Positions 1 to 64,000 of a stretch of 64,000 nt of DNA are shown here, one piece after another. This DNA is from Novakomyces olei. Lineage: Eukaryota. Numbering within the stretch: position 1 is the stretch's first letter; each line of letters starts with the position of its first letter. Both the position numbers and the translations under genes were made by a program. The notes under the pieces were generated by a model. That model did no database searches, was not told the DNA's origin, and saw only the letters and a program-made list of their open reading frames with translations. The stretch is taken from positions 992,001 through 1,056,000 of the forward strand of contig JADEYG010000012.1 of the NCBI GenBank assembly GCA_016906335.1, written 5' to 3'.

Positions 1-3000
1 GCGAATGACTTTTCGCGAAGACGGGTAGTTGAGATCAATATCGGAAATAACACTGGTCAGCAACGAAACAAAATTCTTTTCAATCATCAGCTTGGCCATT
101 TGATCAGAGTGTCGGTTTAACACAGACTGGTCAATGCCGTCTGCAAAACCGGTGGCAGATACCAGACGGTGAATAAGCTCTGAAAGCACTAGAATCCGAG
201 AGTATCGGATCTCAGTTGGGTCAGATGATGAGGAAGCGTCTCTCAGCGATTTGGCAATTGCTTCAATCAAAAACTTTCGAACAAGCTGAAGAAGTCCGGT
301 ATCGGAATTTTCAAATGATGTGGGGACAGACAGGCAAACTAGTGCCGTCATCGCCAGCTCAGACACAGACAAAAGCATTGCAACTTTAGACGCTTTATCG
401 ACACTCTGGACCAATGTGCCGAACGGTAGTAAATCATTCAAAAAGTAATTTAGCACCGTTGAACGCGGCTTGACAGGCGTGCCTAAATCCACAGTACGGA
501 AAAGACCTTTTCTTGAATAATTGATAACCTCCAATTTTGTGGCATCATAGTTCGAGACCAGCTCTGCAATGCAATAGACTAAGAAGCACCGGTAAACGTA
601 TTTCGGATGGTCTTTTGTATTTGCAGGTTTGGATTCATTCTTTTTGGACTGCTCAGTGCCTTCTTTGTTCTCTGTATCCTTCTTTTCTGTCGTTGCCACT
701 GTCGCGCTATCCTCCAAATTCAATCCTATATCCGCACACGGGTTCTCGTCTTTTTGCGCCATTAGCTCCGACAAGATGACGTGAATAACTTCTTTTGCCG
801 GCCCATAGCTGGAATTATTTAACCATTGCTGCTGGATAATAGGGCCATCTTCCGAAATGCTGGTTTGATCCTTTGCTTCTGCTGAATCCGGGGTTTTAAG
901 GGCTATTCGCTGCTCTCTAAAATTTTCGTCGTACCGATAGATTTTACACAAATCATTTGCAGCCTCAACAAACAGTTCAGGATTCCGAATTACGTAGCCG
1001 CTATTGCCTCGGAAAAATGATCCAACAAAGATGTTGCGAGCTCGGCTTTGACCTTTGAACCATGCACGTATTCCATTACAGATGATCTCTCGCTGAATCT
1101 CCGTTGTCTCTATGAGATGACGCAGGATTGATATGGCGGGTAATTGGAGAGAGTTTCCATACTTTCCGCCCTCTGTTGACATAATGGAAAGTAAGTCGCG
1201 GATTTTACCTTCTTTGATCATTAAATCAGCAAACTCACGGCTCTTTGTTTGACGAAGGAGGAGCAGGAAAAGACCAATCAAAATATTCTCGTCCGAAGGC
1301 TTACGCGACAGTATCTCGAGCGAAGCCTCAAAGATTCTTTGCTTGACGTCTTGAGGTACGATGAATCGATTGGTCGAATCTGCAACAGTTCCATCGCGTT
1401 TAAGAGTCAGTTTTGGCCGCCGGTCATTGGCCGCCAGTAAAGATTCAAATATCAACAGACAGTGAGGAGCCACCTGATCAAAACGTGCAAACAAGATGTT
1501 GAGGAAAAGGTCAAGTGAGGTAAGAGCGCTTTCCAGAAGCTGTTCCTGCAAGTCTGAATCGTGCACTAGTATCGCAATCAAATGAGCGCAGCCAGACAAT
1601 GAATTATCAATCACATCACTCCTGGCCTCCTCAGACTGTTCCTTGATCTTTCCTACGAAATAATCAAAGACAGTCTTTAGCCATTTAGTATCAGTGTCGT
1701 TCATATAGAAAGCTTTAACAAACTCTGCCGCCTCAAACGCTATTTCAGAATAGTTTTGCAATATGTCATAAACATGCTGATACTGTGACTTGAGCTCATT
1801 ACGCACCCTTGTTAGTTTTTCCACATCTGCGTCCTCAGAGGCCTCTGTATCCCAATCTTTGTCGATGCGCATATACTCGGTTTTATCGTCTACAGCTCCA
1901 GGACTGTAAGATAAAATTTCCGGATGATAATATAAAAACTCTCGAGCGATTGGGCCAATGTTCAAACTGTGTCTAAACGCATGTTCAGCCACATTTCGCG
2001 GGAAACCTAGTTCATTAAGGGTAAAAGCAACATTGTTGTGGTTGCTGCGAGCTCGCATCAAAAGAAAAATGGCAGTAATAGAGTCTGGCGTATGAAAACT
2101 GGTCTCATTGTCCCCACGTATGCAATTAATGATTACGTGAAAAAGGGCCTTTAGAAGAGAAGTCGGAATCTTGTTGCTGTACTGCTTTTGCCACAGTTCA
2201 ACAGAGACAGCTATTAAAGAGCTTCGAAGGCGCACAAGTAAAGTACTAGAGTGAAAAAACTCGGCGGCGCTCGAATCACGATCTCTGACATTGAGCGCAA
2301 ACGATTGAGGTGAATCAAGAATGTTCTTGGACACTGTAACAGTATTAAAAAAATCAAGTGCTATTTTCACACCACCAGAAACTCGCGCGGCCATAGAATG
2401 GTCTTCGACGAGATCTTCGTCTTTTGCCTCAATATCCGGGAAAGAATAATGTTCCAATTCATCCCAGAATACTCGTAATGTCGAAATCACACTTTCCAGA
2501 CCTCCACATTCATTGAAGCAAGAAAGAAGGAGGGTATTGATGGTAGGCATAGTCTTTTGATCCTCAACCATAACGAACTTGAGCATGCTCAACATAACAA
2601 GCCAGTAGTTTAGCCTCTCGTTCATATGATGGTCGATTAATGAGATAGGAGCCCAAGTCAAATGAGTCTGCATAATTACACCAATCGTACGGCAAATCAT
2701 AAAAGCCTTTTTCCTTTGATCAGCATCAGGGGCTCGTCTAGTAACCACAAGTTTGGCCAAGCCTTGCATTATCAAACCAATATGAGACGAAAAATGAGAG
2801 ATTACGTATCGCACACTGCGGAAATTATTAAATTTAGCACGTGCAGTCTCTGTTGGAAAGTCACCTTGTTCTGGAACCGAATTTGAGGGCTGTTCATCGG
2901 TATTCCATAGCTTTGGGTCGGCTGCTTTGTTCCATTCGCTTGGTAAAGCAGAGCAAAGTAAAGTTTCCTCCCAAACACAGACGCGCTGGAGCTGACCAAG

Positions 3001-6000
3001 AGAGTGGAGAAGACTGTCCTGCTCAATTGTCGGCAGGAACATGCTTATAAATTGCGTATTGTACCGTGAATGAGAAAATACAGGGATCAGCACGTCTGAC
3101 ACGAAGCTCAAAAGGCTCAATAGAGAGCTCAAGCATTCTAACAGCTCATTTGATTCATTCAATATCGTTTCTTCCTTTGGATATTCCAGTTCGATTTTGG
3201 GTAAAAAGAAAGAGTCAGTATAATGGCCTCGGTAAAGATAATCTTGGACCACTTTACGTTCCACTATTTCAAAAATCATCTTTTTGACAATCGAAAAAAG
3301 CTTGGATCCATCGTAAGGATTCACGCCACGAATAAGGTACGTAGGACTCCGACTAGCCTGAGTATTCGGGAAAGTTCGAGGCATATTAGGCAAAGCCTGA
3401 AACCGGAGAACACGTTCCAGGCAATTGTACTTTTCAAAATCAGGGTGACTAGTAAGCTGTGAAAAGAAGAGGAATCGTGAAACCATCCCGACAAAAACAC
3501 TCATTGCTGCCGGAGTAACCGAAGGCGACTCTGGATTTTGTTCCTCCATTTCCACGTCGCCTGTACCATTTACCGTGGTAAGCACAACAGTCTTGGTGAC
3601 GTCTGGTTGTCGCATTGATTTGGCCATTACTTCCAGTTTATCCATTAAACCACATATAATAGGGATAACCTGATCTTTGAGAAATGGATGATGGCATATA
3701 AGCTCCTCCAAGGCGACCCAAAAGGAAGCGAAATCGATAAGCCCCTTAGCGTGCTCTTCAGATATAAAAATATTCATAAATGACTTGAGAGCACCATACT
3801 TTTCAAACAATTCCTTGCCAGCGTGATTGAGACAGATGGCACCAAAGGCATTCACCAATGTCACTACAACCTCACTGGAACAAAGAACACTGCGATTTAC
3901 AGAGCTCAAAAGCGCTTCGCTCACTCCGGCCTCGTGAATTATTCCGTACGATAAGGGCTCATTATGAATAAAAGTTGAGACTATATTTGCTGACAAGGCA
4001 AAAACAGAGGAGCCAAAGTCTTCATGATTATCAAAAATTACTTTGATAGACTGCAAAAGACTCGAGTCGATAAGATTCCTAAGTTCCCCAGACGTGCCGG
4101 AAAAGTCCATCATATTCAATATAAAACGCAACAAAATTTTCAGTAAAGAAGCCTTTTCATAATCCATAGAATAGTCCATTGACTTGTGACGCTGTGGGCG
4201 CTGACGATATAGTAAAAATTTACTCTCATCATCAGCGACTTCAAATTGGACACGATCTACAAGCACTTTCAATCCGTCCCTAGCAATAAACTCGCCAAAA
4301 GCTTGAAAATACATCCGGAGAAGTAAATCCAGTAGGGAAACAGCGCTAAATACAATCCTGGTTTCAAATGCTGATTTTGATGGCATCCCCATCAAATGCA
4401 CGAGTCTCCCGACTAAGCCAGCTGAGATTAAAGCATGGTTCTTATTAACAAGCTCTGTAAGCAAATGGAACAGCGCGTCAATGTGCTGAGCCGAATACTT
4501 ACTAGTTCCATGCTCCACCTGTGAAATTACGTCAGAAAGAACGGACATAATCAGACCATGACTGACAGTGGCATTAAGTGCAGCTGTAACACTATTGCAA
4601 GTGCCTCTAAACTGTGTCAAGCCCCTAAGCGCGTTTAATGCACATATTTTAATAAACTCTGGAGCCTCCGAATCCAAAGACACAACATGAGCAAACTGTA
4701 AAGCCATGTCATTATCAATAGCCAAGACGCGAGACGACATAAATGATTCGCTTGATATATAGCTCAACGCAGCAACTGAAAGCATTGCTACTCCAATCAA
4801 ATGATGCCGGGACTCGGGATCGTTTATGTATTTCGCCTTCATTATACGGCACGTTAGATCAAACACAGTATCGTGTTTGACATTTCCCTGAGTTGAAATC
4901 TTTGCAAAGATCTCCTCCGGACTTGTTGCAGCAACTTCCTCAGGCGAGAGCTCCAGCAATGTAATACCTTCGTCGTTATCAGACTGACGGTCTCGACCTT
5001 GCGGCGTTTTCAAGGGTGTTGGTGTAGAGATACGTCCCTCTTTTTCCTTTCCTTTTGATTTGGGAGTTGCAGTGCTTACGGCTTGCTTGCCTTTGGGTGT
5101 TGCAACGGCCTGCTGCTGAGATTGTAATACATGCGGTTGATGCTGCTGAGACTGCTGATGCTGCTGATGCTGATGAGGCTGTTGAATTGCGGCGGACTCT
5201 TTTGGAGCCGCCAGTAAAGCCAGAGCTTCTTTAGAAGTAAAATGCTTGTAATAATAATATTTCAATCGACTCCATTCTGATGGAGTTTCCTTCGTATTGG
5301 AGAGCAGAAAGTCATAATTTTGAGCAACGCCAGCGCTCTTTGGCGAACTGGGAAGATGCCGCACTAGTCGCAGCAGTCGTTCTTGCGAAAGGCTTAAATT
5401 GTTCCCCTTATTTGTTCGCTGAGGATTCGAGCGCATGGCGATACGGAGGATCAGTTGCACGTCACAATATAAGACCTCGGGGTCCATTGTGATCAACAAG
5501 TCGGAAAGATACTGGACTTAGTATGGCAAAAAAATAAAGACAGATTAAATTTAAATTTAAATTGAAAGCAAGTTTGAGACAACACATACATGAGCAGAGC
5601 CATAGAGGCTGCGATTTGCACAATGGTCCATCAAAAAAGTGGAGAACAAAAGCACCTGCACCAGAACTTCATGGTGGGCCTGCTCGAACGGACGGTCTTG
5701 GGCATTGCTCAAGTGGTATTCACTCACGACCCGGCCCAGAATCTCGTCGAATCTATTCAGCACGGGTACCCAGTGGTACAAGTCCGCTCTTGGGTACGAC
5801 CATGTACCAAAAGACTTGAGCAAGCCTGCAAGTTCGCTCTCCGGTACTGTAGTAGCTAACGAAATAAAGTCTTGTAGCGGCTTTGGCTGTATAACACGTC
5901 AGTAACTCGTTTGCCAAAATAAAAGTAGCGCAGAGTGCTCCAGGCGACCGATCAGACATTGGTTTTAGCAGTATCGGGGGACCGCAAGCTGAAACGTCTG

Positions 6001-6126
6001 CACGGAACCTTAATAGCACATTTGTAGGATTTCTCAATCAAACAAGAAGCAAATTTACGAGAATTTTCGAGACAAGTCACTTACCGGCTGTATGAGTTTT
6101 CGTGGAGGCTGCCGCTTAATCTGCAT
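1..6126 (-). CDS. TOM1: HECT E3 ubiquitin ligase Tom1/Ptr1/HUWE1, N-terminal part (3' end outside the window). Exons 6126-6085, 5886-5590, 5511-<1
   Basis: Spliced start MQIKRQPPRKLIQP-PKPLQDF...WSYPRADLYHWVPVLNRFDEIL...HCANRSLY-YLSDLL matches the DUF908 N-terminus. GT..AG introns at 6084-5887 and 5589-5512. The frame at 5511 agrees with the frame at base 1 (ISDIDLNYPSSRKVIR). Absent from the ORF track, consistent with there being no stop inside the window. Confidence 0.93.
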
Positions 6127-6616
6127 CGCCTTTTCACCACTTTTTCAACTGGCTTTGCTCACTACACAGGTCATCGGTCGTATATAGAGCAAGACAAAAA
6201 TCAATCAGTCGTATATTATATGAAATTATTACACTTTTGCATTTATACCAAAACAGATTACTTGAACTATTCTTTGGCACGGTACGTTGCTTAATTCTAT
6301 TCATTACGTATATGTTTGGATGGAACATTAATAATAGAGTAGAAATAAATATATAGGAATAATAAATTTTAATTAATAAAATAAATAGTTAGTTGATCGA
6401 ATTATTAAATGAATAATTAGATGAATGATTAATTAACCAATTAATCAAAAATAAATAAATAAATAAAATAAAAATAAAATACAATATTACAAGGTCATTT
6501 CCAAACCAATGTGCGGCTACATGAGCAATAACTGTGCTAGTGAAGTGACTATTTTGTAATTACTATTATACAAACTCCATCAAGTTGAAAGGCGCAAATC
6601 CCTTCAAATGCTCAGT

Positions 6617-9600
6617 CTAAGTGGTATTTAAAACGTCGGCGCATCTAGTACACAAATCGCCCTCTTGTTCAGCTACACGTAACCAGCACCGTGGACACTT
6701 GTGTCCCCGCGCGCGTGTTACAGTAATCTGAACCAATTTCCCATCAATCATTTGACTGCACGTTTCAGTCTCGTCCTCAGCAAGCAGAGGCAAACTGCCG
6801 CCAATAATAGAGCGTGATACACCAAAGAAATCTGCCAGATCGGGTTTACAAGTTTTCAAAACGCTTTCTAATAAACTGTCCGAAAAATCTCCAGTCACAT
6901 GAACATCGGCCTCTAGAGGACTGCGTATCATTGATCGATTACGAGCGTGTTGCAAAGCTTTTGTAGCAAGGCCTCGCAGGTCGAATAAAATCTCTTCGTC
7001 CTCTTTAAGATACGTCAGGTCACGCGTTGGGAGACTCAAGTAAGTTTGATAGAACAAGCGTTCGGGACTCTTGAGGCCGTCTTTGCCAAAGTTTGCATGC
7101 GACCATACTTCTTCCGTCAAGACAGGCAAAATCGGGCAGAGTGCTCGAATGAGGACATTAAAGGCCTGTCATTAGTTTCATCTCACAAATTGACGAACAT
7201 AGTCATGTTGATTGATTGCTTGATTGCAGTCATATAATTCAGGAAAGCATGGCTACATAAAATAATTGAAAGGGATGCATAATTAGGAAAGGGGTAACAA
7301 ACAACGTTATTTCCAACTTACATGGTTCTGTACGGTCAAAGCGGAACGCCGGCGGATGCTATCTTGCCTATCCGCATACAAACGATCTTTAGTCATATTA
7401 AAATAAAATGCAGACAAGTCTGAACTGACAAAATTATTGACAGCCTGCACGACCCGGTTGAACTGGTATGTCTCGTATGCATCGTGCACTTCGCGCTGAA
7501 AGATATCAATCTTTTTCAAAGCAATACGATCAAGCTAGGCCATTAGTATGAAAGCTGAAAGATAAATTATTAACAAATAAAAAAGATATTAGTGACAACG
7601 AAAGAGCAGTAGTAAATCAAGCAAAAATAAGAATATCGCCGTCGATACCATTGATAATTGCTTAAAGTCAACAGCCTGGCTCTCTTTGAACCCGTTTAAA
7701 TTTCCCAACAGGAAGCGAAACGTTGCCCGAATCTTCTGCAGTGCCTTTTGCGAGTTCTCTAAGATAGTAGAGGCAAACACAACATCCTTGGCAAAATCTG
7801 CACTAGCCACCCAGTACCGAAGCACTTCGTGCCCGCCCGGGCGACCAGAATTCTTTTCGTGAATAATCTTTAAAGGATCTGTCACGTTGCCCACACTTTT
7901 GCTCATTTTCATACTATTTTCATCAAGCGTAAACCCATGGGTCAGCACACTATCAAAAGGAGCCAAAACTTCTTGATCTGTCTGATCTTGAACTGCAATA
8001 AAGGTTAATAGGCTGGACTGAAACCAGCCACGATGCTGGTCAGACCCCTCCAAATAAACGTTGGAAAGTACAGGTTTGTTTTGTATTCCGCCACTCCTTT
8101 CGCCATCGCCAATTGGCTCATTACGGAGGCCAAACTTGTCAAACACCAGCGTCCAACTGGTGCCACTATCGAACCAAACGTCCATTGTATCCTGGCCCCT
8201 TGTGAATCTTCTACCACTGTCGCGCAAGTCGGGATGGACCCACTCCATAGTATCCGTCGATTCATCCCACCAGGCATCAGTGCCGAGGGCGGCAAACCGC
8301 TGTGTTATATGAGCAATAGACTGCTCATTCATAATCGGTTCTCCGGTAGTGACGTCATAGAGCGCTGGGATGGGTACGCCCCAGCATCTCTGCCGGGAAA
8401 TGCACCATTCGTTACGCGTTCTTACATAGCTCGTGAGCCTGTTAACGCCCCTGGCTGGCACAAAATCTACGCGTCCTAACGCGTCAACTGCGCGTGATTT
8501 GATTGGCTCTAAATCAGCAAACCATTGGGCAGTTGCACGGATGAGCACCGGCTTTTTCGTTCTCCAATCGTGTGGGTACTGATGCGTATAAGCATGGGTA
8601 TGCAGGCAATGATTCATTGCCCGCAGCTTTTCAATGATATAGGCATTTCCGGCAGTAAAAACATCAAGGCCCTCTATACTGCCATCAAGCGCTTCGTTTG
8701 TATAACGGCCTCGGTCATCAACAGGGCTAAAGGGCTCAATTCCAAATTGTGCACACAGTTCGTAGTCCTCATGGCCGTGTCCGGGGGCCGTATGAACTAT
8801 ACCTGTGCCGGCATCGTCGGTTACATGTTCGCCCACTAATACAGGGCCGCTTTCTTGTAGAGTAAGAGGGTTGAAATAGGTCGTCTTGTCAGCCAGATCC
8901 TGGCCAGTTATGCCAGTGACCAATGTTTCCTCAATGCCGAATAATTCGTCCAGTGTGGAGCTTAAAGTCTCTGCGTACAATAACAAGCCGTGCTGCCGGC
9001 TGCGGCCGATACAGTAGACAATGTCTTTTCCCACCGCCAGCGCCTTGTTACTCGGCAGAGTCCAGGGCGTTGTTGTCCATACTGCAAAGGCCACGGGGCC
9101 CTGTGTGCCAAACAGATCCTGCTGCTGGATGGGGAAGCGAAGGTAAAGCGAGTTTGATCTGTGCTCCATGTATTCCAACTCTGCTTCAGCCAGAGCGGTA
9201 CGCGAGCTTGGGCTCCAATAAACAGGTTTGAATTTGCGGTTGATCAATCCTTTCTGTACCATTGCCTGGAACACTTTCAATTGTCTTAATTCAAAATCAA
9301 GGTTCATCGTATAGTACGGGTTGTGCCAGTCTCCCATAATAGCAAGCGAATGCAGAGCATTTTGCTGGTCTTTTATCGCGCTCAAGGCAAACTGGCGAGC
9401 TTTTGCTCGAATATCTAATTTTGACAAAGATGTTGCTGCTGAACGGCTTTTAAATACTTTTAATTCGATCGGTAACCCGTGACAGTCCCAACCGGGAATA
9501 TAGCTGACCTTGTGGCCCAACAGTGACTTGTGCCGGCAGATTATATCTTTTAAAACACGATTCAGTACATGCCCTGCCATTTAGTACATGCTATTATTAG

Positions 9601-10177
9601 TCTAGTTTACCTAAATGAATCGATCCATTTGCATAGGGCGGGCCATCGTGAAGAATAAAGAGTGGCCCAGTCCGGTTTTCTTCCTAGTCTGATTAGTTTG
9701 ATTGAAAAGGAGCAATATTGATTCAGTGTAGTAAATATAAAATAATAAAAGAGTCCTTTTGCCATTGCAAGTTTGGTGAGACAGAGACTTTTATTTACAA
9801 ACACTCAATTGGAAAAGTGTGGGACGAAAGAGTTGAAGAGTTAAAGCTAAAGACGAAATGGAAGCAGAACCAAAAAGTTATGCAATTATAAACACACGGC
9901 TGACAATGACATGAATAAAACTACTAGACACGAATTATTTAATAGGTTAGAAGCACGTGCTTACCTGCCAATAGTAATGATCTGTAGTGCACAGTTCCTG
10001 ATACTTTTCCACATTTCCCGCGCGATCCGTCCTTAGCGGGAAATCGGTCTTTGGTAACGCGAGCGTTTGTGCAAAAGAATTAGAGCTTGAAGAATCGGAC
10101 TTTGTTGAGGCGAAACGGCACAACGCCAATCGACGCCATTGCAGTAAACTCAGTCGCAACGCGTTCGGATGCTTCAT
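6617..10177 (-). CDS. ISM1: Mitochondrial isoleucyl-tRNA synthetase. Exons 10177-9965, 9683-9611, 9573-7649, 7534-7322, 7165-6617
   Basis: HDGPPYANGSIHLGH (HIGH motif, spans a 37-nt intron), GWDCHGLPIE, WTTTPWT, WCISRQR, EGSDQHRGWF, KMSKS and a C-terminal CPRCW..CTRC zinc finger. Arg/Leu/Ser-rich presequence-like N-terminus. Confidence 0.95.
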
Positions 10178-10403
10178 TGTATGCAATAATTTAGAGCATA
10201 ATGCATGAATATCGCCTGCTCATGTACATGTCAAGCGCCTTTGCTTCGTGAATGTGATTATTGAGTACTTTCCAGTTTATAGCAAAATTTATGTGAGGAT
10301 TATTTGCTATCAGCTGGTGTACCATAATAAACGTTATATTGGAATTCTTATTACATTTGTCAATCAATAATTGCATTGTGAGTGTGGTACACCCTCAAAA
10401 TAG

Positions 10404-10424
10404 GGACGGGTACCCGTCCGCTTA
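10404..10424. repeat. 16-bp perfect palindrome GGACGGGTACCCGTCC, copy 1 of a dispersed element
   Basis: Self-reverse-complementary. 10406-10424 is identical to 48349-48367, and the 12-bp core recurs at 61906-61917. Confidence 0.85.
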
Positions 10425-10869
10425 ATATAGTCTCATTGGCTTACTTATTCACCTGGCGAATTACATTATATTTCATCCCACAAGATCCACTAATTTTCAA
10501 GTAATGGACCGTTAACTGTCAAGTCGGCGCAGATTACATAATAGATGGAGCGTAATTAAATGTGGGGATACAGTGTACAGGAACAACTGATCCTCGTTCT
10601 CTCATTTGGTGCTCTATAAGTTTGGCAACTAGAGGCTTTGTACTGCATGTAGTTTTAAATCGTCAACAACGTTTCTTCTGTCTAGGCCTATTCTATTCTA
10701 TTATTTCTGCTCAGATTAACAACTATATATATGTATTCACGGGCCATCAACTTAACGGTACCATGCATAAATCATAAAACTATCTCGCCAACACTAACTG
10801 TCGGTATCATTAAACAACCTTGAAGTCCAAACGACCGATCGAGGATTGCATGCTCTTTAATGCAGATGC

Positions 10870-11202
10870 TTAGAATTTGTCCACCATTCTGCGGAAAAAA
10901 TCTCCGCCCTTGAAAATTAGTAAACAGGCATTTTATTCCAAAAAAAACAAAAGTTAGAAGAAAAAAGTTCAGAATGGAACAAAAATAAAATTAATAATAG
11001 GTGACAATCATAACATATAAAATTTTGCGCATACCTGGCTAGGCGGACTTTGATCCTTAAAAGCGTCTGCCTTTTCCTTTGACATACGACGCTGACGCTG
11101 AAGTCCGGCGAAAAATTCGCCGCCATGGCCGTCCACGCCGTTAGACATTCGGCGTTGGCCTTGTGCACCTTTAGGTGGTGATGAAGAAGTATCGTCAGCC
11201 AT
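10870..11202 (-). CDS. Small hydrophilic 68-aa protein, CON-8-like. Exons 11202-11035, 10908-10870
   Basis: MADDTSSSPPKGAQGQRRMSNG...FFAGLQRQRRMSKEKADAFKDQSPPSQ-GGDFFRRMVDKF*. Intron GTATGC...CTAAT..AAG. The RRxS / F.GL..Q.R / F.EQ pattern resembles fungal CON-8-type proteins. TATA-like TATATAAA about 65 nt upstream. Confidence 0.7.
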
Positions 11203-11423
11203 TTTTTCTATATAGTAAGACTCTTGAGTTCTAGAAAAATAGCAAGGCAGCAGCAGCAAATGAACTTGTTTATATACCTAAAAACGGGCCATTTAGCTGT
11301 TACCGAGCCTTCTCATGGCACGTCATATACAAAGCAATAAGATTATAGGGGAAATTGTGATACAAAACTTGCGGGGTATCTTAGAAATAAAGTATAGCGT
11401 ACTAAATACAACGAACAAGTATG

Positions 11424-11433
11424 ATGACGTCAT
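11424..11433. promoter_or_regulatory. Perfect palindromic CRE/M26-type site ATGACGTCAT (ATF/CREB, Atf1-Pcr1 type)
   Basis: Exact ATGACGTCAT about 220 bp upstream of the CON-8-like ATG. A half-site ACGTCAT lies near 11320 and TGACTCA near 11484. Confidence 0.55.
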
Positions 11434-12258
11434 ATGTCTTTACCACTGAACGATAACAAACCAATTTCAAAAATACAACGAACTGACTCAGCATTACGTT
11501 TAATTTGGGATAAAGCATTATACTTTGGAGAAACCAACGATTACAGTTAAAGCAAGCGATAACCATCCGCTGAGCGAATTAGCAGTGTTTGCTATACTAT
11601 CACAGAACTCCTCAAGTATGTTTTTAATAAATATTATTATAGATTTGGTTGTCTTCTATTCCTCAAGCGTATATTGTTCTCAACGGCGCACAAAGTTTTT
11701 GAACATGTATATCCTTTGCGTCAACACATTGGTTTTTGCGCTACACTTTGCGACCGACATAGCCACTCTAAGCACAATGCAATATATAGGTGCATTGCTT
11801 TAAGTACATTGACGTACGTACATTTCAGGAAAGTAAACTGCAAAAATCTGCAATTGAAATTGAATATATTAAACTTAGCTATTTAGTACTCTTCTGCTTC
11901 TCCAGATGGCGGCCAGGGTCCCAAAACTCTATCAAAAACATAGACTCCGTAAAAGTAGATGAAAATTGAAAATGAAGCATATATATATAAGAGGTTGCAA
12001 AAGCCTGAAGTATACGACTAAGAGGAATTAATTAAATTAGGAAAAATGTGCTCTCTCCATTATACAATAAAGCAGGATATTCACAAGTTTAATGCCAGTA
12101 AAGGCAGGCCCAAAAGCATGCAAATGCGCATTATTTTCGCACGCGATCATCAATGATAAATAAAGCGTATATAAAACGTTAAATCCGGTTTTTTGCTCAA
12201 AAAGATGAAGCGGTCTCGAAAATATATCTCGTTTACGTTATACATGATGTCGAGTAAA

Positions 12259-13519
12259 CTAAGGACCCAAAGTAGAACTGGTTCGTTGCTCCATTGCCTT
12301 GAGAACGTGCTTTGGAAAAGTACGGCCTACGTCACGTTTAATCGCCTTTTCATATGAGCAGGGCTGTTCCAGTAGAGTGCGGTACTGCTGTTCCAAACCG
12401 TGCCCAGGCGAAGCACTGGCAAGCTGCCACATTACTTCGCGTAGGCAAGCAGGAATCCCGCCTTGAATAGCACGCAAAAGGTCAGCCGTACGATTGGCCG
12501 CCATTTCTTCGTAATTTTGCACAATTTGGTCCCACAAATCTGTCGTCAAAACAAGAGGAAAGATAGGAAATGGAAAGTTTAAAATTAATTAAAATAAAAA
12601 AAAAATAAAAATGAAAGAAAGATCAAAAACAAAATATCAGAATACCACATTAATGTCAATGAAAAATAAAGTTAAGAGCACATACCCCAATCTGTCAATG
12701 TGTCTGCGTTAGTGGCCTTAATCTGTTGAAATCGGCTGTACAATGCCTCTGCCACACTAACTTTACTGTCTCCAATGGCAAGAGAATTAAGCTTTAGTGA
12801 CTCGGCATGGCTGGCTAGTAATTGCGTATTATTTGCATACATATAGCTACCTCCACTTTCCTGGGAACTTGATCGGCTCAGTCGTTTTTGCGTTGTTTTC
12901 GGGGACCTCAGCCAAGCGAATGCTCGGTAATTAGTTCCTGGTGAGACTGCTGTTGATCGCGGCGGTAGATTTGGTCGCGTTGTGGCACGATCAAAGTTCC
13001 GTACAGATCCTCTGTCAGATCTCTCTGACCGATTCACGAGGGGAGGCTCTTTATTTTCTGACTCGAAGCCTGATTCTTGTTCCACGGCTTTATTGAATTC
13101 GTCATCTTGTCCAGTATTTGCATCGTTCTTTCGTCCATTGTCTGATTGTTGGGCCACGTCAACGGGCGGCTTGTCATTCTGTGGAACGCGTTGGCTATGC
13201 AACGCGTTTGTTTGCTCTTTATTCGTTTCATGTCCCGATTCATTCGTGGACTCGGCCGTCTCTTCCAAAACTGCAGGCTCCAAGTCTGTGCCTGGTACTG
13301 TATCAGACTGCCGTTCACTTGACTCTTCAGCCGCAGTAGAATGGGGCTGCGCAGTCGGCGTTTCGGACACGGTCTCGCCTCGCTCTTCCCTCGCGTTCTC
13401 AAAAACGTCCTCGTCATTGTCAGGAGTGCCAGAAAGAGCAATCTAAAATTTCGCAATCAGTATATAATAAAAGGTGAGTGCATTACATCAGTTTCTGACA
13501 TTGACGTGCTCTGTTCCAT
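12259..13519 (-). CDS. Gyp5-like TBC/Rab-GAP protein truncated inside the TBC domain (~356 aa). Exons 13519-13487, 13442-12686, 12539-12259
   Basis: Acidic disordered N-terminus, then DWDLWDQIVQNY...IQGGIPACLREVMWQ...YEKAIKRDVGRTFPKH (TBC start with the IxxDxxR finger). Stop 15 codons later with no GYxQG motif. Confidence 0.75.
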
Positions 13520-13858
13520 TGCCTTTCTGCACACTCGACGCCTTTAGGCCGCCAAATCAGATGAGATTGATCAAATACGTGTTAAATAGGGTATTTTATA
13601 ATACCGTTTAATATAACGAATAACTAAAAGCTGCTACAGATTTACATAAATAAAGGAATAATAAATAATAAATAATAAATAATAAATAATAACAAGCATA
13701 AATAAATAAACATGGTTTATAAAAGTGTCAATAATACCCATATTTACGCATCACGTTCCCACAAAAGGCACACAGGGCGAATCTAGTATAGCGATTTTAT
13801 GGCCCTCTAAGGGCACATACCCGATCAAAGGCTAACCGTATCTTCAAAGACTTGGATT

Positions 13859-15302
13859 ATGGATCGCTCTACGGAAAGTCCTATGGATTTTCAATTTGAC
13901 GATCCCATGCGCCTCGATCCAAACTCGCCATTTGCATTTGCTGCAATGAGCCGGAGTACAAGCACTTCAAGTCGGCCTATAAGCGCTCTTAACACTTCAA
14001 GCGCTGCCTCTGATCTTCATCGCAAACGTAAGTTTACTCGGGATCATTTACGAAAAGAAAAAGCAAGAATAACAATAAAAAACAATAAAAAAACAATTTT
14101 AAAAAAAAAAACAAACATTTAAAGTTCCGACCTCTAATCCAAGCAGGTCCTTTTGAACAATCATCGACGAGTTCTAATGGAGGAGGGTTTGGTCTGCGAA
14201 GTACTAAAGACCCAAGTCCGTTTCTTTTTTCAACGCCCTCGACTGCTCGCACTTTTACACAATCACAAGAAGAAACTCCAGCATCGGCTGAAGCTGATCG
14301 GTTTGCAGATACAGAAGATACCCCGCAGGATGCTATGGCTAGCCGACTGTCTCGTTTTGATATTGGGAAAAATGCGGCGGCAGATGGAGCTTTACGCAGA
14401 GTCAAACGGAAACGCGATAGAACGCGAGAGCGCTCTTTCTGGCGCCCAAAGGCTGTTGGAGCCGCCGAAGAAGAGGATGAAGACGATGCTTATGGCGAGG
14501 TAGGGGTTGATTGTTTTGCTGGCACACACTTAAATACTATTCAAACTATAATTGTTTTTATTTCCCTCAATATTTAAATGATATGGCGTGTATCCGTCCA
14601 ACACTTTTTCAATCTATCTGATCATTTTTCTAACTATAGAACACATTGAGTCTACAAACTTCATCGAGCTGGCGCGACAAACACAAGGATATACCGTTTA
14701 TAGCATCCTCTTATTTGCAGCTATTATGCAACCTCGTGCTACTGCTCATCATTTTTTACCTTTTATTTGCATTTGTTTCGACGATACAAAGGGACGTGGA
14801 TCAAAAAGTAGAAGAGTACTCGGCCGAAATATTGCAAGAAATGGCCGTATGCAGCAAAGAGTACCTCGATAATCGCTGTGATCCGACGCAGCGTGTTCCG
14901 GCCATGGAAAAAGCTTGCTTGGCCTGGGAAAAATGTATGAACCGAGATCCCACCGTTGTTGGCCGGGCACGCGTCTCTGCCGAAACTTTTGCAGAAATTA
15001 TTAATTCTTTTATTGAGCCAATCTCATACAAGACGATGGTTTTTTGCCTGCTTCTTGTTTTCGGGTCTCTGCTTTTCTCGAATTTTGCCTTTGGATTTCT
15101 TCGTGCTAAAGCCATCGATCGTCCTCATCCTGTAATGGCAGCTGCTGTTCCCTCGATGATGCAAGGCAATCCATCATGGTCAACCGGGCACATTGGCGGC
15201 AGGCAGCCTTCTTATTCAGAAATGCCGATACAAGGACGATCGTTGCATCGCTCAAGCAGTGCTTCAAGACGGCTTCCATGGCATCATCGTGCAGGGTACT
15301 AA
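13859..15302 (+). CDS. BRL1: Nuclear envelope protein Brl1/Brr6. Exons 13859-14027, 14147-14499, 14640-15302
   Basis: N-terminal ESPMDF motif. Two TM segments flank a luminal four-Cys domain (CSKEYLDNRC...RVPAMEKACLAWEKCMNRDP...AETFAEIINSFIEPISYK). Confidence 0.92.
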
Positions 15303-16099
15303 AATGATAAAGTATTTAAATGATAAAATATTTATATGATAAAAACCTTTGTCTCGCGTGAACCGGGAAAGCCTTTTCTTCTTGATTTTGTTCTGTTTGT
15401 TTTACAATTATTTTTCTGTACAAATTAGGTGGTTAAAAGTTTGTAGATCTTTTTCGTTGGTCGTGCGCATACATATCATCTATCAGTATATATATCATTT
15501 ATTGGTGAAATACTAAAGCATGAAAATCTACAACTTCAGCAAAATCGAAAAGAATGTAAAGAGTTTGATTGGGATCCGCTATTAGTAGGACGTACAACGT
15601 TCAAATCTCCGTCCGTTCCTTACGCTTTTGTTATTTATGGTTTATAGAAACTTGAGGGTAATTTGGAAAACAAGTAATAATAAAAAGTGGATTGATAAAA
15701 TGGCGTAAATTGAATAAGACATAAATTACCCGTGCTACAATAATGACTAATGAACTCAAAAATAGTCGGTAATTGAGGATCGTGCAAAAATGAACAGAGA
15801 CCACTTGAGCGTTTAACAATAACAAATATGAAGAAAATATGGAAATAAGACGTAATAGACAAGCTAGTCAATATTATTAATAATAAATAGATGAATAAGT
15901 GAATAATAAATAAGCATATTAATAAATAAAAAAAATAAATGAATAAATGAATAAATAAATAAAACTAAATTAATAAACCACAATTAACATCCCGGCCATT
16001 TTAATTTTTAACTCAACATCAAGATCGTCAAATGAAAGATAAAAACATAAAATCAACGCTCAGAGAGCATTTCAATATTGCCGTTACAGAACGAGATCA

Positions 16100-18351
<2,252 letters not shown>

Positions 18352-18852
18352 GGACACGTAACTCGCGCGCTTGCGTCGCAGCCTCCAACGTGATCCCAAT
18401 TCGTTTTCTTCCTACAAGTGGGCTGTGCGTATAGCGTTACTTACGTGAGCCTTGACAAGTCTGAAGGGTATTTCTTTTTCACCCGTCATGTTGTGTTGGT
18501 ATTTTATGCGTATTTTATACGTATTTATTGTGTACTTTATATGTATTTATGTATTTTATACTTATTATACGTATTTTATATGTATTTTACACCTGCCAAA
18601 GTTTCTGCGGGATTCGTACTACTTAAATAGGGTAGTAATTGTTTATTTCAATTTTGACAGACGCATTTGGCGGAAATGGGCTTTGTCAATAAACGCTGTC
18701 CCTTCACGTTACACACTGGGAAGCGAGTACGATAAAGTTGTGTTCCTACATTATATACAGTAGCACAATGTTTACAATGGTCATTGCTTTTCTAGATTAC
18801 CTACTTTATTTATTATCAGTATTAGCATTAGTATTCCGACAATAACCCTATT

Positions 18853-21852
18853 CTAAACACTAGCAAAGACTTGTTCCTGGTGCTTGTCAAGGGCCAATAG
18901 CATTTTCAACGGCGGTAAAAGCAGCTGCCTTCGTTCTTTTGGACTCGATAAAAACTGAACAATCACGTTTTTTACATATTCCCTGTCAAGAACACGAGGC
19001 GGTGACTGCGATCGCCTTACACTTTCTTGCTCGCGCGCTCTTTCGAAACTTGATCGCGATGAGGTCTGAGATGACATTCTTCTGTGCCTTTCACGTTCTT
19101 CGACCGCCGCTTTGAATTGCTTTGAATTAGTGACTAATCAAAAAAAAAAAAAAAAAAAAACAAACAAACAAACAAACAAACAAACAAACAGGGAATATAA
19201 CGAAAAGATAAATGACAAGCGAATATCGAAAACAGCCTCCACAAGGACAGAAACTTTAAAACAAATGAAACTGGAAAGGCCTTTAGCATCCTACCTGCAA
19301 AGATCGCTGAAGTCGCGCATTCTCCTCTTCAAGAGAAAGCTTTTTTGCCAATATGTCTTGCTGCTCTGATTCTGTGGTTTTAAGCTGGGCCTGTGCGGCA
19401 GTCTATTGGTCATTAGCATTAATTAAAAGGACATGGGATGCATAAAACAAGTCCAATTGAACATTTAAAAATAAATAATAAACATCAAAAATTAACGCAC
19501 CAAAGTCTCGGAAAGAGAACTCAAAGCCTCGCCAACTTCCCGTTCCTGCTGCCGACTATTTTCAGCGTCTGCCTTTGCGTAAACAAGCTCCTGCTTCAAA
19601 CGAGCCAATTCTCTCGTTTGCTGCTCTTCTGCGGACAAAAGTGCGTTATACTGATTTTGAGCCGTTGTTAATTCATTTTTTACTTGTTGAATTTCTCGTT
19701 CCCGCTGCCGCGTGACCAGTTCATACTGGTCTGAAAGCCTTTCGTTTTCAGCCGTTAATTTTCGCATTTCTTCTTTGGAATCCTCGAGAGCCGCGTCGTG
19801 CTCTTGTTGACGCGCTAACTTTTGCCGTAATAATTCTGTTTCTTTAGCGTTTTCTGTCAGTTTTTGTAGCTCTTTAAGCTCTTCCGACAGGGAATCTGCG
19901 CGTTCCCTGGCCTCACGTAGCTGATGAGCCTGTTCAGTGTTTTGCTGTTGCAGAGTTTCCATAAAAGACTCGGCCGATTGCCGTTCAGTCTGTGCTACCT
20001 GTAGTCGGTCTTGCATTTCGGCCAGATTCGACTCCACTTTCTTCTTTTGACTTTCCAGCATCTTGGCTTCTAATCGCAATCGATTGACCTCCCGCTCAAC
20101 TCTGGCAGTATGATCTTGGCAGGATCTAAACTGTGCCGCTGTTTGCTGTAAAGCTTGTTCCGTATCATGTACTTGGCGCTTTAGAAGCATTTCCCTCTCT
20201 TGCGATTTTGATGCGCTCTTTTTCTCCAGCTTTGCTGCCTCTGCTGCGCTCTTCCTCAAACCGTCGATGCGAACTTTTAATTCGGAATTTTCCTGGGCCA
20301 AAGTATCAAGTTTAGACTGCAAGTCGAGCTTGTCCGCTTCTACGGCTTTTAGTGAACTTTCCAAGCTTGCTGTAAAATCTTGGCCAGCTTTCAGTTTGGC
20401 CGTCAAATCTTGAAACTCTGATTCAAGCTGCGCTATCCGTAACGCGTCTGCTGCCAAACGTTTTGCCCCTGCAGCATTCGACTCGTTTAACGTCTCTGCA
20501 TCTTTACTTTCTCGCTTTTGCTCTCCTTCTTTATCACCACTTGCCCTGTCGCTTTCTTGTGCCGCTGCCTTTGCCCGTTCAAGTTCAGCAGTAAGCTCTT
20601 GCCGTTCTACTTTTAGGGACTTTATTTCATCTTTGGCCTCTACAAGTTCATTACCAAGATCGCGTATCATCTCGCGCAAATGCTCTACATCTTCCCCGTT
20701 CTTTTCCAGGTCTTGTAACTTTCTACGGCTCCTCTCGTACTGCTCACTGAGCAGGGAAATGTGGTCTTGTAGCTGTTTAATAGACGCCTGTTCCTGCCGA
20801 TACGTTGTATCACCAGCAGCCGGAGACGGGGCCGCCGATGTGGACTCTGCATCGGCATCTTCAGTCTCCGCTCCGTCTTCCTCCACGAGTTTAGCCGCCT
20901 TTTTCTTTTTCTTTTGCTTTCTCCTCTTTTTCGCGCTCGCACTCAGACTCGCTAGTTCACCAGCAACTTGTCCCACTGCTGTTTCGCAAGATGGCTGGTG
21001 TACAATTTGTGGGGTACTATTAGACTCGACCCCACTTTCCTCCTGCGCATGCTTGACCAGACTGGACTCGGATTGTTCCGTTTCTCTTGCCAGCAAAAGC
21101 TGACTTTGTTCAGACTCTAGCGTTTCAACTGCCCTATCCAGCTCGTCTACCTTCTCCTTCAAGCTAGCGTTTTCCCCTTGTAAAAGGGCATTTTGCTCTC
21201 GTCCAGCCTGGACTGCAAGATCACTATCCACTTTCTCTTGTGCTCTAGCTCTCCGTTCCTCAGCCAGATCGCGCTGAGCCTTTTGAAACTCAGCGACAGC
21301 CAACTCGTTTCCTTTACGCAGATTCTCCAGATATTCTCGGAACCCGGAAAGCTCGGCCACACTTGCCACTGGCGTGTTTTCATGCAGAAATCTATCAAAC
21401 GCAGCCCGTTGCTTATGATCCTCAAGCAGACGACGGTACGCTTGCTGTAACGCGGGATACCGCTTCTCGAACTTTGCCAGCTTTGTCAATTTGCGCCGAA
21501 CGAATTCCGGAGTCAACTCTGTCGCCGGTCTCGGACCATGCAGAGCCGGCTCACTATCGGCGCCACCTTCCTGCCGCTCTGTGGGCAAGATAGGCTCAAC
21601 GTTAGGGTTTTCTTGGGGCTTCTCACGGTGCTCGGCCGTCTTTTCCTGTACCGGTTTCGGCTCTGCTTCCTCCTCGTCTTCACTAACATCTCCATCGTCA
21701 ACGGCAAATTCGGTGGCAGTTTTGAGCCGCGTCGGTGATTGAGGCACATTATCTGCCTCGTCGCCAACGATTGCTCCTGACGATGCCGTCGCGGGACTTC
21801 GACGAGCGTTTGCAATTGACGAGTTTATTTGATCTCGAAATCGGCCAAACAT
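18853..21852 (-). CDS. IMH1: Coiled-coil golgin with C-terminal GRIP domain (Imh1-like). Exons 21852-19501, 19402-19295, 19119-18853
   Basis: Long E/K/Q-rich heptad region. C-terminal DREYVKNVIVQFL...LLPPLKMLL GRIP signature. Phe-containing N-terminus MFGRFR. Confidence 0.8.
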
Positions 21853-22674
21853 AACGCTATTGTGCTCGCCAGAATCGAGTTGCCAATACGACCTGAAAGT
21901 TGATCAAGCAAACTTTTGTTTGAGACTCATACAAATACGGATTTTGGTCAGAGCAATACTCTAAAGGCTATTCATCGCTCGCCATCGGGGCAGAGCGCCG
22001 AGGATTGTACCGACGTGCCGAAGCGACTGCAGTTTAATGTATGAATAATACTGGAATAAAATAATAATGGAATAAATATTAAATATATTCCCCAGTGCGC
22101 TTGTCAAGTCGTAATTTATTATTATAATTTTGTTATTAGTGAACAATATTCAAAACTGTAATATTGACGGCTATAATTAATTAATTAATTAATTATTTTT
22201 TCAAAGTTTCTATTCTTTGTTGACGCTTTAAATTCCTAGTTGATCTTTAAAAGTGTTTACAATTCGAATCTGTTAAAAGGTCATTTATATTATTACATTA
22301 TGCAAAAGCTTGCACGACTCGCCGCACTATCTAGCGGTGGTCGTTCAAACTCAGCCAGTCATCACGGGTCATCATGCTATCACAAAGCAATAGTTTTGGT
22401 AAAACTTGTAGAGGTTTGAAAAAAAAAAAAAAGTAAATAGGTAATAAGCGACAAATAAAGCAGCAACATCAAATTACTGAAATCGTTGATCAACTGGGTG
22501 CTCCAGTGAAAGAAAACCCCTACTGCAGACCAAATCACAATAAAAAGAAAAGAAAATAAAATAAAATAAAAGGAAATAAAAGGAAATAAAATAAAATAAA
22601 ATGAACCAGATATACATAAATGTACAAAGCAAACCACCAAATCAAAGAATGCTCATTGCACAAATCAAACGCAA

Positions 22675-25209
22675 TTACAGAGCCTGGTGGGTACGGCACA
22701 ACACGAACCGCAATACAATCTCATAGCACAGCACATACTGCTGCAAGTTTTGAACCATACTGATCCGGTTACGTCGTAAATCTGCGACTGTACGGAACAC
22801 CAGATCAGCTTCCATTTCATGCTGAGTCCCTGCCGCGGCCGCTTCAGCGGGAGACAGGAACCCGCAAGCATTAAGCGACGGATCCAGAGCTGAAGTCTTA
22901 TTATTATTGTGCAACTGCTGATTGATTTCGGTAAATGGATCAGTCGTACGGTGCAAAGAGTCCATAGGCCACTGCTCGAGCGAAGAAAGAACAGTGTCAA
23001 TCGTACAAAACGTGCCCGTCCGACCACAGCCAGCGGCACAGTGGACTATAAGCGGTCGTGTGCCACGGCCTTTATCAAACTGTGCTCTGATCTTGCCTCC
23101 ATTGGCCGCCTTTGTTTTGTCAGACTTTTCGCCCACAATAAACTGATGCGAGTTTTCCTTGTCACTGGCTTGCAAACTGCCGTCTCCATTCCCCCAAGTT
23201 TCTGCCGGCAGATTAGTCTGCTCCAATCGCTCCTGCTCCCTCTCTTGTACATGAATCAAATCACGCAGTTCCATCAGCGTATCCGGCTCAGTTGGGGCAC
23301 TAAAATCGGGCCAGTCAGCGTACTGAATGTGGACAATTCGGCGCTTGGCTTCACCGTTCCTGCTCAGCTCAAATGAACGCAGCCTGGCACTTTCAGTGCC
23401 GTTGGCTAACGGCACTAGTCGCTCCCCGACTTGCACTAGACTGATGCCCTGTGTGTCCATATTGCGCCAGTAGTTGTGGCACTTTACCTGCCCATTCTCC
23501 ACCTCAACTGTCAGCATCAAAATGACCCTCGCATCCGTCTCCCAAACAACGTTCCAGAAATCTACAATCGTCGACTCCATCGGTCCCTGAGTGCCGATAT
23601 ACTCACGGGCCCCGTACCACGTTCGCAGCCAACTAGCGTTTACATACTCACCACTCTGTAACCGGACCCGTGAATGGTCATAGGGCCATATATTATTGTA
23701 CCTGTTCTTGTCGCCACGTTCAACTGCGGCAGAAATGCTATAGGGGTTCGCATTGGCATTGCCCACGTTTGCATCTGCACTCATAGCATAGTCAGGGTTA
23801 AGGACACGCTTCAGCCTCTGCTGCTCTTCCCTCTCCAGTACCCTATATCTCGTGGCAATTACACGAGGCCCATCCGGGTCAAAGCAGACCCGGCGCAGCC
23901 AGTCGGGGACTCGTTGCTTTTGCTCATAGCAGCAGTTCACGTCTCTCGGCAGTCTGACGGAAAAGTACTTGCCGTCTCCGCCAGCATCAAACTCTGCATT
24001 CTGCCTGATATTACTGAAAAACGGGTCTGATCGGCCCTGTGGCAACTTACACGTAAAGGGACCACCTCCAGTGACAAGTACGCCTTTGCTCGAGTCACTG
24101 AGCACATGTGGCTGCCTTGTCACTGTATCAGACTGCACTTCTGGCTGCATTGTTACATAGTCGTGGCCAGTTGAAGGGGCACAGGTGTCCACTAGACGAG
24201 GCAGGGCAGAGGCTACGGCAACAAAGCCGCCACGGATAATGTACCGCCAACGATTAGCAGCAAATTTCTGGCTCGTCTGCACTAATGCACACGAGGGCTC
24301 TGTCACGGAACGGCTGTCCTGGTCATAAACAATGATTGCCCTTGCGGATTCCCAGAGGGACAGACGCTGCCGCTCAGGGTCACAGGGCAATGACGCAAAT
24401 ATCTTGCTCATTGTGAAAGCCGGCCTTTTAATTAGCGTTGTGGGGACACACAAGTTTACAGAGCCCCGTAGACGGGAGGCAGAGTAGCTCGAGTAGGATC
24501 TGATGTCGATAAAGATAACGCCCTGCTGTGCCAAGTAGTCTATCGGCCGGGTCGAGTAGTCCGGAGCTAATTCGTCGAGCAGCTGTGCCAGCTGAGGGAC
24601 GGATATGGCCTCTGCTGTACTGCCATTGCCATTGCCATTGCCACTGCCATTGCCATTGCTTCTGCTACTCGTGCCACAAAGGGGCACGGGGCCCGTGCCA
24701 CTTGTGTTTTCATTGGCTGTGCTGGACAGAGTGCTGGCAGTAGACGAGTGCAGTGAGGGTAAAACACACTGGTCTGCCACTGGAACAGAGGCAGATTGGG
24801 ATCGGAAAGGCGCACAGGCACCAGAGAACTGTTGAGGCATTTTGAGATTGAAGGAAGAATTAGCTGTGAGGGATTGCCGACGGCTGCTCTGTTTGTCCTG
24901 TTGCTGTTTTTGCCCTTCTTTTTCCAGCGAAAGAGGGTGCGGCTGTTCACACTCTGCTGCCAGTCGTGACTGTGGAGTAAAAGCATTGGCCGAATGGCAG
25001 CGGTAAATGCTGTCCGCCTGCGCCTGATTCTCTCGGCCTTTTACCCGCCCGTACCGATCTTGCTCGGGCTGCGGAGAGGCAGTTGCCCGGGGAGAGGGAG
25101 AAGCTGAAGGCGCGAAAAAGAAGCCTCCGCCAGGCCCGACTGCAGGAGCACCGCTGCGGTCGCGCCTATCTGGCGGCGACGGCATTGCGGCCACTTGGTC
25201 TGGAGGCAT
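22675..25209 (-). CDS. MAPK tyrosine phosphatase with N-terminal rhodanese-like domain (Pyp1/Ptp2-3 type), intronless
   Basis: IDIRSY...GSVNLCVPTTLIKRP (rhodanese), KNRYNNIWPYDHSRV, YVNAS, WPDF loop, VHCAAGCGRTGT P-loop, SMVQNLQQY Q-loop. Confidence 0.93.
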   Translation of the reverse strand: MPPDQVAAMPSPPDRRDRSGAPAVGPGGGFFFAPSASPSPRATASPQPEQDRYGRVKGRENQAQADSIYRCHSANAFTPQSRLAAECEQPHPLSLEKEGQKQQQDKQSSRRQSLTANSSFNLKMPQQFSGACAPFRSQSASVPVADQCVLPSLHSSTASTLSSTANENTSGTGPVPLCGTSSRSNGNGSGNGNGNGSTAEAISVPQLAQLLDELAPDYSTRPIDYLAQQGVIFIDIRSYSSYSASRLRGSVNLCVPTTLIKRPAFTMSKIFASLPCDPERQRLSLWESARAIIVYDQDSRSVTEPSCALVQTSQKFAANRWRYIIRGGFVAVASALPRLVDTCAPSTGHDYVTMQPEVQSDTVTRQPHVLSDSSKGVLVTGGGPFTCKLPQGRSDPFFSNIRQNAEFDAGGDGKYFSVRLPRDVNCCYEQKQRVPDWLRRVCFDPDGPRVIATRYRVLEREEQQRLKRVLNPDYAMSADANVGNANANPYSISAAVERGDKNRYNNIWPYDHSRVRLQSGEYVNASWLRTWYGAREYIGTQGPMESTIVDFWNVVWETDARVILMLTVEVENGQVKCHNYWRNMDTQGISLVQVGERLVPLANGTESARLRSFELSRNGEAKRRIVHIQYADWPDFSAPTEPDTLMELRDLIHVQEREQERLEQTNLPAETWGNGDGSLQASDKENSHQFIVGEKSDKTKAANGGKIRAQFDKGRGTRPLIVHCAAGCGRTGTFCTIDTVLSSLEQWPMDSLHRTTDPFTEINQQLHNNNKTSALDPSLNACGFLSPAEAAAAGTQHEMEADLVFRTVADLRRNRISMVQNLQQYVLCYEIVLRFVLCRTHQAL

Positions 25210-25403
25210 CCAGTCTTGCGGAGAATTGGAGAGGAAAACGTAGGTTTTAAAAGATAAAACTTGCCGCCGAGCAAATAAAATAGAAAAAAATAATTATTAA
25301 TTAATTAATAATTTATTAATAAATAATAAATAATTGAACAGTAGAATACAAGGATAAGAAGGGAACGTCGACGGGCAGCCGGCCTGGTTAAACGGATGTT
25401 TGG

Positions 25404-25497
25404 GACCGAGAAAAGGGAGCTTAGCACTAGTAGTACAAAGAAGCCCTAGTAGTACAGAGAAGCACTTGTACAGAGAGGCACTTGTAGTACAGAGACC
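25404..25497. repeat. Degenerate ~20-bp tandem repeat (GCACT[A/T]GTAGTACAGAGAA) x4
   Basis: Visible imperfect direct repeats upstream of the PTP start codon. Confidence 0.6.
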
Positions 25498-27043
25498 GAT
25501 CCAAGTACCAATCCAAGCAACAAGTACTGATTAAACCTTGTTTTGTTTGTGCGGGTAAGCGTGTAAGACTGGAGTATTACTTTTTTGTAGTCGTACTCTC
25601 CCGGCAGCCTAGTCGCGCTTATTCAGAGGCCCTTTTGCCCAATTTTCTTGACCTCACTTTCTGCCAAACTGCTATCGGTTCTTCACACGTCCTTTCTCTG
25701 TCGATGACTCTTCCGATCTGAACCCGTTGGCAGTCTGTCAGATTCAACGTGGCCGATATGAACGCGTTAGTGCGGGACTCTTGAGCACTCCTTCTTTCAC
25801 GAAAAATTCAAAGCCAAAAGACGAGTCCGAGTAGACTAAGCGTAAGAAAAGAGGGAGCCAAAGACAGCAGAAATGTACTAGCAATCACCGTGCATAAGAG
25901 CACGAGAAAATAGAGGAGCTTTAAAGAAAATCGAGGCGGCTAAAGACGCGTCAGTTTGAGGTGCAGTCAACCAGCCGGTCACTTTGCCGAATAAAAGTGT
26001 AATTTTGCTTGCTGGACTCGCTAAACTAAAGGGATGCTTTTAAATTCGTATGGGCGAATTATGACGAAAGCAATAATAATATACATAGTATATACAAAGA
26101 CAGGAAAGTGGATAAAAGGGGATTTTTGATACATCAAGGAATATGTCGGCTGAGATTAGTAATAGTAGGATTATGAGGTAATAATGTACAAGGATTAAAT
26201 GTATCCAGAAACAATCAATCAATATTGCAATGTATACTAGTTGCGAAAATTGGTGTAAACAGGAGAAGGAGACGGCAGACTGTGAGACATGATTTCTAAG
26301 GAGACACAATTAGACGAATGAGGGACTATGGAACGGCCTTCAGTAGATCGTAAAATTGTCCAACGGGCAGACCAAAAATCGTTGTGTAAATGAATGAGTC
26401 AAACACCAATCCACCCACGTCACGCCCACTGAATCCGGTCTTAAATTTTAGCTGCGAAAACCAGAGCTGATTTGGGTTTTGTAGTATAGCAATATTGGCA
26501 TTTGACTTGGAGTTTATTACAAGACCGATCTGCGTCTGAGAAAAAAGCAAACTTTTATAGCGCAGACACGCCGGCCGTCTCATCATCTAGCTGCTTCCTG
26601 TCTACGTATCGCCAGTTTGTACAAGTGTTTCTGACATACATTAAACCACTCTCTAAAACAGAAGGCAAACATGCGCAAGACGGAATATTTAATTTATTAA
26701 AACAGCGACAAGATTCGTCACACTGAGACATTCATTAAGCAAACGAAATCCCAAAAGGTGGCGAATCTATCATCTACAGAGATGGTAATATCTAATGAAA
26801 ATACCTTTACATTTATTGCACGCAAGCCAAAGACGTAAATGTGCTACTTAATTTATTTGTCAAGTAATAGCACGAAGGGAAAGAGTGACGAGGAGAAAGA
26901 AATATAACTTTTGATATACATAAACAATGATGCACAATTCGTGTTGCGCCGTGGTTGAGCTGTATATTTTTGCTTCCATAGTGTAAAGTATGAAAAAAGT
27001 CAGGTCTTGAACGGCTCAGCTCTGACTGATCAGCTCTGACTGC

Positions 27044-29857
27044 TCAGCTCTGGCGCTGAAGCTGGACGACTGTGCTATTATAATCGCCCAGTAAACTATA
27101 TTGCAGTCCGTAATTCATAAGAGTCGATCCTGTATACGCCTGGCCGCCGTCAACGGTGTACGAGGCCGACGGATCCAAGCCCTGCAAGCGGATACGCGGA
27201 ACGCTATTGTCCACATTAGCACGCAGCTGGTAGTAGAAGAGCACGGCCTGTGAGGCGTCGGGAGAGACAAAAAGAACGGCAGGCCAATTAGATTCTTCAG
27301 GCAGACTGAGCCTGTACAAATCTCCATTGAGAATTAGAGGGCTAATGGACTCTGCCAGGGCAATCAGGCCAGGCAATTCCACTCGTTCATCGGCCGACAA
27401 TTCTTCAGGGTTAAGCTCGAGTCCAAAGGAGCCGCCCATCATAGCCACGTGGCCACGGAACTGGATAGAGATATTTCGGCCCGTCTGTTGATTCGGGATG
27501 GCAGAGACATGGGCTCCCATAGCACTTGGCGGGTAGACCAATGACGTACCGAGCTGAATAGCAATGCGCTCAGCAGCGTCCGTATCATCAGAGGTCCAGA
27601 CTTGTGGGAAGTACTGCAAGATTCCAGGGTCAAAGCGGCCACCGCCAGAAGCACAGCCTTCCCACAGCACGTTGGGGTAACGAGCAGTCAGATTACTAAA
27701 GACGTGGTAGATTCCGAGCATATACTCGTGGTCAGTGCTGGGCGAGGGCATCTCGTGGCTTCCACGGTTATGGTCCCATTTAACATAAGTGATGTTGCCA
27801 CTGTCGAGGATACTGCTGACAGAGTCGATAATAAACTCTTGCACTTGCGGAAGAGCGACATTAAGGACAAGCTGGTTACGGCGGAGTGTGTGCGGGTACG
27901 ACCCGGCCTGCAGAACCCAGTCAGGGTGTTCGTGGTAGAGCGTAGAGTTAGGGTTAACCATCTCGGGCTCCATCCAGATTCCAAACCGCAGGTGCGTTGA
28001 AGAATTACTGGCAGTAAGGGCACTTACGTTACTCGCCAAGGGACCAAGTCCATTGGGGAATTTGGCACGATTAGCCTGCCAGTCTCCGAGTCCTGCAGTG
28101 TCGTTCAGTCGTGGGTATTCGTTGCCAAACCAGCCATCATCCACAACCAGCAGTTTCACTCCTAAAGCTGCTGACTCCTGGGCCAGACGGTAGACACTGC
28201 TCTCGTTGATATTGAAGCTCAAGCCTTCCCAACTGTTGAGCAAAGCAGGTCGGTCACTAGTGGCAAATCTGCTAGTGATCAAGTGCTCACGGTACAGCCG
28301 GTGGAAGAGCCGGGACATGCCTCCGATACCGTTGGCCGAGTACACAGAGACACACTCTGGTGACGTCAGAGTGCTGCCGGGAGCAAGATTCCACGATAAT
28401 TGCTCCGGGTTGAGGCCCACAAGAGCTCGCGTGAAACCCTGAGAGCCCTTCTCCACTTGCACAGCAAAGGAGCCAGTGTAAACCAGAGAAAATCCCCATG
28501 CCTCGCCCTGCGCCTCGTTGGTTGAGGGCGAAACAATGGAAAGGAAGGGATTGTGCAAGTGGGAGGAGAAGCCCGTGCTGCTCGAGAATCTGGATAGTGA
28601 GTATAAATTGCGCAAATAAACATTGAGCAATTAAACATTGAGCAATTAAACATTGAGCAAATAAGCATTGAGCAAATAAACATTGGGCAATTAAACATTG
28701 AGCAAATAAACATTGAGCAAATAAACATTGAGCAAATAAACATTGAGCAAATAAACATTGAGCAAATAAACATTGAGCAAGTAAAAAACAGAATCTACAA
28801 GAGTAGAATACAAAATGTACGGCCTTACCCCTGTGATCCATAGATGATTGAAGACCTCTGCGGATGGGCCTCACGCGCCCAATCGCCATGTAGGCTGATC
28901 ATATCGAGATCGGTGTAGGGAAAATCAAAACTCAAGCTGGCGAGTGCCTCGACGGTGATATTTCCTTGGCCCTGGTTGGTGACACTGACGCTGCGTACAA
29001 TAGCATCGTATTGAGGAAAGATAGAATACGACAAATTTGCCGCCACTGAGCTGTACTGGTCCCACAGACTAATGATGAGGGTAGTGACGTCACGAGCCTC
29101 GCCATAGGTGGCAGGCAGCCCAGGCAGATCAGGTTTGCCTTCGACGATATGGTACGATTGGTAAGCGAATTGAGAGACAGTGTAGCCCTCTGATTGCCGA
29201 ATACGCACTGCAGGCGTACGGAAATCTCCGCGACCTTGGTCGGGAAACTCACGGCGAATACGGCCGGGCAGGCCTACCCACCCATTGACAGTCGGAGGCA
29301 CTTCCTCGGGGACACTGCCCGTCAGGGGACCACCATAGTGGTCGCTGATGAGATCGCCCGTACTCGGATCAACGTGGAAGTGGTACGACAAATGCACTCC
29401 GTGCAATGCAAAGCTCGTGCCATTGACAACCACAGCTGCAATAGTTAGAATATGATTAGGAGATTGTGCATTCAGATACTATGAGCACCCGATTAATTGG
29501 ACGAAAATTGTAAGAAAATTGTACGGAAATCGAACGAAAATTGAACTAAAATTGAACTAAAAATGTACGAAAAAAATTGCAAGGATCAATAGATCGGCAA
29601 GGGCAGGCGACGGACAAACATGATCAAGGACAGAATAGGCGGATAGAAGCCCGCGGAGTCAAGCATGCATTGCAAACAAAAGCATCTAAATCTCATCCAC
29701 TGCCAACCCCCAAGCAGTTGTCCAAAGCCAAGGTAAAAGTCTCTAAACGCCCAAATACAGTCATACCGCTCCCATTGTATCCCTGAGCAGAGACGCAAGT
29801 CAGCCCCGTCAGCAGGGTGACTACTGCGAGCGCTAAGCGCCGAACAAGACCAGTCAT
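27044..29857 (-). CDS. Secreted GH36 alpha-galactosidase (AglC type). Exons 29857-29767, 29435-28829, 28589-27044
   Basis: Signal peptide [81 protein letters not shown] (nucleophile), [19 protein letters not shown] (acid/base). Confidence 0.95.
28612..28780. repeat. 15-bp minisatellite GCAAATAAACATTGA x11 inside GH36 intron 2
   Basis: Eleven near-identical head-to-tail units with no spacers. Explains the spurious CLFAQ/MFICS ORFs. Confidence 0.95.
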
Positions 29858-29991
29858 TTCGTAGTTACCAGGCGCAAGATGCCTGCAGCATTGGCTCCAT
29901 ATATAGCTGCTCTGCATGGCCGCCTCAGTGTGACAGACGTAATAACCCGCAAATTACCCGAAATGAAATATACAGTATATGGGATAATATC

Positions 29992-30468
29992 CCCCGCATC
30001 CCATTAAGGCAAAGACCCCTCACTGGGAGAACGTTCCATACCCGTTTTTGGCACTATACTGCTCGCGTAAGACGCTAGTATAAGACCGCATAAATTTAAG
30101 CAACATCTCCCCGAGGACGACGTCATTTCGGACGCGTGAGAACGCTGAAACGTGTCTCTGTGGGGTCGCCAATTTTAAAATTACAATTCTACACACCTCA
30201 CGCGCCGAGATCGGTGTTTAGATGACATTCCGAGGAAAGAACGGGTTTGCCGACCTCCATTTGGGTTCGCGTGCATGCGCATTTGCACATAGAGTGCTTA
30301 TTAATAGACTCGTTTAGCACATGTAAACATTGTTTCGCACACGTGCATTGAAACGTGCGCACGTTGCCTCCGCATTCGGCTGTTACACCAACTGCCGATC
30401 TGCGCTTGGCACAATATCCCACAGTAGAAATGTTCTATCACTGTCGCTTTTGTATTACGATTCCCCGC
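29992..30468. promoter_or_regulatory. Candidate CreA/Mig1/Scr1 (SYGGRG) sites and a CRE half-site upstream of GH36
   Basis: CCCCGC at 29992 and 30463, GTGGGG at 30160, ATGACGT on the minus strand at 30120-30126. Short motifs, so function is inferred. Confidence 0.4.
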
Positions 30469-30540
30469 TAATTTCGTGTGACCGTTACGACTAGGCCAAA
30501 TCGGTAATTTAATCGAGCGGGCGGGTGAGCCGATTATTCG

Positions 30541-30602
30541 AGATTATTTTAGATTATTTTAAATTATTTTAGATTATTTTAAATTATTTTAGATTATTTT
30601 TA
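30541..30602. repeat. 10-bp tandem repeat A[G/A]ATTATTTT x6
   Basis: Direct observation. Confidence 0.85.
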
Positions 30603-31007
30603 GTATGTGCGACATCAAAGTGGAAGTATCACCGACCACCGAGCTGAAGGTTAACGCTCTCGGACGGAAATGGAATGTAAACATACTCTGGAGACGAATG
30701 CTGCTATTTATTATTAATGGCCGACTGCCGTTATTGTGATGATGATCTAAGCGAGCATACGCTATTAGCGCAAGAATTCTAAATCTGTACTCGAATGGCC
30801 ATTTAATGATTAATTTAGTTCAATCCCCTGTTAATTTTATTTCATTCTATTTTATTTCATTCTACTACATCTTTTCAGTTCTCTTATTGAAGCCTAAAGA
30901 CGATGGTTACGTGATCAGGAACCCTGTATCACAAACGGGTCTGCATCAAACTTATCTGCTCAAAGTCGACTAGTCTTTATATAAAAAGAAGAGTTGTTCA
31001 ATTTTTA

Positions 31008-34000
31008 TCACAAAAGAAGAGCATCCAGCCGGCTTACATGCTCGACGAGACTGGCTGGCACTCGGAACTCGACGGCAGATGTAAGCATTACAAGCTGGCG
31101 GCTTCGATTCCGGAGCCGCTTCAATTGTTCTGCCGACCCCGCGTCTCCAAAAGTGGCATTGCGTAATTGCTGAGCTCGCTGAGTTATACTTTGCATGGCC
31201 AAAACAAGGAGCCCGGGAATCAGTCGGGCGACATTCTCATTCAGGCTCGTGTATTCGAGGCCTCGTCGCCTTATAGCAGAGGCCTCGTCCGTCTCCAGCG
31301 GAAGCAAATTCGCCTTATCCAGCGTCTAGATATTAGAACCAAGTCATCAAAAAAAAAGAAAGAAAAAAAAATAAACTGATTTAAATCATAGCTTGAATTG
31401 TCAAAATGAGAACGACAACAAATTGAATAAAAAAAAATCCTGTCAAGCAAGCAATAACCTGGAAACTAAGAATAACCCAATAAACCAAACTAGATACATA
31501 AAAATTCTCGACTCACTTCTAAAACGCCGATATAATTGCCATTGTTGTACAGCTGGTACGCGTCTGCCACAACCAGCAAAGTGCTACAAGCTGATTTTGC
31601 TTGAGGGGAAACGCGGGCCAATATGGCCGAATTGCCTGCGTACATGGCCTGCATACTGCGAGCCAGACTCAAAGGCCCCTCGGCGGCATTGAGAGAGAGA
31701 GTCCCTCCTTCGTCAGCGGCTCGTAAAAGTTCGGGAACGAGCAGTGCACTTCCCAATGCCTGATTGACCAGTATGTAAACCGTGTTGTACTCTTCTGACA
31801 AATGGTACAGCAAAACTGCATCTGACAGTCTTCCATCCCTCTCTGCCCGCTCTGCTGCCTGATGAGATACTGATTTTAAAAAGGCGCGTTCATCCGCCAC
31901 TCCGAAATGAGCAATCTTTCGCTCTAAAAGGCCAGGAATTCGGGATCCATCAGCCCGAACGTCGCCCAGTAGTCCGGCAAAATCACGTGTCTCCAGAATC
32001 AAATCACGAAGGGCAGATAGGGCTAGTGTTGCAGCAGCGAACGGAGCCGAATTATCGGGTTTACGGTCGCCAAAGATCGTCTTGGATCTGCTCGACTGAG
32101 CCGAGACTAATTCCCTTCCTGCTTGCCCTCGGCGCATGCAGATACAGCTCAAGTAATCGACAGCAAGTTCAGGATCTGCTTGCTGGAATCGAGCAGTAAA
32201 CGTTGTAATCAATCGGCCATAGTTTAATGCTGTCACTCCGTCCTCTTCTCCAGGCACAGTGACCAGCAGGTCTGGAACGGCAGCATTGGGTGCCATTCTG
32301 AGCAGACCATAATTGGCTAGAGCGATTGCATAATGTACAGCATCCGTAGGGTGATACGCGTAAATATAATGAATAGCACGTTCAAACTGACCGGAAAGTA
32401 GGAGTACGTGTAGGTAGACACATGGGTTAGATCCGAAAGGATTGAAATGAGCAGCTCCAAAGGCAACTAGCCGTCGTTGCACGTCTAATAATGTGTAGCG
32501 TTCGTGTAAATGATCGTCCTGTTGAGGCTGTTCATTGACCAGCATGAGCTGAAGCCACATATAGTCCTCAGTCAGGGGCAATATTTCCGGCAGTGAAGGC
32601 CGTTGCAGTTCGCAACGGCCGATAATCTTGTAAAGGCCCCATTTGTAGGGGTCCAAGTCTTGCTGGAAACGTAATTTTTGTGAAAATTCGGTGTGCAATC
32701 TATCGCTCAGTTGCCGGGGTAACCGTTGCCCCGAACTGGCATAGGCACGAATGTAAGCAGGAAAAGACCTATCAATACTCTCAAACCAGTCCTGATGCTC
32801 AACGCACCAATCAGCGGCTTCTTGCAAATTACCAGAGCGGAGCAAATAAAAAACAAGCGCCCATACTGGGACATTGTTTACCAGCTCCAAGTGTGGAAGA
32901 GTCCATTGGCCATTACGGAACAGTGTAACGCGTAAATAGCCCAGCACTTTGTTCAGCACTGAGGGAACACCTCCAACCCGTGCCTGGTGCATGTTGGCCA
33001 CTACTGTTGCCTCTATATTGCTATAGTATTGCTGCTCCAAGAACCGTTTGGCTCCGTCTATAATAAACTGTCTTACGCGTACACCCGCTGGGTCGTTTGT
33101 CCCGGTCTTTCCATACCCCTCGGCCAGTTCGTCGATGGAAAGTTGGGTTGCTCTACCGCCAGCATCATCGCCTACGATACTAATGAGCATATCCCATGCA
33201 GCATTAAGCTGAGTCGATCTCACATCCGTACTCGAGTGCGGCGAAGCTGCTCTCATTTCAGCGCACAGCTTTATCGGCTCATTGCGCAATCGCCGCTCTG
33301 TAAATTTGCGTATAACTGCTCCATAACACGTCTGTGCTCGGACCTCGGCCACACTGCTCGCAATGTTACTTTCAACCTTTTCAAAGCTATCAAGCGTCTC
33401 AAGCTTGCCGACCTTCTCAATAGGCACCGCAGTGTCAGCAAACCCTTCAAGCCTCTCCGGCTGCTCTTCCTCTACGTCATTATCCTTGCGCTGAACTAGC
33501 TGCTGTCGCCGACGATCCCAAACACGGGCAGTATTTTGGGCGAGAAACGCGTCAAATCCGCGGTTGCTTTGTTCAATGGTATCTTGAATCGAGTTCAAAA
33601 TGCTTTGCGCCTTTCTTAGCCGTAAGAATCCCTCAACATCGGTATCGGCTACACTGCGCGAAGTCACTTCGTACAATGGTCGCAAATGGATCTGTTCAAT
33701 ATCCCGTTGAGTCTGGCCCGCATTGACCCCACTTCCAGCAAGTAAATAGTGGGCTTTTGTAAAATCTGACGGAGCTGGCTCATTGGCCACCTTGAACCGT
33801 TTGGTCTCCCTCTCGAATTGGTCCAGGCCAAACTGTAACTGCGGCAACTGTGGTTGTAACAGTTCCTGCGTCAGTTTTCGTGACTGTTCCAAGATTTCTG
33901 CTAGAGACGAGTAGACCGAGCTTTGAGTTTCCGCAGCGTTTACAGAGTCACCGACCTCAGTTCCCACGCCGGGTTTGCCGGGTTGGATCGGCACAGGAGC

Positions 34001-34015
34001 CGGAATTGCAGACAT
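31008..34015 (-). CDS. NIC96: Nucleoporin Nic96/Nup93. Exons 34015-31517, 31325-31008
   Basis: LPQLQFGLDQ, TKAHYLLAGSG, GAKRFLEQQY, ARVGGVPS, VWALVFYLLRSG, DPYKWGLYKIIGRCEL, TEDYMWLQL, LLLSGQFERAI, TRDFAGLLGDVRADG. Start codon uncertain. Confidence 0.93.
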
Positions 34016-34113
34016 TCTGCTCTCAATCAGAGTGGCAGTCTGTGCGTACGGACGTCCTTGTAAATAAAGTATGCGTAAATTTGTTACATATTCTAATATA
34101 TCCTGTTTACATA

Positions 34114-34193
<80 letters not shown>
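34114..34193. repeat. (ATT/AAT)n microsatellite, about 26 units
   Basis: Perfect trinucleotide run upstream of NIC96. Confidence 0.95.
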
Positions 34194-34196
<3 letters not shown>

Positions 34197-34573
34197 GGTC
34201 GCGACACATTTAAAAGCATTCTATGTATTTCGAGTGCTCTGCCTATATTCCACCATCTCTGTGAAAGTCTCTATATCATTACAAGTAGTACATTTGAGGA
34301 ATAAAAGACATACACGATTAGAGAATTCTATGGGCAAGAGCGCCTCTTGCTGCCAAATTTTATATTCATTTTATTTCTGACGCTTCTATATACATTTAAT
34401 CCCAGGCATCTCGTTCAATCGAGCCAATTTTCAATGGCTGCCTTGCGAAAACATCAATGAAAAAAGTTGGAAATAATACGAAAACAATTAATACGGAAAA
34501 AGTTAGCCCAAGAGAAGAGAAAAAGAGAGTGTTGTTGATATCCAAAATCCCAGTATATGATAGTCGCAGCAGA

Positions 34574-35392
34574 CTAGCCTGCGCCTGTATCTAACGCATC
34601 TTCCAACAACTTTATTTGGTGTTGTACTAGCTCCATGTACTGCACTGTAGAAAGTAAGACCTCGCTTTTGCTAATACTAGCAGCTCCACGGACTGCTTTC
34701 AATCGTCTAAGAGCGGGTACAAGCTGCTGCAGCTCGTGGAATCCAGTTTTTATAAGGTTACGCCGGCGCTGCTCTGAATAAATGTGATTAGCCCTTTTTT
34801 GTTCCTCTGTAAGCAATTCTCTTCGTAAAATATCTCTTGAACCGGCAGCGCTCTCCTCCTCCTTATCGTCTGTTCTTGAACCTGATCGAGACAAGGGCGC
34901 TTTTCTTACTCGGGGGGCAAGCCTCGTTGACGATGTATCAGCATTAAATGTACGACTATTGTTTTCTCCTTCACATTTCACTTCTGCTCTTTTGCTGTCA
35001 CGTCCTGCATTCTCATCAATTACAATTTCATCTCCTTTTCTCCGCTCTTTTAACGTCGGCTCTAGACTATCATCCGCCTGTCGTGTCCTTTTTCCAGTAG
35101 CAACTCTCCCATCGGAAAACCTTCTTTCGTGAGGTGTCCCTCCCTCCGAAAATCTGCCTCTATCAGATTTGTTATCTACGGCCCAGTGTGATGGGTCTGC
35201 ATCGACAGAACTTGACCTTTTCGGCCAGACGGGAGATACCTCTGGTGGCTGTAGTAAAAAGCTCGTATCCTCAGCGATCCGATCGAGAAAGTTTGAGAAT
35301 ACAATACTCTCTTGTTCTGTTAAAAGCGTTCCACCATAGTTTGTGTCCAGCGGAGGCGGTGATGGTGGTGAGGGCACAGTGTCAAAAGACAT
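34574..35392 (-). CDS. bHLH transcription factor (Ino2/Ino4/Mlx-like)
   Basis: C-terminal LLTEEQKRANHIYSEQRRRNLIKTGFHELQQLVP...SKSEVL bHLH. First in-frame ATG is at 35392; the ORF-track start is a TTG. Confidence 0.85.
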   Translation of the reverse strand: MSFDTVPSPPSPPPLDTNYGGTLLTEQESIVFSNFLDRIAEDTSFLLQPPEVSPVWPKRSSSVDADPSHWAVDNKSDRGRFSEGGTPHERRFSDGRVATGKRTRQADDSLEPTLKERRKGDEIVIDENAGRDSKRAEVKCEGENNSRTFNADTSSTRLAPRVRKAPLSRSGSRTDDKEEESAAGSRDILRRELLTEEQKRANHIYSEQRRRNLIKTGFHELQQLVPALRRLKAVRGAASISKSEVLLSTVQYMELVQHQIKLLEDALDTGAG

Positions 35393-36542
35393 CTTGTACT
35401 GTAAACAATAAACGTCGTATATTAAATTGATGGTACACACGCAAAATTCCAGTAGCAAATAGTACTTAAAAAACCAGTAGGCGCCTCGCTGCTTCTTTAC
35501 CCCGAATGAGTTTGATACTGATATCGTTTGTGTCTGTGTACTTGAATTTCTAAATTCTTCCTTTTTGACAAAATATTCTGTACGCGACTATGCAAGCCTT
35601 TGTGTTGCAATCATTGCGTACGTTGGACCGTGAACGAAATTGGCCATGAAGCTTTGCAGAGGATCAGGAGCGGCAGTGCCGAATTTCAGGAGAATTTGCC
35701 TTAGCCAACGGTCCCTGCCCGGCAGGGACAGAGGAGATCGATTAGGCTAGAAACTCTTTCCAACTGCTCGACTATTTGTCGTAAACCGACGATATATTCA
35801 GAGCCACAAAGCTTCCGTCTGCTATGCTCTGCGATATCTGCCTTTGTCGCTTATTGGCGCACTACAGTTGGCACTTGTATTAGACACTGAATGGCTAAAA
35901 AGTGCCGACCATTTTCATGTGCCACTTCGTGCAATTAAGTAATCTGACGTTAGAATATCACAAAGTGGTAATTAATCTCTGGAGGTTTTGCACCGTGTTC
36001 CTTGGAACATCCTATTTGATTTCGAATTATATAATATTGAACCTTTTACTCACCTTCTATTCTGGCATATAAAATGGGTTTGAAATATTAAAATAAATAT
36101 ATAGATAAATTTAAATAACTTTAAATTTAAATCAATAAGAAATATTTTAAATTAATTTAAACTATTTAATATATAAAAATATATAGACATAAATTTGATT
36201 TATTTAAAATTAATACTTTTTGTTCATCTAGCCAAGGGTTTAAAAGGTAGCAAAACCCTTTGCTGTGCAGGTAATAGTCGTAGACGGCCTCACTCTCGAC
36301 TCTATTCTTCACGCTCATCTATGGAGATTCCGTACATCGCGTAAAGTGCCTTTGAAGCTATACAAATAAACGAAAAAGCTATGTTCAGCATTCGTTTATC
36401 CGTCATTTGTGGTATCCTACCAGGATGACCACACGCTGCACTTGTAAACATATCGACCGTACATGCATTTTGGTTGCTATCATACTTCAATTCATTAATC
36501 ACAAGGAAACCGTGAGGGCATCGCCAACATCTACTTCCAGAT

Positions 36543-37891
36543 TTAATGTGCCTCCCACTCACGCAACCACTCTGCGTAAAATTGAGTACCTCGATGGTGA
36601 CCAGTCGCAGGCAGTGCAACAAGATAGCCGTGGACACTGCGTACGCACGAGTCTAAAATCCGATCTGCCTCTTCTCCAACATGGTACTCATCTTCCATGC
36701 CTATTCCCGAGGCAATCGTATCTACGCTTTGTAGAAGTTTTTGGGTTTCAAGCACAACCTTGTCATATGCCAAAACGACAGGTCGAGGTAAAATGGCTCC
36801 AGCTTCTAACCCTTTCGATGCTTCTTCCAGTAAGTCCAGTATGCTCTGCAGCCTTTTCAAAAAGTCAGAGAGATTGCTATCCTCTCCAATCTCTTCACCA
36901 CTAGTGGCAGCATCACTAGTGCCATTAACAGTATGATTTTGAAACCGATCCGTAGTTCCATTTGTGGACGCTCGATGATTTGCGCGACTCGCAGTCCCGT
37001 TTACTAGTCTTCCCTCCGTACCATTTTCCCTATCAGCGTTTGAGCTTTTATCCTCGTCGTCGTCATCTGAATCATCTAACTCTCCTAACGCGTCTCTCAA
37101 ATCACGAAGCGCAGCGCCCGGTTCATCCAACTGATCTTGCACCTCGGCAACAACATCTTCAAGCTGTCCGATACAGCACAATAAAACCTTTCGTAGTTGT
37201 GCGCGAATACCCATAGTGGCAAACGTTTCTAATGCAATTGCAGTTTCTCGAACAACTGCAAAGGAAACAAGTCGGTCATTCGCTGCTTGACCCCGGCTAC
37301 AATCTATAATAAGAGATAATAAAATCTTCATTAATCCCCTTAAAAGCCGCACTGCCTCCATCGCTGTAATTTGACCCCATTGCTCACACAAATCGTAAAG
37401 CTGCAAGCTGTGCAGGACTATAAAGTCTGATTCTAGCCGCCTCATCAGCTCAATTGCCGCGTCTGCAGTAATAGGCGGACGGCACGCTATCGCAAACTGC
37501 GTACTGTGCGTGTTCACTAACCGGGCTGCGTCAGCTAGTCGATCTAGACTCAGGTCGCCAGTCTGTGGGCCTTCGCGCTGCCTCCAAGCATCAAAGGCAG
37601 ACCGCCACGGATCTTGCGCTTGTGCTTCATACTGCTGCAACAGCAACTCTGCCCCTTGGATCGTACTTGTAAAAGATTGCTGGAGCTGTCGCTCTGAAAA
37701 GTTAGACAATGGAACTATAAGACTATATATTGCTGAATAGAAAGTGAACTGAGCCCAAACGTCTAAACAGCACAAAAGGTAACAGCAGTAAAGAAAGATC
37801 ATAATCATACAGACGTCTTACCTTCTTGTGCGCGATTAGTCAGACGCGACGGCGTACGTGAGCGCTCGCGCCGTCGTTGCGGCGCCACCAT
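36543..37891 (-). CDS. GCIP/CCNDBP1 (Grap2 and cyclin-D-interacting)-like helical protein. Exons 37891-37822, ~37693-36543
   Basis: MVAPQRRRERSRTPSRLTNRAQE, intron GTAAGA...CTAAC..CAG, then ERQLQQ in frame. The motifs LVNTHSTQFAIACRPPITADA, LEDVVAEVQD plus acidic tract, and SVDTIASGI follow the family layout. Confidence 0.6.
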
Positions 37892-38176
37892 ACAGTAAAG
37901 AATACGTGAAGAGACGTGGTCCGAATCTTTTCTTCTATCTGATAACAAGACTGCATCTATATACGTTCATATAAATTAGGCCAGTAGGGCCAGGGTTAGT
38001 TAGGGTTATTGACCCTGCAATACGGAGCATAATGCTTGTTACAGCAGCGGTGCATACTGATCTCGTACTGTAATTTCTCCCACTGTAATCTCATTGTACG
38101 TACAAAAGGCGTTTGAGGGCTGTTGGCCGTTGGCGTTAATGTATATTATTGTTTAGGCGCACGACAGGATTGCGAT

Positions 38177-38540
38177 ATGGACCGGCAGCGCGCAATAGTG
38201 CCGCTCGTCGAGGAAAATATAGTGCACAATGTACAGGTACGCGTTGGCAGTTCTGGTGCGAGTCTAACTGTAGGCAATCGGTCAGCTTCGCAGTATAACG
38301 TCTATCCTAAGCGGCGCTGTAGCGGGAATCCTGGGACTAACATCGTACTATGGATTTGCCTTTTATGCGCTCACCACTTTGATTACGAGTATTATCATGT
38401 ACGCAACACTAACGGTCGGTGATCGTAGCCGGTATTTCGCGAGCTCGGGACAGTTTTGGTTACATTCTGTTGTTGACGGCATTACTAGTTACGTGCTGAT
38501 ATGGACAATGTGTTATGGCCTTGTCTATGTGTACGATTAG
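38177..38540 (+). CDS. EMC6: ER membrane protein complex subunit 6. Exons 38177-38236, 38274-38540
   Basis: ENIVHNVQ-AIGQLRSITSILSGAVAGILGLTSYYGFAFY...ITSYVLIWTMCYGLVYVYD*. 37-nt intron GTACGC..CTAAC..TAG. Missed by the ORF track. Confidence 0.92.
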
Positions 38541-38810
38541 TGCGTGTATTGCAAGACCAAGTTGGTACAGGGCTTACGAGCGTTACAACGTCATACGACA
38601 AGACGAAATGCAAATAGAGATACTATTACCACACTAATGCCATTATTGCAACAGCATGTTTCACGTGGATGTACAGCTCATGACCATTATTGACTTTTCC
38701 GCACCAAGGTTCATTATTAAATTGCACCTGCTAATACTAAACTAAACACTGACACTCGTTATATTATCTCATTATATTATCTCTGTCTAGGCCGCCTGAC
38801 ACTTCCACAG

Positions 38811-40091
38811 CTAAATAAACTTCATAGCACGAGCCTCCACAAGCATTTGACCCTGTTCGTCTGTAGGGACAATGAGAACACGGCATACAGAGTCGGAGTG
38901 AGAAATATCACAGATACCGGTATCCTTCTTACGTGGAGACTTGTTGAGTTCTTTGTCAATAGCGACACCGACCACACTCAATTCGTGGCTTACACGTTCA
39001 CGCACAAGAGCAGCTCGCTCACCGAGTCCACCAGAAAATGTAATTGCATCAATTTTGTTAGCTCCGCCTAGCTTGAACCAATAACTGCCGACAAAGTTTA
39101 TAATACGATCAACAAGAATGTCAATTGCTAATTGGCATAATTTGTCTCCAGATTCTGCTCGCTTTGTAATGTCACCAAAATCAGTGGTTCCAGTAAGCGA
39201 TTTCCAGCCTGATTGTTTGTTTAGAATCTCTTCCGCCTCTGTTATATGCACTTCCTTTGTAGAAGAAGCCGACATACGAGAAGCGTTGCTGGTCATGTGG
39301 AAAATAAGACTGGGGTCCACTCCACCCGATCGAGTGGCACCAGGAAGACCCTCCAAAGGTGTCAGTCCCATAGAAGTATCAAACGATTTCCCGTTTTTAA
39401 TAGCGCACACTGAAGCACCAGATCCAAGGTGGAGTGCAATGATGTTTAGCTGCGAAGGATCCTTCTTGAAAAAAGCCGAAGTCTGATCCACGATAGAGGC
39501 GTAAGAAAGACCATGAAACCCGTACTTTCGCAGGTAACGGGTCCAGGTGCGTTTGGGCTCAACGGGATAAGTGTAGATGTGTCGCGGTATAGATCGAAGA
39601 TGGAAGCAAGTATCGAAGAACGCATAACTTTTAGTGCGCGGAAGTACGGCCTGGCACGCATTCACAATAGCGAGTGCTCCGTGATTATGTAAAGGTGCAA
39701 GATCGGAAAGTTCATCCAGCTTTGAGTAAGTGTCCTTTGTGATCTCTATTGGCTTGGGAAAAGTACCGCCATGGACAACTCGATGGAAAGCAAAAGCAAT
39801 CGACTCTCGCTTGTTAAGGAGCCGGCTCTTATGGGTCACATGGTGCACAAAGTATTCAAATGCTTCAATTGGGCCCTTAATTTTATCACTGTCCAAATCC
39901 TCATCGACATTAGACTCGCGCTCATGGGTTTCGGGATTGTAAATTACTGAAGTGTAATGCTTCTTTGATGCCGTAAGTCCCTCGACAGAAGATTGCGCCA
40001 ATACGGTATGCCCATCTAACGTAAAGACTGTGATTTTAACGGACGAGCTTCCAGCATTGATTGCTAATAAAGCCTTTTGTTCCTGAGCCAT
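38811..40091 (-). CDS. ACK: Acetate kinase, intronless
   Basis: AINAGSSSVK, HRVVHGG, LAPLHN, FDTCFH, RKYGFHGLSY, HLGSGASVCAI, DTSMGLTPLEGL, TRSG..DP, FSGGLGE, PTDE. Confidence 0.96.
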   Translation of the reverse strand: MAQEQKALLAINAGSSSVKITVFTLDGHTVLAQSSVEGLTASKKHYTSVIYNPETHERESNVDEDLDSDKIKGPIEAFEYFVHHVTHKSRLLNKRESIAFAFHRVVHGGTFPKPIEITKDTYSKLDELSDLAPLHNHGALAIVNACQAVLPRTKSYAFFDTCFHLRSIPRHIYTYPVEPKRTWTRYLRKYGFHGLSYASIVDQTSAFFKKDPSQLNIIALHLGSGASVCAIKNGKSFDTSMGLTPLEGLPGATRSGGVDPSLIFHMTSNASRMSASSTKEVHITEAEEILNKQSGWKSLTGTTDFGDITKRAESGDKLCQLAIDILVDRIINFVGSYWFKLGGANKIDAITFSGGLGERAALVRERVSHELSVVGVAIDKELNKSPRKKDTGICDISHSDSVCRVLIVPTDEQGQMLVEARAMKFI

Positions 40092-40524
40092 TCTTCCCTA
40101 AAGCCTATGGTAAACTTTGGCGAATGCTGGGCAAGCGAAGGTACGGGATCTGCAGCCGTGTAAATAACACGTGTCTTTATCGTCTGATCGGAGATTAGTA
40201 TATAGGAAGCGTTGGAACTGTATATTGTAATTATGACCGATTGCATGTTGCATTACATATACCATTCTACAATTATATCAAGGGAAGGAATAACAAGAAG
40301 ACATGGATCGTATCGTCGGGAGTATGACACAAATTTCTTGTCGCCATTGACACGTTACGCTATGGGCGGTATACTAAACAAAAAGTACTACACAAAAGTA
40401 GCACTGCACAAAAAGTATACTAAGCAGCAATAATAATAGCTTATTCTTATTATTGTAACATTTATTTTATAATAAATTATATATAAGCAATAATGCTACA
40501 ACAAGCACCAAGGGTACAAGTAAT

Positions 40525-40544
40525 AGGGTAGGGCAGAGTGACTG
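40525..40544 (+). promoter_or_regulatory. Homol-E-like (AGGGTAGGGC) plus Homol-D-like (AGTGACTG) ribosomal-protein promoter module
   Basis: Each differs by one base from S. pombe Homol-E (AGGGTAGGGT) and inverted Homol-D (TGTGACTG). They are adjacent and 65-85 nt upstream of the RPS8 ATG. Confidence 0.7.
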
Positions 40545-40609
40545 CTAACCACACCGGCAGAAAGAGTAAACGTCTGCGTTGGGCAAACGGTACACAACTA
40601 GCAATCACT

Positions 40610-41285
40610 ATGGGTACGTGAGCAAGGCTTCCTTTATTCAACTCACTAACATTGTAAAGGAATTACTCGTGATTCGCGCCACAAGCGTGCGGCCACTGGC
40701 GCTAAGCGTGCACAGTTTCGCAAGAAGAGAAAGTTCGAGCTCGGCCGCCAGCCAGCAAACACACGAATTGGTGCCAAACGTATCCATGAAGTCCGTGTAC
40801 GTGGAGGCAACCGCAAGTTCCGTGCTATGCGTCTAGACACAGGCAACTTCTCTTGGGGCTCTGAGGGTATCGCCAAAAAGACGCGTATTATCTCTGTAGC
40901 ATTCCACCCCTCCAACAACGAGTTGATCCGCACAAACACTCTGACTCGTTCATCTGTCGTGCAAATTGATGCTGCTCCCTTCCGTCAATATTACGAGGCT
41001 CATTACGGTCAGCCTGTGTCGAAGAAGGCAGCTGCCGCCGCTATCAAGTCTGGAAGTGCTGAAGCTAAGACTGCTGTTCCTCACTCCAAGCACGTAGAAG
41101 CAAAATTGGCGAGCCGTACAAAGGAGGCTAAATTGGAACCGGCTGTGGAGAATCAGTTCGTTAACGGCCGCTTGTACGCCATCCTCTCCTCTCGGCCAGG
41201 TCAATCAGGCCGCGCGGATGGATATATCCTTGAGGGCGCTGAGCTTGCTCATTACCTGCGCCAAATGAGTGCTCGTCGCTCATAG
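40610..41285 (+). CDS. RPS8: 40S ribosomal protein S8 (eS8). Exons 40610-40613, 40660-41285
   Basis: MGITRDSRHKRAATGAKRAQFRKKRKFELGRQPANTRIG...RLDTGNFSWGSE...SSRPGQSGRADGYILEG. Confidence 0.98.
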
Positions 41286-41929
41286 ATTATTGTCGCATTA
41301 CGAAATAAATTCATTCGAAACTAGTGCGTCTATCGAGTATGTCTCAATTAGTAGCCGTAGTTCAATTACTGGTAGATGGACAGTATATACGGGCTGTATG
41401 ACCATAAAGTATCATCTGACTCGTGGTATTGTCAAATTGATGTTTTGCCTAATGACTACAAAGTTTTAAAGGCGCCCTTGTCATATTATTTCGTGCGGAT
41501 AGTCTAATATTGCCTATACGCTATATAAATAAATTTGTATTCTTTACTGTTGTCCTCCTTTACTGAGTGTTTTGCAAGTTGTGAAAGTAATAATAGTGTA
41601 TAGGGCCGTAATCGTACAGGGAAACAGCGTATGAAAACAGCGTATTAAATCTCATAATAAGACTGACTGCGCATAAAATTAAGTAGACTTTTACTGTTAA
41701 TATCCTTTTTATTCCTCACTGGAACGGTTCGTCCTCTGTGTATTCGACAATTTTTCTCTATATATCTGTATATATTTTACGTAGAAAACTCACACAGTAT
41801 ACTCCACTATTATTATTAATTTTGTGGTGAAGAGCGCTACGCTCGCAGTGTTTATACAAAGTATTTATTCTTTATTCGCTGGTTGTTTTGGACAGGTCCA
41901 TTGGTCCTTTTTCCAGTCGGTTACAAATA

Positions 41930-44074
41930 ATGTCAGATCCTGAGCAACGCTCGGATGCCAATGAAGAGGCGATGGAAGTGGACGCGTCCGGGTCGGCAGA
42001 GCCCGTAGGTTCTCTGACCTCTGAGCGCGACGGCACTGGGAATACTGGCCACGATCAGGGCGGACCGCAGCAGCAGTCAAACAGCCAAGATCGCGATACA
42101 AGCAAGACTGAAGATGATGTAGAAGAGGAGGCAAAAGAGAAGCAAGAAGCTGGGACGGGCAAGGACCGGGAAAGTGCGGCTCTCGGATCTGCAAATACAG
42201 CAAATGGCCATAATAACAACAGCAATAATGGAGCCAACGTTGATTCCCAAACCGAGACTCCAGCTGCCTCTGGAAATGGTGTCGAGGATACTCGCAAGGA
42301 GCCACAAGAGCCAATGGATGAACGGCAAAAGTTGGAGAGCGCTGCACGGTCTTTTTTGGTAGAGCAAGCACATCCTGTTATCATTCCCTCTTACGCGGCC
42401 TGGTTTGAAATGCCCGCCATTCATGATATCGAGAAGCGGTCAAATCCCGAATTCTTCAATGGCCGTAACAGGTCCAAGACTCCTACTGTGTACCGCGACT
42501 ATAGGGATTTCATGATAAATACTTACCGGCTTAACCCGACAGAGTACCTTACAGTCACGGCTTGCAGGCGCAATTTAGCGGGCGATGTATGTGCTGTTAT
42601 GCGTGTTCACTCTTTCCTCGAGCAATGGGGCCTCATTAACTACCAAGTTGACCCAGAGACACGTCCTAGTCCTATCGGCCCTCCTTTTACGGGTCACTTC
42701 CAAGTGATTGCTGATACTCCACGCGGCCTGCAGCCTTTCCAGCCCTCACCAAATTTGCCTGTCACAGCTTCAGGCGATTCTAAGCCTCAGCCACAGCCAC
42801 AGCCACAACCAGTAGCGCCTCTCAATCTGGATATAAGGCAAAGCGTTTACGATGCTGAGCAGAAAAGGCTGGTCCCGGAAAGTAATAACGCTCAGGATAA
42901 ATCAGTGGCGAACAAGTATCAATGTTTTTCTTGTGGAAATGATACGTCTCAGGAACGGTACCACTCTATCAAATCACGGAATGTTGATCTTTGTCCCGCC
43001 TGTTTTGAGCAAGGCCGGTTCCCAAGCCATGCTCAGTCGGGCGACTTTGTCAAATTCGGTGCCTCGGTAGCTAAAGGAGAAGAAAGTGGCTGGAGCAACC
43101 AGGAGACTTTGGCCTTGTTGGAGGGCCTGGAAATGTATGATGAAGACTGGGAAAAAATTGCAAAGCATGTAGGCACACGTTCTCGTGAACAATGCATTTT
43201 ACACTTTTTACAGTTGCCGATCCAGGATGCTTACGTGACTCCGCCATCGCTGTCGCAAACTGGTGCAAGCAACCCTATACTGGATCGATACACGGGCACC
43301 CGTCTGCCTTACTCTCAAGCAGACAATCCTGTGCTCAGTGTGGTCGCTTTCCTGGCCAGTATGGTTGATCCTAAGATAGCTGCTGCTGCTGCCCAATCCT
43401 CCACTGAGGAATTGATGGACAGACTGCGACAACGATTAGATTCTAAAGGTGAAAGGACAGAGGTGTCAGAGGTTAATACTAGTACTACCAGATCTGATAT
43501 TAAACGGGAAGAATCAGAGTCCTCTACGCCCAGAGCCATGAGCAGTAACGGTGGGGGAGGCAGCAGTACCGATCCGATCAAAACAGCGGCTACTGTTGCG
43601 CTGGGAGCGGCTGCTGCAAAAGCAGGCCTTTTGGCCTCGTATGAGGAACGGACTATAATTAATCTTGTTTCCGCTGCTGTACAAGCACAATTGAAAAAAA
43701 TGGATTTAAAAATGGAGCAATTTAACAAGCTAGAGACAGTATTAGAACAGGAAAGGCAGCAATTGGAACGGCAGAGGCAGGATGTGTATCTGCAAAAATT
43801 AGCGGCTAAAATGCAGATATGCGAGGCACGTGAAAAGATCCAGCAAGCGCTTGATCGGGCGTCAGCTGCTGCTGCCGCCGCTGCTGCTTCTACAGTTTCT
43901 GCTGATGAAACAGTGAAATCGCACGAGGAAGCCCTTCATCTAGTCGATTCTGCAGAGACTGATCTGATTGCTCCAGTGAAGTATAATGTGGAGCCCGCAG
44001 AGGGTCAGAGTTCGGAGGCTGTTATACCGCCTAGTGAAGCCAGGCCTGATCAGTTTACGATCCAGGAAATATAG
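41930..44074 (+). CDS. RSC8: SWI/SNF-RSC subunit Ssr2/Rsc8 (SMARCC family)
   Basis: SWIRM domain (IIPSYAAWF..YRDFMINTYRLNP..ACRRNLAGDVC..FLEQWGLINYQ), ZZ finger (CFSCG..LCPACF), SANT domain (WSNQETLALLEGLE), C-terminal coiled coil. Confidence 0.93.
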   Translation: MSDPEQRSDANEEAMEVDASGSAEPVGSLTSERDGTGNTGHDQGGPQQQSNSQDRDTSKTEDDVEEEAKEKQEAGTGKDRESAALGSANTANGHNNNSNNGANVDSQTETPAASGNGVEDTRKEPQEPMDERQKLESAARSFLVEQAHPVIIPSYAAWFEMPAIHDIEKRSNPEFFNGRNRSKTPTVYRDYRDFMINTYRLNPTEYLTVTACRRNLAGDVCAVMRVHSFLEQWGLINYQVDPETRPSPIGPPFTGHFQVIADTPRGLQPFQPSPNLPVTASGDSKPQPQPQPQPVAPLNLDIRQSVYDAEQKRLVPESNNAQDKSVANKYQCFSCGNDTSQERYHSIKSRNVDLCPACFEQGRFPSHAQSGDFVKFGASVAKGEESGWSNQETLALLEGLEMYDEDWEKIAKHVGTRSREQCILHFLQLPIQDAYVTPPSLSQTGASNPILDRYTGTRLPYSQADNPVLSVVAFLASMVDPKIAAAAAQSSTEELMDRLRQRLDSKGERTEVSEVNTSTTRSDIKREESESSTPRAMSSNGGGGSSTDPIKTAATVALGAAAAKAGLLASYEERTIINLVSAAVQAQLKKMDLKMEQFNKLETVLEQERQQLERQRQDVYLQKLAAKMQICEAREKIQQALDRASAAAAAAAASTVSADETVKSHEEALHLVDSAETDLIAPVKYNVEPAEGQSSEAVIPPSEARPDQFTIQEI

Positions 44075-44716
44075 AGCTTTGATACATATAAATTTGTTTA
44101 ATAATTGAATTACATTTGCGCATAAAGGATATACTCGAGAGGAGCAGGACACAGTTGTTGGCGTTGGAGGATAAGTATTCTTCAATTGCCTGCGTATTCG
44201 CAAACATGCGTTGGTGTCAATCAACTGATCGATCCTTTAATTAAGTTGTTACCGTGTAAAAAAATGACAAAGTAAATGATAAAGGGGGAGACTAGATGAA
44301 ACAAGAATAAAACATTTCAAAATCTAGATTATTTAGGTTTTTCAGGTATCTATATATTTGTAGGCATATTGATGTTAAATTGTTTTCATTGTTTTCACGA
44401 GGCAATGCCACAGGGAAGACCGGCGAACACAACACGTCACGCGTCCAGAGTGTTTAAATTTTATAGCAACCGAAAAGGAAGAGGGTCCCTCATAATAACA
44501 ATAAAAAAACCTAGATTCCTGAGTGTAGTTTTAAACACCATTTTGGCAATATTAAATGAGATAACCTGCTTTCTCTTCATAAAGAGAAATGTCTCTTATC
44601 AGCCAATTAGAATTGAATATCGAGCACTTTACGCTCGTTTGTTATCCAAGACACTGAAACATAAAGGAGAGTTTTATTTATTTATTTATTTTAATTATTC
44701 GAGTTTGCTTTCCAGG

Positions 44717-46486
44717 ATGATTCTGCGTTGTGCAGAATTGGATGGGCAAATCGACAATCAGCAATTTTTCAAACGCTATGTGGCAACGCGGACGCCTGTA
44801 ATTTTAAAAAAACCAAACCCTCACACAATTGATCCCGGCTGGAAAGGCGACCGCTGGCGAGATTTAAATTATTTGAAGCAGCGAGCTGGCGAGTGCCAAG
44901 TTCAAGTGGAGCCCTCGCAAAATGGGCAGTTTGGTACTGGAGCAGCACGGCAAGTAATGACCTTTGCCACATTTATCGACTCCTTATCGGACAGTGAATC
45001 TCTGTACCTGACGACTCAGTACGAAGACAATGACGTTGATACAGCACAGCAAGAGCCGGCGGACGAAGATGAACTTGTTCATATAAACGTGGCACAAGCA
45101 GCTTTCTCCTCACTCTGTCCGCCTCCTACTTCATACTTACTCGCAGACTTCAATGTGGCTCCACAGCTAATGGGTAACCTTTTGCCACAACAGGTTAATC
45201 TGTGGATCGGCCGATCACAGCAAGGTGCCTCGAGTGGTCTGCACCATGATCACCACGATAATTTGTACTGTCTTTTAAGCGGCAAGAAACGGTTTGTACT
45301 CTTTCCGCCTCAACAAGCACCTTTTCTACATTTGTACGGAAAGATTGCACGCATACATGCCAATGGGCAAATATCTTACTTTTCTGATGGTCGGGCAGAC
45401 GGTTTAACGGTTGAAGAGGCGCTTTTTCTACGGTTTAAATATATGGAAGAACGGTTTGATCGACTGCGTAAGCAATTAGTGCCAGAAGATGTACTGGAGG
45501 CTGCTGAAACCGATTTAGAATCGGCCATGCATGATATTTTAAAGCTTCAAGCTGGTATACTTGGACACGATCATGAAGTGGACGCTCATTTGGACGATGA
45601 GCAAGAGTCTGATGAATTGGATGGAGATGAGGAATTACTAGAATTGAAGGGAGTTCTACAATATGGAGAACAATATGGAGAATTACAAGAAGACGATGAA
45701 GAATTGGTGGAAGAATCAGAGCAAGATCAAGAAGATTTCGAGGCGAGAAATCAGGAAAAACGCTTCATGAACAAAGGCAGTCAAGGATCAAGAGGAACAT
45801 TATTTAGAGTTCATGAAGAATCATCTGACGATCAAGATGAGCAAATGGAATTGCCCAGTGAAAGAGACACATTAGCCGGACAAAGGCCGAATGAAAAGGA
45901 TGATTTATCATCTCAAAATGGCCCTTCTCCTCAGTCTGGATATTCCTCTCAGCCTGCTTCGGATTCGCCTTCAGTATCCTCTTTTTCAGACGAGAATCAG
46001 TCAGAAAAAAGCCAAGATCTTTACAACGTGGAAGCACTAGCAAAAGATGAGCAAGAACATCCGGGCTCCTTCTCGTCAATAGACGTAAAAGATCTTCATG
46101 AGTGGCTCTTCAAAGATGGCAAAGAAGCTGCCCATCGGCTCAAGGACATGGTAGAAAACGTTACTCCATATATTGTCGATTTGGAGCCGGGAGACGTTCT
46201 TTACCTCCCTAGTTCATGGTGCCATGAGGTCACTTCTATGTCTGGAGAAGATGATCCTGCTGTACATTTGGCCTTTAATTATTGGTTTCATCCACCCGAT
46301 GATCTTGAAGATTTTGCGAACCCATATGCGGACAAGCCGGCGTGGATCCATAAGCGAAAGGAGACTTATCGGGCAATCGATGAGCTGTACGCGCTGTTTT
46401 CCAAGGGTAAAAGAAAATCACATGAGAGTACGTATTTTGAATTTGCTGAGCGGCCGGTGGTGAAACGCCATCAAAGAGAGGATTAA
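44717..46486 (+). CDS. JmjC/cupin-8 2-oxoglutarate dioxygenase (S. pombe Jmj4-like); start uncertain
   Basis: FFKRYVATRTPV, YLTTQY, GNLLPQQVNLWIG..SSGLHHDHHDNLY..SGKKRF, and distal PGDVLYLPSSWCHEV..NYWF. The frame stays open upstream to 44369. Confidence 0.85.
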   Translation: MILRCAELDGQIDNQQFFKRYVATRTPVILKKPNPHTIDPGWKGDRWRDLNYLKQRAGECQVQVEPSQNGQFGTGAARQVMTFATFIDSLSDSESLYLTTQYEDNDVDTAQQEPADEDELVHINVAQAAFSSLCPPPTSYLLADFNVAPQLMGNLLPQQVNLWIGRSQQGASSGLHHDHHDNLYCLLSGKKRFVLFPPQQAPFLHLYGKIARIHANGQISYFSDGRADGLTVEEALFLRFKYMEERFDRLRKQLVPEDVLEAAETDLESAMHDILKLQAGILGHDHEVDAHLDDEQESDELDGDEELLELKGVLQYGEQYGELQEDDEELVEESEQDQEDFEARNQEKRFMNKGSQGSRGTLFRVHEESSDDQDEQMELPSERDTLAGQRPNEKDDLSSQNGPSPQSGYSSQPASDSPSVSSFSDENQSEKSQDLYNVEALAKDEQEHPGSFSSIDVKDLHEWLFKDGKEAAHRLKDMVENVTPYIVDLEPGDVLYLPSSWCHEVTSMSGEDDPAVHLAFNYWFHPPDDLEDFANPYADKPAWIHKRKETYRAIDELYALFSKGKRKSHESTYFEFAERPVVKRHQRED

Positions 46487-47014
46487 GGGGGAGGAAATTA
46501 GACAAGATCAGGGTTAACATATTAAAATGAATATATTTATGAGAATAATGATTGTATGCATTGTTTATTAACGGATTTCGAGTTTCACGATGGCTGGTCG
46601 GATAGAATGGGAGCTGGTGTTTGAAATTTAGGTTTTTTTTTTGCAAGTATCTGAAATTCATTCAAAGCGCTAGGAGGGGTATCAGACTGGTTTTAATAGG
46701 AATATGTTTATTATAACGAGCACTTTATACATCAAAAAATTTAGATTAGCGAGCGTGCTGCACAAGCAGCCAAAATAAAGAGCAAAATTAAATTAAATTA
46801 AATTAGATAGAATAGAGTAGGATAGAATAATAATTGATGAATTAAATTGAATTTACAGTATATAAATAGAGCATCGTACACTTCAATTTGCAAATCCTGA
46901 AAAAAGATTGTATTATAAATCACTTGATCAAATCTACTCTGCTAACTTGTTATTCCACATACTGTATCAATTGTTTTATTAAAGTTTTGTTTACGGTCAG
47001 ACACGGCGGTATCA

Positions 47015-48096
47015 CTAAGCTCGTGAGTTGACGATTTGGTGGACCAAAATATCTGAAGCCCCAGCATGCTCTAATTTGTCCATAACAAGAGCAGCTTCCT
47101 TGCGAAGTACCATAGCGCTGACAGCTACCCAATTCCCTTCTTCAAGCGGGCTCACAGTCGGAGCCCGGCGCCCTGGTGTGATATGCGAACAAGCCTTGAG
47201 CTGCTCCCGAGGGCAGTTGTAGCAGAGCAATAGATATTTCTGTGCAGTCACGTAACCACGAACGCGTCGAGTTATTAGCGGAATCATATCAGGTCGACGT
47301 GACTGCTTTGATCTGATAAGGACAGCCGTTGTTTCCATCAGAGTATCAATAGGGCGTAGACCAGCGGCCTTCATAGTTTCTCCAGACTCCACGAGGTCAA
47401 CAATTCCATCGGCCAGGCCAAGTGCACAAGCAGCTTCAACAGAACCAGAGACAAACTTTACTTTGGTAGGCGTAGCGACTGCATTGCCTTTGGCTGCCAA
47501 ATCTGCTTCCAATTTGCGGAAGAAACTGCCGACAAAGTCTTCAAACGAAGTGACCACGCGTTTCCCTATTAATTCATTCACGCTTTTAATGCTGCTCGCC
47601 TCTGGAACTTGAGCTTGCAATTTGCAAGAGCCAAAGCCCAGATCTAAAAGCTCTTCAATTTCAAGATCCGGGCTGGTTAATTTTGCTTCAACTACCGTGT
47701 CCTGCCCCGTGATACCGAGATCGACATTGCCCTCGGCCACGAACCTTGGAATATCCGCAGCAGGGAGGAAGACAAGGGCAATAGGCAGATTGTGTACGAG
47801 CGCAATATCTAATCGGCTGTGGCGGTGGAATTTTATATCGGACCCAGACAGTACCTCCAAGCACGACTGGTGCAGTCGTCCCTCTATAGCGTTTAGTAGA
47901 ACGAAAAAGGTACTCTAAAAGATTTAAATTGCGAAATAAAACAACGGCTGAAACAAGAGGCAGCAGAATACGAATAAACGCCCAGAAACAGAGGTTTGCA
48001 AATGAAATAAAGCAGTAAAAAAAGTAGCACAGGGAATTGCGTACTTTTGGGAATCGCAAATAGTAGGCGATTGTCGAGATGGTTGACGAGATCCAT
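47015..48096 (-). CDS. HIS1: ATP phosphoribosyltransferase. Exons 48096-48045, 47883-47015
   Basis: MDLVNHLDNRLLFAIPK-KGRL, FLPAADIPRFV, DLGITGQD, GSVEAACALGLADGIVDLVESGETM, ITPGRRAPTVS. Confidence 0.97.
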
Positions 48097-48348
48097 CGCT
48101 CGAGATTCAACACGTCTACAAAGATTATTATTATCAGATAATAATGGTTTTGATAAAGAAAAGTTTTGTGCTCGCAAACTCTCTACGCAAACTCTATTAG
48201 CAAACTCTATCGTAGCTTGTTATCGCCAGACAAGCAATTTTATTGTTTTACCAATTTTATGGTTTTACCAATTTTATTGTTGACCAATTATTTGATAATA
48301 AATTTTTTGTTTAGCCAATTTATCGTCGAGTCTGACATTAATAGGTAC

Positions 48349-48367
48349 ACGGGTACCCGTCCGCTTA
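48349..48367. repeat. ACGGGTACCCGTCCGCTTA, copy 2 of the dispersed palindromic element
   Basis: 19/19 identical to 10406-10424. Lies in the divergent HIS1/UTP22 intergenic region. Confidence 0.85.
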
Positions 48368-48522
48368 TTCAATATATATCACTTAGACAATGCGTAGACA
48401 TAAAATCATTGATGATATTGGTAATAATAAAATTATCGAGCAGCGAGCGACATATCAGAAATAGATAAAATAAAATATTAGAAAAAAGACCCACCCGCTC
48501 GAGGAGCAATGCATCTTTTGCC

Positions 48523-50708
48523 ATGAAGTGGCACGAGTACGAGTACGATGCGGCTTTTAGGTAAGTGCAAGACGAAATTTTAGCATTGTATAAACCTGAT
48601 CTGACCACGCGATTTGGATAGATGCGCTACTGATCGGCCGGTGGATACGGCTGCCGTTGAAGCAGTAGTTAAACGTGCTTTGGGGAAGCGTGTGACTCGT
48701 GTCGCGGTTGTGCAGAGCACAGACCGTCAAGTATGCATTGGACTGCTTTTAGATGCCACAGCGGCCGCAAGTATTGTGGATCTTGGCCCAAATTCTACGG
48801 AAACAGATGGCATTAAAGAATACAAAAAGTTTTGGGGCGGCCGATCAGAGCTGCGTCGGTTTCGCAACGGCGAGATTCGGGAAAGTGTGGTTTGGGAAAC
48901 TGTTAGGGGCGATCACGTAGTGCAAGATATTGTTCGCTACATTCTGCGCGTACATTTCCCCCAATTGAAGATCGAAACGGTATGGGGCTTTGCGTACAGG
49001 GCCTTTTTACAGCAGCCAACGAGCGGTACACATGGAGATTTTGCGTCTGTCATGGCGGGCTTTGACGAAATTGCCAAAATTATTCGCAATGTCCGTGATC
49101 TCCCGCTAAGCATTGCTGGTGTAACCGGAACGGGATCGGCATTAAGGTACACTAGTGTTATTATTCCCGGAGACAGGCCATCGTCTCCAGCGGATGCGGT
49201 AGTGCACTTTGAGTCCTCACCCCGTTGGCCACGGGACTTGCGGGCCCTGCAAAGAGTAAAGACATCCCTGCTCATTGAACTGGGAAGAGCAATTGAGCGA
49301 AATCCTGAGATTAGAGCAGTTACAGTTGGGCGAGAAAATGAGCATAATGATGTCGCAAATGCAACTTTTCTACAAGTTGAATCTGCCTCTGCAGCTCCAC
49401 TATGTATACGGTTCCGCCTGTGCGTGGAGCAAGAGCGAATTTTGCTTCAGCAAGCGCTGCGTGGTCGTCGGAGTCAGTTGACCCGGGCGGAAAGGAACTT
49501 GGCCCGTGAAGCTTTAGCCGTATGGGAAGAGCATTTTGAAGGTAGAGTACGGCATGCACGTGCCTTGCAAAGACTGTGTCAGCACTTCCCCGCCTTATCC
49601 CCGAGTGTAAGGCTGGTCAAACAGTTTTTTGCTCATCAGCTCATGTCCCGTGCCCTCACTGAGGAAGCAGTGGAATTATTAGTGGCTAAAGTCTTTGTTG
49701 ACGGACCGAGTTCATGCTCTCCACCGGGCAGTATGGCCTCCGGGTTTGTACGGGCCATACGCAGTATTGCTCAATGGGACTGGCCACACAGTGCAATGTT
49801 TGTTCCCTTACAGGAGGCAGATAACGATGGAGGAGTCGTAGAGGATTATAATAGCAATAGCGACAATGAAGGACAGGAAGAGGAAGCCAAACTTGGGTCT
49901 TGTGTATATAGAGCAGAAGAAAAGGAAGCACAGCACAGGTTTCGTGCAGTGCGGCGGCAGGATCCTTACATGGAACATTTCACAATGTTAATAGCCAGCC
50001 CTCTTGATCCTTCAGGGCTCTATTGGACAGAGCGTTGCCGACGTCCTTCAAAGATGGTTGCTAATCGTATTACACAGCTGTGCCGTTCATCACGGGAGGT
50101 TGCCGTAGTGAATCCAGAGGTGGGTCTCGCAAACATGAGAACAGTGATATAACCTGGTTCTATGCTAACCTGCCAGGTCTGCTTCCGAGCCGATGTGTCC
50201 CCATATGATCTTGTTATCCACTTGAATCCACGGGAAGACCCGTATTCCTGGCAAAGCGAGCTTGTGTCAATTGGGGACAAGGATACAGCAATGACGACGG
50301 GCAAACGCAAGTTTCGAAACCTTGAATTAGCAGCTTCTACTCAGGGAGCCGGTTATGATCCGATGGGCAGTTTTGTGCAAGATCTAGTAGTAAGTGTCTA
50401 TGCTTGTTATTGATTTGTCGGTTTTTCCAATACTCATAATTAAGGCTTGCTACGGTGCCGCAATGACCTTCTTCCATAATTCTCAGGGCGGCAACGTTGT
50501 TGGAGTCGTGTGCCAGCCACGGATTCTCTCTCCACACAAATTTCGACCGGGCCTACCTTACTCGACAGAGCCTTACAAAGACCCAACTCGTGATGATGGA
50601 GAAGAGCAGCTTGTTCGCGCAAATATGAAGGCAATGCTGGCCGAGATTGAACGTATCGGTGGCAGTCTCGTCACCCGCATTGATATCCAGAATTCTGCCT
50701 TGTTTTAG
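48523..50708 (+). CDS. UTP22: Utp22/Nrap (NOL6), C-terminal portion only, 670 aa. Exons 48523-48560, 48622-50119, 50177-50389, 50445-50708
   Basis: KRALGKRV, VDLGP..KFWGGRSELRRFRNGEIRESVVW, LPLSI..SALRYTS, FESSPRWPRDL, FPALSPSVRLVKQFF, EEAVELLVA, YDLVIHL, AMLAEIERIGGSLV. Exon lengths sum to 2013 nt. Confidence 0.9.
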
Positions 50709-51005
50709 GCATGTATGAAAAGTAGAAGAGTTCATTTATAGAGAAATATGTTTTTAAAAAATACAAATACGCTATATATATATATATATACAATAGACGC
50801 GTCTAGTCAGACACAGTGTACACGTTTTCATGCTCCAACAGTTTGAAAAGACGCTTGACCTATTAACCCTAATATCTCTGACGCATGTTTGTGACCCGTC
50901 GCCAGTATTGCTCTCGCATCGTCACCAACAAGCACGAGATCAGCCGTGAAAGCAAAAATTAATACCATTTCAGAATCTAGACTTGCTTCCCACCACAGTC
51001 GGGCG

Positions 51006-51656
51006 TTACGGGTTCAACGCCCCACCTTTTAAGCCATCTGTAAAGCCCATTTTCAAACCTCCAAAACTGCCAGCATTAGTTACTGTGTGGTATTACACTC
51101 GTGTACGAACCATTCCGTGTCCCGGAACAGTGCCATCGGCAATCCATACGCTCCAGGCTCTCATCCGGCTGGCCAGCATTATATCCGTGAAAAGCCGGTC
51201 GCCAATCACGCAAATATTACCCGCGTGCGTAACGATGCCTCGTGACTTTAGGTCCTCAAGGATCTCTGTTCCGCACAGTGGTTTTTGCCGCGAGTGTAAA
51301 AGGACGCGTGAGCCAGTATCGCGTTCCACGCGTTCCGCTAGTTCGCGTCCTTGTTTACGCGTCAAGGACCCAGCAGTGTTACTTACTATTACGACATGGT
51401 AATCGCGTTGCAAGTCGGCAAAGCGAGCTCTGTAGCGCGGGAACACTGCCGTCGCATGCGGCTCGGCAAAGCAATTGTCCTTGTCTAAGACTACGGCCCG
51501 AATATCGGGTCGGAGGAGAGACCGAGAGCCCGCGGCAAGCGCTGACGGCAGATCAGACGGTAATTGGTCGAATGTGCGTACAGACAAATTGGGGACAATG
51601 AGCGCAGGCTTTGCTAGCGCTTGTAATGCCACCAGCGCAGCAGCAACGTTTGTCAT
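51006..51656 (-). CDS. GEP4: Mitochondrial phosphatidylglycerophosphatase (HAD family). Exons 51656-51111, 51066-51006
   Basis: AVVLDKDNCF, IVSNTAGS, HSRQKP, VIGDRLFTDI. Spliced C-terminus FWRFENGLYRWLKRWALNP*. Confidence 0.92.
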
Positions 51657-53671
51657 GAGACCGTTGTGGGGTATTTTTATTATTAAATGGTGATTTCTCG
51701 AAATACATGTACTGAGAAATACTATATATCGAAATAGATATTGAGAAATATTATATATTGAGAAATAGAAATAGATATTGTATAGGAATATTGTATATTA
51801 TTGTAAACGAAAACTGCTCCTTGTTGCGTAGAGAAGAGTAAATATTATTGAGCAAAAGACGTTGAACTGAACTGTTGAATTGAAAAAGCGTTTGGAGAGA
51901 TGAGATTTATTCAAGTGTTGATCTATTTATACCTGATATCTATAATCTTAGTTTGTAGTCACCCATATCTTGGTTTATCTCTAACAAAAGATTTGTGTCT
52001 GCACTACACTTGCTGATTGTGCACGAAATAGGATTGACTTGATTGTATTCGCCAGTTGACGGTCCATAACGACCGTGTCTACAAACAGCGATCACGCGTT
52101 TGCGCCGTGTTTTTGGTGAGCGGCTGCAGCATTGCTTGTGCAGGATTTGAGAGCGCGCCCGGCAATTCTACTTTGCTCGTTTACACTGCACTCAAAAAAC
52201 TGCCTATTATAATTTGTTGCGCCAACTGCCGTTTCCGCTCAATTCTCTCGAATTAAACAATGGCCTAATACAGGTTGACTGTGATTTACGCAGTGTTTCC
52301 AGCTTGTGCCACTGCACTATCCCACACGAGTCCACAAGTCCAGGCTGGACCCATTAAATGTGCGCAGCGTCATACGCATCCAGGCCGGGAATCTGGGGCA
52401 ATAGACTATTGTAAGACTATCGTAGACTATCGTAATTTTAACGTGGACCGCTCGGACAAACACGCACGCTAATGGCACGTTTTTGCATTATTACGTAATC
52501 TAGATGCTTCCATGCCAGCCGTTGATTACATTACATAATTAATCCATGGCGTTTCTAAAATTTTTGGGCAATAAATCCAGTTGAATGCCGTCTCCATATT
52601 ATTTCCCTTTCTCACTAATTCCGTATTCGATCCTTCTATTCTGGTACTCGTCAATTCCATGGGAACAATACTGGAAAGAATTATTTCATGCGGGCCAGTG
52701 AGGAATGAACGGCTCTTGGCAGCAGTATTATGTACGAGCGTGGCGTATGGCATAAAAGTAATGTATAAAGTGGTAATGCATAAAGTCAGGCTCGTGCAGG
52801 TCAGGGAATAAATGTTTTTCTCCCGTTGTAGATAATCCAGCATACTCTCGTCGAAACACCGACGACCTGTGAGAGTGCGATTCAATGCAACAAGAATTGT
52901 AGCGACAAACGTGGCCGATAGCCAGTCGCCTTCATCCCTTGCATTCCACCCTCCTGATCCGATCGGTGCGAGCAGATTGCTCACGTATGGTAGAACTCAA
53001 TTTATTAATCGCAGCAATCGCGGATATTAAATATGCAAGACTGCTGTTTGCTTGTATGGAGATTGGCCAGTGTAGAAGGAAATAAATTATATCATACTCA
53101 ATAAAACAGCGCTAATTAATCGAAAGGGCAAGAAAATGTAGTGAAAAATAAAACCGCGAAAATTTCAGTGTCCGTTTGAGCTGCGCACCGGCGACACAGA
53201 TATGGAATATTTCTCCCTCGCGCTATACTTTTCCTTTAACTCGCCCTCTCCTATATTTACTTTGGTGGATTATAGCCGCTGTCTACTGTTGCCAAGCACC
53301 CCCGTTCCTTATTCCTGCGTACGTTAACGAGCTATAAATATACTAAAAATATACACACACACACAGGCCATAAACACTAAACTTGGTATCGCATAGTAAA
53401 GACAGATTAACGTGTATACATTTATACACAGAATATATTCTTTATATACACAAAACATATATTTATATATACACAAAGCATACATATATCTATATAAATT
53501 TGTATACATGTATACATACATCTATGTATAAAACAAATACTGCCAATAGGTGCAGGCACAATTTAATAAAAATCACGATACATTGTACACTGTACACAAC
53601 CGCAGTCGATCTACCAGGTAGATGCTCGTTTCTCTCACATAATCAAAACCAAAGCTCTGCTTGCTGAGGCA

Positions 53672-56146
53672 ATGGATCCCTTTGAGGATCCGTCTGAAGC
53701 CTCGGCGGCTTCGTCGTCGACTGGAAACGGCCCGTTTACACACTCTCACCATTCGAATATACGGAACGACTCGCCTTCAGGGCGGCGTCGATCCTCCTCG
53801 AACGGTGTAAGCTTCTCCAGCTCCTCTGGATCGCTGCCTCTGCAGGCAGCAAATGCGGCTCAGCTTCCAAACACTCGGCAAAGCAGCAGCGGACTCTCAC
53901 AGGCAGTGAACAGCGGCCAAGCCTCGGCGGCCGAGTACTCTCAGCGGAAGCGTGTCAGCACTGGATCAAAGTCTATTCCCACTTTCTCGCCCACTTCCTT
54001 CTCTCCAATCCTCTCCTCCTCTCCACGCGCGTCCCCACGGCTCAACAGGGGGTCTTCTCCGGGCGCGTTCCACTCCACTGTCCCGGCTGGCTCACGCAGC
54101 CGCGTCGAGTCGGGCTCATACAATAACAATAACGGCAGTAGCAGTGGGAACAATGGAGCCGGTAGTTCGAGCGGCGGGTACGGAGAGCTGCACGCTTCTC
54201 ACTCGGAAAACTCGTTTCGAAACTCGTTTGGTGGAGAGTTTGATCGGTACCCGCGGTCGGCGTCGGGAACGGCTCCGTTTACTCAGCCGTCTTCGAGAGC
54301 AAACTCTCTACGCTTAACCGGTCCAGGACAGAGGGACGCTTCGTTTGACTCGGCCCACTCGCTGCTACTAGCTACAAATAATAACAACAATAACAATAAC
54401 AATTATAATAATAATTATAATAATAATATTAATAATATTAATAACGGCAATGGCAATGGCAATGGCAATGGCAATGGCAATGGCAATGGCAATGGCAATG
54501 GCAATGGCAATGGCAATGGCAAGGGCAACAGGCTCGTTTCCAGCGGTGGCGGTGATGAAAAAGCCGGATTAATGCAAAATATTTATGGAGTGCCCAATCT
54601 GTCCGATACCGGAGAACTGACGGTGGATGTGAACGAGAAAGAGGAGGACGATGCCCTCCACGATCCTCGAGCAGACTACCCCTACCGGGACAGAGAGAGC
54701 CGGGTGGGCTGGCGTGCTGTTGCCAATATTGGCGTACTGGCTATCCTTTTGGCCGGAGCAATGACGCTCTTTGTGGTCTGGCCGGCTCTCACGTTTACGG
54801 GCAACACTGCCGCTGATGTTACCTACAGAGACCGCAATAGACCAAACCCAAACGCTACCCTTGCAGACCACGCTCTGACTCACCATGAAGCTGACAACTT
54901 TCGAGGTCTTCGCACCAATTTGATTGATCCGGATACGCCGCAAAGTGCGTATACTCGGCAATCCATTAACGGAGGCAAAACGTACAATCTTGTGTTCTCT
55001 GACGAGTTTGAAAAAGAAGGCCGGTCCTTTTATGCTGGGGATGATCCGTACTGGGAGGCAGTGGATCTGTGGTACGGAGCAACTGAAGATTTGGAGTGGT
55101 ACACTCCTGATGCCGTTACTACTGGCAATGGCACTTTACAGATATCCATTGATGCTTTCCGTAACCACAACCTCGATTTCCGGTCGGGCATGGTCCAGTC
55201 GTGGAACAAGATGTGCTTTACCGGTGGCATTATAGAGATATCGGCCAGCCTGCCTGGCAGAGGCGATGTCCTGGGGCTCTGGCCTGGTCTATGGACCCTC
55301 GGCAACCTGGCCCGGCCGGGGTACAGGGGCACATCAGAGGGTCTTTGGCCGTACGCTTACGACTCGTGCGATGCCGGAATCACACCGAACCAGTCTTCTC
55401 CCGATGGAGTGTCCCATCTGCCAGGGCAGCGTCTGCCCTCGTGTACGTGTGAGGGCGAGGACCACCCGAGCCCTGGCCGGGGCCGTGGAGCACCCGAGAT
55501 TGATATTATAGAGGGAACCGTGGCCGGCTATAGCCCGGAGGGCAACAAGACAGGTGTGGCCTCCCAATCCTTCCAACTGGCTCCAATGGATCCTTTTTGG
55601 TACGTTAATTACGACTATGTTGCCATCTACAATCAATCGATTACGCAGATGAACACTTGGACGGGAGGACCGTTGCAGCAAGCAGCCTCGGGAGCCACTA
55701 CGCTAAACACACGCTGGTACGATGGCCAAGAGTACCAAAAGTACAGTTTTGATTACCAGCCGGGAGGCGCTAACGGTAGCGTTACCTGGTACGTTGGTGA
55801 TGATCCAGCTTGGACACTTGCGGGGGCAGCAATGGGACCGAATGGTAATGTAGGACAGCGTATAGTCTCCCCAGAACCAATGAGTGTCATCATGAATGTT
55901 GGCATATCGACTTCATGGGTCTACATTGACTTTCCCTCGCTCGAGTTTCCCTCAACCATGTACATCGACTACGTACGGATCTACCAGGACCCGGACAGAG
56001 TGAGCGTTACCTGCGATCCGCCCGATTACCCGACGTACGATTACATCCAGCAGCATCCTTTGGTCTACCAAAACCCGAATTATACGCAGTTTGAGGATGC
56101 TGGGTACACGTGGCCAAGGAATAGTTTAATGCACGGTTGCTCTTGA
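53672..56146 (+). CDS. KRE6: Beta-1,6-glucan synthesis protein Kre6/Skn1 (GH16-like, type II membrane protein)
   Basis: EEDDALHDP, a single TM segment, LIDPDTP, LVFSDEF, DLEWYTPDA, SGMVQSWNKMCF, WPGLWTLGNLARPGY, RGAPEIDIIE, IDYVRIYQ. Confidence 0.95.
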   Translation: MDPFEDPSEASAASSSTGNGPFTHSHHSNIRNDSPSGRRRSSSNGVSFSSSSGSLPLQAANAAQLPNTRQSSSGLSQAVNSGQASAAEYSQRKRVSTGSKSIPTFSPTSFSPILSSSPRASPRLNRGSSPGAFHSTVPAGSRSRVESGSYNNNNGSSSGNNGAGSSSGGYGELHASHSENSFRNSFGGEFDRYPRSASGTAPFTQPSSRANSLRLTGPGQRDASFDSAHSLLLATNNNNNNNNNYNNNYNNNINNINNGNGNGNGNGNGNGNGNGNGNGNGNGKGNRLVSSGGGDEKAGLMQNIYGVPNLSDTGELTVDVNEKEEDDALHDPRADYPYRDRESRVGWRAVANIGVLAILLAGAMTLFVVWPALTFTGNTAADVTYRDRNRPNPNATLADHALTHHEADNFRGLRTNLIDPDTPQSAYTRQSINGGKTYNLVFSDEFEKEGRSFYAGDDPYWEAVDLWYGATEDLEWYTPDAVTTGNGTLQISIDAFRNHNLDFRSGMVQSWNKMCFTGGIIEISASLPGRGDVLGLWPGLWTLGNLARPGYRGTSEGLWPYAYDSCDAGITPNQSSPDGVSHLPGQRLPSCTCEGEDHPSPGRGRGAPEIDIIEGTVAGYSPEGNKTGVASQSFQLAPMDPFWYVNYDYVAIYNQSITQMNTWTGGPLQQAASGATTLNTRWYDGQEYQKYSFDYQPGGANGSVTWYVGDDPAWTLAGAAMGPNGNVGQRIVSPEPMSVIMNVGISTSWVYIDFPSLEFPSTMYIDYVRIYQDPDRVSVTCDPPDYPTYDYIQQHPLVYQNPNYTQFEDAGYTWPRNSLMHGCS
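54376..54520 (+). repeat. Coding (AAY)n tract followed by (GGCAAT) x~12, giving poly-Asn and (Gly-Asn)n
   Basis: Direct observation within the KRE6 cytosolic N-terminus. Confidence 0.9.
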
Positions 56147-57064
56147 TTAGTTTTGTGTGTTTGTGTTTTTTTTTGTTTTTTTTTTTGCTGTTGTTATTGT
56201 GTTTTAACCAGGTATTTTTAGTTTTTATATTGTTTTTGTATAGTTTTCAGTTTTATTTTAGTTTTGACTATTTTTCATTCTATTTACATGATTATGCAAA
56301 GTCAAACAGGGTTTACGGGTTAAATTGCATTCATTGGCCCTTTTTATTTCATCGTCTGCTGGTCTCTAATAGACTGGTAGACCCTCGTTATTTTACTCGA
56401 CAATCGCGTATATTTGTTCTTGTACTATTTGCAATTTAGTTTTTAACGAAATTCTAAATTTATTTTGATTCATTTGTTTTATTTTGCTTTGTGTTTTAAT
56501 AGTTTCCTTCCATACTCATATACATTTGTTCATTACGTTTTGTGTTTTACATTCATGCCGGCAGTATTTGGCCGGTATCGGGATCAAGGTGGAGAAATGA
56601 ACGCAGAAAAAGTTGATCGAGATCGATTCGTGGAAATCTCGACTGTAACGCTATAATTATACAAAACAAAGTTCGCTTTTGGGGTTGAGATGACTCGTTC
56701 AATCTGAACAGGTCGTAAATGGCGTGGTGCATAATAGAAATATTGCCATGTCATTTAGGAGTCTCATCAATATCCAAGGGTTCGTGTTGAAACTACTCGA
56801 AAGAAAATTAGGTAGCTTACGATTTAATATATTGTTTCACGACTGCTTGTTTTTTGATGCGTACAAATCCGTAATCCGTAATTGTGACGCTCACTATGCA
56901 GGCACAAATGCTCGATACCGTTATATATATAAACAATTAATTTCTTTATTAACGCCGCTAATAAATTCATGCAAACTGAGTTTTAATCCTAATGCTGATG
57001 ATAACTAAAAGCCGAGTGATGATAAATTAAAACAAAATTAATCGAAGATTAATCGAAATCGAAA

Positions 57065-58157
57065 TCAAACAGAAGTGGAACCGCCCTTTCTCCGCCGCGA
57101 CTGCTCTCTATCAATCTGAAGAAGCGCACGAAGTGCATCCGTCTCGAGCAAAGAGCATCCAAGTATATCTGCCGCCTTGCATACCTCATCGCGCCCTATT
57201 AATGGCCGCAAGTCCTCGTCATAGTCAGAGTTTTGCTTCGTACCGTACAACTCGTCCAATTCAAAGTTCTTTTCATAGTCTATTGCCTTGTGATCCAGTA
57301 AAAATTGGATATGCTCGCTTCCCTTCATTGCTATATTGATAAACATAAACAACTATTCCTAATAATAGAGAGTGTAGAGCTTTACCTTTCCAGTGCGACC
57401 AAGCGCGGTAGAGCAAATAAAACCCTGGCAAGTTGGGCAGAATTGGAATAAGTCCTATGGGCGCGACTATAGGCAGCCCTGCAAGAGACCACCAAAGACG
57501 TGATAAATGGAAAGAACGACGTTGCGCAAGCTCGGCCAGGGTTGCATTCACAGCTTCAGGCTTTATTAGTCCGGGGTGCACAAGCCGGATCTACCATTTT
57601 GTCAGTATTGGTAAAGTATCCGGAGAAAGATCATACCTTATTGGCCACATTAAAAGTGCCATCGGTCCATTTCTTCCAGTTAGTAATTGCACTATCTTGC
57701 TTTTCACGCGTTTTGCTGTCAAGTCCAGTTTGGCTTTTTGCTCATGCTTTTTCAGTTTGATTTACTGATTTGATTGAATTCAATTTTGGTTATTCGATTT
57801 TGGTTATTTGATTTTGTTTATTTTTTAAAAACGAACCCCATAAGTGCCGGCATCGAGCAAAGGCAGAGACTTTAAAGCGTACTCCTTGTGCGGCACGTTT
57901 TGCATAACCCTATTCCCCACAGTTGTGCATTTACGTTTCCATGTCCCGCTTCGTTCCCACTGAACCCATTTGCGATTCGTGTTGTCGACTATCCGATCGT
58001 GCAGGGCCATTGGGGTTTTCAATAGCGCAATCCATTCTGACCAGGGAGTTTTACGTGGCAGTGCTGTAGCTGAATCAGCTACTGATGCTGCGCGTTGGTA
58101 CACGACCAGTGTCGTGCTCGCTGCCAGCGGCATACATATTAACTGCCGCGGGCCCAT
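57065..58157 (-). CDS. Mitochondrial K+/H+ exchange-related protein (Mit_KHE1/YDL183C family). Exons 58157-57837, 57672-57637, 57590-57386, 57330-57065
   Basis: WVQWE..WKRK...GNRVMQNVPHKEYALKSLP, H....WWSLAGLPIVAPIGLIPILPNLPGFYLLYRAWSHWK-AMKG. All three introns are GT..AG and preserve the frame. Confidence 0.85.
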
Positions 58158-58793
58158 TTAAGTCTTGCAAGTCTTGTCAAACGGCCATCAAGCTGTGGAG
58201 ACTTGCTGCGTCATACGGTGCGAAGCTTGCGTACTTTACATATAAAACATGTGTCAAAGGCGAGTTTTTTTATGTATTTGGCCTCGCGATAAATATGTAT
58301 GTGCAAAGTTTGAAATCGTTCATAGTTGACGCACTTTGGAATGTACTCTACTCTAACTTTATTAGTAATGCTGTGTCTTAATGTTAAGTCAGTTTGTAGT
58401 GTAGTTGAGGTTGTAGTGTAAGAGTAGTAGTGCAAAAGTGTACTGTATTGTAAACTTTGTTGTGCTTTGTAGCGCACTATAGTCTCCTATTTTTGTACAG
58501 CTCGTGTTTATTGTATAGAGAATCCGTGCTGTATACTATATTTGTAATAAATACTGGAAATTACGATCCTGAGAGGGCGGCCGTGCACTACAGACGCGGA
58601 CGGTGAGAGGAGTATTCGCCACTTTGAGGCACTGAGGCGGTCAGGAGGGTAACGCTGCCTTTCTCATAGACGCTGTCCCTAAAAATCGCGGTGTCCGGGA
58701 GAGTAAAATAAGAATACTTACTGGTACAATCGGCTAGTGTACCAGACGAGCAGCATTCGACCTTGTCATCTGTCCCTGGTGCTTGCAGTCAAG

Positions 58794-61423
58794 ATGGCTT
58801 CGAAAAGCGCATTGCCCAAACGTATGCTACAAACCTGACCTTTGTTCTTTGTATAGCTTTTTTGTTTTTTATATTGCTTTGCGTATTAGAGCGCTTATGT
58901 CTGTTTTTATGATCCCTCACGGTACTGCCTCCGCTTTTCCAGAGACTGTCCAATTCCCACCTCAATTTTTATTCTGATACTGACTGCTGTAGCTAGCGAC
59001 TTGAACGAGACGTAATCACGATTGCATATTAAAGGATACTGCATTACTAACCTGCAACTTCCAGATGGAACTACCTCGAAGCCGGTGTTACGCAAGTCGT
59101 TGAACACTTGGACGAAGGATTGAGCTATCAAAAGTATATGGAACTTTATACGTACGTAATCGATTGGGAATGAAATTTATTCATGTCTAACTGGTTCAGC
59201 GTGATCTACAACTATTGCACTCACAGTCGGAGCGGCGTCGATGCTGGAGGCGGAGGGCTCAGTAAAGGTGCGAATCTTATGGGCGGAGACTTGTATCAGT
59301 TGCTGGTAAAGTATTTCACCACACACTTGGCAAAGCTACGCAAGACAGTGGACCGCAACACGGACGAAGCCTTTGTCGTAGCCTACGATCAACAGTGGGA
59401 CCGTTTTACTACGGGGGCAACTTTTGTCCATCATCTTTTCAAGTACCTTAATCGGCACTGGGTCAAGCATGAGATTGAAGAGGGCAAATACTACATTCAT
59501 GATGTCTATACTCTAGCACTGCTGTGTTGGAAAACAGAACTTTTTCTACCCCTGAGCCAAAAGTTACAGGACTCGCTCTTTCGCATGATTGAACGCCAAC
59601 GTGACGGCGAAGTAATTCAAAACTCCCGGATCAAGGCCGCTGTTGATTCAATGGTGGCGTTGGGCATTGATGACTCGGCCGACCGGGGAATCAGTTCTTC
59701 AACTGCTTCCCAGGCTCATACTTCTGCTGCTGCTAATGGAGGAGATATCGGTGTCTATAAACAGCACTTTGAGCAGGGCTTTATTGCAGAAACAAAGGCT
59801 TATTACAAAAAGCAGTCGGAGCTGTTCCTGGCAGATAATACGCTAACTGAATACATGAAACGGGCAGAGCAGCGGCTGGCAGAAGAAGAAGCTCGGGTCA
59901 TATTATACCTGCATGAGTCTACCAGGACAACGTTGATGAAAACCTGTGAGCAAGTACTTATTGCTGACAACAAAGTCATATTGCAAGACCTTTTCACTCC
60001 CTTACTCGTCGGGGAAAAGTATGAGGATTTAGCCCGGAATTATGCGCTTTTGAGCTGTATTCCCAAGGATCTGGATATTTTGCGCAAACAGTTTGAAGAG
60101 CATGTGAAAGCTGTGGGCAATATTGCAGTAGAGAAGTGTGTGGGCGATACTGAAGGCCAGGACGCAACTGCAGTTGATCCAAAACTGTACGTTGATGCGT
60201 TATTGCAAGTTCATCACAAGTTTAATGGCCTTGTAAGCATGGCTTTCCAATCTGATGCGGGGTTTGCAAAGGCTCTAGACAACGCTTGTAGAGAATTTGT
60301 AAACAGAAACAAGGCGTGCCGCCAATCCTCAACGAAATCGCCCGATCTTTTGGCTCGCCGCTGTGATGCTCTATTGAAGCGAAACGCTCGTACCGCGGAG
60401 CCGGATGACTTGGAGGAATCGCTTAATAACGTTATTGTTATTTTCAAGTATATAGAGGACAAGGATGTATTTCAAAAATACTATGCTAAGGCACTGTCTA
60501 AACGGTTGGTTAATGCTACATCAGCGTCCGATGATGCTGAGACTAGCATGATTGCAAAGCTGAAAGAAATCTGTGGCTTTGAGTATACAAACAAGTTGCA
60601 ACGAATGTTCCAGGATATTGGAATCTCAAAGGATTTGAATGACGGATTTCGAACAGCACTGGACACGGGTGCTGGAGGTGGTAAAAAATACAAGTACGAT
60701 TTTAATATCCTCGTCTTGGCGACTTCTTTTTGGCCTCTGCAATCTTCGAGTTCTCCGTTCAATTTGCCACAGGAGCTGATGGCTCCAGTCGAAGAGTTTC
60801 AAAAGTTTTATGATCGTCGGCACTCGGGCCGCAAATTGAATTGGCTGATGCATCAGAGCAAAGGCGAGCTTAAAGTCAATTTTGCAAAGGCTTCAAGGGT
60901 CCCGTATACATTGCAGCTTTCTACTTATCAAATGGCAATTTTACTGGCATTTAACGAGTCGCTCGTGCAAACGTACGCCGACTTGTCCAAGCTTACCGGC
61001 CTCAATGATGTCATGCTGGCGGGCTCGTTAGAGCCGCTTGTTAAATCGCGCTTGCTTCTGGAACAAAAGTCTCCACAAATGGAACAGACGCGTTACGAAC
61101 TGAATCTGGAATTCAAGTCGAAAAAGATTCGGATGAATCTGAATGCACCGATTAAAGTCGAGCAAAAACAGGAGATTGATGAAACGAGCAAGACGATAGA
61201 AGAGGACCGTAAACTACTGGTACAATCAGCGATTGTACGAATCATGAAGGCGCGTAAAACCCTGAAGCACGTGGCTCTCGTGAACGAAACGATAAATCAG
61301 ATAAAGTCGCGATTTGCGCCAAAGATTCAAGACATCAAGCGGTCTATTGACATTCTTATTGAAAAGGAATACCTGGAACGTGTACCAAACAGTAAAGAAG
61401 CAGCATATTCATACCTTGCGTAG
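58794..61423 (+). CDS. CUL1: Cullin-1 (Cdc53/Pcu1). Exons 58794-58821, 58993-59011, 59065-59150, 59200-61423
   Basis: DLNETWNYLEAGV..YMELYT, YLNRHWVK, ALDNACREFVNRN, FKYIEDKDVFQKYY, CGFEYTNKLQRMFQD, HSGRKLNWL, neddylation motif IVRIMKARK, IEKEYLER. Confidence 0.96.
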
Positions 61424-61905
61424 GAGGTAATCAAATGGACAAACATTGGAGGACAAATTCGAGTCGAATTCTACACAGCAAAGAGAAAGGAATCAGGCTC
61501 GGCCTAGTGAATGCAGTATGTGATTTATTTGGCGACAGGATTCGGGTACAAGGATATCCGGCACTCCCGATTTATGTTTATACGTAGTATATAGTGATTT
61601 ATGCGTAGCGTCAAACGCCATTCCAGTCCGTCACATTCCCGTATTGGCCAATGATTTTCCTGGACAGTAGACGCATGTATTGTTCCGCAATACGCGCATG
61701 CGTAACAGCTATTTGTACTGTGCAATTAACTGCTCTACCCTACTATTAAACACCACTGCTTTTACAACGGCTCTGAGGCCACACATTAATCTTGGCGGCG
61801 TCATAGCTGCAAGCGGGTTTGGAAGCAGTGCGTGATTGTACACCCTTTATTCATAGACCGTGTTGTGGATAGAATGAAGCTTTCCAGCAACAAATACATA
61901 TACAC

Positions 61906-61917
61906 ACGGGTACCCGT
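61906..61917. repeat. ACGGGTACCCGT, copy 3 of the dispersed palindromic element (flank inverted)
   Basis: The minus strand reads AATAGGCAAACGGGTACCCGT, matching the AATAGG flank of the other two copies. Confidence 0.8.
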
Positions 61918-63063
61918 TTGCCTATTGGACCGTCTTACTAAGCTAAGCTTTTTATTTAATTTGTGAATATCGCCAATAGGCGCCACTTTGTGCGTTACGT
62001 TACTTTTGTATCGTTATTTTGAGTGCGTTATTTTTGCGATCGTTAAAGATGAGCCCGCAATAATCGAGCCCGCAACCAATAATTTGTAAGCACATATATC
62101 CTCATAAACATAGAGCACAGTCAAGTAACACAGAACTCTATGTGCTGGGATGAGCAAGTAATGAGGTATCATGCCCTCAGGTGTAGTAGTCCTTGCGGTT
62201 TCCCGATTTGGCCGTTCGTGACAATTATTGGCCAATAGCGAACGCGTTTGCGTAGACCTCGGCCGACAAAGAGCAACAACATCCACGACTGAAGGATTGC
62301 AATTGGTCTTTATACACAAAGAGTTCTTCAAGTGTGCCTCACAAAGACGCTTATCTCACAGCAATTGGCGAACTGGCTCTTAGATCTGTGCAGTATATTA
62401 ATGTTCACCGCCACTGACACGTGCCTACGTGGGTAGAGTCACCTTGGACTGAACTGATATAAAGTCAGGGTCAAATCCAAAAGGGCTTTTACCTGCCCTA
62501 TATGACTTTAAACTAATTTGGGAAAGACCGTAATTAGTGAATGTTATACTGTAGGAACGATGGAATATGCGAAATGTAATGGCGCTGCATACTTTAATCA
62601 ACACCGCAGCTGCCGAAGGAGTAAGCTCATTGTTTACTGCCTTTGATACAAAGAATACTTTTTCAAATTTAAAGACTATTTAATTCCAAATCGCTTAATT
62701 TCAAACTGTTTGACTTTGAAACTATTGGATTTCTCTACCGCCGGTACGGCTCGACTGAAACGTGTTTAGCCAGACAATCGAGCCCTATTGCTTTAATCTG
62801 CTTGTCGATTGCGTAACGTAAGACAGTATATTGTATACCACTCGGCAAGTAAATAAAGGTTTATATACAATAACTGGTAGTTAAAACTGTCCAGCGTTAA
62901 AAATTTGTATGTACAAGTATAGCCATATAAATCTTATTATACGATTTCCACTATATTATGCGCAAATTAATGTCTATCATACTCATTATTGTTCCTACTA
63001 TAATAATATATCTGTTTGTGATTCCGTGCCTTGTATCTTTGACTTGCGAGGAGCGTCTTCAAC

Positions 63064-64000
<937 letters not shown>

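Follow-up and report, generated by a model that had tools for sequence, protein, structure and literature searches.

To our knowledge, Utp22/NOL6 is found in all eukaryotes, in which it is essential, and the first-pass annotation of the DNA studied here described a UTP22 gene that lacks its N-terminal domains. The question raised by this locus is whether the rest of Utp22 is encoded by a separate gene, is joined to this one by long-range or trans-splicing, has been lost, is carried by a full-length gene of which this is a partial copy, or has been cut off by an error of assembly. The window, i.e., the whole stretch of DNA analysed, is a gap-free (no N) 64-kb part of a fungal chromosome with a GC content of 44.7%. 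Its genes include those for a Tom1-like ligase, a class I tRNA synthetase, Brr6, a tyrosine phosphatase, a GH36 melibiase, Nic96, a bHLH protein, an acetate kinase, RPS8, a SWIRM/Swi3-type protein, a cupin protein, HIS1, a PGP phosphatase, KRE6/SKN1 and cullin-1.

Structure of the UTP22 Gene

The UTP22 gene was modelled from the exon combinations that leave its frame open. Among the 40 such combinations, the splice signals are best in a model of four exons that encodes a protein of 670 aa (Table 1). The first-pass annotation had described the same intact, spliced ORF, starting at gccATG (context gccATGa) downstream of an in-frame TAA and about 430 bp from the divergent HIS1 gene. The distance between the UTP22 ATG and the HIS1 ATG (48096–48094, minus strand) is 426 bp, and all the statements of that annotation on the sequence of this locus check out.

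Table 1. Features of the HIS1–UTP22 region (positions in the 64-kb window) and Pfam domains of the 670-aa protein (positions in the Pfam profiles).
Feature	Position	Strand	Description
HIS1 (ATP phosphoribosyltransferase)	47015–48096	−	Exons 48096–48045 and 47883–47015; HisG, E 1.9e-45; HisG_C, E 4e-27
HIS1–UTP22 intergenic region	48097–48522	.	426 bp, divergent, AT-rich, promoter-like
In-frame TAA	48466–48468	+	Shuts the exon-1 frame upstream, 55 nt before the UTP22 start; read directly in the sequence
Five-codon uORF	48509–48526	+	ATG at 48509, TGA at 48524–48526; read directly in the sequence
UTP22 gene	48523–50708	+	Four exons, 670 aa
Exon 1	48523–48560	+	ATG plus 12 codons and 2 bases; MKWHEYEYDAAF, R split across the intron
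Intron 1	48561–48621	+	61 nt; GTAAGT, CTGAC at 48601–48605, AG at 48620–48621
Exon 2	48622–50119	+	Nrap_D3 (partial), Nrap_D4, Nrap_D5; contains FWGGRSELRRF
Intron 2	50120–50176	+	57 nt; GTGGGT, GCTAAC, CAG; in-frame TAA at 50150–50152
Exon 3	50177–50389	+	First part of Nrap_D6, profile 2–58 of 131, E 8.8e-07
Intron 3	50390–50444	+	55 nt; GTAAGT, TAAG
Exon 4	50445–50708	+	Remainder of Nrap_D6, profile 61–131 of 131, E 2.6e-18; TAG at 50706–50708
Nrap_D3	Profile 41–159 of 160		E 6.3e-28; 98.4 bits, cut-off 23.1
Nrap_D4	Profile 14–203 of 203		E 1.1e-41; 142.9 bits, cut-off 21.8
Nrap_D5	Profile 1–142 of 162		E 1.9e-38; 132.2 bits, cut-off 27
Nrap_D6	Exons 3 and 4		29.6 and 66.9 bits, cut-off 22.3

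Intron 1 is a necessary part of the model because in the unspliced conserved ORF the first in-frame Met comes only after ~150 residues, past the most conserved segment. Nine combinations of an ATG with an in-phase GT are present in 48097–48600, and only that of 48523–48560 has a consensus donor; the remaining ones, which lack it, were rejected as alternative start exons. The CTGAC of this intron is located 16 nt before the acceptor AG. The stop codon of the short uORF overlaps the UTP22 start codon as ATGA, and the uORF would be relevant only with a transcription start upstream of 48509.

HIS1 and the Intergenic Region

The 5′ end of HIS1 is complete, with both the first exon and the intron of about 160 nt intact. 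The GC content of the region between HIS1 and UTP22 is 0.33–0.37 compared with ~0.50 in the adjoining coding DNA, and the region resembles other intergenic stretches of the window. It contains four CCAAT-containing repeats spaced by 17 bp (48236–48321) and three 13-bp repeats CGCAAACTCT (48173–48211). No exact PAC or RRPE motif and one RRPE-like sequence were found in 48097–48622. The lack of an exact match would count against a two-piece Utp22, but it was set aside as uninformative because these ribosome-biogenesis promoter motifs may not hold for the present lineage.

The short tandem repeats could favour a chimeric assembly, in which HIS1 was joined to the middle of UTP22 somewhere within 48100–48520 and the real gene is full-length. 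We consider such a misassembly very unlikely. The repeats are only 13–22 nt long, no N is present in the window, and HIS1 is complete on its own side of the junction, which in turn looks like an ordinary 426-bp divergent promoter of low GC content. Moreover, an in-phase ATG with a consensus donor is found exactly where it is needed, and this is not expected from a random misjoin.

The 670-aa Protein Is a Partial Member of the Utp22/NOL6 Family

The Pfam scan of the 670-aa protein revealed the domains from Nrap_D3 (partial) to Nrap_D6, all of them above the gathering scores of Pfam. The domains Nrap/D1 (PF03813) and Nrap_D2 were absent both from the protein and from the 64-kb window, which agrees with the earlier claim that the N-terminal domains are missing. 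For the comparison with the whole family, a profile of 1148 positions was built from 79 full-length Utp22/NOL6 homologues. Positions 507–1143 of this profile align with residues 23–667 of the spliced protein. The length of the family members had also been stated correctly, since 79 of the 86 longer homologues have at least 1000 aa.

The solved Utp22/NOL6 chains match the protein with E-values from 6.7e-53 to 1e-32. Namely, the match covers residues 530–970 of 1171 in the chain of C. thermophilum (E 6.7e-53) and residues 615–1069 of 1237 in the yeast one (E about 2.5e-49). The segment KRALGKRV...FWG..SELRRF, previously placed near the middle of Utp22, indeed corresponds to residues ~615–660 of the 1237-aa yeast protein and begins at residue ~530 of the 1171-aa protein of C. 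thermophilum. Two arginines encoded by exon 2, R78 and R79, align with R560/R561 of 7suk_NH, i.e., with R656/R657 of yeast Utp22 (4m5d numbering, offset 96). Across the alignment of 74 sequences, there is no variation at R78, and conservation at R79 reaches at least 90%. The structural study of yeast Utp22 reports impaired growth of the R656/R657 double mutant, as well as of the mutant with the deletion of D4 (630–667) (PMC3794860).

The structure of the exon 2 product was predicted by AlphaFold2 from the 74-sequence alignment with a mean pLDDT of 89.2 and a pTM of 0.89. The retained D3/D4 part is confidently folded, with blocks 11–100 at a pLDDT of 86–98. The 11 best structural matches of the model were all Utp22/NOL6 chains (TMq 0.70–0.79), the best match being yeast Utp22 (TMq 0.78 for 4m5d_A). 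The model thus has the Utp22 fold of D3/D4 and of the head and neck of the C-half.

In comparison with the Utp22/NOL6 proteins of S. cerevisiae (4M5D), C. thermophilum (6RXV) and human (NOL6, 7MQ8), the window protein shares D3 (partial) to D6, the invariant FWG..ELRRF segment with its Arg pair, and the fold. It differs from them in having neither Nrap (D1) nor Nrap_D2, in the lack of the initial 40 profile positions of D3, and in its length of 670 aa compared with 1033–1236 aa for typical named full-length relatives. Thus, the product is a partial member of the family, either an orthologue or a copy of the C-terminal 56% of the family profile, and is not a complete Utp22. Rrp7 is described as binding D6–D8 in the C-half of yeast Utp22 (PMC3794860). 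The region matching this C-half, the putative Rrp7-binding half, is kept whole in the window protein. Since the catalytic residues of Utp22 are degenerate (PMC3794860), no catalytic role is expected for the protein.

Position of the Break inside the Body Domain

According to the crystal structure, yeast Utp22 consists of an N-half (D1–D4, residues 81–689) and a C-half (D5–D8, residues 699–1237), which are in contact via D2, D3 and D6; D4 (residues 630–667) is inserted in the body domain D3 (PMC3794860). The window protein starts about 110–120 residues before the boundary between the halves. A break at this boundary (689/699 in yeast) was therefore rejected in favour of one at a variable loop inside the body domain of the N-half. 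Of D3, a single helix, three strands and the closing helix are retained, along with the complete D4 and the complete C-half. In the alignment with 15 homologues, the region of the break is of variable length and shows no conservation, and it is located after an [FY]D-containing segment and before a conserved helix.

MAFFT paired YEYDAAFR of exon 1 with the [FY]D...R motif of the family. This homology was rejected, as exon 1 scored −1.5 bits against the profile of the segment and 928 of 2000 shuffled sequences scored as well. The local alignment of the full family profile begins only at residue 23 of the protein.

Another possibility is that the 670-aa protein is the sole Utp22 of the organism, which would then do without the N-half head/neck module. 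We regard such a loss as distinctly unlikely. In its favour, the sites reported to matter in the yeast N-half lie in D4, which is retained, and only to a slight extent in the D2 patch, while charge reversals in the conserved D1 patch and the D204A substitution are reported to have no effect on growth; in addition, Rrp7, the link to the pre-ribosome, binds to the C-half (PMC3794860). On the other hand, D2 and D3 are part of the interface of 1,621 square angstroms with D6 (PMC3794860), so that, upon the loss, a large surface would become exposed and the sheet of D3 would no longer be complete.

The N-Terminal Module Is Not Encoded in the Window

The window was searched for the missing part with full-length homologues as tblastn queries (12 + 6), among them P0246, a member of the cluster to which the closest relative (39% identity) belongs. 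Meaningful E-values were obtained only at 48614–50696; the other matches of these 18 queries in the window were scattered and had E-values of at least 0.23. The family profile was also run, with the filters off, against all six-frame ORFs with a length of 25 aa or more (1564 in total). Matches were confined to the three exon ORFs (E 2.8e-120, 5.5e-17 and 5.6e-07), the next best E-value being 1.2. Neither hmmsearch nor tblastn found a match to profile positions 1–506 anywhere in the 64-kb window, and N-terminal exons encoded in cis are thus ruled out over the 48 kb upstream and the 13 kb downstream of the gene. The first-pass annotation had put the missing part at ~40%; its absence is confirmed by these searches, and its size is refined to about 44% (506 of the 1148 profile positions).

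The same searches make it extremely improbable that N-terminal exons are joined to this gene through a very long cis intron or by trans-splicing. No coding sequence for the N-half is present on either strand over the distances given above, and the known introns are short, 55–61 nt in UTP22 and ~160 nt in HIS1. Exon 1 has its own ATG and is preceded by the in-frame TAA 55 nt upstream. Nothing was found in favour of either kind of joining. Trans-splicing, which the first-pass annotation had listed, is the weakest option; this ATG and the consensus GTAAGT donor complete the frame locally. In fungi, nuclear genes for proteins are not known to be trans-spliced by an established mechanism.

Relatives and Short Forms in Databases

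When 1.84 billion representatives were scanned exhaustively with HMMER, 1333 matches were obtained, none of them above 39% identity, and no near-identical protein was found in the protein libraries among either short or full-length homologues. The cluster of the nearest relative (39% identity) holds a full-length member of 1149 aa. All the named full-length entries of fungi, animals and plants retrieved here contain the six Pfam Nrap domains in a single chain. The named kinetoplastid entries lack Pfam matches for the N-terminal domains and are nevertheless 1220–1300 aa long. Both observations count against the loss of the N-terminal module.

Many Utp22 entries of 526–899 aa are present in the databases, and those that were looked up are mostly contig predictions. 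One of them, P0095 (573 aa), belongs to the same 90% cluster as a 1149-aa member, and the N-termini of 77 short entries project to profile positions scattered from −1 to 625. For these reasons, the short entries were treated as fragments rather than natural short forms and were not used as evidence. Literature searches, mostly at the level of titles and abstracts, brought up no description of Utp22 in a split or truncated form.

The Retained Part Is under Ortholog-Level Constraint

The reading frame is open across 2013 coding bases, with no stops, frameshifts or splice-site losses, and the three introns have kept their signals. In comparison with 73 other sequences, the protein keeps 46 of the 55 conserved columns (at least 90% conservation). 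The protein thereby falls within the range of true orthologues of distant lineages, for which the counts are 43/54 in a mammal, 42/52 in an oomycete, 45/53 in a sea urchin and 47/53 in Rhizopus. The misses are mostly conservative (F/Y, D/N, W/F). The protein is 28–33% identical to those of Pezizomycotina, Basidiomycota and Rhizopus, which are 27–33% identical to one another.

Cullin-1 of the same organism is 50–53% identical to the proteins of all the named fungal lineages, compared with 54–63% between the other phyla. Together with the ordinary divergence of UTP22, this long branch indicates that the UTP22 piece is not accelerated beyond the pace of its genome. The fast evolution of the lineage seen in cullin-1 is also a point in favour of the loss of the N-terminal module considered above. 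One contig protein is 77% identical to the cullin-1 of the window. The codon usage of UTP22 is near that of its neighbours (RSCU r 0.59; 0.35–0.67 for the neighbours), and their composition is also alike. The value for the cupin/JmjC gene, which had been read out of frame (24 stops), was disregarded.

Taken together, the open frame, the kept introns, the conserved columns, the normal divergence and the confident fold uphold the earlier view that this is not a pseudogene, and a processed or decaying pseudogene was rejected on the absence of stops, frameshifts and lost introns or splice sites and on the 46 of 55 conserved columns. Judged by its sequence, the gene looks like a genuine, selectively maintained and functional gene for the C-terminal 58% of Utp22.

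A partial duplicate has to be weighed against the same data; the first-pass annotation had listed a full-length paralogue, like a misassembly, only as a refutation of its claim. In this case, a full-length UTP22 would exist elsewhere, and the 3′ 2.2 kb of it would have been copied fairly recently beside the HIS1 promoter; the copy, expressed or silent, would not be the working Utp22 of the cell. An old unconstrained copy is excluded, because an unselected copy would soon gain stops, frameshifts or splice losses. A recent copy of a constrained gene would show the same open frame, introns and conserved residues, and it fits the evidence of constraint equally well. Exon 1 and the start of exon 2 lie in a non-conserved loop and could be the original sequence of this loop, an internal Met having become the start, so that no newly made exon is needed. 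Meanwhile, the 5′ edge carries no scar of a repeat or mobile element, only the short promoter repeats, and a truncated protein able to bind Rrp7 could, as may be deduced from the yeast study (PMC3794860), be harmful beside the full-length one. All in all, a partial duplicate is unlikely.

Discussion

We tentatively favour, at somewhat less than an even chance, a two-piece Utp22 whose N-module is the product of a second gene located elsewhere in the genome. The fission is preferred because of the ortholog-level constraint on a long branch, the position of the cut in a tolerant loop and the persistence of a fixed split: once fixed, an essential gene in two pieces would persist indefinitely, while an intact partial duplicate would be short-lived. 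The structure of the gene, its domains, their conservation and fold, and the lack of the N-module in the window are observed here; from them we infer that the UTP22 piece is expressed, that a gene for the N-piece exists and that the two pieces reassemble.

According to this proposal, the ancestral gene would have been cut in the stretch encoding the variable surface loop of the body domain. The UTP22 piece would be transcribed from a promoter region common with HIS1 and translated from the ATG at 48523, the 61-nt intron linking this start to the conserved frame. Its product would comprise the end of the body domain of the N-half, the D4 ‘tail’ with the Arg pair and the C-terminal CCA-enzyme-like module. 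The N-terminal head/neck module (Nrap D1–D2 and the first D3 strands) would be encoded by a separate gene elsewhere, and the two polypeptides would reassemble non-covalently.

Several points speak against this two-piece arrangement. No gene for the N-piece is among the sequences of the window, and the best identity in the libraries is 39%. The break lies inside a domain, as defined both by Pfam and by the crystal structure, whereas the boundary between the N-half and the C-half is where one would expect modules to be separated cleanly. A split of an essential gene in one step needs both pieces to work at once. The out-of-frame ATG at 48509, 14 nt upstream, opens a reading frame that overlaps the proposed UTP22 start. 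The evidence of constraint, as noted, is equally compatible with a recent partial duplicate.

The two halves of Utp22 are proposed to descend from a homodimer of the class I (archaeal) CCA-adding enzyme (PMC3794860). If the N-module is indeed separate, Utp22 would again consist of two polypeptides with head, neck, body and tail modules. Unlike in the homodimer, the cut in the window is not between the modules, and a remnant of the N-module body together with the tail is fused to the C-module. The fungal gene fissions described in PMC2557144 resemble the present case in that a shorter gene covers a contiguous part of the ancestral one; the difference is that UTP22 is known here from one piece alone.

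The chances are about even that Utp22, an essential 90S factor, in this deep-branching and fast-evolving lineage of fungi either consists of two separate polypeptides, with strands of the N-piece completing D3 in trans, or, if there is no N-piece, works with a dispensable head/neck module. Should a full-length copy be present elsewhere, the gene would be an ordinary partial duplicate. If no N-piece exists, the head/neck module of the N-half would be dispensable for the biogenesis of the small ribosomal subunit. Only D4 and a weak D2 patch are reported to be implicated in the yeast N-half (PMC3794860). A natural Utp22 that is split or N-terminally truncated, if true, would be a ready-made dissection of this half, the function of which is poorly defined, and would show which parts of this inactive double CCA-enzyme-like scaffold need a covalent link and which are needed in the first place. 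Moreover, fissions of essential genes for ribosome biogenesis have rarely been documented, and this would be one of them.

Intergenic region between HIS1 and UTP22c

The 426 bp separating the start codons of HIS1 and the divergent UTP22c, the gene for the C-terminal part of Utp22, contain two kinds of repeats, both lying within positions 48173-48321. A CCAAT-containing unit (AATTTTATTGTTTTACCAATTT and variants) occurs four times with a 17-bp spacing, and 13-bp CGCAAACTCT units are repeated three times in tandem. The CCAAT motif was counted five times in 526 bp around this region versus 2.4 times per kb over the whole window. These repeats may be promoter elements common to HIS1 and UTP22c.

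An upstream ORF of five codons (ATG CAT CTT TTG CCA TGA, 48509-48526) was also seen; its stop codon shares bases with the proposed start codon of UTP22c in the sequence ATGA. This ORF could reduce or regulate the translation of UTP22c, provided that transcription begins upstream of it.

Other genes in the window

Other genes and open frames in the window
Feature	Position	Strand	Remarks
183-codon open frame	6617-7168	-	no Pfam match
256-codon open frame	12672-13442	-	no Pfam match
803-codon open frame	19492-21903	-	no Pfam match
GH36 melibiase	27044-29478	-	two open frames
Acetate kinase	38811-40097	-	Pfam Acetate_kinase, E 3.5e-90
KRE6/SKN1-type gene	53570-56146
Cullin-1	59174-61423		one exon, 749 codons

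In the melibiase gene, the open frame at 28825-29478 matches positions 3-183 of the GH36N profile, and the one at 27044-28630 matches positions 184-253. The two frames are presumably separated by an intron of ~190 nt, but a frameshift may instead be the cause of the split. Acetate kinase is known from some fungal lineages only. In the product of the KRE6/SKN1-type gene, the conserved domain is preceded by a long N-terminal stretch of low complexity that includes runs of poly-Asn and (Gly-Asn)n. The three long open frames gave no Pfam match at E <= 1e-5.

Cullin-1 and the lineage of the source organism

Cullin-1 was only 50-53% identical to its counterparts from every named fungal lineage retrieved, but 77% identical to one contig-derived protein. 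The source organism seems to represent a deep or fast-evolving lineage, the sequenced relatives of which seem nearly absent from the protein libraries searched.
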